From assembly GCA_965248925.1 (NCBI GenBank), contig CBDFLE010000006.1:5024001-5088000 (forward strand): 64,000 nucleotides of DNA. Direction: 5' to 3'. Shown piece after piece: positions 1 through 64,000 of this stretch (positions are counted from its first letter, which is position 1; the number at the start of each line of letters is the position of its first letter). This DNA is from Candidatus Multivoradales bacterium (GTDB lineage Bacteria; Acidobacteriota; Thermoanaerobaculia; Multivoradales; J023). A program made the position numbers and the translations under genes. The notes beneath the pieces are model-generated. The model saw only the letters and a program-made list of their open reading frames with translations. It had not been told where the DNA came from and did no database searches.

Positions 1-127
1 CCGAGCTACGGATGCGGTTCGCGATCAAGAAGGCGCCACCCCGGAGCCTGGCCTTCCCAGGGCCTCGGAACACCTCCGGAGAGGCTCAACCGGACATTTG
101 AGAAAAAGGGTATGTCAGGAGTTCTGG
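1..127 (+). mobile_element. 3' end of an unclassified DDE insertion sequence (same element as 58181-60711), cut off by the window edge
   Basis: 1-127 is the exact reverse complement of the left end of 58181-60711. It includes the transposase stop codon and the terminal repeat ...GGGTATGTCAGGAGTTCTGG, followed by ACT (reverse complement of the AGT target of the other copy). Confidence 0.92.
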
Positions 128-324
128 ACTCGTAGAGGGGATCTCGGTCACAGCGCGATACGCGACTTACACAGATCGGAGCCAGGAACTGGCGATTCTT
201 AGCCCGCTACGAAGACGAGTTGTGGCGGTCGAGGAAGACGACGAAGAAGCGCGCGACGAGGAAATAAAATCGACGAGTCTCTAGCCAAGAAATCGGCGGG
301 CTCAAAAGCCCGTTGACTGCCGCC

Positions 325-680
325 CTTACGTCGGCGACCTCGGCGAGCCACTTCCGCAGCTGGCCATTGAGCCCGTTGAGGTCGGCGACTTCGCGTCCTT
401 CCAGGAAACTACCTTTCAGGTAGGAGATGGCGCGCTCCACCTTGCCCTTCGCCCGCGGTGCCAAGGGGCATCCAGCAGCAACCCCTGGTGTGGCCTTCGG
501 TCAGGTGGGCGCATCGGCCGCCCTTCGCTCGTCGATCCGGCCGCGTCGAGCGAACCTCGCCGAGATCGCCGAAGTGCTCGCACGACGGCCGCCCTTGGCG
601 GGCGTAAAGCGTGCCCGCGCCGGCGTGAAAGGCCACCTCGCAACGATATGGTGTCCTTCCGGCCGAAAGTGAATCATGCG
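325..680 (-). pseudogene. istA: IS21-family IstA transposase fragment
   Basis: Reads APRAKGKVERAISYLKGSFLEGREVADLNGLNGQLRKWLAEVADVR, the IstA KGKVE motif region. No full ORF or element ends are visible, so the boundaries are approximate. Confidence 0.7.
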
Positions 681-843
681 TGGCAGCTGTGCGGACGGAT
701 TCACGGCAGGTTGGTGGCCGGTTGGCGGGCTTTGTGGTAGGAACCGTCGCGCACCGGAGGAACGGGTGTTTAATGGCCTTCCGGCATCGTTAGACAGGAC
801 CAATCGATGAAGCTCAATCTGGCGTCATCGAAAGGTAATAAGG

Positions 844-1515
844 ATGGAGAACAGGATATTACTCAGGACTGTTAGACGGTTGTCGGTGTTTGTTTGTTGT
901 GCGGTAATGTGTGTTTTCATTTCGGCCTGTCGCAGTGATTGTTACGGGTTTTACCTGGAGAAAGAAGATCTTGATGAACTGGTGACATTGTTGCGTGGTG
1001 GCAAGGATGTTGCGGCGTTTTTTACCGCAAGGAATTATCCGTTTACTGAGACAGAGGCGGGTGAAATAAACCTTAGTGATGGATATCCTTTGGCTTTAAA
1101 GACGGATGAGAATTATTCTGCGGACCTGTACAGTTCTTCTGGGGAGTGTGTGCCGGTGTTCCGGGTGCTACGTGTCAGGCGAAAAAATGATGATGGAGAG
1201 ACTTTGTTTGAGTCAGTGGTTTTCATATACCGTGATAAGGCCGCCTATCTGGATCAGAGGAAGAAGTTGGCAGTTGATAGTTTCGTGGTGGGAGGTTTGC
1301 TGAGTCCGATAAACAGTCATCATCTGAGGTATCTTAATGAGCGTATCGGTCTTGTGTTTGACCATCCCCGTCTGAAAGTACGCAATACTTCGCAGATAAG
1401 AAGTGAGAGTCAAGACGTTCAGCTTGATTACTTCGCCGTATCGAAGGAACCGGAGGCTAACGGGAACGAGACGTATTTTATTTCACTGGGTGTTTATAGA
1501 TTTTTTACTCAGTGA
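844..1515 (+). CDS. Hypothetical lipoprotein (223 aa), AT-richer than its surroundings
   Basis: Basic N-terminus, hydrophobic stretch and lipobox-like ISA-C. Codon usage is visibly different from neighbouring genes. Confidence 0.7.
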   Translation: MENRILLRTVRRLSVFVCCAVMCVFISACRSDCYGFYLEKEDLDELVTLLRGGKDVAAFFTARNYPFTETEAGEINLSDGYPLALKTDENYSADLYSSSGECVPVFRVLRVRRKNDDGETLFESVVFIYRDKAAYLDQRKKLAVDSFVVGGLLSPINSHHLRYLNERIGLVFDHPRLKVRNTSQIRSESQDVQLDYFAVSKEPEANGNETYFISLGVYRFFTQ

Positions 1516-1679
1516 CCGCCGTGTTGTCCGGAATAGTAGCGCTCCTTGTTCCAGGCTGATGCGGGACTGATCGAGTCCGCCGCCGCTGTTTCCACGGGCA
1601 AGGGGCTTGCCATCCACGTCGTGAACGGTAACCATACCGGTTCCGGAGTGGCCGTCGGGCATGGTGACTGTCACGTCGA

Positions 1680-2100
1680 GATCACGTGCTTCTCGTCCAG
1701 CACCGCCACCCCCCCTTGGGTATTGCCTTCGGTGTGGCGTTCTAGCGTGCAGACGGTCTCGCCGGAGTCGACGTTCCAGACGCGGGCGTAGGGTGTCGTC
1801 TTTAGACTCCGAGAGCAGGCGGTTCTCGTCCAGCACCGCCATCGCGGTGACCGAGTTGGTGTGCCCATGGGGCGTGCCCATCGTCGCGCCGGACTTGAGG
1901 TCCCAAAGGCGCAGGGTTTGGTCATCAGACGCCGAGACTACACGCTTCTCGTCCAGCACCGCCACCGCTGAGCCCCTGTCGGTATGGCCATTGAGCGTAC
2001 GGATGATCTCGCCGGAGTCGAGGTCCCAGACACGCAGGGTGTGGTCCTGAGACGCCGAGACTACGCGCTCGTCGAGGTGGGCGAGCACCCCGGTGGCCGC
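1680..2100 (-). pseudogene. WD40-repeat protein remnant, frameshifted
   Basis: Repeats such as VVSASQDHTLRVWDLDSG..TLNGHT and VVSASDDQTLRLWDLKSG..HGHTNSV. The repeat continues in another frame after ~1790 (RVWNVDSGETVCTLERHT). No proper start codon. Confidence 0.8.
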
Positions 2101-2115
2101 GTCGAGGCCGAATGG

Positions 2116-3159
2116 CTACCACCGGACGACGTATTCGATGTTCTGCTCGTTCTCGCGCTCGTCCTTGTAGTCACATTTGTTTCGACTGAACGAGGATGTC
2201 GTTTCGACGAGAGGTCCAGATCGGTCAACAGATCTCCGGTCTGGAACATAGACGCCACTCTTGTCGGAAAAGAAATGAATGATGGAGCCCAGATTGGAGA
2301 AACGCGTCATGATAAAGGCAGCCACCGGATCTCCAAACTGGGTCGACAGGACGAAGGTGCACTCGTCCGCAGTGTCCTGCCTGGATCCACCGAAGGCGTG
2401 CATTGAAAACACGGAAGCAAACTCGGCCGGCATGTAATCGAGTGCTTCCAGCACGTCGCCGAGAGCCTCCCCCTGTGCCCGAATTTCGTCGTCTTGGATT
2501 ATGACAAAGAACGTGTGATGACTTCCGAGCGTGTGCATGATGGGCTTGAGATGGGGTCGTTCTTCCAAGAGGTCGCCTTGCTGCTCGGAGGCGACCTGAA
2601 GCACCGCTTCGACGGCTGCCGGAGCGCCCACGACAAGCGTCCGCTCATCCAAGGCGAGCCACGCATTCTGCGGCGTTGAATCGCCGGGAGACAGGACAAC
2701 GTTCCACTCACCAACGGCGACCGAGGTGTAGCCTTGCCGTCCCGAGAGTCTCTCGATCGCGGGCCCTGCCTCAGGCGTTACAAAAACGACAAAGAAACCG
2801 TCTTTCGTGAAAACTCTGGCGACGGACTCGGCCTGACTTCCCGTCAGGGAAGCGGCGTCCACAAGCGGTTGCAGGAGCCCGACTGGCATACTCATGCCAT
2901 GACGATCCTGGAGGGCCTCCAACTTTTCCGTATAACGAACCTCATACGTGCCTGGAGGCAAGATGCTTGCAATCTGCGGCTTTCCGGGTAGAAAGCCTGG
3001 CCACAGAATCCAGACTAGAATGATGACGGCAAAGACCCCGAAACATCCACAGCCCTGCCGCAGACAGCCCCGGCATCCCTTTCCCTTTTTCTGAGGCTTC
3101 GGAACCCCAGGAGCTGTGGGATGTTCCGGCGGAGCTGGGGTTGATTCATTCGCTTCCAT
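2116..3159 (-). CDS. Hypothetical membrane-anchored protein (347 aa)
   Basis: Pro-rich N-terminus, KGCRGCLRQGCGC followed by one TM helix and a globular extracytoplasmic domain. AGGAG ribosome-binding site upstream. Confidence 0.8.
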   Translation of the reverse strand: MEANESTPAPPEHPTAPGVPKPQKKGKGCRGCLRQGCGCFGVFAVIILVWILWPGFLPGKPQIASILPPGTYEVRYTEKLEALQDRHGMSMPVGLLQPLVDAASLTGSQAESVARVFTKDGFFVVFVTPEAGPAIERLSGRQGYTSVAVGEWNVVLSPGDSTPQNAWLALDERTLVVGAPAAVEAVLQVASEQQGDLLEERPHLKPIMHTLGSHHTFFVIIQDDEIRAQGEALGDVLEALDYMPAEFASVFSMHAFGGSRQDTADECTFVLSTQFGDPVAAFIMTRFSNLGSIIHFFSDKSGVYVPDRRSVDRSGPLVETTSSFSRNKCDYKDERENEQNIEYVVRW

Positions 3160-3398
3160 TTTCTTTTCTCCTGAAGGATTGGCCCATGTCGGGCCAGCGT
3201 TTTCTCAATGTCCTGGTAAACGTGGTGCTGACGACATTCTATTCGCTGAAGACGGCGCGGGACCTCGACCCGGCGGGTGACCTGGCCGGTGAGCCTCGAC
3301 CGAGCTGGTGAGCCTAGAATTCCCTCTGCAGCCGTCGAGCTGGTCTTCGAAGCCCCAAAAAGCGTCCGGCACGATCAGCCGGCAGCTCGGAGTTCACC

Positions 3399-3426
3399 CC
3401 AAAAAGGTTCCACCCCTTTCTGGGAG
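3399..3426. repeat. 28-bp direct repeat CCAAAAAGGTTCCACCCCTTTCTGGGAG, copy 1 (copy 2 at 11527-11554)
   Basis: Exact match read by eye. A related partial inverted copy lies at ~3583-3601. Confidence 0.8.
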
Positions 3427-4073
3427 AAACCCCAACCTTTGATCGATTTGGCCGATTGATCCGCCCTAAACGATGACCGGGAGTGCCGAAATGGTAGGAA
3501 ACCCTTCAACGGAGGGCACGCACATCAAGACTCTTGACACATGTACTCCAGGTGGATCTCCCAAAGCAAGGCTCCCACCCCGAAAAGGTTCCCTCCCAGA
3601 ACTCCTGACCTACCCCCTCTTGGTCGAGCGACAAAGCGGACAGCCTTGGGTCCGCAGCCGCTGGGTCACTGCCATCCCCCGGATCGAGCGCAAATCTCGC
3701 ATCTATTCAGGGTGGCATCGACCTGCTGCTCGTCAGAAGCGGACAGCCTTGGGTCCGCACTCGCAAAGGGCATCGTCATATGCACTACCGGTCGTTCTTC
3801 CCAGCCCAGGCGCTTGTCGAGCTTGCGGACGGCCTTCTCATCGATGCCCAATCGCCAGCCAATCTCGCGATTCGATACACCCTTTGTGCATCAGCGACAA
3901 TTAGAAATGTGCAAACCCGCCGCCGCCGTAGCCGCTGGGCTGTGGGAAACGCGCAGCGTTTTCCAAGGGGTGTGGGAGGGTGCCGTCTGCGGCAGCCTTC
4001 CATGCCCCGGCAGACCGGCGGCTGGGGGGAGTTGGGGGTCCGGGGGAAGAGGGGGGGTTGGTTTTCCACAGGT

Positions 4074-4841
4074 TCAGGATTTCCTCCGTAAGTTGTTGTT
4101 GTTCTTGACGGCCACCTGGGCGCGGTAACTCTTGCCTGAAAGCTCCAGGATGGTGGCGTGATGGACGAGTCGATCGATGGCGCATGCAGTGGTCATGGGG
4201 TCCTTGAAGATCTTGTCCCACTCGGAGAAAACCAGGTTCGAGGTGATCATCACGCTCTTGCGCTCGTAGCGCTCGGAGAGGAAAGTGAAGAGCACCTCCA
4301 TCTCTTCGCGGCTATGTTGGACGTAGCCGATATCGTCGAGGATGACGACCTCGAAGCGATCGAGTCGCTTGAGTACGATCTCTAGCTCGAGATCGCGTTT
4401 GGCGACCAGCAAGCGCTGGACGAGCTTGAAGGCCGGCAGGAAGAGCACGGAGACGCCTCGCTGGACGAGTTCATATCCAATGGCGCTGACCAGGTGCGTC
4501 TTGCCACGACCGGGCAGACCGAAGGCGAGCAGGTTCTCGCACCGCTCTGCGAAACCGCCCTCGCTCAGGTTGGGCAGTTGCCGGCGAACCGCGACCGGCA
4601 GTCGGGCGCGATCGAGAGTCGCTAGGGTTTTCTCGTGCGGCAGACCGGAGCTGCGAAGCAGCCGTTCGACGCGGCGCCGACGGCGGTCTTCGATCTCCAC
4701 TTCGGCGAGCTGACGGAGAAAGCGTTCGAAGCTCCAGCCTTCTTGCTCTGCCTTGGTACTCACCTCTGCGAGAGCGCTCACGAAGCTGGGCAACTTCAAG
4801 GTGCGAAGCAAGCCGGGGAGACTGTCGTTGGTGACGCTCAC
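4074..4841 (-). CDS. istB: IS21 helper ATPase IstB
   Basis: Walker A GLPGRGKT, Walker B VILDDIGY, ITSNL and IDRLVHH motifs. Overlaps the istA stop codon. Confidence 0.95.
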   Translation of the reverse strand: MSVTNDSLPGLLRTLKLPSFVSALAEVSTKAEQEGWSFERFLRQLAEVEIEDRRRRRVERLLRSSGLPHEKTLATLDRARLPVAVRRQLPNLSEGGFAERCENLLAFGLPGRGKTHLVSAIGYELVQRGVSVLFLPAFKLVQRLLVAKRDLELEIVLKRLDRFEVVILDDIGYVQHSREEMEVLFTFLSERYERKSVMITSNLVFSEWDKIFKDPMTTACAIDRLVHHATILELSGKSYRAQVAVKNNNNLRRKS

Positions 4842-6203
4842 TGGACCACCTCCACGCTGCTGGTGAGCAGTTGGTCATAGCTGGCGAGATCGGCCACCAG
4901 TGGTTCCATGTTGGGAATCTGAGGAGTTGCGAGCCGGGTCAGCGCTTCAACCGCCTCGAAACGGGGTAGCTTCCGCTCGGCCTCGATCAACTCCAGCGCC
5001 GCCTCGACCTCGCACTGCATGGTGGTCGCGGCCAGCTTCAGGATCCGCAGATAGTCCAGGTCGGCCTGGCGCTGCGAGAGGCCCTCGCTCAGGATGTCAT
5101 AGGCCCTTCGGAAGACCAGGGTAGGGAACATCGCATCGCGGAACCGGTAGCGTGCGAACGCGCCCGGCTTGCGCACCAAGGATGCGATCACATGCCGGTA
5201 GTCGACCCGATGCTTGCCGTGGCCACACAGGCGCTCGATACTGAGCTGCTTGCGGCCACCGTAGAGCACCTCCAAGGTCATCTCGCGCAGCAGCACCACC
5301 ACCTGCTCGCCGATCAGTCGCGACGGCACCGAGTAGGTGTTGTTCTTCACCCGAATGGTGCTGCACGAGTTCACCCGGAGACGCAGCCTACGGTGCTGCG
5401 GGAGCCGATCGGCTTGTAGCAGCCGCATGACCGCAAGTTCCTCGCGCAAGCGCTTCGCGCGCCGCGCATTGGCCTGCTCCAGCCGCTCGCTGATCCACGC
5501 TTGGTAGAGCTCGACGCTGTCGAAGTCCCGGCTGCCACGGAGCAGAAGATGCTGCTTCAGCTGCCGCTTCAGCGCCCCGTTGGCCGCCTCGATGTCGCCG
5601 TTCTGGTGGCTCTGGCCGATGCCGATCGTCCGCGGCTTCATCCCCAAATGCTCCATCACCGAGACGTACTCGTCATTGAAACCTCGCTGCCCGGTCTTGA
5701 GGTCATGGGTCGCTGCCGTCGAGTTGTCCGTCTGGTGGTACCGGGGCACCCGGCCCAGCCGGAAAACGGCGGTCTGGACTCCCTGGCGAATCGCCAGCAT
5801 CGACTCGGAAAAGCACACCGTCGCCGACTGCCAGTTGCTGTACGGCAGCACCGAGTGGCACAGCAGGTGATGGAACACCTCGCCGCCGATCCTCACCCCC
5901 AGCTTCTTGCAGCAGGTGAAGTCGGTCTGCAACGCCTCACCAGGCCGGTGGTTTTGGCCGAAGAACACCTCCTTCTCTGGACCCTCAGTTGCCTGCACCG
6001 ACGGAAACCGACCACCGATTCCGATTGAAAGTGACCAGTGATTCCAACGGAATCTGACCATCGATTCCGATCGAAAGTGACCACTTTTCCGGGTCGATCG
6101 GAATGGGTGGTCAGATTGGATCGGAATCCTGGCCACGGCGGAGTTCGACGGTAGCGCGCTCCTCACAATTGGGGTATTCCAGCCTCCTTGAAAGGAGGAT
6201 TGG

Positions 6204-7778
6204 ATGCCGAGAGTGAGGACATCGATGCGCAAGATACGCGAGGTACTGAGACTGAAATGGCAGCATGGCCTGTCGCACCGCCAGATCGGACGGTCGGTTC
6301 GGCTGGGCCACGTGACGGTGTGCAACTACCTGCTGCGAGCCAAGGTTGAAGGCCTGAGCTGGGAGCAAGTAGCAGCTTTGAGCGACGCTGAGCTGGAGCA
6401 ACGCCTGTACCCTCGGCCGCAGCCGCTTCGGAGGGGTGGTCAGCGAGCCTTGCCCGACTGGACCAAGGTGCATGGCGAGCTGAAGAAGAAGGGCGTAACC
6501 CTGTCGCTGCTGTGGCAGGAGTACCGGGAGGACCATCCTGACGGCTACGGTCTCAGCCGCTTCTGTCAGCTGTACCGGATCTGGGAAGGGCGCCTGGATG
6601 TGTGCCTGCGCCAAGCCTACCGGGCGGGCGAGAAGCTGTTCGTCGACTATGCCGGACAGACCGTGAGGGTGATCGACCCGGCGACTGGCAAAGCGCGCGA
6701 AGCGCAGATCTTCGTGGCGGTGCTGGGGGCGAGCAACTACACCTATGCCGAATCAACGTGGAGCCAGGGCCTGGAGGACTGGATCGGCTCTCATGTGCGG
6801 ACCTTCGCGGCTCTGGGCGGGGTGAGCGAGCTGGTGGTGCCGGACAATCTGAAGAGCGGCGTGACCAGCCCGTGCCGCTACGAGCCGGAGATCAATCGCA
6901 CCTACGCGGAGTTGGCCGAGCACTACGGCGTGGCGGTGGTGCCGGCGCGGGTGAGGAAGCCCCAAGACAAGGCGAAGGTCGAAAACGGTGTATTGCAAGT
7001 GGAGCGCTGGATTCTGGCCCGGCTGCGTAGCCAGCAGTTCTTCAGCCTGCGAGAGCTCAACGAGAGCATCGCGAAGCTTCTGGTCGAGCTTAACGACCGT
7101 CCGCTGAAGGTGTTGGGCGTCTCGCGCCGAGCGCTGTTCGAGCAGGTCGATCGTCCTGCTCTGGGTGCTTTGCCGCTCCAGCCCTACGAGCTTGCCGAAT
7201 GGAAGAAGGTACGCGTTGCCCCGGACTACCACGTCGAGTTCGAGGGCCACTATTACAGTGTGCCGTACCAGCTGATCAAGAAGCAGCTCGATCTGCGGGC
7301 GACGGCGCAACTGGTGGAGGTGCTCGATCGCGGCAAGCGTGTGGCTGCTCATCGTCGCAATCGGTGTCGGGGTCGGCACACGACCCAGAGCGAGCACATG
7401 CCCAAAGCGCACCAGGCGTACCTGGAGTGGACACCGACACGGCTGATCAGCTGGGCGGCGAAAACAGGCCAGGCGACGGCCGAACTGGTGGAGACCATCA
7501 TGCTTAACCGCTCCCATCCTCAGCACGGCTTTCGCTCGTGTCTGGGGCTGATGCGCCTGGGCAAGACCTATGGTGCCAATCGTTTGGAGGCTGCGTGCCG
7601 CCGCGCGCTCGCCATTCACGGCCTGTCCTACAAGAGCGTGAAGTCGATCCTGAAGAGCGGCCTGGACCAGCAAGCAGCGCCCGAGCCCACCGAAGTGACG
7701 GCGCCGATCGAGCACCGCAACGTCCGCGGCGCCAGCTACTACAGTGCCGCGCGCCGCGAGGAGACGCCGCCATGCTGA
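6204..7778 (+). CDS. istA: IS21 transposase IstA
   Basis: N-terminal HTH, LFVDYAG, VPDNLKSGV and KAKVE DDE motifs. AGGAGG RBS. Confidence 0.95.
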   Translation: MPRVRTSMRKIREVLRLKWQHGLSHRQIGRSVRLGHVTVCNYLLRAKVEGLSWEQVAALSDAELEQRLYPRPQPLRRGGQRALPDWTKVHGELKKKGVTLSLLWQEYREDHPDGYGLSRFCQLYRIWEGRLDVCLRQAYRAGEKLFVDYAGQTVRVIDPATGKAREAQIFVAVLGASNYTYAESTWSQGLEDWIGSHVRTFAALGGVSELVVPDNLKSGVTSPCRYEPEINRTYAELAEHYGVAVVPARVRKPQDKAKVENGVLQVERWILARLRSQQFFSLRELNESIAKLLVELNDRPLKVLGVSRRALFEQVDRPALGALPLQPYELAEWKKVRVAPDYHVEFEGHYYSVPYQLIKKQLDLRATAQLVEVLDRGKRVAAHRRNRCRGRHTTQSEHMPKAHQAYLEWTPTRLISWAAKTGQATAELVETIMLNRSHPQHGFRSCLGLMRLGKTYGANRLEAACRRALAIHGLSYKSVKSILKSGLDQQAAPEPTEVTAPIEHRNVRGASYYSAARREETPPC

Positions 7779-8536
7779 GGCACGCGACGCTCGATCAACT
7801 CGCCGCGCTCAAGCTCCACGGTATGGCCAAAGCCTTTGAGGAGCAGCTGTCGATGGTCGATGTCTCAGAGCTCTCCTTCGAAGAGCGCCTCGGGCTGCTG
7901 GTCGAGCGCGAAGCGACCGAGCGATCCAGCCGCCGCTTGATAGCGCGGTTGCGAAAAGCCAAGCTGCGCGAGCAGGCGGCCATCGAAGACATCGACTGGC
8001 GAGCCAAGAGGGGCCTGGACAAAGGCCAGATCCTGCGCCTGGCCTCGTGCCAGTGGATCGCCGAGCATCTCAACGTGCTGATCACCGGCAAGGCCGGGGT
8101 GGGCAAGACCTTTCTCGCCTGCGCCTTCGCGCACAAGGCATGTCGGGAGGGTTACACCGCTTTGTACCTGCGGGTGCCGAGGCTGTTTCGCCAGCTCGCC
8201 ATCGCGCGGGGTGATGGTAGCTACGAGAAGCTGCTCAAGAGCTATGCTCGCACAGACCTGCTCATCCTCGACGACTGGGGGCTGGCGCCGATCGGGGCCA
8301 GCGAGCGGCGCGACCTGCTCGAGATTCTTGAGGACCGCTACGGCAATCGCTCCACGCTGGTGACCTCCCAGCTACCGGTTGAGAGCTGGTACGAGGTCAT
8401 CGGCGATCCGACCTTGGCCGACGCCATCCTCGATCGCATTGTCCACGGCGCCTACAAGCTCGCCGTGGACGGTGACTCCATGCGGGCGAAGAGAGCCGGC
8501 GGTATTCGCAAGGCCGCCCAGCGAGAGGCAAGGTGA
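7772..8536 (+). CDS. istB: IS21 helper ATPase IstB
   Basis: Start MLRHATLDQL overlaps the istA end. GKAGVGKT, LILDDWGL and ADAILDRIVH motifs. Confidence 0.95.
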   Translation: MLRHATLDQLAALKLHGMAKAFEEQLSMVDVSELSFEERLGLLVEREATERSSRRLIARLRKAKLREQAAIEDIDWRAKRGLDKGQILRLASCQWIAEHLNVLITGKAGVGKTFLACAFAHKACREGYTALYLRVPRLFRQLAIARGDGSYEKLLKSYARTDLLILDDWGLAPIGASERRDLLEILEDRYGNRSTLVTSQLPVESWYEVIGDPTLADAILDRIVHGAYKLAVDGDSMRAKRAGGIRKAAQREAR

Positions 8537-9857
8537 GATCCAAGAGCATGCTGAAGCGATCGCCAATCCTGACCCATCAGCGGGCCTGCGGCCCGATCCG
8601 GACCCGACCCAAGATGGACTGTGGAAGCTGCCGCGGCTGTGGAAATCGCTCTGCGATTCCCACAGCCGCTTGGAAAACGCCCCCCGGCCATCCAACCTGC
8701 GTTTCCCACAGCTACGCACAGCCCCGACGACGGGTTATTTGAATACAATCAACCAAGAAGAAAAGCCGGAAGGAGGGCTCCAGCTACAGCGAAAGTGGAC
8801 ACCTACAACTGAGGAGAGCGCCAGCGTCGCTTCGCTCCGACAAGTGGTCGGTTTCGATCGGAATGGCTGGTCAGTTTCGTCGGAATAGGCACTCAGTCGC
8901 CCGCCACTGCTTCACATGGCGCTGAAAGGTGCGCAGCTGCCCCTGGTGATAGCGGTCGGGATGGCGGGCCATCAGATCCTCGAAAAGCGCCTTGCCCTCC
9001 AGCTCGGGAGCCGACTCCAGGCGGGCGGTGATCGCTGGCCAATCGGCCGGGAAAGGGTCCTTGCGGGTACGCCACCGGCGGTCCGCTTTCAACTCCGACG
9101 GCAGACCACCAGCCGCCACATACCGGCGCGCCGTGTTGCGGTGAATGCCGGCTGGTAGAGAGGCCACGCCGATACCGGCGCCTTGCTTCAGCTCGCTCAT
9201 CAGTTTCCTCACTTGTGCGTCTGTAATCACGCCCGCTCCTCGGTCGAGAAAACGAGCATTTTCCCGCCTCTTGGGGGTCGCTAGCGACCCCCAAGAGGCG
9301 GGACTCGGATGCACAGGAGTAATTGTCGTCAGTGCACAGGTCTAATTGTCGCTGAGCACACCCTCGGCCTTCCTGGCGTTAACGGCGTCCAGGCGGCCTT
9401 GCGGTACCCGAGACTGGCCCCGGGGAAAACCACGCGGCCGGCCCAAGGCGGCCAGCCCACCCCCCTCGTAGCGACGCTGGTTCCGACGCCCAGTCCGCAC
9501 ATTACATCTGAACGCGCGGGCGACCTCTCGCTGCTTTGCCCAGCCCTGATCCACGAGGCTCACCATCGCGAAGGCTTCGCCTGCCCGGTCGCCCGCGGCG
9601 AAGTGAGCCAGCGGCATGCTGCTGACGACCACCACTCGGTAGCCGCCCCTCTGCTGAAGGCGGCAGCGGTCGTTGATCACCACGACCCTATCGGGAAAGC
9701 CGATGCGGTCAGGAAACAGGACGGGATTGGCGGTCGTCGGTGCCATACCAGATCATGTCTCGGCAGCGAAAAAGGCGGACAGCCTTGGGTCCGCACCCTC
9801 TCTGAGGACCGACCTTGTGTTTTCAGAGAGTTAGGAGGGGTAGGTCAGGAGGTCTGG

Positions 9858-10495
9858 AATCTGGTGACCCAATGCGATGGCAGTTTGTTCGTTGTTGGCG
9901 CGCACAACACGAAGAGAAGCGGCCGGGGTCACGATTGGGTGGATTGGTATTCGGTCACCATCGGTCCGAACAACACCGTTGGCGTGGCCAAGATCGGCAA
10001 ACACCATCTCTATTTCGACTACCCGGAAGGTAGCAGCGGTAAGTCTCGTCACTGCAATCTGCAGGCCGCGGGCGGAACCTACGTCGACCCCGACGGGCGG
10101 CTGCTGTTCTACAGCACCGAGCATGACAACGACGGGCCGATAGGCAGTGTCAAGTTCGAAGAGTTCCGCTCCAAGACTCTCGGCGACTGCCCGACCATCG
10201 ACCAAGCCTGGACCGACCTCTATGCCGACCCGGACTACAAAGACCGCGGAGTGACCCTCGACTACGCCGACCGAAACTTCGCAACTATCGTAATTGCGAC
10301 GATGTAGAGGACTTCGAAGACAGCATGTCGGGACTGCGCTGGTGCGCCCTGCCGGGGTGGCGCCTACGGCTCTACGAGCATAAGAACCCCTGCGGCGGAG
10401 CTTCGGTGGATCTGCAGAGCAGCGGCGGAATCTCGAGCATCCACTACCAGGGCTTCGGCGACAAACTCTCCTGTTCTCGGTGGCTCCACTTCTGA
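9858..10495 (+). pseudogene. 5'-truncated, frameshifted gene ending in a beta/gamma-crystallin-like domain
   Basis: Coding-like frame starts at the IS end (NLVTQCDGSLF...LYADPDYKDRGVTLDYADRNF). After a frameshift near 10280 it continues DFEDSMSGLRWCALPGWRLRLYEHKN...FGDKLSCSRWLHF*. Confidence 0.65.
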
Positions 10496-10555
10496 GTCAA
10501 CATTTCATATCAGCTTGTGCTAATATAAGTGTACACTTAATTAAGGAGGCCAGCG

Positions 10556-11191
10556 ATGGACTACAGTCAGGCGTTAGGAACGGTGTTTCAAGAGGTCCGG
10601 GAACTCGAGTACGAGGGCAAGCCGGCCAGAGCGGTAGAGGGTTCGCGTTTCTATCCGACCGATGCTGCCGACCTGTGGGACGCACTGACCAACGCCGAGC
10701 GCATTCCACGGTGGTTTCTCCCTATCCGCGGCGACTTGCAGCTAGGTGGTCGTTACCAACTCGAAGGGAACGCGGCTGGAACCGTCACGCGGTGCGATCC
10801 ACCACAAGCCCTCGAGGTAACCTGGGAATTCGGCGGAAACGTGAGCTGGGTGAGTGCGCAGCTAGCACCGGGAAAAGATGGCGTCCGCCTGACCTTGGTG
10901 CACACCATGCTGAAGGACGAGGCCGGCGAGGCGCATTGGGCGACTTATGGCCCCGGCGCCACAGGGGTGGGCTGGGACCTGTCGTTCCTGGGTCTGGGGC
11001 TGCATCTCGAGAGTGGCGGAGAGAATCTTGACCGGGCGGCTGGCGAAGCGTGGCTGGCCTCGGATCCGGGCAAGAGTTTCATCCGCGCCTGTGCCGAGTC
11101 CTGGGGCCAGGCCCACATTAAGGCTGGCGAGAATGAGCAGGTCGCTCAGGCGATGGCCGAGCGCACGGCCAGCTTCTACGCCGGCGAATGA
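10556..11191 (+). CDS. SRPBCC/AHSA1 (START-like) domain protein
   Basis: DLWDALTNAERIPRWF, CDPPQALEVTW and GATGVGWD motifs. AAGGAGG RBS. Confidence 0.9.
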   Translation: MDYSQALGTVFQEVRELEYEGKPARAVEGSRFYPTDAADLWDALTNAERIPRWFLPIRGDLQLGGRYQLEGNAAGTVTRCDPPQALEVTWEFGGNVSWVSAQLAPGKDGVRLTLVHTMLKDEAGEAHWATYGPGATGVGWDLSFLGLGLHLESGGENLDRAAGEAWLASDPGKSFIRACAESWGQAHIKAGENEQVAQAMAERTASFYAGE

Positions 11192-11520
11192 TGCACGCCT
11201 TTGGCGTCCTCGGCGACCCCGTCAGGCGGCGCATCCTAGAGATCCTCGCCGAGGACGGTCACGCTTCGGGAGAGATCGTGGGGATCGTAGGCCGAGAGTT
11301 CGGCATCACCCAGTCCGCTATCTCCCAGCACTTGAAAGTTCTGCGAGACAATGGTTTCGCAACGGTTCAGGTCGAGGGACCGCGCAGGATCTACGAGATC
11401 GACCCAAGTCCGATCGCCGAAGTCGATCAGTGGCTGGAGCGCTTTCGCCGCTTCTGGGCACCTAAGCTCGACGCCCTAGCGATGGAAGTCGAGCGCGGCA
11501 AGCGGCAGCGCCGAAAGTAA
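11188..11520 (+). CDS. ArsR/SmtB family transcriptional regulator
   Basis: LGDPVRRRILEIL...ITQSAISQHLKVLRDNG winged HTH. ATGA overlap with the SRPBCC gene. Confidence 0.93.
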   Translation: MMHAFGVLGDPVRRRILEILAEDGHASGEIVGIVGREFGITQSAISQHLKVLRDNGFATVQVEGPRRIYEIDPSPIAEVDQWLERFRRFWAPKLDALAMEVERGKRQRRK

Positions 11521-11526
11521 ATCCCT

Positions 11527-11564
11527 CCAAAAAGGTTCCACCCCTTTCTGGGAGGGGGAACCTT
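11527..11564. repeat. Copy 2 of the 28-bp repeat, extended into an inverted repeat AAGGTTCC..GGAACCTT (possible terminator or recombination site)
   Basis: AAGGTTCCACCCCTTTCTGGGAGGGGGAACCTT lies directly after the ArsR stop codon. Confidence 0.65.
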
Positions 11565-12600
11565 ACGCACGGTAGTGTGGTAGGAGGGGGTGCGTGAGCC
11601 CCCCCTCCTACCCGCTCGGCCGCGGCGGCGATCACCGAGAGCGGCGGGCCGTTGTCGCACGGTGCGATCACCGCTCGCGAGGTCGGCGTGCCGGCGGCAA
11701 TGGCGGTCAGCGGGTCGCTGAGCAGCTTGGCGGATGGCGAGGTGGTGCGGGTCAATAGTGGCCGTGGTTCGGTGGAGCGCTTGGCCGGCGTAGTAGAGAC
11801 CGCCGCCTGAGGTAGCCGTTACCTAGTTGCAAGTCCGTCAGCAGCGATGGGCCGCTGTCGACCAGCGGGATGTTCTCGAGGCGAAGTGTTACGTTGGCAC
11901 GGGTCGCTTCGGCGGCCAGCTTGACGGCGAGAAAAGTGGCGCCGCGGCCACTGACGAGGCTCGCCGCTGGAATCCGCAGCACGGTGACGCCGGCTAGCTG
12001 AGTCACGTTCGGGGAAGCGGTGGGCATGCCGAGGGCGATCTCGGCGCACGTGGCCATTCTCGCCCGGTGGTTCCCCTGCAGGTAGAGCCGCGTCGGATCG
12101 ATGCAGAATACGCTATCGAGTAAGGTCGGGGAGTCGTGAATCGCGTGATAGCTGATGGCTGACCAGGCAATCTCTGGCACTTGCCTGAGCCGGCTGAGCA
12201 GCCGGCCGACTACCGGCCCACCGTCGGCTCTCGCCAGCCAGCTCAATCGCTCGCTCTGGTGGATGATCATCGGTGCATGTTGTGGGCCGTTGGCTAGAGG
12301 TTCGGGATGCGGTATCAAGCCAAGCAGGCGCAGCACGCGGCGCCGCAAAGGCGCAGAGATTCCGGCCCTCCAGCGCACCGCGATCCGACGTGAGTCGGGG
12401 CGGCAAGTGCCGAAGCTAGGATGGGTAAAGTCGGCTTTCCCGGCCAGTGCTCTGCCGCCTTTCCCTAGTTTGACGCTGTTGCCAGCGGTGTTGTGATTGT
12501 CAGGGTTCATGGGACCTTTACCGAGGTGTCTGACTGCGGCGGAGCCTTTCCTTTGCCGACGACTCTCCAGGCTCCGCCGCTATTCACTGGGTGGTTCCAG

Positions 12601-13014
12601 TCACTTGGTGATGACCGCTCGTAGTGTTCCCTTGTCGGTGGCTTCGAATTCGCCGAAGCCGGTGATGCCGTCAGAGAAGAGCACGACAATGCGGGCTCCC
12701 GACATGTCGAGTACCCGCACTCCTGAGGAGGTGTCGCCGGTGAAGTCGGGGTCGATACCGGCGAATTTCACCGTGTCGCCTGGGTCGAAGTTCGAGAAGC
12801 GGATGAAAACAACTTCGCTGTCCAGTCCTACCGTGGACGTTACCGCCGCGCGGCCGGAGAACGAGCCGAATGAATCCCATGTAGTTGGGAACTTCGCAGT
12901 GCGTCCGCTGATGCCGAAGGCGCGAACTGAGCATTTGCTGGAGTTGTCGAGGGTCAGATTGATGCTGAAGGAATTTAGCGGTCCTGAGAAGGTTGCGACT
13001 AGTTCTTGTGCCAT
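12601..13014 (-). CDS. Hypothetical beta-rich protein (137 aa) without signal peptide
   Basis: ATG with AGGAG RBS, regular codon usage and an alternating beta-strand pattern. Confidence 0.75.
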   Translation of the reverse strand: MAQELVATFSGPLNSFSINLTLDNSSKCSVRAFGISGRTAKFPTTWDSFGSFSGRAAVTSTVGLDSEVVFIRFSNFDPGDTVKFAGIDPDFTGDTSSGVRVLDMSGARIVVLFSDGITGFGEFEATDKGTLRAVITK

Positions 13015-13067
13015 TGTGTTTGCTCCTGGTTCTATCAGTCAGTTTTAGATAATGGTCATTGTCAGGA

Positions 13068-14340
13068 CACTGCTGTCCCGTTAACTTCCGACGATTACCA
13101 GTTGTCTTTCGTCTAGTCCTGGGATCGGCGGCGGCTCTCGTTTCAAGAGGGCCATGAGGTCGCGGCGCTCAAAGAGGTTCAATTGAAGGAGGCGCAAGGC
13201 CTCCCGTAAACTACTGGAAAGACGGTGCTTGTGCTTGATGAAAGCGAGCAATAGGTAGACGCACATGGCGATCCAAAGCTGAGTCAGCACGGCGTTGCGG
13301 CTGGTGCCGACGAAAGTCTTGATCTTCAGATTCTGCTTGATCCACTTGAAGAAGAGTTCAATTTGCCAACGTTCGTGGTAGATATCGGCAATGGTCTGAG
13401 GTGACAGGCGGAACAGGTTCGTCAAGAAATAGTAGATCTTGCCGGTCTCAGGGTCGCGATAGCCTACTCTCCGCAGAGGCATCGGGCAGTCACGACACGC
13501 CTTCACACCGGTCCATTCGATCGTTTGGTCGCTCATCAAACCCTTGGAACGATTGACTCTTCGACGTTCGGTCACGCGGTACTTGGCCCCGCGCTTCAGA
13601 CGGGTCACAAAGAAAAGACCCTTCTCGCTCAGCTGACGAAACCAGCTGTAGCTGTTGTAACCACGATCACAAGCTACGATGCTTCCTCGTGGCAGCGTCA
13701 GGCTCTTGCAGCCCGCGATGTCACCTGTTTTTCCATCCGAGATCGCAACGAAGGCAGGCAAGTAGCCACCGTGATCCAACCCCACATGCAGCTTGATCGC
13801 TCCCTTGGTCGTACGAAACTTCGCCCATGGGAATATCGACAGACAGAGGTCTATCACCGAGGCGTCAAGCGAGAACAAGCGGTTCTTGAACCGGAACGTA
13901 TGCTTGGGCGCCACTGCCTGAGCATGCCCCAGAAGTCTCCCAAATAGCTCTTCAAAAAGGAGATAGGGCTTCTCTTCGTTGATCCGTGCCAAGTTAGATC
14001 GCGACAGGACTCGGCAGCCGAGATGGTAGAGCTTGTGCCGCTGCGCTCGTAGATTGTCAACGATGTCGCGCAAGCTAGAACGCCCGGACAGCTGGGCCAT
14101 CATCAGAGCCACCAGCTGCGACCAGCGGCTCGCAGTGCGGAACTGGCGACCGGCGTGGTGGCGTTTTGCGAGGGCCTCGAATTCATGTCTCGAAATCAGT
14201 TGCAGTAGCTGGGCGAAGACGGTGCTATGATGTGCCAAGGCTCAGATCTCCCTTTGATTCAGCCGTTTAGCGATGACTGATTCTATCAAGACCAGGGAGG
14301 TTTGAGCCTATTTTTCTGCGAAGTTAACGGGACAGCAGTG
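13068..14340 (-). mobile_element. IS4-family insertion sequence, copy 1 (1273 bp)
   Basis: 21-bp terminal IR CACTGCTGTCCCGTTAACTTC and 9-bp target duplication TTGTCAGGA. Confidence 0.96.
13081..14238 (-). CDS. IS4-family transposase (DUF4372-like N-terminus + DDE domain)
   Basis: LDASVIDL, CDRGY and the YREK-type motif YHERWQIELFFKWIKQ. Confidence 0.95.
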   Translation of the reverse strand: MAHHSTVFAQLLQLISRHEFEALAKRHHAGRQFRTASRWSQLVALMMAQLSGRSSLRDIVDNLRAQRHKLYHLGCRVLSRSNLARINEEKPYLLFEELFGRLLGHAQAVAPKHTFRFKNRLFSLDASVIDLCLSIFPWAKFRTTKGAIKLHVGLDHGGYLPAFVAISDGKTGDIAGCKSLTLPRGSIVACDRGYNSYSWFRQLSEKGLFFVTRLKRGAKYRVTERRRVNRSKGLMSDQTIEWTGVKACRDCPMPLRRVGYRDPETGKIYYFLTNLFRLSPQTIADIYHERWQIELFFKWIKQNLKIKTFVGTSRNAVLTQLWIAMCVYLLLAFIKHKHRLSSSLREALRLLQLNLFERRDLMALLKREPPPIPGLDERQLVIVGS

Positions 14341-14519
14341 TTGTCAGGACCATTTCTGATTAGATTACTATTGGTATAGTCCAGAAGACTCAAGGAAGGT
14401 TTAGAAATAGATCCTGGAGAGGTGATTGTTCAGGATAATACGGTGATGATCATGAGCTGCCTAGGCTTCGTTGAAGACCGAAGCAGCTCAGTAGTCGGTA
14501 TGCACATGCCACCTGAGCT

Positions 14520-17048
14520 TTAGCTCGGTTGTTGAGCGAGTCGCCAGGTGATCCGGCCAACTTCCTCGCCTTCGAACAGCTGGCGGATGACCAGCGAGGA
14601 GCCGGCTGCTGTTCCCTGCGGCAAAGTCACCGTGAAGGAAGCTATGTAAGGTGGCTCGGCGGCGAGCTGCACGGCGGGGAATCCCAGTCGCGGAGCGCGC
14701 GGCAGCTGCAAGTCCATGCCCGGTGGGTCAGTCGCCGGCTGGGCGGGAGGCAGGCGATCGTTCCACAATCTGGCGGCCAGATGGCGCGGCACCCGCAAAG
14801 TCACCTCAGTGCCTGGCGGCATGCTCTGCAGGATCTCGAAGTCGAAGACTCTGGGTCGATCGGCAGCGCCGACAATACAGAAGTAAAGGCGACTGCTGGG
14901 GTTGGCGTCCTCGACAATGCTTCGCTTGGCGTGCTGGCGGTTGAAGCTGAGGAACTCGCGCCAGCGAAAGTAGGGACGGGGCGGTGGCAGTGCCGGCGTT
15001 GGATCCTGGCAGTAGTCGAGCACCGCCAGGAAAGAGGCGTCTGCCGTGCTGGCCTGGTGGTCCAGACCTACCGCATGTGGCTGATTGCCTGCTGGCACGT
15101 CTATCTTTGGCGTGCCGCCGATCCGGTTCGCCGTCGTTGGTAGGATCAAGGTCGAGAGGGGCAGCTGGTAGACCGTGGCCTCGGCCTCGGTGGTGGCCAG
15201 CCCGTAGTTGCGCAGCTGCAGTGTGATGCTGCCGTCGACGGCCACCTCGAGGTCCGGACTGGAGCAGGTGACGTGGCCGGAGAGTCCGTCGCCATCGTCC
15301 CCCAGGTGGGCCCGCAGGTAAACCCGCGGGTCCAGCGCCAGGCTCTTGCAGATGGCGCCCAGATCGGGCATCACGCCAATGTGTCCCGCCACGCCGCCGC
15401 CTTGTCGAGTGCCGGTAGTGCGGTCGGCGAGGATGGCGCGCATCTGGCTCGGTGAGAGCCGCTGTCCGGCTTTCGATTGGTGTATGTTCTGCAAGATCAA
15501 GGCGGCGCCGGCGACGATCGGTACGGCGCTGCTGGTACCGCCGAAAGTCTGCGTGTGGGCGTTGTTCTGGCGATCGTCGAGATCGCCGTAGCCGGTCGTC
15601 ACCACCCCTTCACCGCAGGCGAAGCAGTCGAGCCGCGAGCCGTAATTCGAGAACCGAGCGCGGTCGTTCGGGTAGCGCGAGCGTGATGCACCGACCAGGA
15701 TCGCTCCGGAGTCGCGGAAGCCGCCCCGTCGGCGGTCGAGCACCGCGCGGCCCGAGGGATCGCGGTAGGAGTCGAGGTCGAAGCCGCCGTTGCCGGCTGC
15801 CGCGACGACGATCAACCCATGTGCCGTCGCCAGCCGGATGGCCGCGAAGTCGGCCGGGTCGACCTCGGCTGGCAAGAAGCCGCGTTGCACCTCGACCAGC
15901 AACACGTCTCCCGGCTGCAGGGTCGTTCCTTCGGTGAGGTCGTCCACCGCCGCGGTGATCGCATCCGCCACGTTGCCGGCCCCTTGGCCAGCGAGAAAGT
16001 GCGACAGCAGGTGGACTTGACTGCCCGGTGCGACGCCCTCGATGCCGCTGCTGTTGCGACTGGCGGCGAGCTGGCCAACCACCGCGGTGCCGTGATGGCC
16101 GCGGTAGGTGTCCGGCCCCTGGCCGTTCGCCTGGTGGCGATTGTTGCCGTGCAGCAGGGCTGGAATGCCGTCGTCCCACAGCTCGTCGTTGGCGACCCAG
16201 CCTTGCTCGAGGTCGACGGCGTCGACCCTCTGGCCGTTGGTCAGTGGCCTGGCCCAGCTGGCGCCGATGCCGACCGGAGCCCGATCGAGGTAGTGCTGGT
16301 GCTGGGCGAAGGCGTCGGCAGACTGCGGGTCGTTGGCGGCCAGCTCGCGGTAGGCGAGATCGACCCAGACAAGATCGTTGAGCAGGCTGATAGCACGCTC
16401 CGCCGCCGCCGCCGGAAGATGCCTCGCATCGACCCGGCGATAGGCCGCCAAGCTGTGCGATGGTGGCCAGGGGGTCTTGCTGGCCCGCTCCTCGAGCTCG
16501 AGAATTCGCTGCTGACTGTCTCGGTGATATTCCGGCCCGTACCTCGGCAGGTTGACCAAATTCCGCGGACGCCCCTTCTCCGAGCGCAGTAGAGAGACGA
16601 CGCTTTGCAGGTCCGACTCTTCCTCGGTTTTGGCTGCCAGCAGTCGGTAGGGCCAGCTCAGCTGGGCGCGCTGATGCTCGAGCGACTCGCTGAGCAGCTG
16701 CTGCAGGGTGTCGGCGTCGGCCAGGGTGTGCTGCTTGCGTAGACGGATGATGATCGAGCCGCTGTACTCCGCCTCGGGTACCGGAAACTCGTGGGATCGC
16801 GGTCCAGTGGCGATGTTATCTACCGCTGCCGCGGCTGCCCCCGGAAGGGTCGCTTGGCCCAGCCTGGTGGATGGAGGACCCAGCCTGGTGGATGGGTCCT
16901 CCAGCGGAACCAGCACTGGGCTGTCTTCTGGGTCGAGCCGCTGCTGGACTGTGTTGGCAGGATCCTCGAGGGGCACGAGTACTGGACTATCCTCGGGGTC
17001 TCCGATCTGGCCAAAAGAGCCCCCGGCTGGGTTCTTGAAATTGTGCAT
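14520..17048 (-). CDS. S8 (subtilisin-like) serine peptidase, 842 aa
   Basis: Catalytic triad VDLEQGW / HHGTAVVG / GGTSSAVP and oxyanion AAGNG. No signal peptide. AGGAGG RBS. Confidence 0.93.
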   Translation of the reverse strand: MHNFKNPAGGSFGQIGDPEDSPVLVPLEDPANTVQQRLDPEDSPVLVPLEDPSTRLGPPSTRLGQATLPGAAAAAVDNIATGPRSHEFPVPEAEYSGSIIIRLRKQHTLADADTLQQLLSESLEHQRAQLSWPYRLLAAKTEEESDLQSVVSLLRSEKGRPRNLVNLPRYGPEYHRDSQQRILELEERASKTPWPPSHSLAAYRRVDARHLPAAAAERAISLLNDLVWVDLAYRELAANDPQSADAFAQHQHYLDRAPVGIGASWARPLTNGQRVDAVDLEQGWVANDELWDDGIPALLHGNNRHQANGQGPDTYRGHHGTAVVGQLAASRNSSGIEGVAPGSQVHLLSHFLAGQGAGNVADAITAAVDDLTEGTTLQPGDVLLVEVQRGFLPAEVDPADFAAIRLATAHGLIVVAAAGNGGFDLDSYRDPSGRAVLDRRRGGFRDSGAILVGASRSRYPNDRARFSNYGSRLDCFACGEGVVTTGYGDLDDRQNNAHTQTFGGTSSAVPIVAGAALILQNIHQSKAGQRLSPSQMRAILADRTTGTRQGGGVAGHIGVMPDLGAICKSLALDPRVYLRAHLGDDGDGLSGHVTCSSPDLEVAVDGSITLQLRNYGLATTEAEATVYQLPLSTLILPTTANRIGGTPKIDVPAGNQPHAVGLDHQASTADASFLAVLDYCQDPTPALPPPRPYFRWREFLSFNRQHAKRSIVEDANPSSRLYFCIVGAADRPRVFDFEILQSMPPGTEVTLRVPRHLAARLWNDRLPPAQPATDPPGMDLQLPRAPRLGFPAVQLAAEPPYIASFTVTLPQGTAAGSSLVIRQLFEGEEVGRITWRLAQQPS

Positions 17049-17253
17049 GGCGCCTCCTTGCGAAAGTATTGAAATCGACCTCCGAGATACGGATCTCTGC
17101 GTCCGTGGGAGGCGCCAGCTTGGTGGTCCCAGCTTGGCGATCCCAGAATGTGACAGGTGCAGGGGTCTCTAGACGCTGCTAGAGAATGTTGATCTCGGTA
17201 GCTCTGCTGAGCGGGTTCTGTTGTTCTAAGAGTCCGGTGTCGGGCTGTGGGGT

Positions 17254-20200
17254 TTAGTCTGGCGTTGGATCAGCGTCGCCCAAGGGGCGCCATTCGCCCT
17301 GGATAACCCAGGCGGCCCAGGCAAAGGGTGAGGAGTGCTGGCGGGTTCGTCGCAAGGCCAGCTGTGCCTGACGCAGGGCAGCGGCCGGGGACTGCTGGCC
17401 GCGCAAGAGTTCCTCGTAGAAGGTACTCATCAGCGCGCGGGTGCTGTCGTCCCCTATTTCCCACAAGCTGACCATCACCCGGCTGGCGCCGGCCGAGAAA
17501 AAGCCCTGGGTCAGGCCCACCAACCCCTCGCCCGCTACTTCTTGACCGAGAGCGGATTCGCAGGCCGAGAGGACGACCAGCTCGGCCGGAATGTCGAGGT
17601 CGTGAATCTCGTGCGCCCGGAGGTCGCCGTCGAGCGGCCTGTCTTGAGGGTCAAGACGCGATAGAGCGAGGTAGGAGAGTTCCGGGAAACGCTCGTTGAG
17701 CTTGCCGTGGGTGGCGAAGTGAACGATGCGAAAGTGCGCCAGATCGCCGCTGGTGGCGAGGTCCTTGGTCGCCTCGAAGCCCATCGCGCTGAAGCCGCTA
17801 CCGGGAGGTAGTAGGGCGAGGATCGCGTCGGCTTCGTGGCGAGTCTGCGGCAGCTGCGGTAGGGGCTGGGTGGGCAGGAGCGGGTCGTTGCGGTGGAAAA
17901 CCGGATCCGCTAGAACGGCCAGCATCCTCGGCGCGGGTCGGCGTTTGCGGCCGACCTTGCGCAATGCCGCCAAGGTCGATCCCGAGGGCAGGTAGCTCAC
18001 CAGGTGACCTTCGAGCAGCGGCGCTCGGGACGGGTCGGTCAGGCAATCACCCAGCATCGCCGGGTCAGGGAGGGCAGCGAAAGGGATGAGGCGCAGGGCT
18101 CCGTCCGGTGCGACCAGCAGGTGGCTGCCTGGGGACACCAACTCTGCGGCCGGTGCCAGAATCATTTGGCCGAGCTTGCACAGGGCGATCTCGGCGGCGG
18201 ACCTACGGCTGGCATTGAAGCTCTCGATCAGCGGCTCGTAGGCTTGAAAAACGGCCGTCTCGATCTGCTGCCGGTCAGCTAGCTCGAAGGATTCGAAGCG
18301 CTCCGGGGTTACCAACCAAAGATGGCTCCGGCGCTCGCCGAGGCGGTAGGCCAGCAGCACCGTGTGCGGGTCCAGCAGGTCCTGAACCGCGGCCAGGTCC
18401 AGAGTCTGGAGAGGCGCTGACTGCCGCTCCAAGATGTTGCTGCGGGTCTCATCGAGCTTGGCCAACTGGTCGAGCAAACGCGCTTCTACGGTGCTGACCA
18501 GGGGTGTTGGCTGCGACTCAGCGTCCAATCTACTCAGCTCGGCGACGGTGGCATTAATACTGCGGTTCAGCTCGCGCTGGCGCTTGGCAAGCTGCGGGTC
18601 CGCCGCTACATTGACGCGGTTCAAGAGATCGAGCAGCGACCGCGACCGCGACCGTTCGTTGAGTTCGAAGGCGCGCTGGTCGAGGCCGAGGTCAGTCAGA
18701 ACCTCGACGCCGAGGTCGAAGATCGGTTGGAAGGTGGCGAAATAGGCCATTCGCAGATCATTGCCGCGCGGTTGGCCGCGGACCTGCTCGGCGATCCGCA
18801 GTGCGTTCCCGACCGCTTGCCGGGCGCCTCGCAGGTCGCCCCACCCATACCGAGCGCCAGCGATCTCGCCCCAGATCTCTGCTTCGGCGAGCTGGTCGCC
18901 GACTTCGTGAACCAACTCCAGGGCGTGCTGCCGGGCGTCGATCGCCGCCTTTCGTTGACCGGGGTCGGCCTGGAGGAGGGAGGCCAGGCAAAGCAGCGAG
19001 CTGGCCTGGTTGCGCGACAGCTTCAGCTGATCGAGAATCTTCTCGGCCTCGCTGCAGCTGGCGAGCGCCTCTCGAGGGCGATCGAGGGCTTGCTCGATAC
19101 GGCCGATTCGCCACAGAGTCGAACCCTTGCCAGCTCGGTCTTCGATCTGCTGGCGCAGCTTCAGCGCGCGGTGGAAGAAGTCGAGCGCTGGCTCCAGTTC
19201 CCCTTTGTCCAAGTGCAGCTGTCCGAGTTGATTCAGCGTCGTCGCCAATGATCTCTGTGCATCAAGGTCTTTCCAGATGGCCATCGCCTTGTCGAAGGAG
19301 ACTTGCGCCAGGGGCCATTTGCCCAGGGCGCGGAACAGGGTGCCAAGATCGTGCTGGGCGGTGGCGACATTGACCCGCAGGCCGTGAGCATCGCTCTGAT
19401 CGCGGGCCCTTTCGTAGTGGTCTTGAGCTTCTCGTACGCGGCCTTGAATACGGTAGGCGGTGGCCAGATTGATCCTCAGGCTGGCTTCGCCCCAAGTATC
19501 CGAACGCCGTTGCCAGATTCTCAAGGCGAGCTCGAAATAGCGGATCGCTAGCTCGGTATCGTTGGCGGTGAATTGCAGGAGCCCCAATTGGCCCAAGGCC
19601 TGGCCTTCGCGGAACTCGTCGCTGCGGTCATGAAACAGCTTGACCGCTGAGCGGAAAGCCTCGATCGCTGGACGGCGGTGTTCCGGGGAACGGTGAGCAA
19701 GCGCCTTGTAACACCAACCGATCCGGGCCTGGGTTTCGGCAATCCAAGCGCTGTCGCCGAGCAGCTGCCAGCGCTCGAGAGCGAGCGAGAACTGCTCCAG
19801 GGCTTCGCTGTTGTGCCGATCGCGGCGCAGCTGACTTGCTTGATAGAAGAGCTTTGCGGCCCTCGCTCTATCACGTTCCGTGGCGCTGGCGGGCCCGCTG
19901 CCGTGGACCTCGATGGCGTAGCTGCCGTCGCTGCTGGACTCGATTCGCAGATGGTGGACGCCGGTGGTCTCGGCCCGCAGCACGACCCGCTCAACACCCT
20001 GGTCGCGGGTCGGCCCGTCAACCTCGAACAGCGGCCCCTCCGGTCCGCTGACCGCGAGCACGACATCGACCCCCCGTTGGTGGACCGTCAGCCGCAGGTA
20101 CTGGCCGCTTTCGAGGCGAAAATCGAAGTCTTGAGCGTGGCTTTCGCCCAACTGCCGGTCGGCTCGCAGGCCGACGCCCAGGTCGAGAGTTTCGGCGTCT

Positions 20201-20301
20201 CTCGGCGGCGGTTGCGGAAGTCGGCAATGCGACAGCGCCAGACAGCCCAGGCCGGCGATCAAGAAAGCGCCGAGTGTGAGGCTCGTCCGGGCTTGATTCA
20301 T
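17254..20301 (-). CDS. TPR-repeat CHAT-domain (caspase-like) protease, exported
   Basis: Signal or lipoprotein-like N-terminus, PPC-like domain, many TPRs, and an intact dyad HFATHG / LSACES. Confidence 0.94.
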   Translation of the reverse strand: MNQARTSLTLGAFLIAGLGCLALSHCRLPQPPPRDAETLDLGVGLRADRQLGESHAQDFDFRLESGQYLRLTVHQRGVDVVLAVSGPEGPLFEVDGPTRDQGVERVVLRAETTGVHHLRIESSSDGSYAIEVHGSGPASATERDRARAAKLFYQASQLRRDRHNSEALEQFSLALERWQLLGDSAWIAETQARIGWCYKALAHRSPEHRRPAIEAFRSAVKLFHDRSDEFREGQALGQLGLLQFTANDTELAIRYFELALRIWQRRSDTWGEASLRINLATAYRIQGRVREAQDHYERARDQSDAHGLRVNVATAQHDLGTLFRALGKWPLAQVSFDKAMAIWKDLDAQRSLATTLNQLGQLHLDKGELEPALDFFHRALKLRQQIEDRAGKGSTLWRIGRIEQALDRPREALASCSEAEKILDQLKLSRNQASSLLCLASLLQADPGQRKAAIDARQHALELVHEVGDQLAEAEIWGEIAGARYGWGDLRGARQAVGNALRIAEQVRGQPRGNDLRMAYFATFQPIFDLGVEVLTDLGLDQRAFELNERSRSRSLLDLLNRVNVAADPQLAKRQRELNRSINATVAELSRLDAESQPTPLVSTVEARLLDQLAKLDETRSNILERQSAPLQTLDLAAVQDLLDPHTVLLAYRLGERRSHLWLVTPERFESFELADRQQIETAVFQAYEPLIESFNASRRSAAEIALCKLGQMILAPAAELVSPGSHLLVAPDGALRLIPFAALPDPAMLGDCLTDPSRAPLLEGHLVSYLPSGSTLAALRKVGRKRRPAPRMLAVLADPVFHRNDPLLPTQPLPQLPQTRHEADAILALLPPGSGFSAMGFEATKDLATSGDLAHFRIVHFATHGKLNERFPELSYLALSRLDPQDRPLDGDLRAHEIHDLDIPAELVVLSACESALGQEVAGEGLVGLTQGFFSAGASRVMVSLWEIGDDSTRALMSTFYEELLRGQQSPAAALRQAQLALRRTRQHSSPFAWAAWVIQGEWRPLGDADPTPD

Positions 20302-21089
20302 CGATCTGGAGGATCCTCTGGTAAAAAATGCAAATGGACCTTTCGCACAAATTGGGGCTCGCCGTCCCCGAGGCCGTAAAGCTCAACCCATAGGCCGGTG
20401 GCTGGAAGAGCGTCGCGGTACAGCAATGCTCTGGCGCTCCCCTTGTCGTCGACGAAGAGATCGAGGCTGCCGAGAAGCTGGTCATCGAACGACACCAACC
20501 GCAGCTGGTATTCGCTGAATGGATGATCGCCCCGCGAGAAGTCGAGGATGAAGAAAGGGGCGCTGGACTTCAACTCGAGGGATTTCACATCGCTGCGCAT
20601 AGGCGGGCCGATTATGAACAAAGCGGGGTTGGCCCGCGGCCTCTGCAACTCGGCGAGACGTAGTGTCAAGTCGTCGACGCTACTACGCAGATGTAGGCCA
20701 TCGACCGCCAAACCGAGGGGGAGGATGACGAAGATCGCCGCCGCCGCTGCTCGCCATCGCCGCGAGGTTGGCAGACTTGGTCTTGCTGATTGCCCGCCGA
20801 TCCTGTTTTGCAGTTCCCTCCAAGAGGCCGCGAGCTCGAAATCCACCACCCCCTCCACCGACGGCTCTTCGGGCTCGGCCAGTGGCGCCATATCGAGTAG
20901 CCGAGCCGCGCACCGCGGGCAGCTCACCAGGTGGTCTCTAGTCTGCTCCTCGGTCTTTGGATCGAGGGCATCGGCGTAATAGTCGAGCAAGCGCTGATCA
21001 GCGGGATGCTCGAAGTCGGTTTCGGCTTGGGCCTGGCGTGCCAGCGTACTGACCAAGCCTGCGAAATCACTCACCTCTCGGTCCTTCAT
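20298..21089 (-). CDS. zf-HC2 (ZAS-type) anti-sigma factor with TM helix
   Basis: HLVSCPRC zinc motif and a TM segment. ATG at 21089 overlaps the sigma stop, and its own stop overlaps the CHAT start. Confidence 0.88.
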   Translation of the reverse strand: MKDREVSDFAGLVSTLARQAQAETDFEHPADQRLLDYYADALDPKTEEQTRDHLVSCPRCAARLLDMAPLAEPEEPSVEGVVDFELAASWRELQNRIGGQSARPSLPTSRRWRAAAAAIFVILPLGLAVDGLHLRSSVDDLTLRLAELQRPRANPALFIIGPPMRSDVKSLELKSSAPFFILDFSRGDHPFSEYQLRLVSFDDQLLGSLDLFVDDKGSARALLYRDALPATGLWVELYGLGDGEPQFVRKVHLHFLPEDPPDR

Positions 21090-21781
21090 TCCGTGACCTC
21101 GGATTTCAACTCGGTCAGCGCGAACTCGCTGAGATTCAACAGCAGCTTTTGCCGCCCCTGGAACATGTGCGCCTTGACGGTGTTGAGCTTGACTTTCATG
21201 ACGGTGGCGATCTCGGTATAGCTCAAACCCTGGTAGAGGTGCAGGGTCATGCACTGCCGCATCTGCTTGGGCAACTCGCCGACGGCATCGCGCATGATCT
21301 GGCGGCGCTCGCCGTCGAGGACAGTATCAAGCTGTTCGGCGGGCATTGCCATGGCCGCTGCTAGTGCTTCCTGGTCGTCGTCATGTGAGATCTCGTAGGC
21401 TGATCGTTTTGCCGTCGCCGCCGCTCGCCGTCGTTTCAAGTAGGTGGTTTTGGCCAGCTGGTAGAGCCAGCCTTGAAACCGATCCTGGTGGCGGTAGGCC
21501 TTCAATCCTCTAAGAATGCCAACGAAGGTCTCCTGGGTTAGATCGAAGCACTCTTCGGCGGCAAAGCCCTGCCGCGAGAAGAAGCGCTGCAGCGGTCGGT
21601 AGAAGCTCTGATAGAGAAAACGGAAGTTGGCCTCGTGGTCGACGCCCGCGGCCAGGGCCGCCGCCGCCCGATTAACCTGCTCATATTTGTCCGCGGCAGG
21701 CTTGGCGGAGCGGGCGAGGTCATCAGCAGGCGTCGAATCGCCGCGCCGACGGTCGGCGGCGGCATCTTGGGAAGCGTCCAT
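21086..21781 (-). CDS. ECF RNA polymerase sigma factor
   Basis: Region 2 (DLTQETF, FQGWLYQLA) and region 4 (GLSYTEIATVMKVKLNTVKAHMFQGR). Confidence 0.93.
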   Translation of the reverse strand: MDASQDAAADRRRGDSTPADDLARSAKPAADKYEQVNRAAAALAAGVDHEANFRFLYQSFYRPLQRFFSRQGFAAEECFDLTQETFVGILRGLKAYRHQDRFQGWLYQLAKTTYLKRRRAAATAKRSAYEISHDDDQEALAAAMAMPAEQLDTVLDGERRQIMRDAVGELPKQMRQCMTLHLYQGLSYTEIATVMKVKLNTVKAHMFQGRQKLLLNLSEFALTELKSEVTE

Positions 21782-21954
21782 CGGTCGTTACTCTTTCCTG
21801 GAAACCTAAATTTTGAGTCCAGGATACACGGATCGCTGGCACTTGGGTCAAGTCTGATTCACTCCCCGCCGTCGCTGAGCGGTGCTATCATTCACCAAGA
21901 GATTCAGTTTACCAGGGGCTCGCGCAGCCCGAGCCTGGACGAAAGGACGATCCA

Positions 21955-23607
21955 ATGTCTGCGAGCATTTGCAACGGAAGGTCGGTGGCGCGCCCGCGCC
22001 GCGGCGCGGGCTGGCTTGGTGGCTTGGCCCTCGCCCTAACCCTCTTCATGCCGACTTCGGCCGTCGCCAAACGCGGTTCCGCCGATTCGCCCAAAAAAAC
22101 CGCGACCGCGGACGATCTACTGATCGTTGATTGCTTGCTACCGGCGCGAGTGCGGCGGCTGGGTGGGCGAACCACCTTCCTGGCGCCACGCCGGCCGCTA
22201 AAAACCACGGCGGTGGATTGCCGTATTCGCGGCGGCGAGTACACCGAGCCGGGCCAGGCCGATTACCGCACCGCCTTGCAAGTTTGGCTACCGCAAGCCA
22301 AGGCCGGCGACGCCGAAGCACAATTCTATGCTGGGCAGATATTCGAGCGGGGCCTCGGCACGGCACCGGACTTCGCCAGCGCGGTGCTCTGGTATCGCCA
22401 AGCCGCGGAGCAGGACTACGCCCCGGCGCAAGTGAATCTTGGCTTCATGTACGAGCAGGGCCTGGGGGTCGACAAAGACGAAGTCCAGGCCCTGACCTGG
22501 TACCGGCGGGCGGCCGGTGCGGCCGAAGACCTGGTAGTGCTCGAACAAGCGGACTATGCCGAACTGGTGGCGGCGCGGGAGGAGTTGGCCAGCAAGAGCG
22601 CCGAGGTCGAGCAGCTGGAGACTCAGGTCGAGGCACTGCGCCAGCAGCTCAAAGCGTCGGCCAGCGAGTCGGTGGAGAACCGCCAGCAGCAAACGACTCT
22701 GCGGTCGTTGCTCGACAATCTGGAGCGAGAGCTGGGCCAGCGCAACCGGGCGCTCAGCGAGCGCGGCCAGCGCCTGCTGAGCCTGGAACAAGCTTTGGCC
22801 CAGCAGACCACTGCCGGGCAACAGCCTGAGGCCGCGAGTTCGCTGGCGGCGGTGCGCCAGGAAATAGACTTTGGTGGCTACCACGCCCTGGTGATCGGCA
22901 ATAGCAATTACCAGCAGCTGCCAGCGCTGGAGACGGCAGTCAACGATGCCCGCGAGGTGGCCGACCTGCTGCGCGAGAAATACGGTTTCGAGGTCCGCCT
23001 GCTGCTTGACGCCACCCGCTACCAGTTGATGACCGCTCTCAATGAGCTGCGAGAAGATCTCACCAGCGAGGACAATTTGTTGGTTTACTACGCCGGCCAC
23101 GGCAGCCGCGACCTGACTGCAGATAGCGGCTACTGGCAGCCGGTCGATGCCGCTGCTGACAATCGCGTCGATTGGATACCCAACGCGATGATTGCCGAGC
23201 ACCTCGATCTGGTGCCGGCGCGCCATGTGTTGGTGGTCGCCGACGGCCACTTCTCGGGACTGAGAACGCGCTCGGCAGTGGCTCAACTACCTACCGGTAT
23301 GACTGGCGAGGAACGTTTTCATCACCTGCGGCTGATGACCGAGCGGCGCTCGCGCTTGGTGCTGACCTCGGGCGGCTTGCGGCCTCGGGTGGAGCGCGCG
23401 GGGGCCAAGAGTTCGCGCTTCTCCTCCGCCTTTGTCGAGGCGTTGCGGGAGAACGACGGGGTGCTCGAAGCTTCGCGAGTCTACCGCCAGGTGCAAAGCA
23501 AGGTCGGCACTGCCGCCGCGGATGTCGAGGTGCCCGCCTTCGCCGCCATGCGCTGGGCGCGCAACAACGTCGCAGACTTTTTCTTTGTGCCCCGCTCCGG
23601 GAGCTGA
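21955..23607 (+). CDS. Exported Sel1-repeat / coiled-coil / caspase (C14)-domain protein with substituted catalytic Cys
   Basis: Signal peptide, Sel1 repeats (AEAQFYAGQIFERGLG), ALVIGNSNY and YYAGHG. Has ADGHFSG where DxC is expected. Confidence 0.9.
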   Translation: MSASICNGRSVARPRRGAGWLGGLALALTLFMPTSAVAKRGSADSPKKTATADDLLIVDCLLPARVRRLGGRTTFLAPRRPLKTTAVDCRIRGGEYTEPGQADYRTALQVWLPQAKAGDAEAQFYAGQIFERGLGTAPDFASAVLWYRQAAEQDYAPAQVNLGFMYEQGLGVDKDEVQALTWYRRAAGAAEDLVVLEQADYAELVAAREELASKSAEVEQLETQVEALRQQLKASASESVENRQQQTTLRSLLDNLERELGQRNRALSERGQRLLSLEQALAQQTTAGQQPEAASSLAAVRQEIDFGGYHALVIGNSNYQQLPALETAVNDAREVADLLREKYGFEVRLLLDATRYQLMTALNELREDLTSEDNLLVYYAGHGSRDLTADSGYWQPVDAAADNRVDWIPNAMIAEHLDLVPARHVLVVADGHFSGLRTRSAVAQLPTGMTGEERFHHLRLMTERRSRLVLTSGGLRPRVERAGAKSSRFSSAFVEALRENDGVLEASRVYRQVQSKVGTAAADVEVPAFAAMRWARNNVADFFFVPRSGS

Positions 23608-23610
23608 TCG

Positions 23611-24834
23611 ATGACCGTTTGTACTAAGTGGGTGGCACTTCTAAGTGGAGTTTGCGGGTGGCTGCTCGGCGCCACCGGTGGCGCCGCCCAGCTACCACCA
23701 GCGGCGCAATTGGTGCTGGTGCCGGCGGCCTCGCCGATGGGCTATGTTCCGTTGGCCAATTTCGGCATCCAACCGCTGCCGTGCCTGGTCGATCCTGACT
23801 GCAACGAGCAGATGGAGGTGATCACTGGCCTGGACTTCTTCTATCTCGGGCGCCGCTACGACCGGGTGGAGATGTCAACCAATGGCTTTCTGGTGATCGA
23901 CGGCAACGGCGCCGACCCGGCACCGATCAATCAGGCGCTGCCCGATCCGGCACCGCCAAACAATGTGCTGGCGCCCTTCTGGACCGACCTTGACCTGCTC
24001 GACTCTGGCATGAGGGGCATCGGTGGCGGCTTATTTTTCTATGGCGACGTAACCTCTGGCCAGCAAGTTTATCATGTTTTCGAGTGGCAGCTGGCGCAGC
24101 TCTTCGGTGGCACGGGTGAAGAGTTCACCTTCCAGGTCTGGATCGAGCGTGGCAGCTCGAACATCTGGTTCGTCTATCAGGATCTGCCGCTAATGCCGGC
24201 GAATCTGACGGTGGGGGCCGAGGACACAACCGCCGGGTTCGGGGTGACGCGCTACTTCGATGGCAATGGCATGCCGCCGTTGGTCGGCGAGGATCTCAAA
24301 CTCGAGGTGCGGCTGACCGTCGATTTCGATCAACTAGCGCCTGGCATTGTAGTGACCGATCAGCTGCCGCTGGTGAGTTTCGCCACCGATCCGGGTTTCG
24401 AAGTGCAGACCACCGCGGTCGATCTGGGTTCGTCGTTGCCGAATATCATTTGTACCGTGCCGCTAGGCGTGGGAGCCACTTGTGTCAACCGTCTGGTGGT
24501 CGATTTCTCACCACCGGTCAGTGGACTGAGCTTTACCGCCTTGGGGCTCAAGAACGTGATGGCCGCGGCACAGATCGATATCTTCGAGAATGGTGTCTTC
24601 AGTTTCACGGTCAGTATTCCGGGGCCAAGTCTTGCACCCGCAGTGCCACCGTTTACGGTCTTTCTGCCTTTCGTTAGCAACATCACCCGGATTGAGATCT
24701 ACAACATTGACGACGCCGCCGGTATTGGCTGGGATGATTTCAGCTTTGTCTTTGAGCCGCAGCGACTTGGCGAACTCTTCGCTGATGGGTTCGAGAGCGG
24801 CGATACGGTGGCTTGGTCGGGGGTTCAGCCTTGA
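23611..24834 (+). CDS. Secreted protein with NIDO-like domain and C-terminal LFADGFESG motif
   Basis: Signal peptide; STNGFL, LAPFWTDL and FTFQVWI motifs; ends LFADGFESGDTVAWS. Confidence 0.8.
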   Translation: MTVCTKWVALLSGVCGWLLGATGGAAQLPPAAQLVLVPAASPMGYVPLANFGIQPLPCLVDPDCNEQMEVITGLDFFYLGRRYDRVEMSTNGFLVIDGNGADPAPINQALPDPAPPNNVLAPFWTDLDLLDSGMRGIGGGLFFYGDVTSGQQVYHVFEWQLAQLFGGTGEEFTFQVWIERGSSNIWFVYQDLPLMPANLTVGAEDTTAGFGVTRYFDGNGMPPLVGEDLKLEVRLTVDFDQLAPGIVVTDQLPLVSFATDPGFEVQTTAVDLGSSLPNIICTVPLGVGATCVNRLVVDFSPPVSGLSFTALGLKNVMAAAQIDIFENGVFSFTVSIPGPSLAPAVPPFTVFLPFVSNITRIEIYNIDDAAGIGWDDFSFVFEPQRLGELFADGFESGDTVAWSGVQP

Positions 24835-24845
24835 GCATCGAGAGC

Positions 24846-27800
24846 ATGTATCAGCTGCCGTCACCGTACCGTTTTCGCTTGGCCGGGTCGGCCGTGTTGC
24901 TGGTTTGTGCCTGGGCCTCGATAGCTGGCGCGCAGACCCTGTCGATCGACGACGTGGTGCTCATGGAAGGGAATGTCGGCATTGTCAGTGCGGTGTTCAC
25001 CGTGACTCTGAGTGACATCACTCCCTTGCAGGTTTCGGTGAATTACAACACCGTTGACGGTTCGGCAACGGTGAGTGGTGGAGATTACTTACCGGCAGCC
25101 GGCACTTTGCTGTTCACCGGCAACACTCCGCAGACCATCGTCGTAACCGTGCTGGGCGATGCGCTCGATGAATTCGACGAGATGTTCCAGGTGCAGCTCT
25201 CAAGTCCGCTCAACGCCACCCTGCTCGATGGCTCGGGAACGGCGACGATCATCGACGACGACCTGGCCGCCATGCCCACCCTGTCGATCAGCGATGCTGA
25301 GATTGTCGAAGGTGGCGCCGGCAATGTAGACGCGCTGTTCATCGTCAGACTGTCAGGGGTCAGCCCGACACCGGTGACCGTGAACTTCGCCACCACCGAT
25401 GGCTCGGCCACGGTCGCCGACGGCGATTATCTAGCGGCGGCCGGAATGGTGACCATCCCCGCCAACCAGATTGGCCAGAATATCCGAGTCTCGGTCGTCG
25501 GCGACACCCGAGTCGAGGCCGATGAGACTTTTGTCGTCACCCTATCCTCGCCAGACGGCGCCACCCTGGTCGACGCTCAGGGCTTCGGTCTGATCCGTGA
25601 CGATGACCAGCCCGCAGTCACCGCCGGCTTGTCGATCAATGATGTGGAGTTGTTCGAGGGTGATAGCGGCAATGTGGAAGCACGTTTCACTGTGTCATTG
25701 TCTGCGCCGACTCCGAATCAAGTGAGCTTCACCTTCGCCACCCGAGACGGTACCGCCAGTGCCGAGGCTGGTGACTACCAAGCCAGCGAAGGCCAGCTGG
25801 CGATCGCCGCTGGCGACTTGCAGCGCGCGGTGGTGATCCAAGTCGCGGGCGACACCGAGGTCGAGGCTGACGAGACTTTCTTTGTCGATCTCAGCGACCT
25901 GGTGGGCGCCGTGTGGGCCGATGGCGAGGGTCAAGCGACGATTCGCAACGACGATCAACCGACCCTATCGATCGGCGATGCGGCGGTGCTCGAAGGCGAT
26001 AGCGGTACGGTCGAGGCGCGGTTCACCGTCGAGTTGTCGAGCCCCCAGGCGATGGCGGTGCAGGTCGATTTCGCCACCCGCGACGGTAGCGCCTCGGCGG
26101 CGGCGGGGGATTACCAGGCGCGTAGCGGCCGGCTTGAGATTGCCGCCGGCCAAGTCCAGGCGCAACTAGTCGTGCCAGTGCGGGGCGACCTGCTGGTTGA
26201 AGGGGAGGAGGTCTTCTTTGTCGATCTCAGCGCGCCTGCCGGGGCTTCTCTGAGCGATGGCGAAGGGCGCGCAACGATCCAGGACGACGATTTGCCGGCG
26301 CTGTCGATCGACGACTTGCGCGTCGCCGAGGGCGATAGCGGCGGCACCACGGCTCGTTTCACGGTCAGCTTGTCGCAGGCCCCGGTGGCGCCGGTTGGGG
26401 TTGCCTTCGCCACTGTCGACGGCTCGGCGACGGTGGCTGATGGTGATTATCGGGCGCTTTCCGGCCAACTCGCCTTTGCCGCCGGCCAGCTCACCGCCGA
26501 AGTCGAGGTTACGGTGGTGGGCGACCTGCGGGACGAGGCCGATGAGTTCTTCTCAGTGGGGCTGGCGAACGCCACGGGCGCCACCCTGGCCGATGGCGAG
26601 GGGCAGGCGACGATCGTCGACGACGACTCCACGGCCCCGGCTCTAGCCAGTGTTTCCATTGCGGACACGGCGGTGGTCGAAGGCGATAGCGGGGTGGTCG
26701 AAGCGCGCGCCAGCGTCCGCTTGTCGCGCGCCGCCGCGACCAAGGTAGCGGTTGATTTCGCAACTCGTGACGGCGTTGACGAGAGCGCCGCCACGGTGGC
26801 TGACGGCGACTACCGGGCTGCCGGCGGTACCCTGACTTTCTTGCCGGGTGAGACCGAATTGCAGATCGTCGTGCAAGTGCTGGGCGATCTGCGGGTCGAA
26901 CTTGACGAGCGGTTTTCGGTTGAATTGACCGCTGCTCGCGGCGCCGTTTTGGGCACCAGTGAGGCGACGGTGACGGTGCGCAATGACGATGATCCGGCGG
27001 TGCTCGAAGCCGTGGGTGAAACCCGCTTGGGCACTCGGGTGAGCCAGGAGCTGACCCTGCAGACACGGGTTCACCGTACCGACGGCACGCTCCTCGCTGG
27101 GGTGGTGGTGCTTTGGCGCTTGGAGAGAGGCGAAGCGATCCTGCTGGGAGGCGAGGGCGCTGAAGCTTCTTCCATCAGCGGCGCTGACGGGGTTGCCGAG
27201 CTGCTGGTCCAAGTCGGTTCGATGGCAGGAGAGTTGTTCGTTTCGGCGCAGTTGCCGGACACGGACCAGCAAGTGGTTTTTGAGCTGACGGTGGCTGGTG
27301 ATCTGTCCGAGCTTGATGGCTTGCTGGAGGATTCCGGCGAGCGGGCGGTCGGCGAGGTTCTCGATCAAGCTTGTCCGGGAGCCAGCGGCGAGCTGGCCCA
27401 ACTCTGCGACTATGTCTTCGGTCTCGAACAGACCAGCGATCAGCTCGCCGTGCTCGGTGAACTCACCCCGCGGGAGGCCGCGGCGCAGATCGATGCCGCG
27501 ATGCGCTCGCCCGTGGCCCAACAGCGCCACATCCGCGTCCGCTTGGCCGAAGTGCGAAGTGGCCAGATCGCCGCCAATAGTGCGCGTCTGGCGCTCAACC
27601 TGCGAGGTCAGAATCTGCAGCTCAATTCACTGTTCGAGGAAGCCCAGCGCGACGACCTGCGACCGCGGTGGGCCAGAGGTTTCGGTGACACTGCCCAACT
27701 GGCTCGGCTGAGCAACGATGGGCCAGCGGTTGCTGCCCCGCCGAGCGCCGTCGCCCAGGCCGCCCAGCAGATTGACGAGCCGTCGCGCTTGGGGTTCTTC

Positions 27801-28637
27801 TTCAATGGCAGCATTTCCTTCGGCGACCGGCCAGGGAGTACTCGCGAAACCGGCCTGGAATTCGATAGCCAGGAACTCACCGCCGGCCTCGACTACCGCT
27901 TGACTGAGAGTTGGGTGGTGGGCGGCGCCTTGGGCTACTCAGAGTCCAGTTCAGACTACTCAGGCGGCGGTGGCAGCCTGGACGCCGAGGGCTACAGTCT
28001 GACCGGCTACCTGTCTTATTTTGTGCGTAACTTCTATCTCGAAGCGGTCGGCGGCTATGGCCGCGACGATTTCGACTCGGTGCGCAATATTGACCTGCCG
28101 ACGCCATTCCAAGGCCAAGGTCGGCTAGCGGCGCGGGCGGTGCCCGAAGGCTCGCAGCTGTCGCTCAGTGTCGGCGGCGGTTTTGAAGCCGCGTTTGGCC
28201 GTTGGGCTCTGGGCACCTTTGGCCGGCTGTCCTGGGCAGACATCGACATCGATGCCTACGCCGAGAGCGGCGCCGGACCCTTCTCCCTAGCCATCAGCGA
28301 GCAAAATGTCGAGTCGTTGCTCACCGAGGCTGGCGTCGAGCTGATCTACGCCAAGAGCTACGGCTGGGGGGTGTTGCAACCGATCGCGCGCCTCGCTTGG
28401 CTGCACCAGCTCAAAGACGACAGCCGCTTGATCCGTGGCCGTTTCGTCGCCGATCCTGGTGCCAATGTCTTCGCCGTGCCCACCGAGTCGCCCGATCGCG
28501 ACTACCTCAACCTCGGCGCTGGCTTCGCCGCCACCCTGCGCCACGGTCGCTCCTTCTACATGCTCTGGGACACCGACCTGGGCCGCAGCGATCTCAATCT
28601 CGACACCCTGACTTTCGGCTTCCGCGCCGAGTTGTAA
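24846..28637 (+). CDS. Autotransporter adhesin with six Calx-beta repeats
   Basis: Signal peptide, six LSIxD..xEG...ATIxDDD repeats, an Ig-like domain, a helical linker with a Cys pair, and a C-terminal autotransporter barrel (AGLDYRL..VGGALGY). Confidence 0.92.
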   Translation: MYQLPSPYRFRLAGSAVLLVCAWASIAGAQTLSIDDVVLMEGNVGIVSAVFTVTLSDITPLQVSVNYNTVDGSATVSGGDYLPAAGTLLFTGNTPQTIVVTVLGDALDEFDEMFQVQLSSPLNATLLDGSGTATIIDDDLAAMPTLSISDAEIVEGGAGNVDALFIVRLSGVSPTPVTVNFATTDGSATVADGDYLAAAGMVTIPANQIGQNIRVSVVGDTRVEADETFVVTLSSPDGATLVDAQGFGLIRDDDQPAVTAGLSINDVELFEGDSGNVEARFTVSLSAPTPNQVSFTFATRDGTASAEAGDYQASEGQLAIAAGDLQRAVVIQVAGDTEVEADETFFVDLSDLVGAVWADGEGQATIRNDDQPTLSIGDAAVLEGDSGTVEARFTVELSSPQAMAVQVDFATRDGSASAAAGDYQARSGRLEIAAGQVQAQLVVPVRGDLLVEGEEVFFVDLSAPAGASLSDGEGRATIQDDDLPALSIDDLRVAEGDSGGTTARFTVSLSQAPVAPVGVAFATVDGSATVADGDYRALSGQLAFAAGQLTAEVEVTVVGDLRDEADEFFSVGLANATGATLADGEGQATIVDDDSTAPALASVSIADTAVVEGDSGVVEARASVRLSRAAATKVAVDFATRDGVDESAATVADGDYRAAGGTLTFLPGETELQIVVQVLGDLRVELDERFSVELTAARGAVLGTSEATVTVRNDDDPAVLEAVGETRLGTRVSQELTLQTRVHRTDGTLLAGVVVLWRLERGEAILLGGEGAEASSISGADGVAELLVQVGSMAGELFVSAQLPDTDQQVVFELTVAGDLSELDGLLEDSGERAVGEVLDQACPGASGELAQLCDYVFGLEQTSDQLAVLGELTPREAAAQIDAAMRSPVAQQRHIRVRLAEVRSGQIAANSARLALNLRGQNLQLNSLFEEAQRDDLRPRWARGFGDTAQLARLSNDGPAVAAPPSAVAQAAQQIDEPSRLGFFFNGSISFGDRPGSTRETGLEFDSQELTAGLDYRLTESWVVGGALGYSESSSDYSGGGGSLDAEGYSLTGYLSYFVRNFYLEAVGGYGRDDFDSVRNIDLPTPFQGQGRLAARAVPEGSQLSLSVGGGFEAAFGRWALGTFGRLSWADIDIDAYAESGAGPFSLAISEQNVESLLTEAGVELIYAKSYGWGVLQPIARLAWLHQLKDDSRLIRGRFVADPGANVFAVPTESPDRDYLNLGAGFAATLRHGRSFYMLWDTDLGRSDLNLDTLTFGFRAEL

Positions 28638-28762
28638 GCGGCCGGCTTCGGCACCCGGCGGGCGAGTGTGTCGAGGCTGTAGCGAGCATTTGACGAGATC
28701 CTGGACATCTGCCAGACTTAGTTAACTTGGTCACATGCTGCGAACTACCGAGAGCCGAGCCT

Positions 28763-28999
28763 ATGGCAACAGTGAATGTTCACCAAGCGAAGACCCATCT
28801 CTCCCGACTCCTCGAACGGGTTTCAAAGGGTGAGGAGATCACCATCGCCAAGAGCGGTAAGCCGGTCGCCAGGTTGGTGGGGATCTCCAAAGCGCGCCGT
28901 CGTCCGGGCCGCCTCAAGGGCAAGATCCGGATGACCGAAGACTTCGATGCTGCCCTACCCGAGGGCATTGCCGGGCCGTTTCGAGGCGCCGGCAAGTGA
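28763..28999 (+). CDS. Phd/YefM family antitoxin
   Basis: TVNVHQAKTHLSRLLERVSKGEEITIAKSGKPVARL. Confidence 0.93.
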   Translation: MATVNVHQAKTHLSRLLERVSKGEEITIAKSGKPVARLVGISKARRRPGRLKGKIRMTEDFDAALPEGIAGPFRGAGK

Positions 29000-29373
29000 G
29001 GCTACTGGCCGATACTCACGCCTACCTTTGGTGGCTGCTTGATGACCCCAAACTGAGTGCAGAGGCCCGACAGGCAATGGCTGATCCGAGTACGGCTGTT
29101 TTTGTCAGCGCAGCCAGTATCTGGGAGATCTCTATCAAAGTCAGTCTCGGCAAGCTAGAGTTCGCAGGAGATCCGGTAGCTGAGATCCGGGACAATGGCT
29201 TCGACGAACTGCCGATGACCGCACAGCACGCTCAGCACGCCGGGTGCTAGCCTAGCTATCACGAAGACCCCTTCCACCGCATGCTAATTGCTCAGGCAAA
29301 GCTGGAGAATCTGGTACTTCTTTCTCGTGATGCTGCTTTCTCTAAGTACGGTGTGCAGGTTCTCCCCGCCTGA
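28996..29373 (+). pseudogene. vapC: VapC (PIN) toxin with in-frame TAG at 29248-29250
   Basis: LLADTHAYLWW and SAASIWEI motifs. The frame continues past TAG as PSYHEDPFHRMLIAQAKLENLVLLSRD...*. Confidence 0.9.
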
Positions 29374-29438
29374 GACACCGACTGCCACTTTGGGCAGCCG
29401 ATGGATCTTCTCTTGTGGATTCGTAGGTGGCAGGTGAG

Positions 29439-32216
29439 TTAGCGGAAGAGGACTCCTAGCTGTACGGTGAGGAATTCCAGATCATCGAAATCGGTCTGGA
29501 CGTTGTGATAATCGGCTCCTATCTCAATAGCGTTGGGGCCGCTGCCGAAAGGGATCTGGGCTCCGAACCCGAGGTTGAAACCGACTTCGCTGGAGCCGCT
29601 TTCGGGCCAGTAGACGCCGGGGCCGCCCTGGACGAACCATTTCAATCCCGAGGCGGTGGGCAACAACGTCTGGATGTTGACCGATAGGTTGATCCAACGT
29701 GGGTGGTCGGCGCCGCTGGCAGTCTCGGCGGTGAGTTGGGAATAGCCGGCCATTGCCAGCAGGCGGAAGCGATCGGTGAATGGGTAACTCGCGTCGAGAC
29801 GGAAATGAATGTTCGAATCGGTGGGTCCGTCGAGCTCGCCCAAAGGGTGGGTGGAGCCGATGTGGAAACTGCCGGTGAGCAGACGGTCAGAGATCGAAAC
29901 GGGGCCAGGATCCGGATCGCTGACCCCGGTCTCGATGGCTTCGATCCGCTGAGTGGCGAGATAGGTCGTGGCAAAACCGCGTTCACCGGTGACCGTGACA
30001 TCGAATTCACAGTCGGCTCGGCGTCCCGGATCGGTGATGGTGCGGCATACCCGGCGTGCGATCCCCGGTTTCAGAGGCTTGGCGACGGGTTCTCGGGGCA
30101 GGATGCAGGGAGGATTCCGCCGCGGCCAGCTGTCGAGTGTGAAGTCGGCGGTCGAACTCCCTGGAGAGTAGTCGAACAGGCTTGTAGAGGAGTTCACCCT
30201 CCAAGAGTCGGCGAAGGTTTCGTAGAGTTCGACGTAGCGCCGCTCAGGATCGGCGGGTTTGGCTCCCAACGAACTACCATCGGCCAGTGCCGGCAGCCAG
30301 CTCCCGCGGGAAAGCGCGCCCATGATTCCTTCGCCGGCTGTGGTGTCGTAGGCGTTGAGGTTGAGGTACCACTTACTCTGCGAAGCCCACCAGCCGGGGG
30401 TGACCACCATGCGGGTTTCGTTGGGAAAGAGGATGCGCAAGCCACCAGGCGCCTGGGTCTGCTCGATGCGGCCACCGCCCGCGAGGTTTATGCCCATGGC
30501 GGGCAAGGTGCGCAGGGCACCGTCAATTCGCAGCTCGAGGCCACTGGGATCGGGCACTCCGTCGAGCCGAGGTTGGTAGGTGACGCGGTGGGAGCCCACT
30601 TGCGCCGCCACCGCCGTATTGAGGCTGACGCAGGTCGCCAGGCCGGTGTAAGCATTGGTCCCAGGGTTGAAGGACGTTGCGATGGCGGTCTGGCGGGTCT
30701 GGATCTCCAATCCATCACCGGTCAGGGCGACAAATTCGCCAGCGCTCTGAAAGTCGTAGCGCAGTCCGTCGACGGTGGTGATGTGGGGGTCGCCTTCGCA
30801 AGCGGCCGTACCGCCGCTGACGATGTCGGTGTAGGCGTCGTAGCGGCCCGTACCATTTGGATTGTCGGCGGTGCTATTGGAATTGTCGGCCCAGATCGGG
30901 TGGACCCGGCCTTGAAAATAAGCCAGCCCCGAGTAGTCGCCGTACTGAATGTCCCGTTGGCCAGCGGCTGGAGGACTAGAACCGCTGCCGGTCGCGGTGC
31001 CGTCGCTGATGGGTGTGCTAGCTTGGAAGTTAGGTGCCGAGCCCTTCGGCGTGGCGATCGTGCAGTATTCCTGCATGGTGTTGTTGCTCAGTGAACCGCG
31101 GGCGTCGTGCCAGCAGACCGCAATGTTGCCCGAGAGGGGGTTGCTGGCAATGCGGGGTAAGAATTGGCTGCGGATCGGCAGTACCGGATCGTCGTTGACC
31201 CGGATCGGAGTGCTCCAGGTGGCGCCAATGTTGTCGGAGAAGCGCACCATGATGTCGGTGTCGTTGTTCTCCGCCGCGGTTTCCTCCGTGTAGACCAGAT
31301 ACAGCCGGCCAAAATGCGGACTCATGGCAAAGCTGTCGAAGGCCAGGCCGGCTTCGGCATCGATCGATCTGACGTTCTGCGCCGGGATGAAGTCGAAGCC
31401 ACCGACATTGGTAGTGGTTGCCGCGATCGATGAGCCAAAATTGCCAGGTCCCAGCCCATCGGCATCGATATTGACCCGAATTGTTGCTGGCCCCTCGTCA
31501 CCGGTGGGATTCTGGCAGGCTTGCACGACCGCTCCACTGGGGGCGATCGCCACGTCACCGAAGCTGCAACCGAGGGTCCCTGGGATAGTTTGCACCGCGC
31601 CGAATGCTCCTACCGCCCCGAGGCCGGTAACGGCGGCACCACTGGCGCGCATGCGGTTGCTTTGATTCCACACTATCCACAGCGCCACCGGCGCTCCGGC
31701 AGCGGTGGTGTTGGCTGCCACCACCGTCGGCTGGTCGGTGCTGCCGAGGAAAGTGGTGAGAGTGGTGAAGGTGCGGCCACTGTCGGTGCTGAGCAGAATC
31801 ACCACGCCGCTGGCGCCGCTGCGAAGATAGCCGAGATAGAGGTTGCCGAAGGAGTCCCAAGTCAGGGTCGGGTCGCAGCAGGCCAAGGGACCTTGGCCTG
31901 CATCGCCGTCGGCTAGGGTTCGATCAACCGGATCCGGATAAGTCCAGGTGGCCCCCAAGTCGTCACTGCGAGCAGCAAACAGGCCCGGCCCGGCGTTGTT
32001 GCAAGCAGCAAAAAGCTGCATCTTGTTGGTCGGGTTCTTGGCGATCGCGCATTCGTTCTGGTAGTTGGCCAAACGTGACACGTTGACGTCGGCACTGCCG
32101 GTAATCTGGGCGCTGGAGGTGAAGGTCCAGGAGAATCCGGCCAACCCGGCAAGGAGGAGCACGAGGGTGAAGGTCGGCAGTTGCAAAGAAGAGGTACGCT
32201 GCGATTTGCTGATCAT
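29439..32216 (-). CDS. Secreted sialidase-like (Asp-box) propeller + VWD domain + C-terminal outer-membrane beta-barrel protein
   Basis: Signal peptide; Asp boxes SDDLGATW, STDSGRTF and SDNIGATW; CEGDPHITTVDG..YDFQSAGEF; amphipathic strands ending QLGVLFR. Confidence 0.85.
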   Translation of the reverse strand: MISKSQRTSSLQLPTFTLVLLLAGLAGFSWTFTSSAQITGSADVNVSRLANYQNECAIAKNPTNKMQLFAACNNAGPGLFAARSDDLGATWTYPDPVDRTLADGDAGQGPLACCDPTLTWDSFGNLYLGYLRSGASGVVILLSTDSGRTFTTLTTFLGSTDQPTVVAANTTAAGAPVALWIVWNQSNRMRASGAAVTGLGAVGAFGAVQTIPGTLGCSFGDVAIAPSGAVVQACQNPTGDEGPATIRVNIDADGLGPGNFGSSIAATTTNVGGFDFIPAQNVRSIDAEAGLAFDSFAMSPHFGRLYLVYTEETAAENNDTDIMVRFSDNIGATWSTPIRVNDDPVLPIRSQFLPRIASNPLSGNIAVCWHDARGSLSNNTMQEYCTIATPKGSAPNFQASTPISDGTATGSGSSPPAAGQRDIQYGDYSGLAYFQGRVHPIWADNSNSTADNPNGTGRYDAYTDIVSGGTAACEGDPHITTVDGLRYDFQSAGEFVALTGDGLEIQTRQTAIATSFNPGTNAYTGLATCVSLNTAVAAQVGSHRVTYQPRLDGVPDPSGLELRIDGALRTLPAMGINLAGGGRIEQTQAPGGLRILFPNETRMVVTPGWWASQSKWYLNLNAYDTTAGEGIMGALSRGSWLPALADGSSLGAKPADPERRYVELYETFADSWRVNSSTSLFDYSPGSSTADFTLDSWPRRNPPCILPREPVAKPLKPGIARRVCRTITDPGRRADCEFDVTVTGERGFATTYLATQRIEAIETGVSDPDPGPVSISDRLLTGSFHIGSTHPLGELDGPTDSNIHFRLDASYPFTDRFRLLAMAGYSQLTAETASGADHPRWINLSVNIQTLLPTASGLKWFVQGGPGVYWPESGSSEVGFNLGFGAQIPFGSGPNAIEIGADYHNVQTDFDDLEFLTVQLGVLFR

Positions 32217-32229
32217 TTCTATTTACCCC

Positions 32230-32700
32230 TTAGATGAGTTGCGGTGGAGCCCATAGGCCGCGTTTGGCTTCCTTGGCTTGGCGCTCGGCAGCGGCCAATT
32301 CGCCGTATTTGAAGTCCATATCTGTCTTTCGCCGGGCCAGTCCGGCACGCAGTACTTCGACCGCTACTTCCTGGATGCCGGTGAGCGGGTCGTCGGTGAA
32401 CAGCCGGCAGGTCATCTCACCGTCTTTTGTCCGGCCTTCGAAACGCATGCGAACCGGCTTGTTGAGCACCATGTTGGAGACCATTTCGGTGGCTGCTCGG
32501 GTGATCGATGCGTCTTCCGGCATCTCGAGACCGACCAAGCGGAGTTCGTACTGGCCACTGCCATAGTCGAAGACGACGAGGTCGGCACTCCTAACCTCGA
32601 TGACTTTGCCGTAGAGCGAGTCTCCGGCATGGGAGGGGGCTAGTCCGGCGATGCACATCAGCAGTGTCGCCAGACCTACGGAGGTTCTTCTTTGTAGCAT
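32230..32700 (-). CDS. Secreted thermonuclease (SNase)-like protein with degenerate active site
   Basis: GKVIEVRSADL, LRLVGLEMPE, EVLRAGLA and AERQAKEAKRGLW motifs. Confidence 0.85.
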   Translation of the reverse strand: MLQRRTSVGLATLLMCIAGLAPSHAGDSLYGKVIEVRSADLVVFDYGSGQYELRLVGLEMPEDASITRAATEMVSNMVLNKPVRMRFEGRTKDGEMTCRLFTDDPLTGIQEVAVEVLRAGLARRKTDMDFKYGELAAAERQAKEAKRGLWAPPQLI

Positions 32701-32920
32701 CTGATTTTCCTCGAAAACGTGTTTGATCCCGACGACCGAATGGCTCCGGCGGCAGAACCGTTATTGACTTGCGTGGCTTACTGCTAGATAGGACGGGCGA
32801 TGATTGGAGACTCACTCACCCCTAGCGAAGAAAAAGACCGCCCCACCGCCTCGAAACCTCCTCGCCGTGGAGCCGTAGATAAAGCAACACATCACGACGA
32901 ACCCACACCTTGGGGGTGAC

Positions 32921-34753
32921 ATGCGCCGACCAGTTCTACTTTGCCTTCTCGGATTGCTCTGGGTATCCACGGCGGCGAGCCTCGCCGAAGTCCGCGACGG
33001 CAAGATGTTCGATGCCGGGCTACGGTTGGAAGCCCCAGCGGACAACGCGCCCGAGGCCTTGGGTCAGCTGTCTGGCTGGGTTGGGGATTGGGATCTAGAG
33101 CTGGTGATCCACCGCCAGGGGCAAGAGAGCCAGCAGTCTGTCGGCATCGCCAAGGTGACTTACATGAACCGCGGTCACGGTCTGATGGAGCGCACTCGAA
33201 TCGCTGATATCGACGGCCAGGGACACTCCCAGGCGATCCTCGGCATGGTGGCGGTGAATGGCAACGGTGTTTGGACGGTCAGCGAGGGGGATAGCTGGAG
33301 GGAAGTGATCACGATTTGGAGTGGCGCCTTCGCTGGCTCCGAGCTGGTGCTGCACGACGCTGGCCGGCCAGGAGGCGGTAGCGCTCTAGTACTGAGGCGC
33401 AGGACCTATGCCCAGACCAGCGATCAGCAGCGGTCGTTGAAGATCGAAGTTTCCCGGGATTTCGGCGTCTCTTGGACTTTGGTGGGTGAGCGCACCTACC
33501 GGCGGCGGTCGCCGCGTCCGGACTTCTTTCCGGTCGGTAGCGATATTGGCCTGGCGGCTCCTGATCGCCCGGCCGGGGCTGCCGAGTTTGACTTTTTACT
33601 CGGCGAGTTCCAAGCCAGTCACTTCTTGCAGTTGCCCCAAGGACCGATCCGCCTGGCTGCCAACGCCTCCGCGGTAAGGGCGCTCGACGGTCACGGTATT
33701 CTGGAGTTCGGCTGGCATGATCTGAATCCTGCTTTGCCCAATGCCGCCACCACGATTCTGCGTATTTACAACCGATCGATGCGGCACTGGGAGAGTCTCT
33801 TTCTATCCAACCGCACCAATACGCCGTTGCATTTCGGCGGCGTGCGCGAGGGTCGGCGAATCGTCCTGCACCCGTTTGCCGCTCAGACCGGGTCGGCGAC
33901 ACTGTGGCAGTGGATCTTCTTCGACCAACGACCCGACGCTTACCGATGGAAAGGGCTGACCAGCAACGATCGTGGACGGACCCAACAGATCAGCTGGACG
34001 ATCGACTTCGTTCGCCAAGGGACCGAGCCGGCGGCCGTGGGGAGTTTCGAAGAGGTCCGTACCAGCAGCTCCGACGGTCTCAAAATCGTTGGCGATCACT
34101 ACCGAGCGGCCCTACCCGCGGCGACGACCGTGCTGCTTTTCCATCAGGCCGGCGCCAATGCTCAGGGCGAGTACGGCAGCACCGCGCGGCGCCTGGCGGA
34201 GGCAGGATTCGAGGTCTTCGCCTGGGATGCGCGCGGTGGTGGCGATCGATTCGACGCGATCAATCGCACTCTAGCGGCCAGCCCATCAGCGCGCGATCAG
34301 TCCTTCTGTGCCGCCTATCCAGACTTGCAAGCAGCCCTGCGGTATGCGGTTCTCCAGGGGTCCGGTGGGCCGATTTTCGTTGTCGGCAGCAGCTACAGCG
34401 CCGCCTTGGTGGTGCGGCTGGCCGCCGAACATGGCCCTCAGCTGGCCGGGGTCGCCGCCTTCTCGCCGGCCAGCGGCAGAATGGAAGCCTGCGCTGTCGA
34501 CACTTGGCTGCCGCTCCTTGACGACACCCCTTTGTGGGTGGCCAGGCCCGAAGTTGAAACTACCCACCCAGGGGTTATTGCTCAGGCTGAGCTGTTGGCC
34601 GAACACGGGGTCGAAGTGTTGGTGGTCGCCGACGCTAGCCACGGCGCGGCGATGCTCGACGCGGAGCGCTCCGCCGGTGATGTCGAGGAGACTTGGCAGC
34701 GGCTGCTGGCGTTCTTCGCCGATCCCAAGGCGGCTAGCGGCCCGTCGCGTTAG
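32921..34753 (+). CDS. Secreted protein with two DUF1579-like barrel domains fused to an alpha/beta hydrolase
   Basis: LSGWVGDWD and FDFLLGEF repeats; LLFHQAG, nucleophile elbow VGSSYSA and HGAAML. Confidence 0.8.
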   Translation: MRRPVLLCLLGLLWVSTAASLAEVRDGKMFDAGLRLEAPADNAPEALGQLSGWVGDWDLELVIHRQGQESQQSVGIAKVTYMNRGHGLMERTRIADIDGQGHSQAILGMVAVNGNGVWTVSEGDSWREVITIWSGAFAGSELVLHDAGRPGGGSALVLRRRTYAQTSDQQRSLKIEVSRDFGVSWTLVGERTYRRRSPRPDFFPVGSDIGLAAPDRPAGAAEFDFLLGEFQASHFLQLPQGPIRLAANASAVRALDGHGILEFGWHDLNPALPNAATTILRIYNRSMRHWESLFLSNRTNTPLHFGGVREGRRIVLHPFAAQTGSATLWQWIFFDQRPDAYRWKGLTSNDRGRTQQISWTIDFVRQGTEPAAVGSFEEVRTSSSDGLKIVGDHYRAALPAATTVLLFHQAGANAQGEYGSTARRLAEAGFEVFAWDARGGGDRFDAINRTLAASPSARDQSFCAAYPDLQAALRYAVLQGSGGPIFVVGSSYSAALVVRLAAEHGPQLAGVAAFSPASGRMEACAVDTWLPLLDDTPLWVARPEVETTHPGVIAQAELLAEHGVEVLVVADASHGAAMLDAERSAGDVEETWQRLLAFFADPKAASGPSR

Positions 34754-35024
34754 AGCTGTTTTCGACTTGAACCTCGCCGCTGCGACGCTGTGGCCCTCCC
34801 TTTGGCCGATCGCATTGTGGCGGTACCTCGATCTGTTGGTTAGTCTCGCGGCCTGACCGGGCTCGGTCGGGCTTGCCGATCTTTCGTTGGCAAGAACTTG
34901 CGTCCGATGGTCCGTTGAGGGCGCAGATTACGCGTTTAACCAATAGACGCCTGGTCCGGTAGGTCTTCGTCCACAAGACGGCGAGGGTGCGCGTCCGTTC
35001 CGGCCCCACATGTCGAGTTGATGG

Positions 35025-38000
35025 ATGATCTCTAGATCGAATTCTACCTTTGGCTGGCCGTTCCTAGGGCTGGTTCTCGCTCTTGTGCTGGCCAGCCAAA
35101 TTGTCCGAGCTGACGGTCCTGAATCCGTACCGCTGGTTTTTGCGGCCGGCAGCGCGCGGGGCAACTACAGCGCCCTGGCGAGTGCCATCGCCGCGAAGAC
35201 TGAGGGTTCGCAAAGGACAATTCGGGTAAGACAAACCACCGGTTCCTATGAGAATGCCGGCCTGCTGCGCGATGGTGAAGCTGATCTCGCGCTTTTGCAG
35301 AGCGATGTTGCCTACATGGAGCACTACAACGGTCGCCCCTTTGTAGCTCTTGCGTCGGTCTACACTGAGCCGATTCACGTGATCGCCTATCGCGGTCTCG
35401 ACCTGCACCGGCTTTCCGAAGTGATTTCACTGCTGGAAGAGCGGAGCCTGACCGTCGCCGTTGGCGCTCCCGGAAGCGGCAGCAGCGCCCACGCCTTCGC
35501 TCTCTTGGACGAACTCGGTCTGGCGCCGGAGCGGATCTCTAAGCTACCTTTGTCTCTCGGGACAGCAGCTTCGGGCCTGCGTGACCGGAGTATTGATCTG
35601 GCATTCTTGACTTCCGCTGTTCCGGCGACAGTGATCAAGGAACTCGCTGATGACCGGATCATCTCGCTGCTGGACATTGATCGAGACATAGCGCAGCTAC
35701 TGCGACGCAAGAATCCCTTCTTCGTCGTGGCTGAGATTCCCTTCGAAGCCTATGGCGTCAGCAAGCGCAACGTGCAAACCCTTGGCACTCGCACACTGCT
35801 GGTAGCCCGGCCTGATCTCGACGGCGATGCCATCTGGCAAGTGCTCGACGCACTCGACTTGGTTGCTGTTGCGGCACCCGCGGAGGGGCCGCTGTCCATG
35901 CTGCGGGACCTCTCGCCATCTACTGCCTTGCGTGGTTTGCCAATTCCAGTTCACCCTGCGGCACAGCAGTACTACACAGAGAGAACCAGTCTGGTTCGCC
36001 GCTGCTTCGATGCGCTACGACGAAATGCAGCGTTGATCTTCGTGCTCGGTACGCTGGTGCTGGCTTCGTCTCGGCTTTCCCCCCTAGCCTACTTTGTGCA
36101 TCAATTTGTCTTGGGAAGAGTTCTGTTGGCCCTGGTCATGGTCTGGCTGCTGGGTTCTGTAAGTATGCACTTGATAGAGGGTTCCAAGAACAGCGCCTTC
36201 AGATCCTTTGGCTCCTCCGCGGTTGCTATCTTGCATTATTTGTTCAGTGGCCTGGAGTCCAGCTACCCGGTCACCCCCGCCGGCCACGGGATTGCTATTC
36301 TGGTGCTCTCGCTGGGTGTCGCGGTGGCGACCCTCTTCACAGCGACCTTGGTGACCTTGTTAGTCGAGCAGGCACTCAACATCAAGACCCTGCGCCGCAA
36401 GCCAATTCCCTTTCTCAAGCTCTCCGGTCATGTCGTACTAGCTGGCTGGTCAAGCCGCACGCGACGGATTATTCAACAGCTTCGCAATCCAGAATTGCGT
36501 TTCAAACCTGCTGTGGTGGTGATAGCTCCAGAGGCTACCAAGACGACAGTGAGAAGTCGCCGGGGATTTCGCGGAGTTTGGGTGGTGGAGGGAGATCGGA
36601 CTCAGGCCAGCACCTTACTCGAGGCCGATATCACCACCGCGTCTCATGCCATCGTCCTCACCGACTCCTCTGCTGACAACGGTGAAGACTTGTCGACGAT
36701 TTGCAGCAGCATGGCGATTAGGCGTCTGGCTCCAGAGATTCACACCGTGGTCGAAGTACGCGCTTCGACTGGAGCCGAACGCTTGCTCCGCGACCGGACT
36801 CGCGAGGTTGTCGATACCGAAACTCTGGCCGAACGGCTGGTGAGCCAATGTGTAATTACCCCTGGGATCGCGCAGGTGTTTGACGAGCTATTGTCTTTTG
36901 GTGCCAACTCGCAGGAAATCTATATCTTGCCACTCGAGCGCCACTTGGACGGATCGAGCTTCGCTGAGTTGCGCGTCCGGTTGCGAACCTACGAATTGAT
37001 TCTACTCGGCTATTGGCTCAGCGGTGAGCGCAGTCCGCGTCTCAATCCAGATCGACGGGCGGCCAGCATTCCCCTGAAGTTTATTAGCGGTCAGCAAGGG
37101 GACAGCCTACTAGTCCTTGCAGACTCTCCGCGAGCTCTCAACTCAAGACTCGCGCGACTGAAGCAATGGAGGACCTCGATGAGCAAGACAACACCGTTGG
37201 CAACCCTCGAGTCGCCAGCCGCAACGGCAACGCAGGATCGCGCTGTTGAGTCAGGTGACGGCCCGACGCAGCGGGCCAGCCGGATAGGGATCTGCGGTTG
37301 GAACGACCAAGCTAGAGCGGTCATTAGTCAGCTCCAAGAATCGGTGATAGCGAGCCATCAGGAATTCGAGATCACGGTGATCGACGGGCCGACAGGGGGT
37401 GGTGGCAAGCACGAGTGCAGCAGTGGCGTGCGATTTGTATTCGGCGATCCGACTCGCAGCGCGGTGCTGGAGAATGCTGGTGTTAATGATATGGAGACGT
37501 TGGTCGTGCTGGCTGATCGCGGCGGCGCGGAGAGCGAGAGATTTTCCGATCACCGTTCTTTGGTGATCTGTCTCTCCGCCAGAGACGTCAAACCCGATCT
37601 CCACCTAGTGGTCGAGGTCTTGCAATCCGCTAACCAAGAACACTTCGAGCGACTTGCCGGTGTCGAGGTGGTTTCGGTTGAGGATCTGGCCGAGAAGCTC
37701 TTGGCTCAAGCGGTGATCAGTGTCGGTATCACCAGCGTGTTTCTGGAGCTGCTGACGGCCACCGAGGATTCCAACGAGGTTTATGTCGTCCCGGTGCCCG
37801 AGCGCTGGCGGGGGAAGACGTTCAGTCATATCGCCGTTGAGGTCGAGGAGAGTGAGCTAGCGGTTGTTGTTCTGGGCTATCGGGCGATGCCCGCTGAGGG
37901 GCGGCCGGTGATAGTGCTCAATCCCCGACACCGTAAGACCGAACGCGGTGGGGTGGTTGACTGGCGGCAGCAGCCGTTGGTCAGCGAAGACGCGCTGGTG

Positions 38001-38030
38001 GTGATGGCTTTCGAGGAGCCAGACTGGTAG
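35025..38030 (+). CDS. Fusion of TAXI-family solute-binding domain, ion-channel pore and two RCK (TrkA-like) domains
   Basis: TAXI motifs GNYSALA, TTGSYEN, LALLQSD, GAPGSG and IPVHPAA. TM-pore-TM segment (FSGLESSYPVTPAG). RCK starts GHVVLAGWS and RIGICGWN. Confidence 0.88.
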   Translation: MISRSNSTFGWPFLGLVLALVLASQIVRADGPESVPLVFAAGSARGNYSALASAIAAKTEGSQRTIRVRQTTGSYENAGLLRDGEADLALLQSDVAYMEHYNGRPFVALASVYTEPIHVIAYRGLDLHRLSEVISLLEERSLTVAVGAPGSGSSAHAFALLDELGLAPERISKLPLSLGTAASGLRDRSIDLAFLTSAVPATVIKELADDRIISLLDIDRDIAQLLRRKNPFFVVAEIPFEAYGVSKRNVQTLGTRTLLVARPDLDGDAIWQVLDALDLVAVAAPAEGPLSMLRDLSPSTALRGLPIPVHPAAQQYYTERTSLVRRCFDALRRNAALIFVLGTLVLASSRLSPLAYFVHQFVLGRVLLALVMVWLLGSVSMHLIEGSKNSAFRSFGSSAVAILHYLFSGLESSYPVTPAGHGIAILVLSLGVAVATLFTATLVTLLVEQALNIKTLRRKPIPFLKLSGHVVLAGWSSRTRRIIQQLRNPELRFKPAVVVIAPEATKTTVRSRRGFRGVWVVEGDRTQASTLLEADITTASHAIVLTDSSADNGEDLSTICSSMAIRRLAPEIHTVVEVRASTGAERLLRDRTREVVDTETLAERLVSQCVITPGIAQVFDELLSFGANSQEIYILPLERHLDGSSFAELRVRLRTYELILLGYWLSGERSPRLNPDRRAASIPLKFISGQQGDSLLVLADSPRALNSRLARLKQWRTSMSKTTPLATLESPAATATQDRAVESGDGPTQRASRIGICGWNDQARAVISQLQESVIASHQEFEITVIDGPTGGGGKHECSSGVRFVFGDPTRSAVLENAGVNDMETLVVLADRGGAESERFSDHRSLVICLSARDVKPDLHLVVEVLQSANQEHFERLAGVEVVSVEDLAEKLLAQAVISVGITSVFLELLTATEDSNEVYVVPVPERWRGKTFSHIAVEVEESELAVVVLGYRAMPAEGRPVIVLNPRHRKTERGGVVDWRQQPLVSEDALVVMAFEEPDW

Positions 38031-38080
38031 CTCTCGTATCTCGCTGTAGTAGGATGGCTACTGACTAGGGGAGATTCTAG

Positions 38081-39046
38081 ATGATCCAGTTTTTGCAGAC
38101 CTACCGTCGGGTGGTAGCGGCGCTGAGCATTCCTGTGCTCTTGGCTCTTACTTCTTGTGCCACGGTCGACCCGCAGCCGTTTTCCAACTTTCAGCGCGCC
38201 GCGCAAACCCTGCGCGACTCTTCGGCCAGCGCGCTGAAGGCGGTGGAAAAAGAGGCCAAGACCGAGGATCTAGTGCGGGTGGCGGAAAATCCTCTGCAAT
38301 TCTCCGGGCTGCGGTTGCAGTTTCTCGAGCCGGCTTTCAACTGGACTTACCCGCAGGGGGAGAAGGCGCTGTTGTTCACCAGTCTGGCGTCGCGCAACCA
38401 GGTGGCGACCAAGCTCAATGCGGCCTTTGCCGACTATGCCGGCCTGTTGGTCAATCTGACCAGCGCTGGTCAGATGACTCAAGCGCAGCTCGATCAGCAG
38501 GTGGCCGATATCAACGCCAATGCGCAGACCGTGCTCGATGCTCTGGGTGCCAAAGTGCCGGCCGGATCGATCGAGCTGTTTTCGCATGCCGGCGTGGATC
38601 TGGCCGCGGGATTGGTAGATCGGGCTCGGCGGCGGGCCTTGGAGAAAATGTTGGCCGCCAATCAAGGGGCGGTGGATAAATTCGCCGCCCTCGGCGCCCA
38701 GCTGATGGTGGACAACAGCAACGATATCAACACTCAATACGACGATGACTTTGTCGAGCTACAGCGCGGTTTCGTACCGGCGTCGGTCGACGGCCGGGGG
38801 CCGGTTCTTGATCAGGTGCTGAGCCTCAACCAAGCGACCGGCTCGGCGATGGATCTCAGTGCGCAGCTCTACGCTTCTTACCGCCAGCTACCCGCCGCTC
38901 ACCGCCAACTGCTCGATAGCTTGAATAACCAGCGGCCGAGTTTGACCGACATCGACGATTTTCTCGGCCGTGCCACGCAGTTGGCCAAGCTGGCTGAGCA
39001 GGTGGTAGCAGAAAAGAAGAAGCCGGCGAATTCGCCGGCCAACTAG
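38081..39046 (+). CDS. All-helical hypothetical lipoprotein (321 aa)
   Basis: Lipobox LTS-C, amphipathic helices and a GGGGAG RBS. Confidence 0.82.
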   Translation: MIQFLQTYRRVVAALSIPVLLALTSCATVDPQPFSNFQRAAQTLRDSSASALKAVEKEAKTEDLVRVAENPLQFSGLRLQFLEPAFNWTYPQGEKALLFTSLASRNQVATKLNAAFADYAGLLVNLTSAGQMTQAQLDQQVADINANAQTVLDALGAKVPAGSIELFSHAGVDLAAGLVDRARRRALEKMLAANQGAVDKFAALGAQLMVDNSNDINTQYDDDFVELQRGFVPASVDGRGPVLDQVLSLNQATGSAMDLSAQLYASYRQLPAAHRQLLDSLNNQRPSLTDIDDFLGRATQLAKLAEQVVAEKKKPANSPAN

Positions 39047-39081
39047 CGGCTTACCCAGACCCAACCCGCAAAGGAACACTC

Positions 39082-39456
39082 ATGGCGGACCAAGAACTCA
39101 ATCCCCTCCTGGGCGCAGCTGATCGGCGAGAGTTGATGCGCCAAGCGAACCGCATGCGTGGCAAGTTGATCGATCTCGAACTGGTGCTCTCGGTCAACAA
39201 CCTGCAAGATGAACTGGCCAAGGTGCGCGAACAGGAAAAGAAATTGTCGGCTGAAATTCGCCAGCTGCGAATTCAGATCGCCTCAGACTGGCGCGCCGAC
39301 GCTAGCGAGCTATTGCCGCAGATCGCCGAGGCCAACAGTCAAATCCAGCGGGCGATCCGCGATCTCTCCAATAAGGCAGAGACCGCCTCGCGAATCGCTA
39401 AGGTGATTGGGCTGGTGGGCAAGACCGTGGGGTTGGTCGGCGGAATACTGGCCTGA
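39082..39456 (+). CDS. Small coiled-coil protein with Gly-rich hydrophobic C-terminus
   Basis: AAGGA RBS and heptad pattern; ends IAKVIGLVGKTVGLVGGILA. Confidence 0.8.
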   Translation: MADQELNPLLGAADRRELMRQANRMRGKLIDLELVLSVNNLQDELAKVREQEKKLSAEIRQLRIQIASDWRADASELLPQIAEANSQIQRAIRDLSNKAETASRIAKVIGLVGKTVGLVGGILA

Positions 39457-39569
39457 GGGGTGAGGGCTGAATGCCCGGCAGCCGCAAGGGTTTCTGCAAT
39501 CGAAAATAGCGCTCGGTGAGGTGGTGGCGATCGGTGGAAGCCGACCACCACGCAGGGTGGCAGCCGAGA

Positions 39570-39971
39570 TCAGAGCGGAACGCAGGACAAGCCGAGACGT
39601 CCTCGCTTGCAGATGCCGCTGTCGAGGCCGTCGTGGGCGGCGCAGGCCGGCTGAGCTTGTGAACAGCAAGTCCCCAGCCCGGAGTCGGGGCAGCTGTACA
39701 GCAGGCCGATGCCGTCGTTGCATTTGAAGGTACAAGTGATCCCCGGCGTCTTGAAGACTGCCGCTTCTGTGTCGGCCTCGACTCGGCTGTCGAGTCTGGA
39801 GCTGGCAGCCTCGGCGCTGCCTAGCCTCTCGCCCGCCGCCGCCGCCACGGGCTCCTTCACCACATTTTCCGGTGTACCTTCAGGTGTTGCAGCATTGGGC
39901 GCTGCCGTTGCCGCTAGCACTGCTGCGCAGGCGATGGCCGTGAGCATCGACGTTTTCCACCACTTTTTCAT
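39570..39971 (-). CDS. Secreted Cys-rich small protein (signal peptide, acidic Ala-rich linker, 8-Cys C-terminal domain)
   Basis: AAGGAGG RBS before ATG at 39971; C-terminus CTFKC..C..CC..C..C..C. Confidence 0.8.
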   Translation of the reverse strand: MKKWWKTSMLTAIACAAVLAATAAPNAATPEGTPENVVKEPVAAAAGERLGSAEAASSRLDSRVEADTEAAVFKTPGITCTFKCNDGIGLLYSCPDSGLGTCCSQAQPACAAHDGLDSGICKRGRLGLSCVPL

Positions 39972-40367
39972 CAACAAGCCTCCTTTTCGAGCGGTCTCGG
40001 GACAGCCGTCTGCCGACCCTCTGGACCGGTCTCAGAGATCTATGCGCCAACTAGCTGCGAAGTGGCTAATCTGATTTGGCTAATCTGATTTGGCTAGTCT
40101 GGTTTGACTAGTTTGGTTTGGCTAGTTTGGTTTGGCAGTGGAGCCGTCCACTTCGCTAGCCGCCCAGTCGACTGGCTTGGAAGGACGGAGACCGATGTCG
40201 AATGCTCTGCTCAGGTGGGTCTGGTAGCGAGCAGCGGTCGGGCTGGCGAACAGGCGAGAATAACCGCCGCCGCGAAACACCCGCAGCGGCTCCGGCCTGG
40301 CGGCGACGACATCCGCTGACACTATGCGCGATCCGTCGGTGGCGCGCAGCGGCAGCTCGAAGGAGCC
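39965..40367. repeat. Diverged direct repeat of 43771-44117 (3' end of kinase-FGE gene + intergenic region + RBS/start codon)
   Basis: Co-linear alignment with scattered substitutions and a local 14-bp tandem expansion. Confidence 0.92.
40063..40136. repeat. 14-bp tandem repeat TGGCTARTYTGRTT x5
   Basis: Five units here versus a single unit in the paralogous copy at 43869-43882. Confidence 0.9.
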
Positions 40368-40444
40368 ACTTCGGGAGCTGTACTGTCCGCGAGCCACGGG
40401 ACGAGGAGCAAGCTCGGTCTCGCGAAACACTCACTGAAGTCTGC

Positions 40445-40548
40445 TATACTGCTCTCTCTTCATGCTCCATTTGGTGGAGAGAGAGATGGTGGAGTGAGAG
40501 ATGGTGGAGTGAGAGATGGTGGAGTGAGAGATGGTGGAGTGAGAGATG
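40445..40548 (+). promoter_or_regulatory. Putative -10 box (TATACT) followed by 15-bp tandem repeat ATGGTGGAGTGAGAG, each unit with SD, start and stop
   Basis: ATGs at 40486, 40501, 40516 and 40531 each read ATG GTG GAG TGA. The fifth ATG at 40546 opens the C25 gene. Confidence 0.75.
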
Positions 40549-43500
40549 TTTGACATTCTTTGGCGGGTTTTGTACACGCGTTACTTTTGGCTGGCGATTC
40601 TGACCCTCGCCGCCCTCGGCAGTGCCGGGCGTAGCCTGGCGGAGACCATCACCTGGACCGGTGCGGCAACCAACAGCTTCGATATCTCTGCGAACCAGAC
40701 CCTCGCGACGGCCGAGAACCCCTGCAACGGCGAGACCGTGACCGCGACTTTCAGCGATCCCGATTCGGCTGCGTCCGGCGCTTTCCCAGGAGTGGCATTC
40801 GGTACCATCCCTTACATGGCGATGAACGCCGCGGCGCCCAACGAGACGGTTCAGCTCGACCTGCTATTCGGCGGTGGTCTGCCGGTCGAAAACCTCTCCT
40901 TCCTCATCTATGACGTCGACCGGTCCAACGACAGCGGCAGCTCCTGGAACGATGTACTGACCGTCACCGCCGCCTTTGGACCCACTGCCACCGCTGTAAG
41001 CCTCGCCTGCAATGATGGTGATGGAATCTGTTCCTTTACCATCACCGGCAGCGGCACCACCAATGCGATCGCCACCAGCGGAACCAACAACCCGGTGTTT
41101 ACCTCTGCCAACGGCCAGGTCGTCGTCACCATCCCGGGCCCCGTCGATAGTGTCTCGATCGAGAACTTGGCCGGTGGCCCCGGCACAAACTTCCAGGTCA
41201 TCGGATTCGGGGACCTCGACTTCGACTGCTCGACCGTGCCGGTGACGGTGGCGGCCTTCGAGAGTTCGCTCGATGCCAAAGCGTTGAGTGCAACCTGGAC
41301 CACCTCTTCGGAGACCTCGAACCTCGGCTTCGAGCTGTGGGGAGAAAGCGAGGGTGAGTGGCAAGCACTCGACATGCCAATCGTACCGAGTGCTGCCGTA
41401 GACTCGCTGGTTCCTCAGTCCTACCACACGCAGATTTCGGCTCTCCGCCTCGACCGCTTGATGCTGGCCGAGATCGACACTCGTGGCCGGCGCCGCATGC
41501 ACGGACCGTTCGAGTTGGGCAAGTCTTACGGTGGAGCGGTCACTAACCGAGCGATCGACTGGGATGCGATCCGCAGAGAGCTTGAGCGCGGATCTAAACG
41601 CGGCGTCGCTCGACCCGCCATCGACCCTGGCACCGAGCCGGCAGCCGCGGAGCTTCGGGTCGAAGAAACCGGTATTTACCGAGTGACCTACGAGCAGCTG
41701 GCATCTGTCGGCCTCGACTTGGCTGGCGTCGATCCGACCTCGATCGCCCTGACCGAACGCGGTCTTGGTGTACCGCGCCGGGTGATCACCGGCACGAGAG
41801 CCAGCTTCGGCCCTGGCGGAAGCGTCGAATTCTTGGGGCAAGCCCTCGACACCCTCTTTACAAGAACGAACGTCTACCGGTTGTCCGTCAATCGCAGCCG
41901 CGTTCTCGCCGCAACCGAACGCGAGGTCTCCCCCGGCGCCACTGCCGCTGAGGCGTACACCGAAACCCGTTGGATCGCGCCGCAGAACCAGTACAGCTTC
42001 GGCACCCCGAGCAGTGACCCGTGGTTCGCCGACCGTCTGCTGGCTTTCACCACGCCGGTCAGCCGTGACTACCCTCTCGCCGTCGACCACTTGACCGCGG
42101 GAAAGGCCGAGTTGGTGGTCGAGCTCTGGGGGGTGACCAACCTTGACGAGTTCGCTCCAGACCATCACGTCGAGATAGCACTCAACGGAACGGCACTCGG
42201 CGAGCTGATCTTCAATGGCTTGCAGTCGCAGCATCTCGCGGTCGAGATTCCAGATGGCCTGCTTTCCGAGGGCGACAACACCCTCACTCTTACCTTGCCC
42301 GCGGATACGGGAGCACCTTTCGACTTGGTGCACCTCGAAGGCTACGGTGCGACTTACCCGCGTCGCTTCATAGCGACCGGCGACCGTCTCTCGTTCACCG
42401 ACAACGCTATCGATTTCGCTGTTGATGGCCTCGGCTCGTCCAAGGTCGTAGCCTACTCTTGGGACGGCAATGTGCTGCATCATCTCGGTCCGATCAAGGT
42501 CGAGCCGACGGCGCTCGGCAACGCCGCCCGGTTCCGCGGAATCCGCAGCCGAGGACAGACCTACTGGGTCTCGACCGTCGAGTCACTCCAAGTGCCGTCG
42601 GTCTCGCTCGCTCAGCCGGCGGCGGCGGATCTTCTGAGTGGCGAGGCGGAATACCTTGTCATCAGTCACCCTAGCTTCATCGACGGCCTCGCCCCCCTGC
42701 TCGAAGCACGGCAGCGGGATGGCTACTCGGTCAAGGTGGTCGACGTCGAGGATCTCTATCGACAGTACACGGGCGGAGTTTTCGACCCCGAGGCCATCCG
42801 TTCCTATCTGAGGGAAGCGGCATCGCGCCTAGGCACGCGTATGGTGCTCTTGGTCGGGGGTGATTCCTACGACTATCTCGACCACCTCGCCCTGGGATCA
42901 GTGAGTTTTTTGCCCACGCTTTACGCGCGCGTTCACCCGGTGGTGAGCTTCGCCCCCGCCGACTCCCTGCTGGCGGACCTCGACGGCGACGGTCTTCAGG
43001 ATCTGGCTATCGGACGGCTTCCGGTCCGCACCGCGGCTGAGCTAGATCAGGTGATCAGCAAGACCCTTGCCTACGGCATGGCCGCCCCGGCGGCGGTGGT
43101 TGCCGCCGACAGGCACGATGGCCGCACTTCGTTTCGCACCGCCAGCGAGCAAATCGCCGACACCCTACCCAGCTATTTCGAGATCACGCGAGCCTACGTC
43201 GACGACCTCGGAGCGGTAGCGGCCCACGACACGCTGTTGGCCGCGCTGGAAGACGGCGTGCCCATCGTCAGCTACACCGGACACTCCGGCCCGGCGGCAT
43301 GGAGCTTTGATAACCTCCTCACCACGACCGACGCCGACGGACTCGGCAACTTCACCAGCCCGACCGCGGTATTCGCGTGGGGCTGCTGGAACGCCTATCA
43401 CTCCGTGCCGCAGTACGACACCCTGAGTCACCGTCTGCTGTTGGCACCGGCAGGTGCCGCCGCCTTGGTCGGAGCCGCCACTCTGACCAGTGCCGACTCC

Positions 43501-43680
43501 GACCGCGCCTTGGCGGTCGAAGTCTTCCGCCAGGCTTTCAGCGGCGACGAAGAAGCCGGTCTCGCCTTGGGCGAGGCTCTTGTCCGAGCCAAGCATGCGC
43601 TCGCCCAAGAAGGCCATGGCGACGACGTCTTGGTTGGAGTAACCCTGCTGGGAGATCCTGCACTCAGACTCGAGAATTGA
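40546..43680 (+). CDS. C25 (gingipain-like) cysteine peptidase, secreted
   Basis: Signal peptide; YLVISHP, VLLVGGD and DLAIGRLP motifs; dyad YTGHSG / WGCWN; ends LLGDPAL. Confidence 0.9.
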   Translation: MFDILWRVLYTRYFWLAILTLAALGSAGRSLAETITWTGAATNSFDISANQTLATAENPCNGETVTATFSDPDSAASGAFPGVAFGTIPYMAMNAAAPNETVQLDLLFGGGLPVENLSFLIYDVDRSNDSGSSWNDVLTVTAAFGPTATAVSLACNDGDGICSFTITGSGTTNAIATSGTNNPVFTSANGQVVVTIPGPVDSVSIENLAGGPGTNFQVIGFGDLDFDCSTVPVTVAAFESSLDAKALSATWTTSSETSNLGFELWGESEGEWQALDMPIVPSAAVDSLVPQSYHTQISALRLDRLMLAEIDTRGRRRMHGPFELGKSYGGAVTNRAIDWDAIRRELERGSKRGVARPAIDPGTEPAAAELRVEETGIYRVTYEQLASVGLDLAGVDPTSIALTERGLGVPRRVITGTRASFGPGGSVEFLGQALDTLFTRTNVYRLSVNRSRVLAATEREVSPGATAAEAYTETRWIAPQNQYSFGTPSSDPWFADRLLAFTTPVSRDYPLAVDHLTAGKAELVVELWGVTNLDEFAPDHHVEIALNGTALGELIFNGLQSQHLAVEIPDGLLSEGDNTLTLTLPADTGAPFDLVHLEGYGATYPRRFIATGDRLSFTDNAIDFAVDGLGSSKVVAYSWDGNVLHHLGPIKVEPTALGNAARFRGIRSRGQTYWVSTVESLQVPSVSLAQPAAADLLSGEAEYLVISHPSFIDGLAPLLEARQRDGYSVKVVDVEDLYRQYTGGVFDPEAIRSYLREAASRLGTRMVLLVGGDSYDYLDHLALGSVSFLPTLYARVHPVVSFAPADSLLADLDGDGLQDLAIGRLPVRTAAELDQVISKTLAYGMAAPAAVVAADRHDGRTSFRTASEQIADTLPSYFEITRAYVDDLGAVAAHDTLLAALEDGVPIVSYTGHSGPAAWSFDNLLTTTDADGLGNFTSPTAVFAWGCWNAYHSVPQYDTLSHRLLLAPAGAAALVGAATLTSADSDRALAVEVFRQAFSGDEEAGLALGEALVRAKHALAQEGHGDDVLVGVTLLGDPALRLEN

Positions 43681-43871
43681 TGCTGTAGCTCACCATTGCT
43701 AATATCGACGGTGAGTCTGCATGGCTGGATTGGGAAGGCCGCCAGCGGAACCTTCCCAATCTCTGAGTCGTTTTCATCAACAAACCTCCTTTTCGAGCGG
43801 TCTCGGGACAGCCGTCTGCCGACCCTCTGGACCGGTCTCAGAGATCTATGCGCCAACTAGTCGCGAAGTGG

Positions 43872-46625
43872 CTAGTCTGGTTTGGCAGTGGAGCCGTCCA
43901 ATTCGCTAACCGCCAACTCGACTGGCTTGGAAGGACGGAGGCCGATGTCGAATGCTTTGCTCAGGTGGATCTGGTAGCGAGCAGCGGTCCGGCTGGCGAA
44001 CAGGCGATCATAGCCGCCGCCGCGAAACACCCGCAGCGGCTCCGGCATGGCGGCGACGACATCCGCCGGCACTAAGCGCAATCCGTCGGTGGCGCGCAGC
44101 GGCAGCTCGAATGAGCCGAAGTCGCGACACCACTCCCAGACGTTGCCGACCGTGTCGTGCAGGCCGAATGGGTTGGCGCGGTAGCTGCCTACCGGCGCGG
44201 TGTGCTGGTAACCGTCGTCCCAGGGTGCGGCTCGGCTCTTCTCGATCCGGCCGGTGCGGTAGTAGCGCTGGTCGCCGATGTTGGCGGTGCCGCGGACGCT
44301 CTCAAACCGATCGCCTGCCCACCACACGCTGCTAGTGCCGGCGCGGGCCGCGTACTCCCACTGCGCTTCGGTGGGTAGGGTCAGACCGAGTCGCCGCATG
44401 GTCTTGTCGGCCGCCCACCAGTTGACCCTCTCGACCGGATGGCGCAGGTTGTGTAGCTGCCCATCGACCCACTCGCCGGCTGGCCGGGAACTGGGATTTT
44501 GGTGATTGATCCGCTGCCACTGCCCCTGGGTCATTTCGTATTTGGAGAGGAAGAAGGGATCGCCGAGGGTCACCCTGTGTATCGGCCCTTCGGAGCTGCG
44601 GGCCCAGGGGTCGAGATTGGCGCCGCTGATCTTGGCATCGTCACTTGGCGGTTGCTCCGCGCCCATGCGAAAAGTCCCCGCCGGGATCAGGACGAACACT
44701 AAGCTGGTGGTGATGCCGATCCGCAGCTGGCCATCGTTGCCGCGACCTGGAATTTCGCCAGTAGGCAGGTGGGCGAATTCCCACAGACCGCTGTGGGGAT
44801 CGCGGCCGACCGGCACCAAGCCTAGTTGAGGGGCGATTCTCAGGCCCTCGTAGGCGGGGCTGCGTTGCGGGTCGGCGATCGCCGTGATGGCCTCTTGCCA
44901 CAGCTCACCGGGTTCCTCCACGGTCTGCCGCCGGACGTTGCGGGCGACCGTCAGTCGTTGGCGCAGGCGCGCGATCTGACCGGCCTTGGGGTGGGTCAGC
45001 TGTTCGAGTTTCTCAACCAGCTCGGCGAGAAGCTGATGGCGGAACTCGGTTGCCACGTCGGCGAACACCTCGCGGCTGACCGGCCGGCCGGCAGAGTCGG
45101 CGTGCACCCGGCGGGTGGTCTCACCACCGTGCGAGCGCAGCTCTTTGAGCTGCTGCCGGTACTGGGGTAGGCGCTGTGCCAACTGGTTTGCATCGCCGGC
45201 TAGCCAGCGCTCCATGGCGTCGATCTTCTGCGGCTGGGCGGGCCAGATCTCGTCGGCTTCGCGGAGCACCCGAGCGAGCAGCTCGCGGTCCGAGAGCCGT
45301 AGCAGCTGATCGCTCTTCCCTTGACTCTCGAAGTAGAAGTGAGTGCTGACCACCAAGCCGAGGATCAAGGCTAGAAAGACCGCCGTGACGGCGCCGAAGA
45401 ACGCCCTATGACGTTGCACCAGGCGGCCCAGACGGTAGCTGAAGCTGGCGCCGCGGGCCAGCACCGCCTCGCCGCGCAGATGGCGGTCGAGGTCGGCGAG
45501 CAGCTCCGACACCGACGAGTAGCGCTGTTCGCGATCCTCCGCGAGGGTGGTTTGGACGATGGCATCGAGATCGCCGCGCAGGGCCAGAGTGAGTTGGCGC
45601 GGGCCGCTGCCGCGCTCGGCAGCGATCGCGGCGCGGCGGGTGCCGGCTCGAGCCAACCGTCCGCTGGGCGTCGGCGGCTCGCTGGCCGCCTGGGCCGAGC
45701 GTGCCGCGCTGCTGCCGGCTAGCCCGGCCGCTTCGCCATGGGGCAGTTCGCCGCACAGCAGCTCGAAGAGCACCACACCGAGGGAGTAGATATCAGAGCG
45801 GGTGTCGACCGAGGGATTCCAGGGATCGGCCTGTTCCGGGCTCATGTAGGCCGGCGTGCCCATCAGCGTGCCGAGGCAGGTGTGCAGGGTCTTGTCGGTC
45901 AGCGGTCGATCGAGGGCTTTGGCGATACCGAAGTCGATCACCTTTGGCTGCGGCTCTTGATCCTCCGGTACGAGGATGTTGGAAGGCTTCAGATCGCGGT
46001 GAATGATGCCTTTCTCATGGGCGTGCTGAACCGCTCGGCAGACTTTGGTCAACAGCCGTAATCGGGCTCGCAGGTCGAGGCGGTGGTAGTTGCAGTAGGT
46101 GGTGATCGGCAGCCCTTCGACGTACTCCATGGCGAAGTAAGGCCGCCCGCTGTCGCTGATTCCGGCGTCAAAGACAGCCGCGATCCCGGGGTGATTCATC
46201 ATCGCCAACGCCTGGCGTTCCTGCTCGAAGCGGGCGACGATCTCGCCGGTCTCCATCTCCGGCTTGAGCACTTTCAGTGCCACCCGACGTTCCACCGGCT
46301 GTTGTTGAGCCGCCAGATAGACCACCCCCATTCCACCCTCGCCGAGCTGGCTGATGATGCGGTACGGGCCGAGCCAGTCGGCAACGCTGAGTTGGGAGTG
46401 GGGTGCCACGCCGCGGGCGGGGTAGGGAACGCCGAGCTGATCGCCACCCGCGGGAACTTCGAGAAAGGTCTCGGCTGCCTTGAGATGAGCGAGCAGGGAC
46501 AGGGCTTCTTCCGCTAGCGCCTGATCGTCGCCGGCGGATTCGCGGACCGAGGCGCGGCGTCGTCGAGTGGTCGGATAGCGGATAGCGCGAGCGAAAATCT
46601 GCTCGACCGCGGGCCGCTGGGTCAC
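43872..46625 (-). CDS. Ser/Thr protein kinase with TM helix and C-terminal FGE-sulfatase (SUMF1) domain
   Basis: GEGGMGVV, HRDLKPSN, DFG and YMSPEQ; LPTEAQWEYAARAG and NPFGLHDTVGNVWEWC. GTG start overlaps the sigma stop. Confidence 0.93.
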   Translation of the reverse strand: MTQRPAVEQIFARAIRYPTTRRRRASVRESAGDDQALAEEALSLLAHLKAAETFLEVPAGGDQLGVPYPARGVAPHSQLSVADWLGPYRIISQLGEGGMGVVYLAAQQQPVERRVALKVLKPEMETGEIVARFEQERQALAMMNHPGIAAVFDAGISDSGRPYFAMEYVEGLPITTYCNYHRLDLRARLRLLTKVCRAVQHAHEKGIIHRDLKPSNILVPEDQEPQPKVIDFGIAKALDRPLTDKTLHTCLGTLMGTPAYMSPEQADPWNPSVDTRSDIYSLGVVLFELLCGELPHGEAAGLAGSSAARSAQAASEPPTPSGRLARAGTRRAAIAAERGSGPRQLTLALRGDLDAIVQTTLAEDREQRYSSVSELLADLDRHLRGEAVLARGASFSYRLGRLVQRHRAFFGAVTAVFLALILGLVVSTHFYFESQGKSDQLLRLSDRELLARVLREADEIWPAQPQKIDAMERWLAGDANQLAQRLPQYRQQLKELRSHGGETTRRVHADSAGRPVSREVFADVATEFRHQLLAELVEKLEQLTHPKAGQIARLRQRLTVARNVRRQTVEEPGELWQEAITAIADPQRSPAYEGLRIAPQLGLVPVGRDPHSGLWEFAHLPTGEIPGRGNDGQLRIGITTSLVFVLIPAGTFRMGAEQPPSDDAKISGANLDPWARSSEGPIHRVTLGDPFFLSKYEMTQGQWQRINHQNPSSRPAGEWVDGQLHNLRHPVERVNWWAADKTMRRLGLTLPTEAQWEYAARAGTSSVWWAGDRFESVRGTANIGDQRYYRTGRIEKSRAAPWDDGYQHTAPVGSYRANPFGLHDTVGNVWEWCRDFGSFELPLRATDGLRLVPADVVAAMPEPLRVFRGGGYDRLFASRTAARYQIHLSKAFDIGLRPSKPVELAVSELDGSTAKPD

Positions 46626-47203
46626 CGGCTGTGGCCTTTGGCAGAGATCTTTGGACGGTCCAGTCGTTGGTGCAGCCAGGCCTTGGCGTAGCTCCAGTCG
46701 AGTTTGACGGTCGCTGGCGATACCTCCAGGGCAGTGGCGGTTTCGGCGATCGACAAGCCGCCGAAATAGCGCAGCTTGACTACCAGGGCCTTGCGCGGCG
46801 CCAGTGCTTCGAGATCGGCCAATGCCTGGTCGAGAGCCAGCAGCTCGCTGTCTAGAGTGCTGCCGGCTGGTTCGGCCAGCTGGCTGAGAGACGCCGGTTG
46901 TTGACCGCCGCCGCGCTTGGCGCGGCCACGCCGGCGGGCAGACTCGATGAGGATGCGGCGCATCGCCTCGCCGCAGGCGGCGAAGAAGTGCCGCCGGTTC
47001 TGCCACGAGCTGCTGCCCCGCAGACGCAAGTAGGCCTCGTGGACCAGGGCGGTAGGTTGCAGGGTGATACGGCGCCTCTCGGCCGCCATCCGACCCCGGG
47101 CCATGCTGAGCAGCACAGCGTAGACTTTCGGCATCAGCCGTTGCCCGAGCTCTTCGGGATCGTCGCCGTAGCGCCGCAGGATGTCTGTGATGACGCCGCT
47201 CAT
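46622..47203 (-). CDS. ECF sigma factor, kinase-associated (ECF43/TIGR02999-like)
   Basis: TLQPTALVHEAYLRL, RRHFFAA..AMRRILI and LRYFGGLS..ETA motifs. Confidence 0.92.
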   Translation of the reverse strand: MSGVITDILRRYGDDPEELGQRLMPKVYAVLLSMARGRMAAERRRITLQPTALVHEAYLRLRGSSSWQNRRHFFAACGEAMRRILIESARRRGRAKRGGGQQPASLSQLAEPAGSTLDSELLALDQALADLEALAPRKALVVKLRYFGGLSIAETATALEVSPATVKLDWSYAKAWLHQRLDRPKISAKGHSR

Positions 47204-47348
47204 TTGCTCTCGGATCAAGAAAGGTCGATTTCGCCCAGAATTCTAGCAGCCGCCTCTGCCGCGTCAGGAATCCGGCGGCTGGGTCACGCCAGCCAGTGAA
47301 TTCAGCATCTTCCTCGTCCTGACAGCGCAATCGGGCTGGATCGTCAAT

Positions 47349-47402
47349 GTAATCGGGCTGGTGGGCAAGACCGTCGGGTTGGTGGGTGGACTGGTGGCCT
47401 GA
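47349..47402 (+). pseudogene. 3' remnant of a paralogue of 39082-39456
   Basis: VIGLVGKTVGLVGGLVA* versus VIGLVGKTVGLVGGILA*, with mostly synonymous differences. Confidence 0.75.
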
Positions 47403-47473
47403 CTGTGAAGCCCTCTCTCCTCTTGTTGCGGATCGTTGGAGGCCTCGCACTGCTCAGGTAGACATGCCGAAGA

Positions 47474-48301
47474 CTAGGACCGAGCCCCCAGGGCACCGCG
47501 GGATTCGGCGGCTCGCTCATTGACTCTGGCGAGAGCGTCGTTCAAGTCGACAACAGAACTGACCATGGCTCGATGGATGCCGCGGGCTTCTAAGGATCGC
47601 CGCAGAACCCGGAGGCAACTGTAGATTCTGCGGTAGAGCTGCTGGGTGCCGATGTCTAGTTTATCAGCGAGAGAACTGACTGTTTGACCACTGAAACGCA
47701 GCTCCAGAAGCAGGCGATCCTCAGCTTTGAGATCCCCCAGGGCCGAGGCCAGAGATCGTGCCAGGGTTCTGGCCTGGTTGGCTTGTTCAGGATCCCCGGC
47801 TCGACGATCACTGCGCTGCGGTGCAGGCAGCAAGTTCAGGCAGTCTTCGCCGATGTTCTTGGGCCGTTGTCGCAGGGGCAGGCTGGTCGCACAGGACTCG
47901 AGTTCGGCTCGCGACGCCCCCGGAGTCCGCTGATGTACCCATCTCACTGCCTCGGCCGGGGACATCTGGTCGCGATTGATCAGACGATCCAGCTCAGTCG
48001 CCATGGTGCCCAGTCGCCGGGACTGAGCGCATGGGCGCCATTTCCCCCACTTCTTTGTTCGATAGTCGAGCAGGAAACGATGGGCGACAACGGTGAGGTA
48101 GGTTCGGCGACTGCTGAGGCCGGAGAAGCTACGCAGCACTCGGCAGTCACTGTCCCATAGGCGCATCATCGCATACGAGTGGAGATCCTCCCGCTCGCCA
48201 GCATCGAGTCGTTGCCGGGCGCCAAGCCCTCGCAGAACGTCTTCAATTAGTGGTAACTGTTCCTCGAGCAGCAGGGCAGCGCTCATAGATGAGCTGGCCA
48301 T
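47474..48301 (-). CDS. Sigma-70/ECF-like factor with long insertion
   Basis: LRSFSGLSSRRTYLTVVAHRFLLDY (region 2) and LKAEDRLLLELRF..QLYRRI (region 4). Confidence 0.8.
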   Translation of the reverse strand: MASSSMSAALLLEEQLPLIEDVLRGLGARQRLDAGEREDLHSYAMMRLWDSDCRVLRSFSGLSSRRTYLTVVAHRFLLDYRTKKWGKWRPCAQSRRLGTMATELDRLINRDQMSPAEAVRWVHQRTPGASRAELESCATSLPLRQRPKNIGEDCLNLLPAPQRSDRRAGDPEQANQARTLARSLASALGDLKAEDRLLLELRFSGQTVSSLADKLDIGTQQLYRRIYSCLRVLRRSLEARGIHRAMVSSVVDLNDALARVNERAAESRGALGARS

Positions 48302-48654
48302 GGTCTTCCTCCTTCGGCTGGGCAGCGAGATTCGCTTCGCTCGCGCCGCACCTGCCGGAAAATGTTTTGTAGGTCCACAAGGGAGTCAACGCCTGGTCGC
48401 GGAGGACCGAACAGTTGGAAGGAACTTTCTGGGTCTCCACCCTGGCCCGTGGCCAGGGCCGAGAGAGGTTCGACTTGCTAGACTGCCGAACACTTCAGGG
48501 TGAATTCGGCTGGGTTGGGGCCGAGCAGAGTTCGCCGGCCAAGGGCTACAACTGCCGATGGGAGCCAACAAGCGGCGCCCGTTCACGGGCCGGCGCGGTT
48601 GCCCTGCCACTCTTGGCTTGGATCATCAAGGGACCTCAAGGAGGGGACTAGAAG

Positions 48655-49284
48655 ATGGGCCGCGGCTCGGAACTACAGGATAGCGACCAGGATCTCGGTC
48701 TTCGCAGCGTCGAGAGGCAGCTGGTTGGGCACACCACCCTGCGGCTCCTGGAGCAGGTGCGGTTGGGCGATCAACAAGCGCGAGAGGCATTGTGCAGTCG
48801 TTTCTTGGCTCCCTTGCAGGGCTGGGCTCGCGGTCAGCTGCCGATTTGGGCGCGGCGGCGCTTCGACACCGACGATCTGGTCCAGGAGACCATGCTGAGG
48901 ACTCTGCGCCGGATCGAGGATTTTGAACAGCGGCGCCAAGGCGGCTTGCTGGCCTACTTGCGCCAGATCCTTCGCAATCTCATCCGCGACGAGATCAGGC
49001 GGCTGAAACGTCGGCCGACTCCGGTGGATACGGAGCGCGACGCGGAGTCACCCGAGCCAACGCCTCTGGAGCTGGCCATCGGCCGTGACGGCTTGCAGCG
49101 TTTCGAGTCAGCTTTGGCCACTTTGAGTGATTCAGATCAGGAAGCGATCATCGCTCGGGTCGAACTTGGATTGAGTTACCGCGAGATCGCCGAGCACCTA
49201 GGCAAGCCAAGTGCCGATGCTGCTCGCATGGCAGTCAGCCGGGCATTGTTGCGTTTAGCCAAGGGAATGGGGCACGGTGGCTGA
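48655..49284 (+). CDS. ECF RNA polymerase sigma factor
   Basis: DTDDLVQET, YLRQILRNLIRD and GLSYREIAEHLG..AARMAVSRAL. Confidence 0.92.
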   Translation: MGRGSELQDSDQDLGLRSVERQLVGHTTLRLLEQVRLGDQQAREALCSRFLAPLQGWARGQLPIWARRRFDTDDLVQETMLRTLRRIEDFEQRRQGGLLAYLRQILRNLIRDEIRRLKRRPTPVDTERDAESPEPTPLELAIGRDGLQRFESALATLSDSDQEAIIARVELGLSYREIAEHLGKPSADAARMAVSRALLRLAKGMGHGG

Positions 49285-51757
49285 GACTCAGTGGCTTCTC
49301 GATCTTGCGTCCGGCGTGGGTGATCAACGGCCGGTGAGCTGGGCCGCTGCCGAGGCGCAGTCTCATTCCCAGCAGGACCGCGATGTGGTGCGAGCGCTAG
49401 CTCTGATTGCCCAGATCTCAAGCGCCTGCCAGACACCTCCGAAGCAGACGGGCGATTCGGCGATTGGGATCTCTAGTGGTGAACTGGGTCGCTGGAAAGA
49501 TCTCGAACTACTGGAGAAGGTCGGCGAAGGAGGTTTTGCGCAGGTCTACCGGGCTCACGATCTACAGCTCGACCGGCAAGTGGCGCTGAAGCTCTTACTC
49601 TCGGACCCTGCGGGTTCAAGCACGCTGGACACGGTGCTGCAAGAAGCCCGTTTGCTGGCCAAAATTAGACATCCGAACATCGCCAATGTCTTCGGTGCGG
49701 CAGAATCCGAGGGTCGGGTCGGATTCTGGATGGAGTTTGTTCGTGGCCAGTCACTGGCGGTCTTGCTCAGCGAGCAAGGACCCTTGAGCGCCCGGGAGAC
49801 AGCTTTGATCGGCATCGATCTCTGCGGCGCGCTGGCGGCGGTACATGGCCAGGGCATCGTCCATCGTGATGTGAAAGCGGACAATGTGATGCGCGAGGAG
49901 GGGGGGCGGATTCTGTTGGTGGACTTCGGCATCGGCCGAGATCTGGAGCAGGAAGAACACCCTGGCTCCCTCTCCGGCACGCCGCTCTACCTGGCTCCTG
50001 AGATTCTGGCCGGTGGCCCTGCGACTGCGAGTTCGGATATCTACAGTCTTGGGGTCTTGCTGTTCCAGCTGGTGAGCAGCCGGTTCCCGGTCGAAGGTGA
50101 TGATCTCGCGGGCATTTGCGACCGTCACCGGAAAGGTCGCAGACAGCGCCTCCGCGACCTCCGCCCCGATCTGCCTCTCGGCTTCGAAACCGCGGTCGAT
50201 GGTGCTCTAGCGGCCGACCCTGCTGAGCGTTTCGAGACCGCTGGCCAACTACAAGAGGCTTTGGGACGGACCCTGGAGCTAACTCCGGCTGCTGCTTCGG
50301 CGGTTGTACGGAAGCCCACAAGAGATCTTCTAGTCCGCTGGGTTTATGCTGTCGCCTGCTTGATCTTGCTCCTGCTAACAACCTGGACTTTTTGCGCTGT
50401 CCGCTACCGGGCGTCACCGTTGGCGGTGATGAACTATCTCCGGGCTGAGACTGCCTATCGCCAGGATTCTATCGAGCGCTCGCTGCGGTTGATGGACAGA
50501 AGTCTCGAGTCAAGTCCTCGGTTTGTCCGAGCGCAGCTCAAACGGAGTGTCTATCTGACCGCCCTCGGTCGGCATGTCGAGGCTCGGCAGGGAGCCCGCC
50601 AGGCCTACGATTTGCGACAGTATGCAGGCCCGCGAACAGCCTCCATGGTCGAGCACAACTTCTTTGTCCTGCAGCTCGATTTCCAGCAAGCGATCGACAG
50701 TTTGCTCGAGTTGCCGGCCAACCACGACGATCCATTCGCCCAACGCCAGCTGGCTACCCAATACAGCAAGGCTGGCAAGTTGCCGGATGCGCGGCGGGCG
50801 ATCGAGCGGGCGATTCAACTGGATCCCGAGGACTTCAAGAATCTTGGCCTCAAGCTCATCCTCTTGGTGGAGGACGGGGAGCCTGAGTTGGCAGTGGATC
50901 TCTTCGAACAGCATCGACAGCGAATCTCACAGCAGGCCGGGGGCTTCTATCTCTACTGGGGTGCTGGCCTTGCCCAATTGCATCGCGGTCAGAGTGCTGC
51001 CGCGGAGCAGCTCTTCAACCTGATGAAGGCAGGTGGTGGCCCCTACGCCGAGAATGCCCAGTCGCTCCAGGCGCGGCGGTTGATGCTCGACGGGAAGCTC
51101 GAGGAAGTCCTCGATTTCCTCGATCGCAACGCGGCAGGGATTCCGCCAGACATTGTTCATGTCGACCGCAGTACCGAGGCCCTGTGGCGGGCCTGGATCC
51201 ACTTCCTCCTAGGCGACCCCCAGGAGGCGGCCGGCGCTCTAGAGGAGATGCTCTCGGGGCTGGATCGGGCCGCCCCTATTCATGCGCGGAAAATTCGCGA
51301 TGCGGCCTTCCTCTTCTTGCATATCGGGGATCGCGATGCGGCCGAGGAATTGCGCCAAGTGCTTGAGAGTCTGCCGAGTGAGAGTATCCTGATCCAGGCC
51401 TTTCAGGACCAAATCGAGGGACTCCTGGCGGCGGGTGCGGGGGAGCACCAGAGAGCGACAGACCTGCTGCGCAGCGCGCGCAAGCTTCACCGGGACGGGT
51501 TGATTTTGTGGTCCTTGGGGCGGCACTACGAGGTCCAAGGTGAATTCACCAAAGCAGCACCGGTTTTTCAGGAATTGGTCGATATGAAGGGGCGTTTATT
51601 GCGCCACAACGAATTTATCGGCCTGTGGCCGTTGGCCAACCTTCGCCTGGCCCGTTGTCAGCGTGAACTCGGCCGCGAGGCCTCGGCGGCGGCCAGTTAC
51701 CGGGCATTCCTACAGTCTTGGGGTAGCCTGTCGTTGCCCGCCGATTGGGTTTCTTGA
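49277..51757 (+). CDS. Ser/Thr protein kinase with TM helix and TPR repeats
   Basis: GEGGFAQV, VALK, HRDVKADN, DFG and YLAPE; TM helix; TPR-like C-terminal half. Overlaps the sigma gene. Confidence 0.93.
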   Translation: MAETQWLLDLASGVGDQRPVSWAAAEAQSHSQQDRDVVRALALIAQISSACQTPPKQTGDSAIGISSGELGRWKDLELLEKVGEGGFAQVYRAHDLQLDRQVALKLLLSDPAGSSTLDTVLQEARLLAKIRHPNIANVFGAAESEGRVGFWMEFVRGQSLAVLLSEQGPLSARETALIGIDLCGALAAVHGQGIVHRDVKADNVMREEGGRILLVDFGIGRDLEQEEHPGSLSGTPLYLAPEILAGGPATASSDIYSLGVLLFQLVSSRFPVEGDDLAGICDRHRKGRRQRLRDLRPDLPLGFETAVDGALAADPAERFETAGQLQEALGRTLELTPAAASAVVRKPTRDLLVRWVYAVACLILLLLTTWTFCAVRYRASPLAVMNYLRAETAYRQDSIERSLRLMDRSLESSPRFVRAQLKRSVYLTALGRHVEARQGARQAYDLRQYAGPRTASMVEHNFFVLQLDFQQAIDSLLELPANHDDPFAQRQLATQYSKAGKLPDARRAIERAIQLDPEDFKNLGLKLILLVEDGEPELAVDLFEQHRQRISQQAGGFYLYWGAGLAQLHRGQSAAAEQLFNLMKAGGGPYAENAQSLQARRLMLDGKLEEVLDFLDRNAAGIPPDIVHVDRSTEALWRAWIHFLLGDPQEAAGALEEMLSGLDRAAPIHARKIRDAAFLFLHIGDRDAAEELRQVLESLPSESILIQAFQDQIEGLLAAGAGEHQRATDLLRSARKLHRDGLILWSLGRHYEVQGEFTKAAPVFQELVDMKGRLLRHNEFIGLWPLANLRLARCQRELGREASAAASYRAFLQSWGSLSLPADWVS

Positions 51758-52003
51758 GATTCGAGGTGGAAAAACGCTCATGGGTCCGTCTATGAGAGCG
51801 AACGAAGTGCCAAGCCGCTAGTCAGTGGCGCGGCATCACAACTTATTCCTGGGGCTAGGGACTAGTCTGAGCCTTGCGGGACCAGCAAGCTTGGCGTTGC
51901 GGGGACTCTGAGAGGTTTGATGCAGGCACGCTGTGAAAGCATGTCGCTCATTGCGAGGCTCGCGGCTGGTCACCGGCTACCACGGCGAAAAAGGAGACTG
52001 ATA

Positions 52004-52795
52004 ATGGCGATAGAAACCAGCGGGGGAATCTGGACCGCAGTGGGGCGGCTCTGTATTGATGACGATTTTGCGGCAACTCTGTTCGGAGTCACCAATAGCA
52101 TAAGTCAGCCAAGACCCACGACAGCGGACAGTGAGAGTCTTAACCGACTGCTGAATGAGGATCTTGGGTTTGCGATCGATTTGGATTCTTCCGTCTATTT
52201 TCATATCCTGGTATGGAAGTTGAGGAATTTTCTTGGCAGTACAATCGAGAAGGTGCAGCAACGGTATGCCTTGGCTCTTGGTTCGAACCGGTTGTCGGAC
52301 GTGGTGCGGTCGAGCAATTTCTACGCTGCTGTCGGGCTAGCGTGCATCGACGGAATCTATCGCGATGAGTTGGAAAAAGGTGCTGCCACTCGTGCTGCGT
52401 TCGAAGCGGCGCTTGCTAAGTCTCCCGGTTTTTTGCCTGAAACCCTCGAATTGCCTGTTCTACACGCCTTGTTTGTGGATGCTGGATTCCGTGACGCGAT
52501 TCAAGAGACACACGACAAGGGATGGAGGGATCCGGAAATTCCGAAGTCAGCTTGGCCGAAAAAATGTAAGCAAGCCCTGCGCTTTTCGAGTGAGTACATC
52601 TATATCGACACACCGATGGTGATCAACATGGTCCATTCGCTCTATTTGAGCCTCAATAGTTCTACCGATCCTGACCCGGCGGCGATGCGCGAAAAACTGG
52701 TGGCGATTCACTCCGCCGCTGAGATTCTAGAGGACCCCAAGGAGCAAGTGCGGGTCTTGGCCGAGGCGGTAGGGTTCGATCCCACCGAGCTCTAG
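52004..52795 (+). CDS. Hypothetical protein with an internally duplicated helical domain
   Basis: AAGGAG RBS before ATG at 52004; repeats AVGRLCIDDDFAATL and AVGLACIDGIYRDEL. Confidence 0.75.
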   Translation: MAIETSGGIWTAVGRLCIDDDFAATLFGVTNSISQPRPTTADSESLNRLLNEDLGFAIDLDSSVYFHILVWKLRNFLGSTIEKVQQRYALALGSNRLSDVVRSSNFYAAVGLACIDGIYRDELEKGAATRAAFEAALAKSPGFLPETLELPVLHALFVDAGFRDAIQETHDKGWRDPEIPKSAWPKKCKQALRFSSEYIYIDTPMVINMVHSLYLSLNSSTDPDPAAMREKLVAIHSAAEILEDPKEQVRVLAEAVGFDPTEL

Positions 52796-54292
52796 CAGCC
52801 CGTGGTGAAAGTCCCGATTACGGCCGTCTTGGCGATCTTCCCTGGTAGAATCTTTCCACCCGAGGGAGGTAGCGACCATGGCGATGGGCAGGCGAAGCAA
52901 ACGAAGACAGCGGCAGCTCTGGGTGGAAACCCAGGCGCTGGCCAAGTCCCCAGGACATCCTTTCTACGAGCGTCTGTCCAAGATTCTCGACAAGCACGGT
53001 TTCGATCGCTTTATCGAGGAGCAGTGCGCGAGGTTTTACGCTACGAGGATGGGACGGCCTTCGCTGGCGCCCGCGGTGTATTTTCGGTTGCTGTTGATCG
53101 GCTTCTTCGAGGGTATCGACTCTGAGCGAGGTATCGCATGGCGGCTTGCGGATTCGATGACTCTGCGCGACTTTCTGGGCTTCGAACTCTCGGACCAGAC
53201 CCCGGACCATTCGACGCTCTCTCGGACCCGTCGCCTGATCGATCTCGAGACCCATGAGGCGGTGTTTGCTTGGGCTTTGCAAGTACTGGCGAAGGCTGGC
53301 TTGCTCCGGGGAAAGACGCTGGGCATCGATGCGACGACCCTCGAGGCGAACGCGGCGATGCGCAGCATCGTGCGTCGAGACTCGGGCGAGAGCTACGAAG
53401 AGTTTCTCACGCGCCTGGCCGAGGCTTCGGGTGTGGAGACCCCGACGCGAGCGGATCTGGCGCGTTTTGACCGCCAAAGGAAGAACAAAAAGACGTCGAA
53501 CGGCGACTGGAAGAACCCCCACGATCCCGACGCCAAAGTCACGCGAATGAAGGATGGGCGGACGCATCTGGCGCACAAAGCCGAGCATGCGGTGGATATG
53601 GAGACGGGTGCGGTTGTGGCGGTGACGGTGCAACCTGCAGACCGAGGGGACACGTCGAGCCTAGAGCGGACGTTGGATGAAGTCGCTGCGGTGCTGGAAG
53701 ATGTCGTTGAGGATTCGGAGGCTGGCGATCACTTGAGCGAGAAAGTCCGTTCAGAGCTGGTGGCTGACAAGGGCTATCACAGTAACGCGGTCATGAAGGC
53801 ACAGCGTCAAGGGAAGATTCGAACCTATATTTCGGAACCGGATCGAGGCCGACGCAACTGGTGCGGCAAAGAGGCGGAGAAGCAAGCGGTGTATGCCAAC
53901 CGTCGACGGATCAAGGGTCGTCGAGGCCGCGAGCTGTCGCGGCGTCGAGGAGAGAAAGTAGAACGCACCTTTGCCCATTGCTACGAGACTGGCGGTATGA
54001 GAAGGACCCACCTTCGAGGTCACGACAACATCCGCAAAAGGTTGCTGATTCACATCGCGGGATTCAATCTTGGGCTGCTGCTTCGTCAAATGTATGGAGC
54101 CGGCACTCCACGGGCCCTTCAGGGCTTTCTTTCGGCTCTCGAACAGGGCTTTCGCGCCGTATATAGCTTGCTGAGCTGGCTTCTGCCGCACGAGAGCGGA
54201 TATTGGCCACTAAGATCTTCGATCAGACCACCTGCGCCGGCTGGCCTCAATTTAGGCCACATTTTGTAGAAACGGACTTCTGCCACGGGCTG
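52796..54292 (+). mobile_element. IS1182/IS5-like insertion sequence inserted at the stop codon of the upstream gene
   Basis: IRs CAGCCCGTGGTGAAAGTCC and GGACTTCTGCCACGGGCTG; CTAG duplicated at 52792-52795 and 54293-54296. Confidence 0.92.
52878..54269 (+). CDS. IS1182-like DDE transposase
   Basis: GRPSLAP, PDHSTLSR, IDATTLEANA, ADKGYHS and RRGEKVERTF motifs. Confidence 0.92.
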   Translation: MAMGRRSKRRQRQLWVETQALAKSPGHPFYERLSKILDKHGFDRFIEEQCARFYATRMGRPSLAPAVYFRLLLIGFFEGIDSERGIAWRLADSMTLRDFLGFELSDQTPDHSTLSRTRRLIDLETHEAVFAWALQVLAKAGLLRGKTLGIDATTLEANAAMRSIVRRDSGESYEEFLTRLAEASGVETPTRADLARFDRQRKNKKTSNGDWKNPHDPDAKVTRMKDGRTHLAHKAEHAVDMETGAVVAVTVQPADRGDTSSLERTLDEVAAVLEDVVEDSEAGDHLSEKVRSELVADKGYHSNAVMKAQRQGKIRTYISEPDRGRRNWCGKEAEKQAVYANRRRIKGRRGRELSRRRGEKVERTFAHCYETGGMRRTHLRGHDNIRKRLLIHIAGFNLGLLLRQMYGAGTPRALQGFLSALEQGFRAVYSLLSWLLPHESGYWPLRSSIRPPAPAGLNLGHIL

Positions 54293-54645
54293 CTAGTAGG
54301 TTGGGCCTGCCATGCGGTGCTGGTTGTAATTACTATCCTTGGCGCATGGCAGATCCCATCACCTCGCAGACCTTCTCTAACTACCTCTGATCCTGCTGCT
54401 CGATGCGGCTCGCTGGCTGCTCGACGAGCGGCTGTTCTCGGCCCCCGGCAACCCGTGCTACGCCGGCCAGTGAATTCAGCATGTTCCTCGTCTTGGCCGT
54501 GCAGTTGGGCCGTCTCCGACCTCGGAGCTGGTTGGCGGGCAGCCCGGCGCTGGCGACCTGCTGCAATTCTCTGCGCTGCTATGCTGCGGACTTTCTTACG
54601 CACTCGTCGTTGCCAGATCTTCTCGCCATTAGCCAGGAGCCAGAT

Positions 54646-56004
54646 ATGCCGAAAGCCTCCGCCGTGGCCTTGTTGGGTTGTCTCTTATCGTTGGTAGCCG
54701 TCCGCTTGCCGGCCGAGCCAGCCCAAGGGAGGGTGATTAATGGCCCCGCCGCGGTGCTCGATCAGCGCCAGCGTCCCGCCCAGATCAACCGCTTGCTACG
54801 CGATCGGCTCGATCACTTGCTGCCGCGGTTGATGCGCCAGGCAGGGATCGACTTGTGGCTGGTGATCAACCGCGAATATGCTGAAGATCCGGTGTATTTC
54901 ACCTTGGTGCCGGAGCCGGTGTTCGCCGCTCGCCGCACCACCATGCTGGTGTTTCATGACCGTGGCGTTGAGCGGGGCGTCGAGCGCCTGACGGTCAGCC
55001 GCTATCCGCTGGCGGACTTCTACGACAAGGTCTGGGAGGGTGGTGATTTGGAGCAGCAGTGGCAACGCCTCGGCGAGCTGTTGAGCGAGCGCCAGCCGCG
55101 TCGGATCGGTATTGATGTTAGCCGCCATTGGCCGGTGGCCGATGGCCTCACAGCTAGCTTGCGAGATCGCCTGCTCGAGGTACTGCCCGAGGGTTTCGAA
55201 GATCGCTTGGTGAGTGCCGAAGAGCTGGTGATCCGCTGGACCGAAACCCGCAGCGAGCTCGAGCTGGAGATCTATCCGCAGATCGTGGCGATCGCTCGCG
55301 GGGCGGTCGCCGAGGCTTTTTCCGCGCGGGTGATCACCGCCGGCGTGACCACCACCGACGACGTGGCCTGGTACATCCGCCGCCGCTTCGACGAGCTCGA
55401 TCTGCCGATCTGGTTCATGCCCGATGTCAATGTTCAGCGCGCCGGCGAGCAGTGCGCAAAAGAGAGCGATTTCTGTGGCGAGGAGGGTCTGATTGGTCGC
55501 GGCGATGTGCTTCACACTGATGTCGGTATCTGCTATCTGCGCCTGTGCACCGACACCCAGGAGATGGGCTATGTTCTGCGCCTCGGCGAATCCACGGTGC
55601 CGGCCGGACTGCGGCACGCTCTAGCCACCGGCAATCGCTGGCAAGATCTCTTCACCGCCGAGTTCGTCAGCGGACGCAGCGGCAACCAAATCCTTGCCGC
55701 GGCCCGAGCCGCCACTACCGCCGCAGGTATCAACCACCGCATCTACACCCATCCGCTGGGCAACTTCGGCCACGCGCCGGGCCCCACTATCGGCATGTGG
55801 GACAACCAAGGGCCGACCCCGGTGCGCGGAGATTGGCCGCTTTACGCCAACACGGTTTACGCCATCGAGGGCAACGTCAAAGCCGAAGTGCCCGAGTGGG
55901 ACGGCCAGCTGGTGCAGATCAAACTCGAACAGGACGCGGTCTTCGACGGTCGGCGGGTGATCTATTTGGCCGGTCGCCAAACCCGTTGGCATCTGGTGCG
56001 CTGA
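54646..56004 (+). CDS. M24 family (Xaa-Pro aminopeptidase-like) metallopeptidase, exported
   Basis: AGGAG RBS and signal peptide; metal ligands HTDVG, TDTQE, HPLGNFGH, IEGN and LEQD. Confidence 0.9.
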   Translation: MPKASAVALLGCLLSLVAVRLPAEPAQGRVINGPAAVLDQRQRPAQINRLLRDRLDHLLPRLMRQAGIDLWLVINREYAEDPVYFTLVPEPVFAARRTTMLVFHDRGVERGVERLTVSRYPLADFYDKVWEGGDLEQQWQRLGELLSERQPRRIGIDVSRHWPVADGLTASLRDRLLEVLPEGFEDRLVSAEELVIRWTETRSELELEIYPQIVAIARGAVAEAFSARVITAGVTTTDDVAWYIRRRFDELDLPIWFMPDVNVQRAGEQCAKESDFCGEEGLIGRGDVLHTDVGICYLRLCTDTQEMGYVLRLGESTVPAGLRHALATGNRWQDLFTAEFVSGRSGNQILAAARAATTAAGINHRIYTHPLGNFGHAPGPTIGMWDNQGPTPVRGDWPLYANTVYAIEGNVKAEVPEWDGQLVQIKLEQDAVFDGRRVIYLAGRQTRWHLVR

Positions 56005-56190
56005 AGCGGCTAGCTGCTCCAGTCTTCAAGCTGTGAGCTTCTGACGCGCCTCACCTAATTCGGACTTCGACTGGCAACACAACCCCGATAGCGGCAGGTG
56101 CCGCCCCAAGAAAGTCCGAGTAAGCGGCACCGGCTGGCTAGCGATCGCAACCTAAGGGACTATCACCGACTGGTAGTCTTGAGGATTGAT

Positions 56191-57463
56191 CACTGCTGTC
56201 CCGTTAACTTCCGACGATTACCAGTTGTCTTTCGTCTAGTCCTGGGATCGGCGGCGGCTCTCGTTTCAAGAGGGCCATGAGGTCGCGGCGCTCAAAGAGG
56301 TTCAATTGAAGGAGGCGCAAGGCCTCCCGTAAACTACTGGAAAGACGGTGCTTGTGCTTGATGAAAGCGAGCAATAGGTAGACGCACATGGCGATCCAAA
56401 GCTGAGTCAGCACGGCGTTGCGGCTGGTGCCGACGAAAGTCTTGATCTTCAGATTCTGCTTGATCCACTTGAAGAAGAGTTCAATTTGCCAACGTTCGTG
56501 GTAGATATCGGCAATGGTCTGAGGTGACAGGCGGAACAGGTTCGTCAAGAAATAGTAGATCTTGCCGGTCTCAGGGTCGCGATAGCCTACTCTCCGCAGA
56601 GGCATCGGGCAGTCACGACACGCCTTCACACCGGTCCATTCGATCGTTTGGTCGCTCATCAAACCCTTGGAACGATTGACTCTTCGACGTTCGGTCACGC
56701 GGTACTTGGCCCCGCGCTTCAGACGGGTCACAAAGAAAAGACCCTTCTCGCTCAGCTGACGAAACCAGCTGTAGCTGTTGTAACCACGATCACAAGCTAC
56801 GATGCTTCCTCGTGGCAGCGTCAGGCTCTTGCAGCCCGCGATGTCACCTGTTTTTCCATCCGAGATCGCAACGAAGGCAGGCAAGTAGCCACCGTGATCC
56901 AACCCCACATGCAGCTTGATCGCTCCCTTGGTCGTACGAAACTTCGCCCATGGGAATATCGACAGACAGAGGTCTATCACCGAGGCGTCAAGCGAGAACA
57001 AGCGGTTCTTGAACCGGAACGTATGCTTGGGCGCCACTGCCTGAGCATGCCCCAGAAGTCTCCCAAATAGCTCTTCAAAAAGGAGATAGGGCTTCTCTTC
57101 GTTGATCCGTGCCAAGTTAGATCGCGACAGGACTCGGCAGCCGAGATGGTAGAGCTTGTGCCGCTGCGCTCGTAGATTGTCAACGATGTCGCGCAAGCTA
57201 GAACGCCCGGACAGCTGGGCCATCATCAGAGCCACCAGCTGCGACCAGCGGCTCGCAGTGCGGAACTGGCGACCGGCGTGGTGGCGTTTTGCGAGGGCCT
57301 CGAATTCATGTCTCGAAATCAGTTGCAGTAGCTGGGCGAAGACGGTGCTATGATGTGCCAAGGCTCAGATCTCCCTTTGATTCAGCCGTTTAGCGATGAC
57401 TGATTCTATCAAGACCAGGGAGGTTTGAGCCTATTTTTCTGCGAAGTTAACGGGACAGCAGTG
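56191..57463 (-). mobile_element. IS4-family insertion sequence, copy 2 (1273 bp)
   Basis: Same IRs and identical transposase to copy 1; 9-bp target duplication AGGATTGAT. Confidence 0.96.
56204..57361 (-). CDS. IS4-family transposase
   Basis: Protein identical to 13081-14238. Confidence 0.95.
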   Translation of the reverse strand: MAHHSTVFAQLLQLISRHEFEALAKRHHAGRQFRTASRWSQLVALMMAQLSGRSSLRDIVDNLRAQRHKLYHLGCRVLSRSNLARINEEKPYLLFEELFGRLLGHAQAVAPKHTFRFKNRLFSLDASVIDLCLSIFPWAKFRTTKGAIKLHVGLDHGGYLPAFVAISDGKTGDIAGCKSLTLPRGSIVACDRGYNSYSWFRQLSEKGLFFVTRLKRGAKYRVTERRRVNRSKGLMSDQTIEWTGVKACRDCPMPLRRVGYRDPETGKIYYFLTNLFRLSPQTIADIYHERWQIELFFKWIKQNLKIKTFVGTSRNAVLTQLWIAMCVYLLLAFIKHKHRLSSSLREALRLLQLNLFERRDLMALLKREPPPIPGLDERQLVIVGS

Positions 57464-58180
57464 AGGATTGATACACCACACTTGATTGGGCTGGCTGCAA
57501 GTCCGCCAATCCAACAGGGTGGTTGGTTCTGTCTTGACCTCGAATTTCTCGGCGGCGGCACCCTGTGGATGGGTGTAGTTGTTGAAGTTCGACTTCAGCG
57601 TTGGCATCACTTGCAGCCATTCGCTGTAGTCCATGGGGGGGGAATTCATCGCTATATCTCAGCCAGCCATCGGCCGGGCAGCTGGCGATGTATTGGTTGC
57701 GGAGCAGCATCCAATCGCGGAGGTGTTTGAAGTGGTTGGTCGCCGGCCGGGGGGTGCCAATCATGGCTACGGCTTGCTGGTTGTTGAGCAGGGTGCTGTC
57801 GACCACGCGGATGGCGCTGGAGGAGATGCCCTGAACGCCGGTGACATTCCCTTCGAGGTGACATTCGGCGACCCAAGTGCTGGGGTCCACAACCGGGTTG
57901 GCCCACAGCGGCCAGGAATCGTTGGCTTCGAAGTAGATGCCCGCACCTTGGTTGTTGGTGATCGAGCAGCCTTCGATGGCCAATGCCTGATTCTCGTAGT
58001 CGAACCAAAGACCGTTGCCGTAGTTGCCGTCGGCGATGATGTCGACCACATGTCCTTGGGCAAGCTTGCGTACTTGGCACCGGTGGTGGCGTTGCCGATC
58101 ACCCCGGCCTGGCGTCCGCGCCAGTTGTTGCGCGAAAACTCTTCGCCGATTACCGCGAAGTCGCGGGCGCTGCCCAGAGT

Positions 58181-60711
58181 CCAGAACTCCTGACATACCC
58201 TTTTTCTCAAATGTCCGGTTGAGCCTCTCCGGAGGTGTTCCGAGGCCCTGGGAAGGCCAGGCTCCGGGGTGGCGCCTTCTTGATCGCGAACCGCATCCGT
58301 AGCTCGGTGCCGGGGAAGTGGGTGGCGGTAGCGTTGAGTTCTTCGCAGACGGCGGCGATCGCCGCCGTCTTGTGGGGAGAGCTGAGCGGGTCGATGGAAA
58401 GGAGCAGCACGGTGTCGGTAACCTCCATATCGCCGCCGGCCGCGAAAGCGCTTTGGATCAGGGTGCGTCCCTCCTGCTCGGTGCGGCGGTAGTGGGGTGA
58501 TAGGAGCCGGAGAAGATCACCTTCGGCCTGGTAGGCGACCATCTTGAGAATATCGGTGAGGTGCTTGCGCTCGACGGACAGCTTGATGACATCCGCTTCG
58601 ACGACCTCTTGGACGGGGACGCGGACGGGGAGGGTCGCGCGCTGGTTCTCGAGTTCGGTGATCTGCTCTATCGCTGCCCGGACCCTGGCGGAGATGGCGG
58701 CGTTGGCGATCTTGAATCCGCGCATCGTGCGCCGCCGATCCTCGCGGTTTTCAAGAGCAGCGATCCCGATGTGGGCCCGGAGCTGCTCGAGATGTGCGTG
58801 AGCTTTGCGCAGCTCTGCATTGATCTTGCCGCGCTCGGGATTCGGCACATCGCGGGCGGCGTCCGCTGGCTCGGTGCCATAGTCCACCAGGGCATCGAGT
58901 GCGAATTCTTCGCGCAGGTATTTGAAGAAGTTCTCTTGCCTCCAACGATCGAACATGCGGTAGGCGACCTCGAGTGTGGAGAGGTCGCGGCGGGAGGTGA
59001 TGATGGACGTCTGGTGGCCGTTGTCGCAGAGGCGGGTGACCTGGCGCAGGTACAGCCGCTTGCGCTTCTTCCTCGGGCCATACTCGAGGTAGATACGCTG
59101 ATCGGCGAGGAGGTACTCGAGCTTCCGACCGTGGATCGTGTCCTTGATCTGCCCGAACTTGCTCAACGGCACCGGACGAAAGGGGGCCTTTCGGTATGTG
59201 AGGATGTCGAACTTCTTGGCGATGAGCTTCGCAAACAGCTTCGGGCTCCAACCCCCACGGTCGAAGACGACGGTGACTCGCCGGTCTCCGAGTAGCTTTC
59301 GTACCTCTTCGAGAATGAGGGGAAGCATCGTCGCAAGCCCCTTGTTGGCCTCGGTGGGGACCACGAAGAGAGGCTCGCTCTCAGCATCGTTGACCCAGTA
59401 GTCGGTGGTGGCCGGCATCGCGATCCGCATCCGCGCTACGTGTGTCTTGGGAATCTCTCGGCCACCGTGGTAGGCGCGCACATGCCCGTCCACGTAGAGG
59501 AAGCCCATGGCATGGCCCCTGGTGGCGACCCGGCGCTGAGCGAGGGCGCGACCGAGATCCGCGGCCAGGCCATGCGCGGCCAGCCGAGCGAGCTTGTTGC
59601 GCAAGGTTTTCACTTCCGGCGCTCGGTCGAGCCCGAGAAGCTGACCCAAATGCCGGGGTGAGCGCTCCTTGAGCCCTTCGGGTCGCTTGACCCGCAACAG
59701 TGCCATCAGCAGCAGGGTTACCAGAGTGGTGCGCAGCCCATAGAAGGCCGGCCCGATGCTGCCGTACAGCTCCTGCGCGATGGAGAGCACGCCGCTGTCC
59801 ACCAGGGCGGGAATCGCCAGCAGAGCACCGGCGCCCGGTAGCTGGGTCGCCGCTCCGAAGATCGGCGCCGCATCATCGAGGAATCCCAGCCTCGCCAGCA
59901 GCCGATCGCTGGCGCGATCCGCTGGATCGAGGTCCAGCGAGAGGGGAACCTGATCTTGCTCGGACGCAGAAGCGGACAGTTTTGGGTCCGCAGCCGCTGG
60001 GTCACCGCCACCCTCAGCGTCGAGCGCAAGATCCGCAGTTTTCAGGGGGCCGTCGACCTGCTGCTCATCAGAGGCGGACAGTTTTGGGTCCGCACTCTCG
60101 AAGGGCATCGTCATCTGCACTACCGACCGCTCTTTCCAGCCCAGGCGCTTGGCGAGCTTGCGAACGGCCTTCTCATCGATGCCCAGCCGCCGGCCAATCT
60201 CGCGATTCGACACACCCTCGGCCTTCCAGCCGTTGACCGCGTCCAGGCGGCCCTGCGCTACCCGAGACTGACCCCGGGGAAAACCGCGCGGCCGGCCCAG
60301 AGCAGCCAGCCCACCTTCTTCGAAGCGGCGCTGATTCCGGCGCACAGTCCGCACATCACAAGCGAACGCAAGGGCCACCTCGCGTTGCTGTGCCCAGCCC
60401 AATTCAACGAGACTCACCATCGCGTGGGCCTCGCCTGTCCTGTCGCCGGCAGCGAAGTGAGCGAGCGGCATGCCGCTGACCACCACCACCCGATAGCCGC
60501 CCCTCTGCTGGAGGCGGCAGCGGTCGTTGATCACCACAACCCCATCGGGGACCCCGGCGTGGTCTGGGAACAGGACGGTGTGCTCGCTCGTCAGTGCCAT
60601 GCTCGATCATGCCTCGGCACCGAAAAAAGCGGACAGTTTTGGGTCCGCACCACCTCTGAGGGGCGGTCCTGTGTTTTCAGAGGGTTAGGAGGGGTAGGTC
60701 AGGAGGTCTGG
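58181..60711 (-). mobile_element. Unclassified DDE insertion sequence, 2531 bp
   Basis: IRs CCAGAACTCCTGACATACCC and GGGTAGGTCAGGAGGTCTGG; 3-bp target duplication AGT; removal restores the host reading frame. Confidence 0.9.
58207..60600 (-). CDS. Large (797 aa) DDE transposase with tandem N-terminal HTH domains
   Basis: HTHs (QQREVALAF.CDVRTVRR and SNREIGRRLGIDEKAVRK); catalytic YVDGH, VFDRGG and RWRQENFFK. Confidence 0.88.
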   Translation of the reverse strand: MALTSEHTVLFPDHAGVPDGVVVINDRCRLQQRGGYRVVVVSGMPLAHFAAGDRTGEAHAMVSLVELGWAQQREVALAFACDVRTVRRNQRRFEEGGLAALGRPRGFPRGQSRVAQGRLDAVNGWKAEGVSNREIGRRLGIDEKAVRKLAKRLGWKERSVVQMTMPFESADPKLSASDEQQVDGPLKTADLALDAEGGGDPAAADPKLSASASEQDQVPLSLDLDPADRASDRLLARLGFLDDAAPIFGAATQLPGAGALLAIPALVDSGVLSIAQELYGSIGPAFYGLRTTLVTLLLMALLRVKRPEGLKERSPRHLGQLLGLDRAPEVKTLRNKLARLAAHGLAADLGRALAQRRVATRGHAMGFLYVDGHVRAYHGGREIPKTHVARMRIAMPATTDYWVNDAESEPLFVVPTEANKGLATMLPLILEEVRKLLGDRRVTVVFDRGGWSPKLFAKLIAKKFDILTYRKAPFRPVPLSKFGQIKDTIHGRKLEYLLADQRIYLEYGPRKKRKRLYLRQVTRLCDNGHQTSIITSRRDLSTLEVAYRMFDRWRQENFFKYLREEFALDALVDYGTEPADAARDVPNPERGKINAELRKAHAHLEQLRAHIGIAALENREDRRRTMRGFKIANAAISARVRAAIEQITELENQRATLPVRVPVQEVVEADVIKLSVERKHLTDILKMVAYQAEGDLLRLLSPHYRRTEQEGRTLIQSAFAAGGDMEVTDTVLLLSIDPLSSPHKTAAIAAVCEELNATATHFPGTELRMRFAIKKAPPRSLAFPGPRNTSGEAQPDI

Positions 60712-62478
60712 AGTCTCGCCGCCGATGCCGTTGTCGTTGGCTTGATTGCGCATCAACAGGATGTCATTGAGGGGATTGGGCGACTGTCCGCCGACGCCGA
60801 GGCCGTGGGAATTGTTCCAATCAAAGAGGTTCTCGAGCAGGGTCAGGCGCTGTGAGTTGAACAGCCCGACCGCGCTGCTGAGCATCGGGAAGCGGCAGTC
60901 CGGGGAGTCTTCGTTGCCCAGGCAGCCCCCTTGTTGGGCGATGTCGTAGGCGCCGGTGCTGTGTTGGAAATGCAGGCCGCGGAGCTGCCAGTCGTAGACG
61001 TAGTTCAACCACAGCAGCCGAGGTTGTACGGCGATCTCGACCTTGGCCTGATTCATGTTGACGCCGGGTGGCGGCAGAACGCGAATCGGGCAAGGGGCGG
61101 GTTCGGTGCATAGACCTGAAACCCAACGATTGTTTTCTTGATGATTGTAGCCGCCGTAGCCGACCCCGTCTTCGACCAGAAAGCTGCCCGGATCCATGTC
61201 GGCGGTGGCCTGCTCCTGGCGCAAGGGTTGGCCGTCGATGAAGACCATCTCAGCGCGCCGCATCAGTGGCAGCAGTTCTCCCCAATATGTACTCTTGCGG
61301 GCCAAGCCCCAATCGTGGAGCCAACTTTTCTGGGACGAATCGTTGACATAGAAGGTCTGGGTCGTCGAGGTGGAGGCATGCGCCGGGGTGAAGTAGGTCC
61401 ACAGGTAGTCGCGGGGGGTGGTATCGAACCTGTTGTTGTATCGCAAGATAGGCGCTACCATCGGTGCCGTCCTTGGCGGATATTCTGAAAACTTTATTGA
61501 CCGACGCTGAGTAGCCGAGGGTTGGCAGGTCCGGAATGAACTGGATGTTGACGTCGACCAGGCTCTTCTGCCAGATAGCCCGATTGAATCCTGAACCTTG
61601 CAACAACTCGTTGTGGCTGTTCTCGGTGATGGTGACGTTGTCGGGCAGCCAGACCCCGGACCAATCTTCGGAACCCGAGATCACCGCGCTATGGCGGGTT
61701 ACGGACTCGACCACTACTTGGGCCAGTCCTGGTGGATTGATCACTCGTCCGTCGATGCCGTCATAGCCTTCGCGGTAGGTTCCTTCGCAGACCAGCACGG
61801 TGGTGTTGCGACCGCTTTCTTGGCGGTTGATGGCGGCGTCGATGCCGTCGTTGAATTTACAGAAGGGACCTCCCTGGCTGCCGTCCTGAGTGCCGTTCAC
61901 AGTGCAGCCCGGACCATTGACAAAGAGCACCTCGGACGGCTCCCACGGGCTGACAAAACCCTGGTCACAGACCGAGCACTGCTTGGCGTCGACGTAATTC
62001 GGCCAGCATTGCTCGATCGGGTTACCGAGGTCGATGCATTTGAGGTAGGTCTGCCACAGGTACTTGCCCTTGGCGTTGCTACAGTCGGCCCGCTCGCTCT
62101 CGCACGCCTTCAGGCATTGCAGATCCTCGCTGCCGGTGCCGTAGCTCTGGATGGCAGCCGCCGCGCCGCAGAGTTCGGCGCAGTTGTGCTGCCAAGCGGC
62201 CGCCGGGGTGTTGGCCAGCAAGACGAGGAGGAGCCCGCAGAGGGGCAGGCCGGATAGCAAGAGGGGCTTTCTGGGGGACGGGGGCGAGATCATCGGTATT
62301 CTCCTAAGTGGGTTTTTTCGAGGCGGCTCCACCGCTGCTCGTCTCAATCCACGAGAATTCCGCGAACAGCCTGCCAAAAAAGATTGTCTACAGAGCCAGC
62401 CATGGCGAATGAACACCCACTTCCGGAGGTAGAGTTCGCTAGTGGAGAGTTCACCCAGTTGCCATGGAGAGTACGCAT

Positions 62479-64000
62479 ATGAAAAACACCCAAGAGAGTC
62501 GCCAGCTGCGGATTTGGCCGGCGGTGGTGATCGTCGCCTTGCAGTGGCTGTTAGCCTTCGGCATCGGCGCGGTGGCGCCGGGGACGCCGGCCAAGTTCTT
62601 CGGCATGATGGCCGGTCCACCGCTGGGCTTGCTGCTGCTCTTTGGGTGGTGGATGTTCGCCAGCCGGGCTCCGCGGGGCGAGCGTTGGATGGGTGTCCTG
62701 CTACCGCTGGCGGGGTTTGTGGCGGCTTTTGTCCTGGCCCATCGGTCGGCGACGACGGCGGTCTTTTCTTATGGCATCCCCGTCTTCTGCCTGCTTTTCT
62801 TGCTCTGGTCGGTGCTGGCTCAGCGTTGGCCGGGGCGACGACGGCGGCTCTCATTGATCGCTTTGATCTTGATTTCCACCCTGGGTTGGGCTCTGCTGCG
62901 CAGCGCGGGAGTTGATGGCGACATGGCGATCGATCTTTCCTGGCGCTGGAGTCAGACTGCCGAGCAGCGTCTGTTGGCGGCTGATTTCGAAACCGGCCCG
63001 GCCGTGACCGCCGACGATCCGGCTATTGGTTCAGGCACAGCGGCTTGGCCGGGCTTCAGAGGTGCGGCCCGAGATGGGGTGGTTTCCTCACCGCGTATCG
63101 CCACCAACTGGTCTGCCACACCACCAGAGCAGCTGTGGAAGCAGCCGGTGGGTCCCGGTTGGTCGTCTTTTGCCGTCGCCGGAGAGCTGATCTTCACTCA
63201 GGAGCAACGCGGTGAAGAAGAGATCGTGGTGGCCTACCGGGCGGCCACTGGCGACAAGGTTTGGCAGCACGCGGATTTGGTCCGCTTCTGGGAACCGATG
63301 GCTGGGGCCGGGCCTCGGGCAACGCCACAGATCGAGGGTGGTCGGCTGTTCAGCCTGGGAGCCACCGGCATTCTCAATGCCCTCGATGCCGCAACCGGGT
63401 CGCTGATCTGGTCCCGTGACGTGGCCACGGACAGCGGAGCGGCGGTCCCCGAGTGGGGCTTCGCCAGCTCGCCGCTGCGGATCGACGACCTGGTGGTGAT
63501 CTACACCGGCGCCGGTGATGGCAAGGCGGTGGTGGCCTACGGCGCCGAAGGTGGCGAGCCGAGGTGGTTCGCGGCGGCGGGAGCACCGAGTTACAGCTCT
63601 GTGCACGAGTTGACTTTGCAGGGTGTTCGCCAGTTGTTGATCCTCACCGGTGGCGGTGCCACCAGCCTGGCGCCGGCCGATGGGGCAGTGCTGTGGCAGC
63701 ACGAGTGGCTGGCGGTTCTCGGCGGCGCGCGGATCGTGCAGCCGGTGGTGACCGCCGCTGGAGATGTGTTGATCGGCACCGGTCTCGGCCAGGGGCTGCG
63801 CAGCCTGGCGGTCGAGCATGACGCTGGTGGCTGGCATACTGAGGCGCGTTGGACGAGCAAGAGGCTGAAGCCTTATTTCAACGACTTCGTGGTTCATCGT
63901 GGGCATATCTATGGTTTCGATGACCGCATCATGAGCTGCTTGGATGTCACTAACGGCGAGCGCAGGTGGAAGGGGGGCCGCTACGGCAGTGGCCAGCTGC
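62479..64000 (+). CDS. Membrane protein with PQQ-like beta-propeller repeats (runs off the window end)
   Basis: GGAG RBS, N-terminal TM helices (MKNTQESRQLRIWPAVVIVALQW...), then WPGFRGAARDG, GPGWSSF, GPRATP, LDAATGSLIW and WGFASSP. Confidence 0.88.
   Translation, partial: MKNTQESRQLRIWPAVVIVALQWLLAFGIGAVAPGTPAKFFGMMAGPPLGLLLLFGWWMFASRAPRGERWMGVLLPLAGFVAAFVLAHRSATTAVFSYGIPVFCLLFLLWSVLAQRWPGRRRRLSLIALILISTLGWALLRSAGVDGDMAIDLSWRWSQTAEQRLLAADFETGPAVTADDPAIGSGTAAWPGFRGAARDGVVSSPRIATNWSATPPEQLWKQPVGPGWSSFAVAGELIFTQEQRGEEEIVVAYRAATGDKVWQHADLVRFWEPMAGAGPRATPQIEGGRLFSLGATGILNALDAATGSLIWSRDVATDSGAAVPEWGFASSPLRIDDLVVIYTGAGDGKAVVAYGAEGGEPRWFAAAGAPSYSSVHELTLQGVRQLLILTGGGATSLAPADGAVLWQHEWLAVLGGARIVQPVVTAAGDVLIGTGLGQGLRSLAVEHDAGGWHTEARWTSKRLKPYFNDFVVHRGHIYGFDDRIMSCLDVTNGERRWKGGRYGSGQL

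Follow-up and report, generated by a model that had tools for sequence, protein, structure and literature searches.

Why does a bacterial insertion sequence (IS) carry one palindromic word upstream of its transposase gene and twice more inside the reading frame? The question arises in a 64,000-nt stretch of the genome of Candidatus Multivoradales bacterium, referred to here as the window, in which GCGGAC-N8-GTCCGC occurs six times where 0.02 occurrences are expected by chance (0 of 100 shuffled sequences reached six). An earlier note on this DNA had reported three such boxes in each of two elements, and all six are there: those at 59972, 60074 and 60629 carry the spacer AGTTTTGG (CCAAAACT in the sense direction), and those at 3636, 3739 and 9775, in a diverged relative, share a different one, AGCCTTGG. 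The two internal boxes of the first element encode a repeated ADPKLSAS, as had been noted, within an ORF of 797 aa (58207–60600).

An autonomous insertion sequence and its split relative

The IS is present in the genome as 26 full-length copies that are 99.6–100% identical and have the same ends throughout. All 26 read CAGA...TCTG between two G-ANT-C flanks, which for the window copy occupy positions 58177–58181 and 60711–60715. With 26 copies, inverted repeats, direct A-N-T duplications and an intact transposase gene, it qualifies as an autonomous insertion sequence. Within this genome the copies read the same under a 3-bp or a 5-bp duplication. Across 48 related loci the flanking 5-mers are identical in 30 and the central 3-mers in 32, and the only two loci that discriminate (L038 and L042) both favour a 3-bp duplication with CCAGA..TCTGG ends, the arrangement proposed earlier. 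Counting the window copy and 55 of the 80 related loci, 56 elements conserve the tip CAGA(A/C/T)CTCCTGAC, which PF21804 subfamilies that lack the boxes carry as well.

A further copy is cut by the window edge; its visible part is 100% complementary to the right end of the first (1–131 with 58177–58307), and it spans C6:5021593–5024131. A scan of the element for sigma-70 promoters returned no sites; by inspection, a candidate −35 lies in the tip and a candidate −10 near nt 32–38. No MITE-like short derivatives were found in this genome, save one decayed copy of 1144 bp (G000:C6:4843749–4844892), whose deletion runs exactly from box 1 to box 3. The diverged relative does have the three boxes attributed to it, but it is a split remnant rather than an intact element, its halves separated by the roughly 5.5 kb of two IS21-like elements. 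In its second part the catalytic domain is deleted, and a right-tip-like sequence (3597–3617) is joined about 16 nt past the last box.

Table 1 Features of the element and of related sequences in the window.
Feature	Position	Strand	Remarks
Insertion sequence	58181..60711	-	2531 bp, assuming a 3-bp duplication
Left (transposase-proximal) terminal inverted repeat tip	60694..60710	-	CAGACCTCCTGACCTAC
Box 1, leader, non-coding	60623..60652	-	GGTG-GCGGACCCAAAACTGTCCGC-TTTTTT; 48 nt upstream of ATG
Transposase ORF, 797 aa	58207..60600	-	Intact in 26/26 full copies; Pfam PF21804
Bipartite HTH DNA-binding domain coding region	60145..60441	-	HTH1 about aa 54-101, HTH2 about aa 116-152
Box 2, within ORF, phase 0	60074..60093	-	Encodes ADPKLSA; starts about 15 codons past HTH2
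Box 3, within ORF, phase 0	59972..59991	-	102 nt after box 2
Region coding for the catalytic domain (Transposase_29, aa 229-771)	58288..59916	-	Pfam
Right-end half-box	58209..58220	+	AAATGTCCGGTT, given from the right tip inwards
Right terminal inverted repeat tip	58182..58198	+	CAGAACTCCTGACATAC
Right end of a further identical copy, opposite orientation, cut by window edge	1..131	+	
Diverged-relative remnant, left part	9357..9862	-	Tip, leader box 9775-9794 (sense spacer AAGG), ORF start
Diverged-relative remnant, second part	3597..3883	-	Boxes 3739-3758 and 3636-3655, spacer AAGG

A divergent transposase with a bipartite DNA-binding domain

The transposase matches Transposase_29 (PF21804) over nearly the whole profile (positions 6–558 of 562), with 257.6 bits against a cut-off of 27 and an E-value of 2.5e-76. 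Other PF21804 subfamilies score far higher, up to 736 bits, and the window transposase is therefore a divergent branch. A Foldseek search with its catalytic domain (model mean pLDDT 67.8) returned Tn5 transposase for all six best matches, at borderline E-values (1e-3 to 3e-3). The Pfam DDE_Tnp_1 model, whose cut-off is 23 bits, gives it 15.6 (E 0.014) and a relative (L091) 22.7. None of the NCBIfam IS-family models reaches its cut-off; the best scores are 25.4 bits for IS630 (cut-off 100, HTH region only), 19.4 for IS21 (160), 15.9 for IS5_3 (110) and 14.0 for IS1634 (100), which by the equivalog test leaves the protein outside IS5, IS1634, IS630, IS21 and IS481. A sequence search of the PDB gave nothing relevant.

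The protein collection holds at least 7,920 homologues, a very large and unnamed insertion-sequence group. In the literature searched, PF21804 appears in one paper only, within a list of accessions, and no description of the family turned up among papers on GANTC targets, on transposase-bound sites near the ends or in the interior of elements, or on IS repeats that evolve in concert.

The N-terminal domain consists of a small beta-sheet (aa 21–50) followed by two helix-turn-helix (HTH) units. Pfam matches (HTH_29, HTH_28 and HTH_23 at aa 61–106, and a second HTH at aa 125–153) and an AlphaFold model (mean pLDDT 83.9) agree on the HTH units, bearing out the extra N-terminal HTHs suggested before. 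The top Foldseek rows for this domain include the DNA-binding domains of Mos1, SETMAR, TnsB, Pax, Tc3 and IstA, at E-values of 4e-3 to 0.4, all above 0.001; the first row is a CRISPR-repeat-binding protein.

A conserved nucleotide motif in leader and coding sequence

Genome-wide, the N8 spacing accounts for 83 sites and each other spacing from 0 to 15 for between none and three, and every exact GCGGAC-N8-GTCCGC lies within this IS. With a relaxed 15-mer, 88 of 96 matches fall in IS-homologous DNA and the remaining eight are two-mismatch sites. A 1-nt variant confined to box 2 is found in five of the genome's copies.

Beyond this genome, species-representative genomes hold at least 468 relatives, and we compared 80 related loci with the window copy. 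Relatives from many phyla, with transposases only 51–87% identical, share a motif of about 28 nt, GGGTGCGGACCCAAA(C/A)CTGTCCGCTTTT, which they have once in the leader and one to four times in the linker-coding region. The internal boxes are always in phase 0, and the leader box stands in phase 0, 1 or 2 relative to the ORF. Among 121 distinct boxes, eight columns are invariant and nine more are at least 90% conserved; conservation is asymmetric, with an invariant 3′ half and a variable 5′ arm. Box codons 1, 2, 3 and 6 have invariant third positions across all 31 elements compared, where 43 conserved residues of the adjoining domain have a mean entropy of 1.47 bits. These frozen synonymous positions support the view, advanced in the earlier note, that the boxes are under nucleotide-level selection as cis-acting signals embedded in coding sequence. 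They are not specific to the element, as that note had supposed, because the motif is family-wide and the AGTTTTGG spacer itself is common to elements of other phyla.

Some PF21804 subfamilies do without boxes (L088–L091, L097 and a Streptomyces plasmid element). They have the same N-terminal HTH architecture, and this domain therefore does not require the motif in general. A plasmid collection yielded one distant relative (28% identity), which has no boxes.

An inverted half-box at the right end

A fourth site, absent from the earlier three-site description, lies at the right end. In the window copy TGTCCGG begins 31 nt from the tip and overlaps the final codons of the ORF. Of 48 distinct right ends, 43 have the half-box TGTCCG(C/G)TT, inverted relative to the left box, against a background of 13 in 1420 windows; it starts at nt 30–32 in 41 of those 43, and the five other right ends have one-mismatch variants in the same place. 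The core common to both ends is CCAAAnnTGTCCG(C/G)TTTT, one near each end and in inverted orientation. The left site stands about 60–75 nt from its tip in most elements and the right one at a defined tip distance, which is the layout of subterminal repeats.

Concerted change and mosaics

A leader box differs from the nearest internal box of the same element by a mean of 0.605 mismatches, compared with 2.02 when elements are permuted (0 of 5000 permutations). The variants GGGGAC, GCGAAC, TCGAAC, GCGCAC, AAAA and ATAT are common to leader and internal boxes and are scattered over both transposase trees. In one element (L067) the same 1-nt deletion is found in all three boxes, the reading frame having been readjusted upstream. 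An 86% relative in this genome (G000:C6:894738–897275) has the spacers AAAA, AAAA and AAGG, so that AAGG occupies box 3 alone, while in the remnant it occupies all three boxes with the box flanks unchanged; the TCGAAC state in L051 and L035 likewise represents partial and full spread. Both pairs appear to be conversion caught midway.

The homogeneity has exceptions. Five elements contain different spacers (L069, L011, L029, L039 and L043), a clade of four (L063, L066, L070 and L077) has two leader boxes that differ stably, and the number of internal boxes varies from one to four through gain and loss of units. The proposal that spacers change in concert within an element thus holds as a tendency, and identity is not obligatory; the mosaics go part of the way towards the independent variation that had been named as counter-evidence. 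Concerted change is real but leaky. The suggested co-variation of box variants with HTH residues did not materialise, none being visible in alignment or tree. A likeness between box spacer and IS tip (CCAAACCT and CCAGACCT) was dropped because tips and spacers do not co-vary across elements.

Function of the boxes

The best reading of the boxes is a transposase-binding or operator role, and to this extent the operator or enhancer function envisaged earlier probably stands, stripped of its element-specificity. More precisely, and with middling confidence, we propose that the boxes are binding sites for the paired-like bipartite HTH domain of the transposase, homogenised by short-tract gene conversion. 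The left site occupies the leader, downstream of the presumed promoter and upstream of the ATG, and binding there would in addition repress the transposase gene at the level of transcription. An extra 5′ arm (GCGGAC) and a T-run give the left-type box the look of an intrinsic terminator, which may also block read-through from outside. The one to four left-type boxes in the coding sequence of the flexible linker, just past the DNA-binding domain, would be accessory binding sites that could serve looping and autorepression, transpososome assembly, or the retention of new protein at its own element. Likeness among the boxes of an element would be kept by short-tract gene conversion and not by co-evolution with the protein.

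On the side of binding, Mos1, SETMAR, Tc3, TnsB and IstA, among the structural look-alikes, have bipartite domains that read transposon ends. Against it, sites 560–900 bp inside an IS are unusual for end-binding sites, and the model leaves unexplained why the internal boxes copy the 5′ arm and T-run when the right-end site has no arm. The box-less PF21804 subfamilies and the lack of co-variation with the HTH helices also count against it, and the binder could be a host factor common to many phyla.

The box may instead act as RNA or during transcription, as a hairpin with a U-run that terminates or pauses the polymerase, a reading we regard as rather unlikely. The leader copy and an inward-facing hairpin of tip and half-box at the right end would then insulate the IS from outside transcription, and the internal copies would attenuate or pause transcription past the region coding for the DNA-binding domain. 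Box 1 does have the stem-loop and T-run of an intrinsic terminator (a 6-bp stem with five GC pairs, an 8-nt loop and TTTTTT) and is the sole terminator-like site in a scan of the element. Forty of the 49 distinct leader boxes, and 15 of the 78 internal ones, have a T-run of at least five after them. Each of the three window boxes is predicted to form the hairpin in its minimum-free-energy fold, and at the right end of the window copy the fold lets the half-box pair with the inner part of the tip. In L095 the leader box has become a perfect hairpin (8-bp stem, 4-nt loop) with TTTT behind it, which suggests that structure matters in the leader. Yet evolution has not maintained the structure. Compensatory changes number zero in 120 distinct boxes, each deviation breaking a pair (96 cells unpaired), so the hairpin is not what is conserved in this palindrome. 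The full 6-bp stem survives in only 42 of 121 boxes, GCGAAC and GGGGAC have spread despite disrupting it in the middle, the window boxes fold no more stably than shuffled sequences (z −0.1 to −1.5), and the single terminator-like site compares with a chance mean of 1.4 for the region. A terminator, moreover, requires structure and not an invariant 20-nt sequence common across phyla; the invariant 3′ half and the absence of compensatory changes fit protein recognition better than a hairpin. A small alternative hairpin (GGGU/ACCC) was rejected, with 66.7% of cells paired, equal to the shuffled value. Rfam gave no family match (two hits, both with E above 1). A second hairpin is predicted over the start codon.

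Were the binder a host factor that bacteria widely conserve, for instance a nucleoid protein or the polymerase, the near-identity of the motif in elements of many phyla, the missing co-variation with the transposase HTH helices and the shared DNA-binding architecture of box-less subfamilies would all be expected. We think this unlikely, since in this genome the motif is confined to the IS (apart from weak matches to the relaxed 15-mer) and since a fixed distance from the right tip is what a transposase site would show; to our knowledge, the motif resembles no familiar host-factor consensus. With inverted 6-bp arms on either side of an asymmetric 8-bp spacer, the boxes look like the core sites of recombinases, and if they served site-specific recombination their spacers would have to match between partners. 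The decayed copy deleted between boxes 1 and 3 and the gain and loss of internal units speak for such exchange. It is very improbable all the same, because the sole ORF encodes a predicted DDE transposase and no cognate recombinase, the arms are unequally conserved, exchange between direct repeats would remove the DNA-binding domain, mosaic spacers persist, and replication slippage would be expected to produce a single deletion of this sort between direct repeats of 20 nt. The earlier suggestion of recombination sites needing identical spacers finds little in a genome with one box-to-box deletion.

Two readings at the level of translation and protein earn little credence. The internal boxes contain a slippery heptamer, C-CCA-AAC (C-CCA-AAA in the window), at which a −1 shift could yield a truncated DNA-binding protein or the ribosome could pause; we hold such recoding to be very improbable too. 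Wherever the ORF is intact, every linker box holds the heptamer in phase 0, the window copy meets a −1 frame stop four codons past box 2, and PMC5009743 links frameshift-associated pausing in IS911 to co-translational binding and cis preference. Across 39 elements, however, the −1 stop may be as near as 4 codons or as far as 385, and the tail is not consistently short; no stimulatory structure lies downstream of the heptamer, since what the 3′ arm pairs with precedes the shift site; the copy in the leader is identical yet non-coding; and the variants CCCAGAA and CCCAAGG are not slippery. Frameshifting at CCCAAAC was accordingly set aside, the heptamer being in phase without the consistent −1 outcome of a programmed frameshift cassette. 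The conserved feature might otherwise be the peptide (A)DPNLSAF, a short linear motif of the linker that could, for example, bind the beta-clamp. NLSAF matches three of five positions of the consensus QL(S/D)LF given in the review PMC5371812, which also has the transposases of several IS families binding the clamp, and PNLSAF is kept in L067 despite its different upstream frame. This is scarcely credible, given frozen synonymous sites and an identical sequence retained in the non-coding leader; the final F occurs in only 13 of 31 first internal boxes, and the window copy has KLSAS.

Returning to transposase binding, it is conceivable, though doubtful, that the linker boxes, set within the transposase reading frame, form an array for docking or enhancement that would serve cis-tethering and looping to the leader. 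The emerging DNA-binding domain would meet its own sites on the DNA immediately downstream of its coding region, at a place where an RNA hairpin and U-run may be prone to pausing. New protein would be tethered to its source element (cis-preference) and could loop to the leader box, turning expression off, and repeated pairing of boxes would drive the gene conversion that keeps them identical.

Relation to known systems

Multi-site ends are known from Tn7 and CAST elements (TnsB sites), IS21 (IstA terminal repeats) and Mu (L1–L3, R1–R3 and an internal enhancer about 1 kb from the left end). As there, sites of about 20–28 bp are repeated for an N-terminal HTH domain (a predicted role here), their number and spacing are unequal at the two ends, and more lie deep inside; chains of TnsB and IstA are among the structural look-alikes of the N-terminal domain. 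Unlike those systems, the catalytic domain appears Tn5/IS4-like rather than of the rve/Mu type, the extra sites lie in the transposase coding sequence and are read as protein, and there is no accessory ATPase gene. The element would represent a variant of multi-site transposon ends not described in the literature searched. It offers an unusually clean putative regulatory DNA word overlaid on protein-coding sequence, whose copies evolve in concert, and a tractable system for asking by what means a transposase locates the element that encodes it, what holds transposition in check when a genome carries dozens of copies, and how short repeats are homogenised. Tip and box motifs together give a simple signature for delimiting such elements in metagenomes.

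Auxiliary operators within coding sequence, such as lac O2 in lacZ and gal OI in galE, act by DNA looping, and the present arrangement of a primary leader site with identical or similar sites a few hundred bp downstream in the gene is alike. The lac and gal operators serve host regulons with dedicated repressors, whereas the presumed binder here is the product of the same gene and sites are also found at the far end. Tc1/mariner elements (Mos1, Tc3, Sleeping Beauty) share the bipartite HTH domain and an asymmetric site of about 26–30 bp, with more than one site per end in their IR/DR members, and Mos1, SETMAR and Tc3 are among the best, though weak, fold matches (E 6e-3 to 0.15); they differ in catalytic family, in their TA target and in having their sites within inverted repeats and not in the ORF.

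IS200 has a left-end terminator and IS10 is protected from outside transcription. Their leaders resemble this one in placing a GC-rich stem-loop and T-run between left end and start codon; here it is sequence rather than structure that is conserved, and the word is repeated in the ORF and at the right end. With IS4/IS5-type elements, some groups of which (in IS5) make ANT duplications, the element shares a single ORF, short terminal inverted repeats and a 3-bp A-N-T duplication; its transposase, by contrast, is about twice as long and bears the added bipartite HTH domain.

Results and discussion

A recurrent box in an insertion sequence

The palindrome GCGGAC-N8-GTCCGC occurs six times in the window, where 0.02 sites are expected by chance and none of 100 shuffles reached six. 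An earlier note on this DNA had reported these six sites with two concerted spacers, and both observations stand at every position: three sites with the spacer AGTTTTGG lie in an insertion sequence (IS), one in the leader between its left tip and the ATG (box 1) and two inside its single ORF (boxes 2 and 3, translating as ADPKLSA(S)), while three with AGCCTTGG belong to a diverged relative without the catalytic domain (the remnant). The host assembly (7.98 Mb, six contigs) holds 26 full-length copies of the window IS at 99.6-100% identity, all with intact ORFs, together with one interrupted copy and several fragments. Across the genome the N8 pattern is found 83 times, and each other spacing from 0 to 15 gives 0-3 sites.

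Every full-length copy in the genome is bounded by G-A-N-T-C / CAGA...TCTG / G-A-N-T-C, a string that target duplications of 3 bp and of 5 bp would both produce here. Of 48 related loci for which both flanks are present, 30 have identical 5-mers and 32 identical central 3-mers. Two loci discriminate (L038 and L042), and both favour 3 bp, which assigns the adjoining C/G (or T/A) to the element, as first proposed for the window. The central trinucleotide is unequal in the remaining 16, many of them short metagenome contigs on which the flanks may come from different copies. Elsewhere in the genome two copies stand head to tail with one GACTC common to right and left tips, which resembles the junctions of elements transposing through circles or dimers. 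Two ORFs flank the window IS on its own strand, the downstream one with a right-handed beta-helix domain (E 3e-7); the insertion may have split a gene, and by count of the listed ORFs the two are not in one frame.

Residues 229-771 of the transposase match Pfam Transposase_29 (PF21804, E 2.5e-76). Pfam also recovers the extra N-terminal HTHs described earlier, as HTH_29/28/23 at aa 61-106 and a sigma-70-region-4-like second HTH (HTH2) at aa 125-153. DDE_Tnp_1 scores below threshold, and no NCBIfam IS-family model reaches its cut-off. The model of the first 169 residues (mean pLDDT 83.9) contains a four-stranded sheet at aa 21-50 and, after it, two HTH units of three helices each with a flexible linker between them. 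In Foldseek the top row for this domain is a CRISPR-repeat-binding protein, after which come, among others, bipartite DNA-binding domains from Mos1, SETMAR, TnsB, Pax and Tc3 and, further down, IstA; all E-values fall between 4e-3 and 0.4, so these matches give fold class, not homology. The catalytic part is modelled more weakly (mean pLDDT 67.8), and each of the top six matches to it is Tn5 transposase (E 1e-3 to 3e-3). Together, the profile results and fold matches point to an unclassified DDE insertion sequence of IS4/IS5-like type to which a paired-like DNA-binding domain has been added; we found no description of the family in the literature.

A scan of species-representative genomes gave 468 relatives, of which 80 loci (L-numbers) were kept and examined. 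At 51-87% protein identity, these span Planctomycetota, Verrucomicrobiota, Acidobacteriota, Proteobacteria, Actinomycetota, Chloroflexota, Nitrospira and others. Where the left part is included, almost every locus has the box in sense orientation, with the consensus GGGTGCGGACCCAAACCTGTCCGCTTTT; across 121 distinct aligned boxes G15, A17, C18, T26, T28, C29, C30 and G31 are invariant and nine more columns are at least 90% conserved. The boxes are family-wide rather than element-specific, as had been supposed, and the window IS spacer (sense CCAAAACT) recurs in several lineages as a common minor variant. The spacer AAGG occurs only in the remnant lineage of the host genome.

About 50 distinct elements with both tips define a shared anatomy. 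The tips read CAGA(A/C/T)CTCCTGACATAG, and in most elements the leader box starts 61-75 nt from the tip, farther where the leader has insertions. It is non-coding and can be in any of the three phases (0, 1 or 2). A run of at least five T comes after 40 of 49 distinct leader boxes, and roughly 25 nt separate this run from the ATG. Another one to four boxes (linker boxes) are found 550-690 nt 3′ of the leader box, where the ORF encodes the linker just past HTH2, as tandem units of 57-123 nt that are always multiples of three. In L045 the leader module is multiplied, with five boxes before the ORF at a spacing of 99-100 nt; the left region of L074 carries a 302-nt duplication. Boxes are lacking in the PF21804 subfamilies represented by L088-L091 and L097 and in a Streptomyces plasmid element (28% identity), which all have the same tip and the same N-terminal pair of HTHs; the boxes are therefore an innovation within one large PF21804 subfamily.

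Concerted change among boxes

Over 20 nt, the mean difference between a leader box and the nearest internal box of its own element is 0.605 positions, compared with 2.02 when elements are permuted (0 of 5000 permutations); the test ignores relatedness among elements, and common descent by itself cannot account for likeness between two different sites of one element. Of 38 elements, 28 have one or more internal boxes equal to the leader box, and in 22 all boxes are identical. Box variants are scattered over trees of both the catalytic and the HTH part (quick FastTree builds, midpoint root), yet are common to leader and internal boxes of each element, and sister elements differ in both boxes together (L072 versus L047; L058, L048 and L042). 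Intermediates also occur. An 86% relative in the host genome has spacers AAAA, AAAA and AAGG, and its closest kin, the window remnant, has AAGG in all three boxes with unchanged flanking sequence; TCGAAC spreads stepwise in L051 and L035.

The concerted change noted earlier is therefore real and repeated, but leaky. Seven loci hold unlike boxes within one element (L069, L011, L029, L039, L043, L071 and L033), the clade of L063, L066, L070 and L077 lacks linker boxes and has, 78 nt apart, two leader boxes that differ stably, and five copies at different places in the host genome carry a 1-nt variant only in box 2. The earlier note had suggested checking for co-variation with HTH residues; the helices do not vary along with the boxes. 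We read the pattern as short-tract gene conversion among boxes, under selection for the core motif, and see in it no need for spacers to be identical. A decayed copy of 1144 bp retains the two tips and a single box with spacer CCAAACCT; its deletion extends exactly from box 1 to box 3.

Putative transposase-binding sites near both ends

We identified a fourth site, absent from the earlier note. From the right tip inward, 43 of 48 distinct right ends have TGTCCG(C/G) and then at least two T, with the start at nt 30-32 in 41 of them; the other five right ends have one-mismatch variants at the same place, and the background is 13 of 1420 sequence windows. With this half-box, the core CCAAAnnTGTCCG(C/G)TTTT lies near both ends in inverted orientation, a layout classical for transposase-binding subterminal repeats. 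Left ends of the family also conserve TG(A/T)AA(A/T)(C/T) at nt 31-39, a distance from the tip nearly equal to that of the half-box on the right. It may be a -10-like element whose partner is CTGACA in the tip; a promoter scan of the element did not call it.

With moderate confidence, we favour the boxes as putative sites for the bipartite HTH domain of the transposase, the best-supported reading. The right site, at its fixed tip distance, and the left site would position transposase at the ends; the left site, being in the leader, would also allow autorepression, its added arm and T-run would form a terminator-like block, and the linker copies would be accessory sites. The same two-HTH architecture in subfamilies without boxes weakens the case that the N-terminal domain must bind this motif. 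Sites for a host factor seem improbable; 88 of 96 matches in a relaxed 15-mer search lie in DNA homologous to the window IS. Recombination sites are very improbable. In the boldest reading, a rather doubtful one, the linker boxes would hold nascent transposase at the element that encodes it and loop to the leader box; the co-translational cis action described for IS911 (PMC5009743) offers a precedent.

The linker boxes of intact ORFs are all in phase 0 and encode (G/A)-A-D-P-(N/K)-L-S-A-(F/S) (exceptions are L056, with a broken ORF, and L074, with a duplicated leader). The codons indicate that selection on the box acts on nucleotides: in the first internal box all 31 of 31 elements agree at the third positions of codons 1, 2, 3 and 6, and the entropy at codon 5 is 0.21 bits, against a mean third-position entropy of 1.47 bits over 43 amino-acid columns at least 90% conserved in the adjoining domain. 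L067 has lost the same C from all three boxes, coding and non-coding alike, and its frame is re-set upstream of the internal boxes to give CGPNLSAF in place of ADPNLSAF, with the 797-aa frame open. We consider a peptide motif, such as a clamp-binding site, the least probable reading, and recoding sites hardly more probable. Purely RNA-level terminators or pause sites are unlikely, if less so. The 6-bp stem is paired in 86.7% of cells and complete in just 42 of 121 boxes; no pair is changed on both sides among 120 distinct boxes, and 96 of 96 deviating cells break the pair. Variation is concentrated in the 5′ arm (GCGAAC, GGGGAC, TCGAAC, GCGCAC) and the 3′ arm is invariant. As a structure, the palindrome is thus not conserved. 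In the leader the box may still have a structural role, because box 1 is the sole terminator-like site in the element and the L095 leader has a perfect 8-bp stem and T-run. An alternative small hairpin found no support. A second hairpin is predicted between T-run and ATG, over the start codon region, in the window IS, L041 and L050; the left-end alignment shows no clear Shine-Dalgarno in that interval.

Remnant and repeats elsewhere in the window

Coordinates of features in the window, the host genome (G000:C6, outside the window) and related loci
Feature	Position	Strand
Window IS	58181..60711	minus
Transposase ORF (797 aa)	58207-60600	minus
AGTTTTGG sites	59972, 60074, 60629	minus (element)
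Right-end half-box, overlapping last ORF codons	58212-58218	
Second predicted hairpin	60598-60622	
Left-end TG(A/T)AA(A/T)(C/T)	about 60672-60680	
ORFs flanking the IS	57447-58196, 60685-61461	minus
Remnant	9357..9862, 3597..3883	minus
AGCCTTGG sites	3636, 3739, 9775	
Right-tip-like sequence	3597-3620	
Insertion splitting the remnant	3884-9356	
IS21-like element 1	istB 4074-4841, istA 4838-6325	minus
IS21-like element 2	istA 6204-7778, istB 7538-8536	plus
40-nt inverted repeat	6050-6089 / 8839-8878	
33-nt repeated motif	3394-3426, 3580-3595, 11522-11554	
Direct repeat	13068-13367 / 56191-56490	
Five tandem units	25137-26989	
Duplicated segment	39965-40367 / 43771-44117	
15-nt tandem repeat	40457-40553	
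86% relative	G000:C6:894738-897275	
Tandem IS dimer	G000:C6:4303607-4308683	
Decayed copy	G000:C6:4843749-4844892	
Multiplied leader module	L045:1018-1460	
Duplicated left region	L074:220-565	

The remnant is split by about 5.5 kb with two IS21-like elements in opposite orientations, a region that also holds an inverted repeat. Because a right-tip-like sequence (CAGAACTCCTGACCTACCCCC) is joined about 16 nt past its last box, the remnant looks like an internally deleted derivative in which the two tips and the three boxes survive; CCTCC on one side of it and GAATC on the other do not form a target duplication. A repeated motif, AAAAGGTTCC(A/C)CCCC..TTTCTGGGAG (94% identity), flanks the remnant region and may be the end of another mobile element. 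An exact direct repeat of 300 nt or longer, 43 kb apart, is probably another multi-copy element, and tandem units of 336-351 nt (60-78% identity) within a long coding region indicate a repeat-domain protein. One segment is duplicated at 93-96% identity, 3.8 kb apart, and a 15-nt repeat (TGGTGGAGTGAGAGA) is present in five tandem copies.
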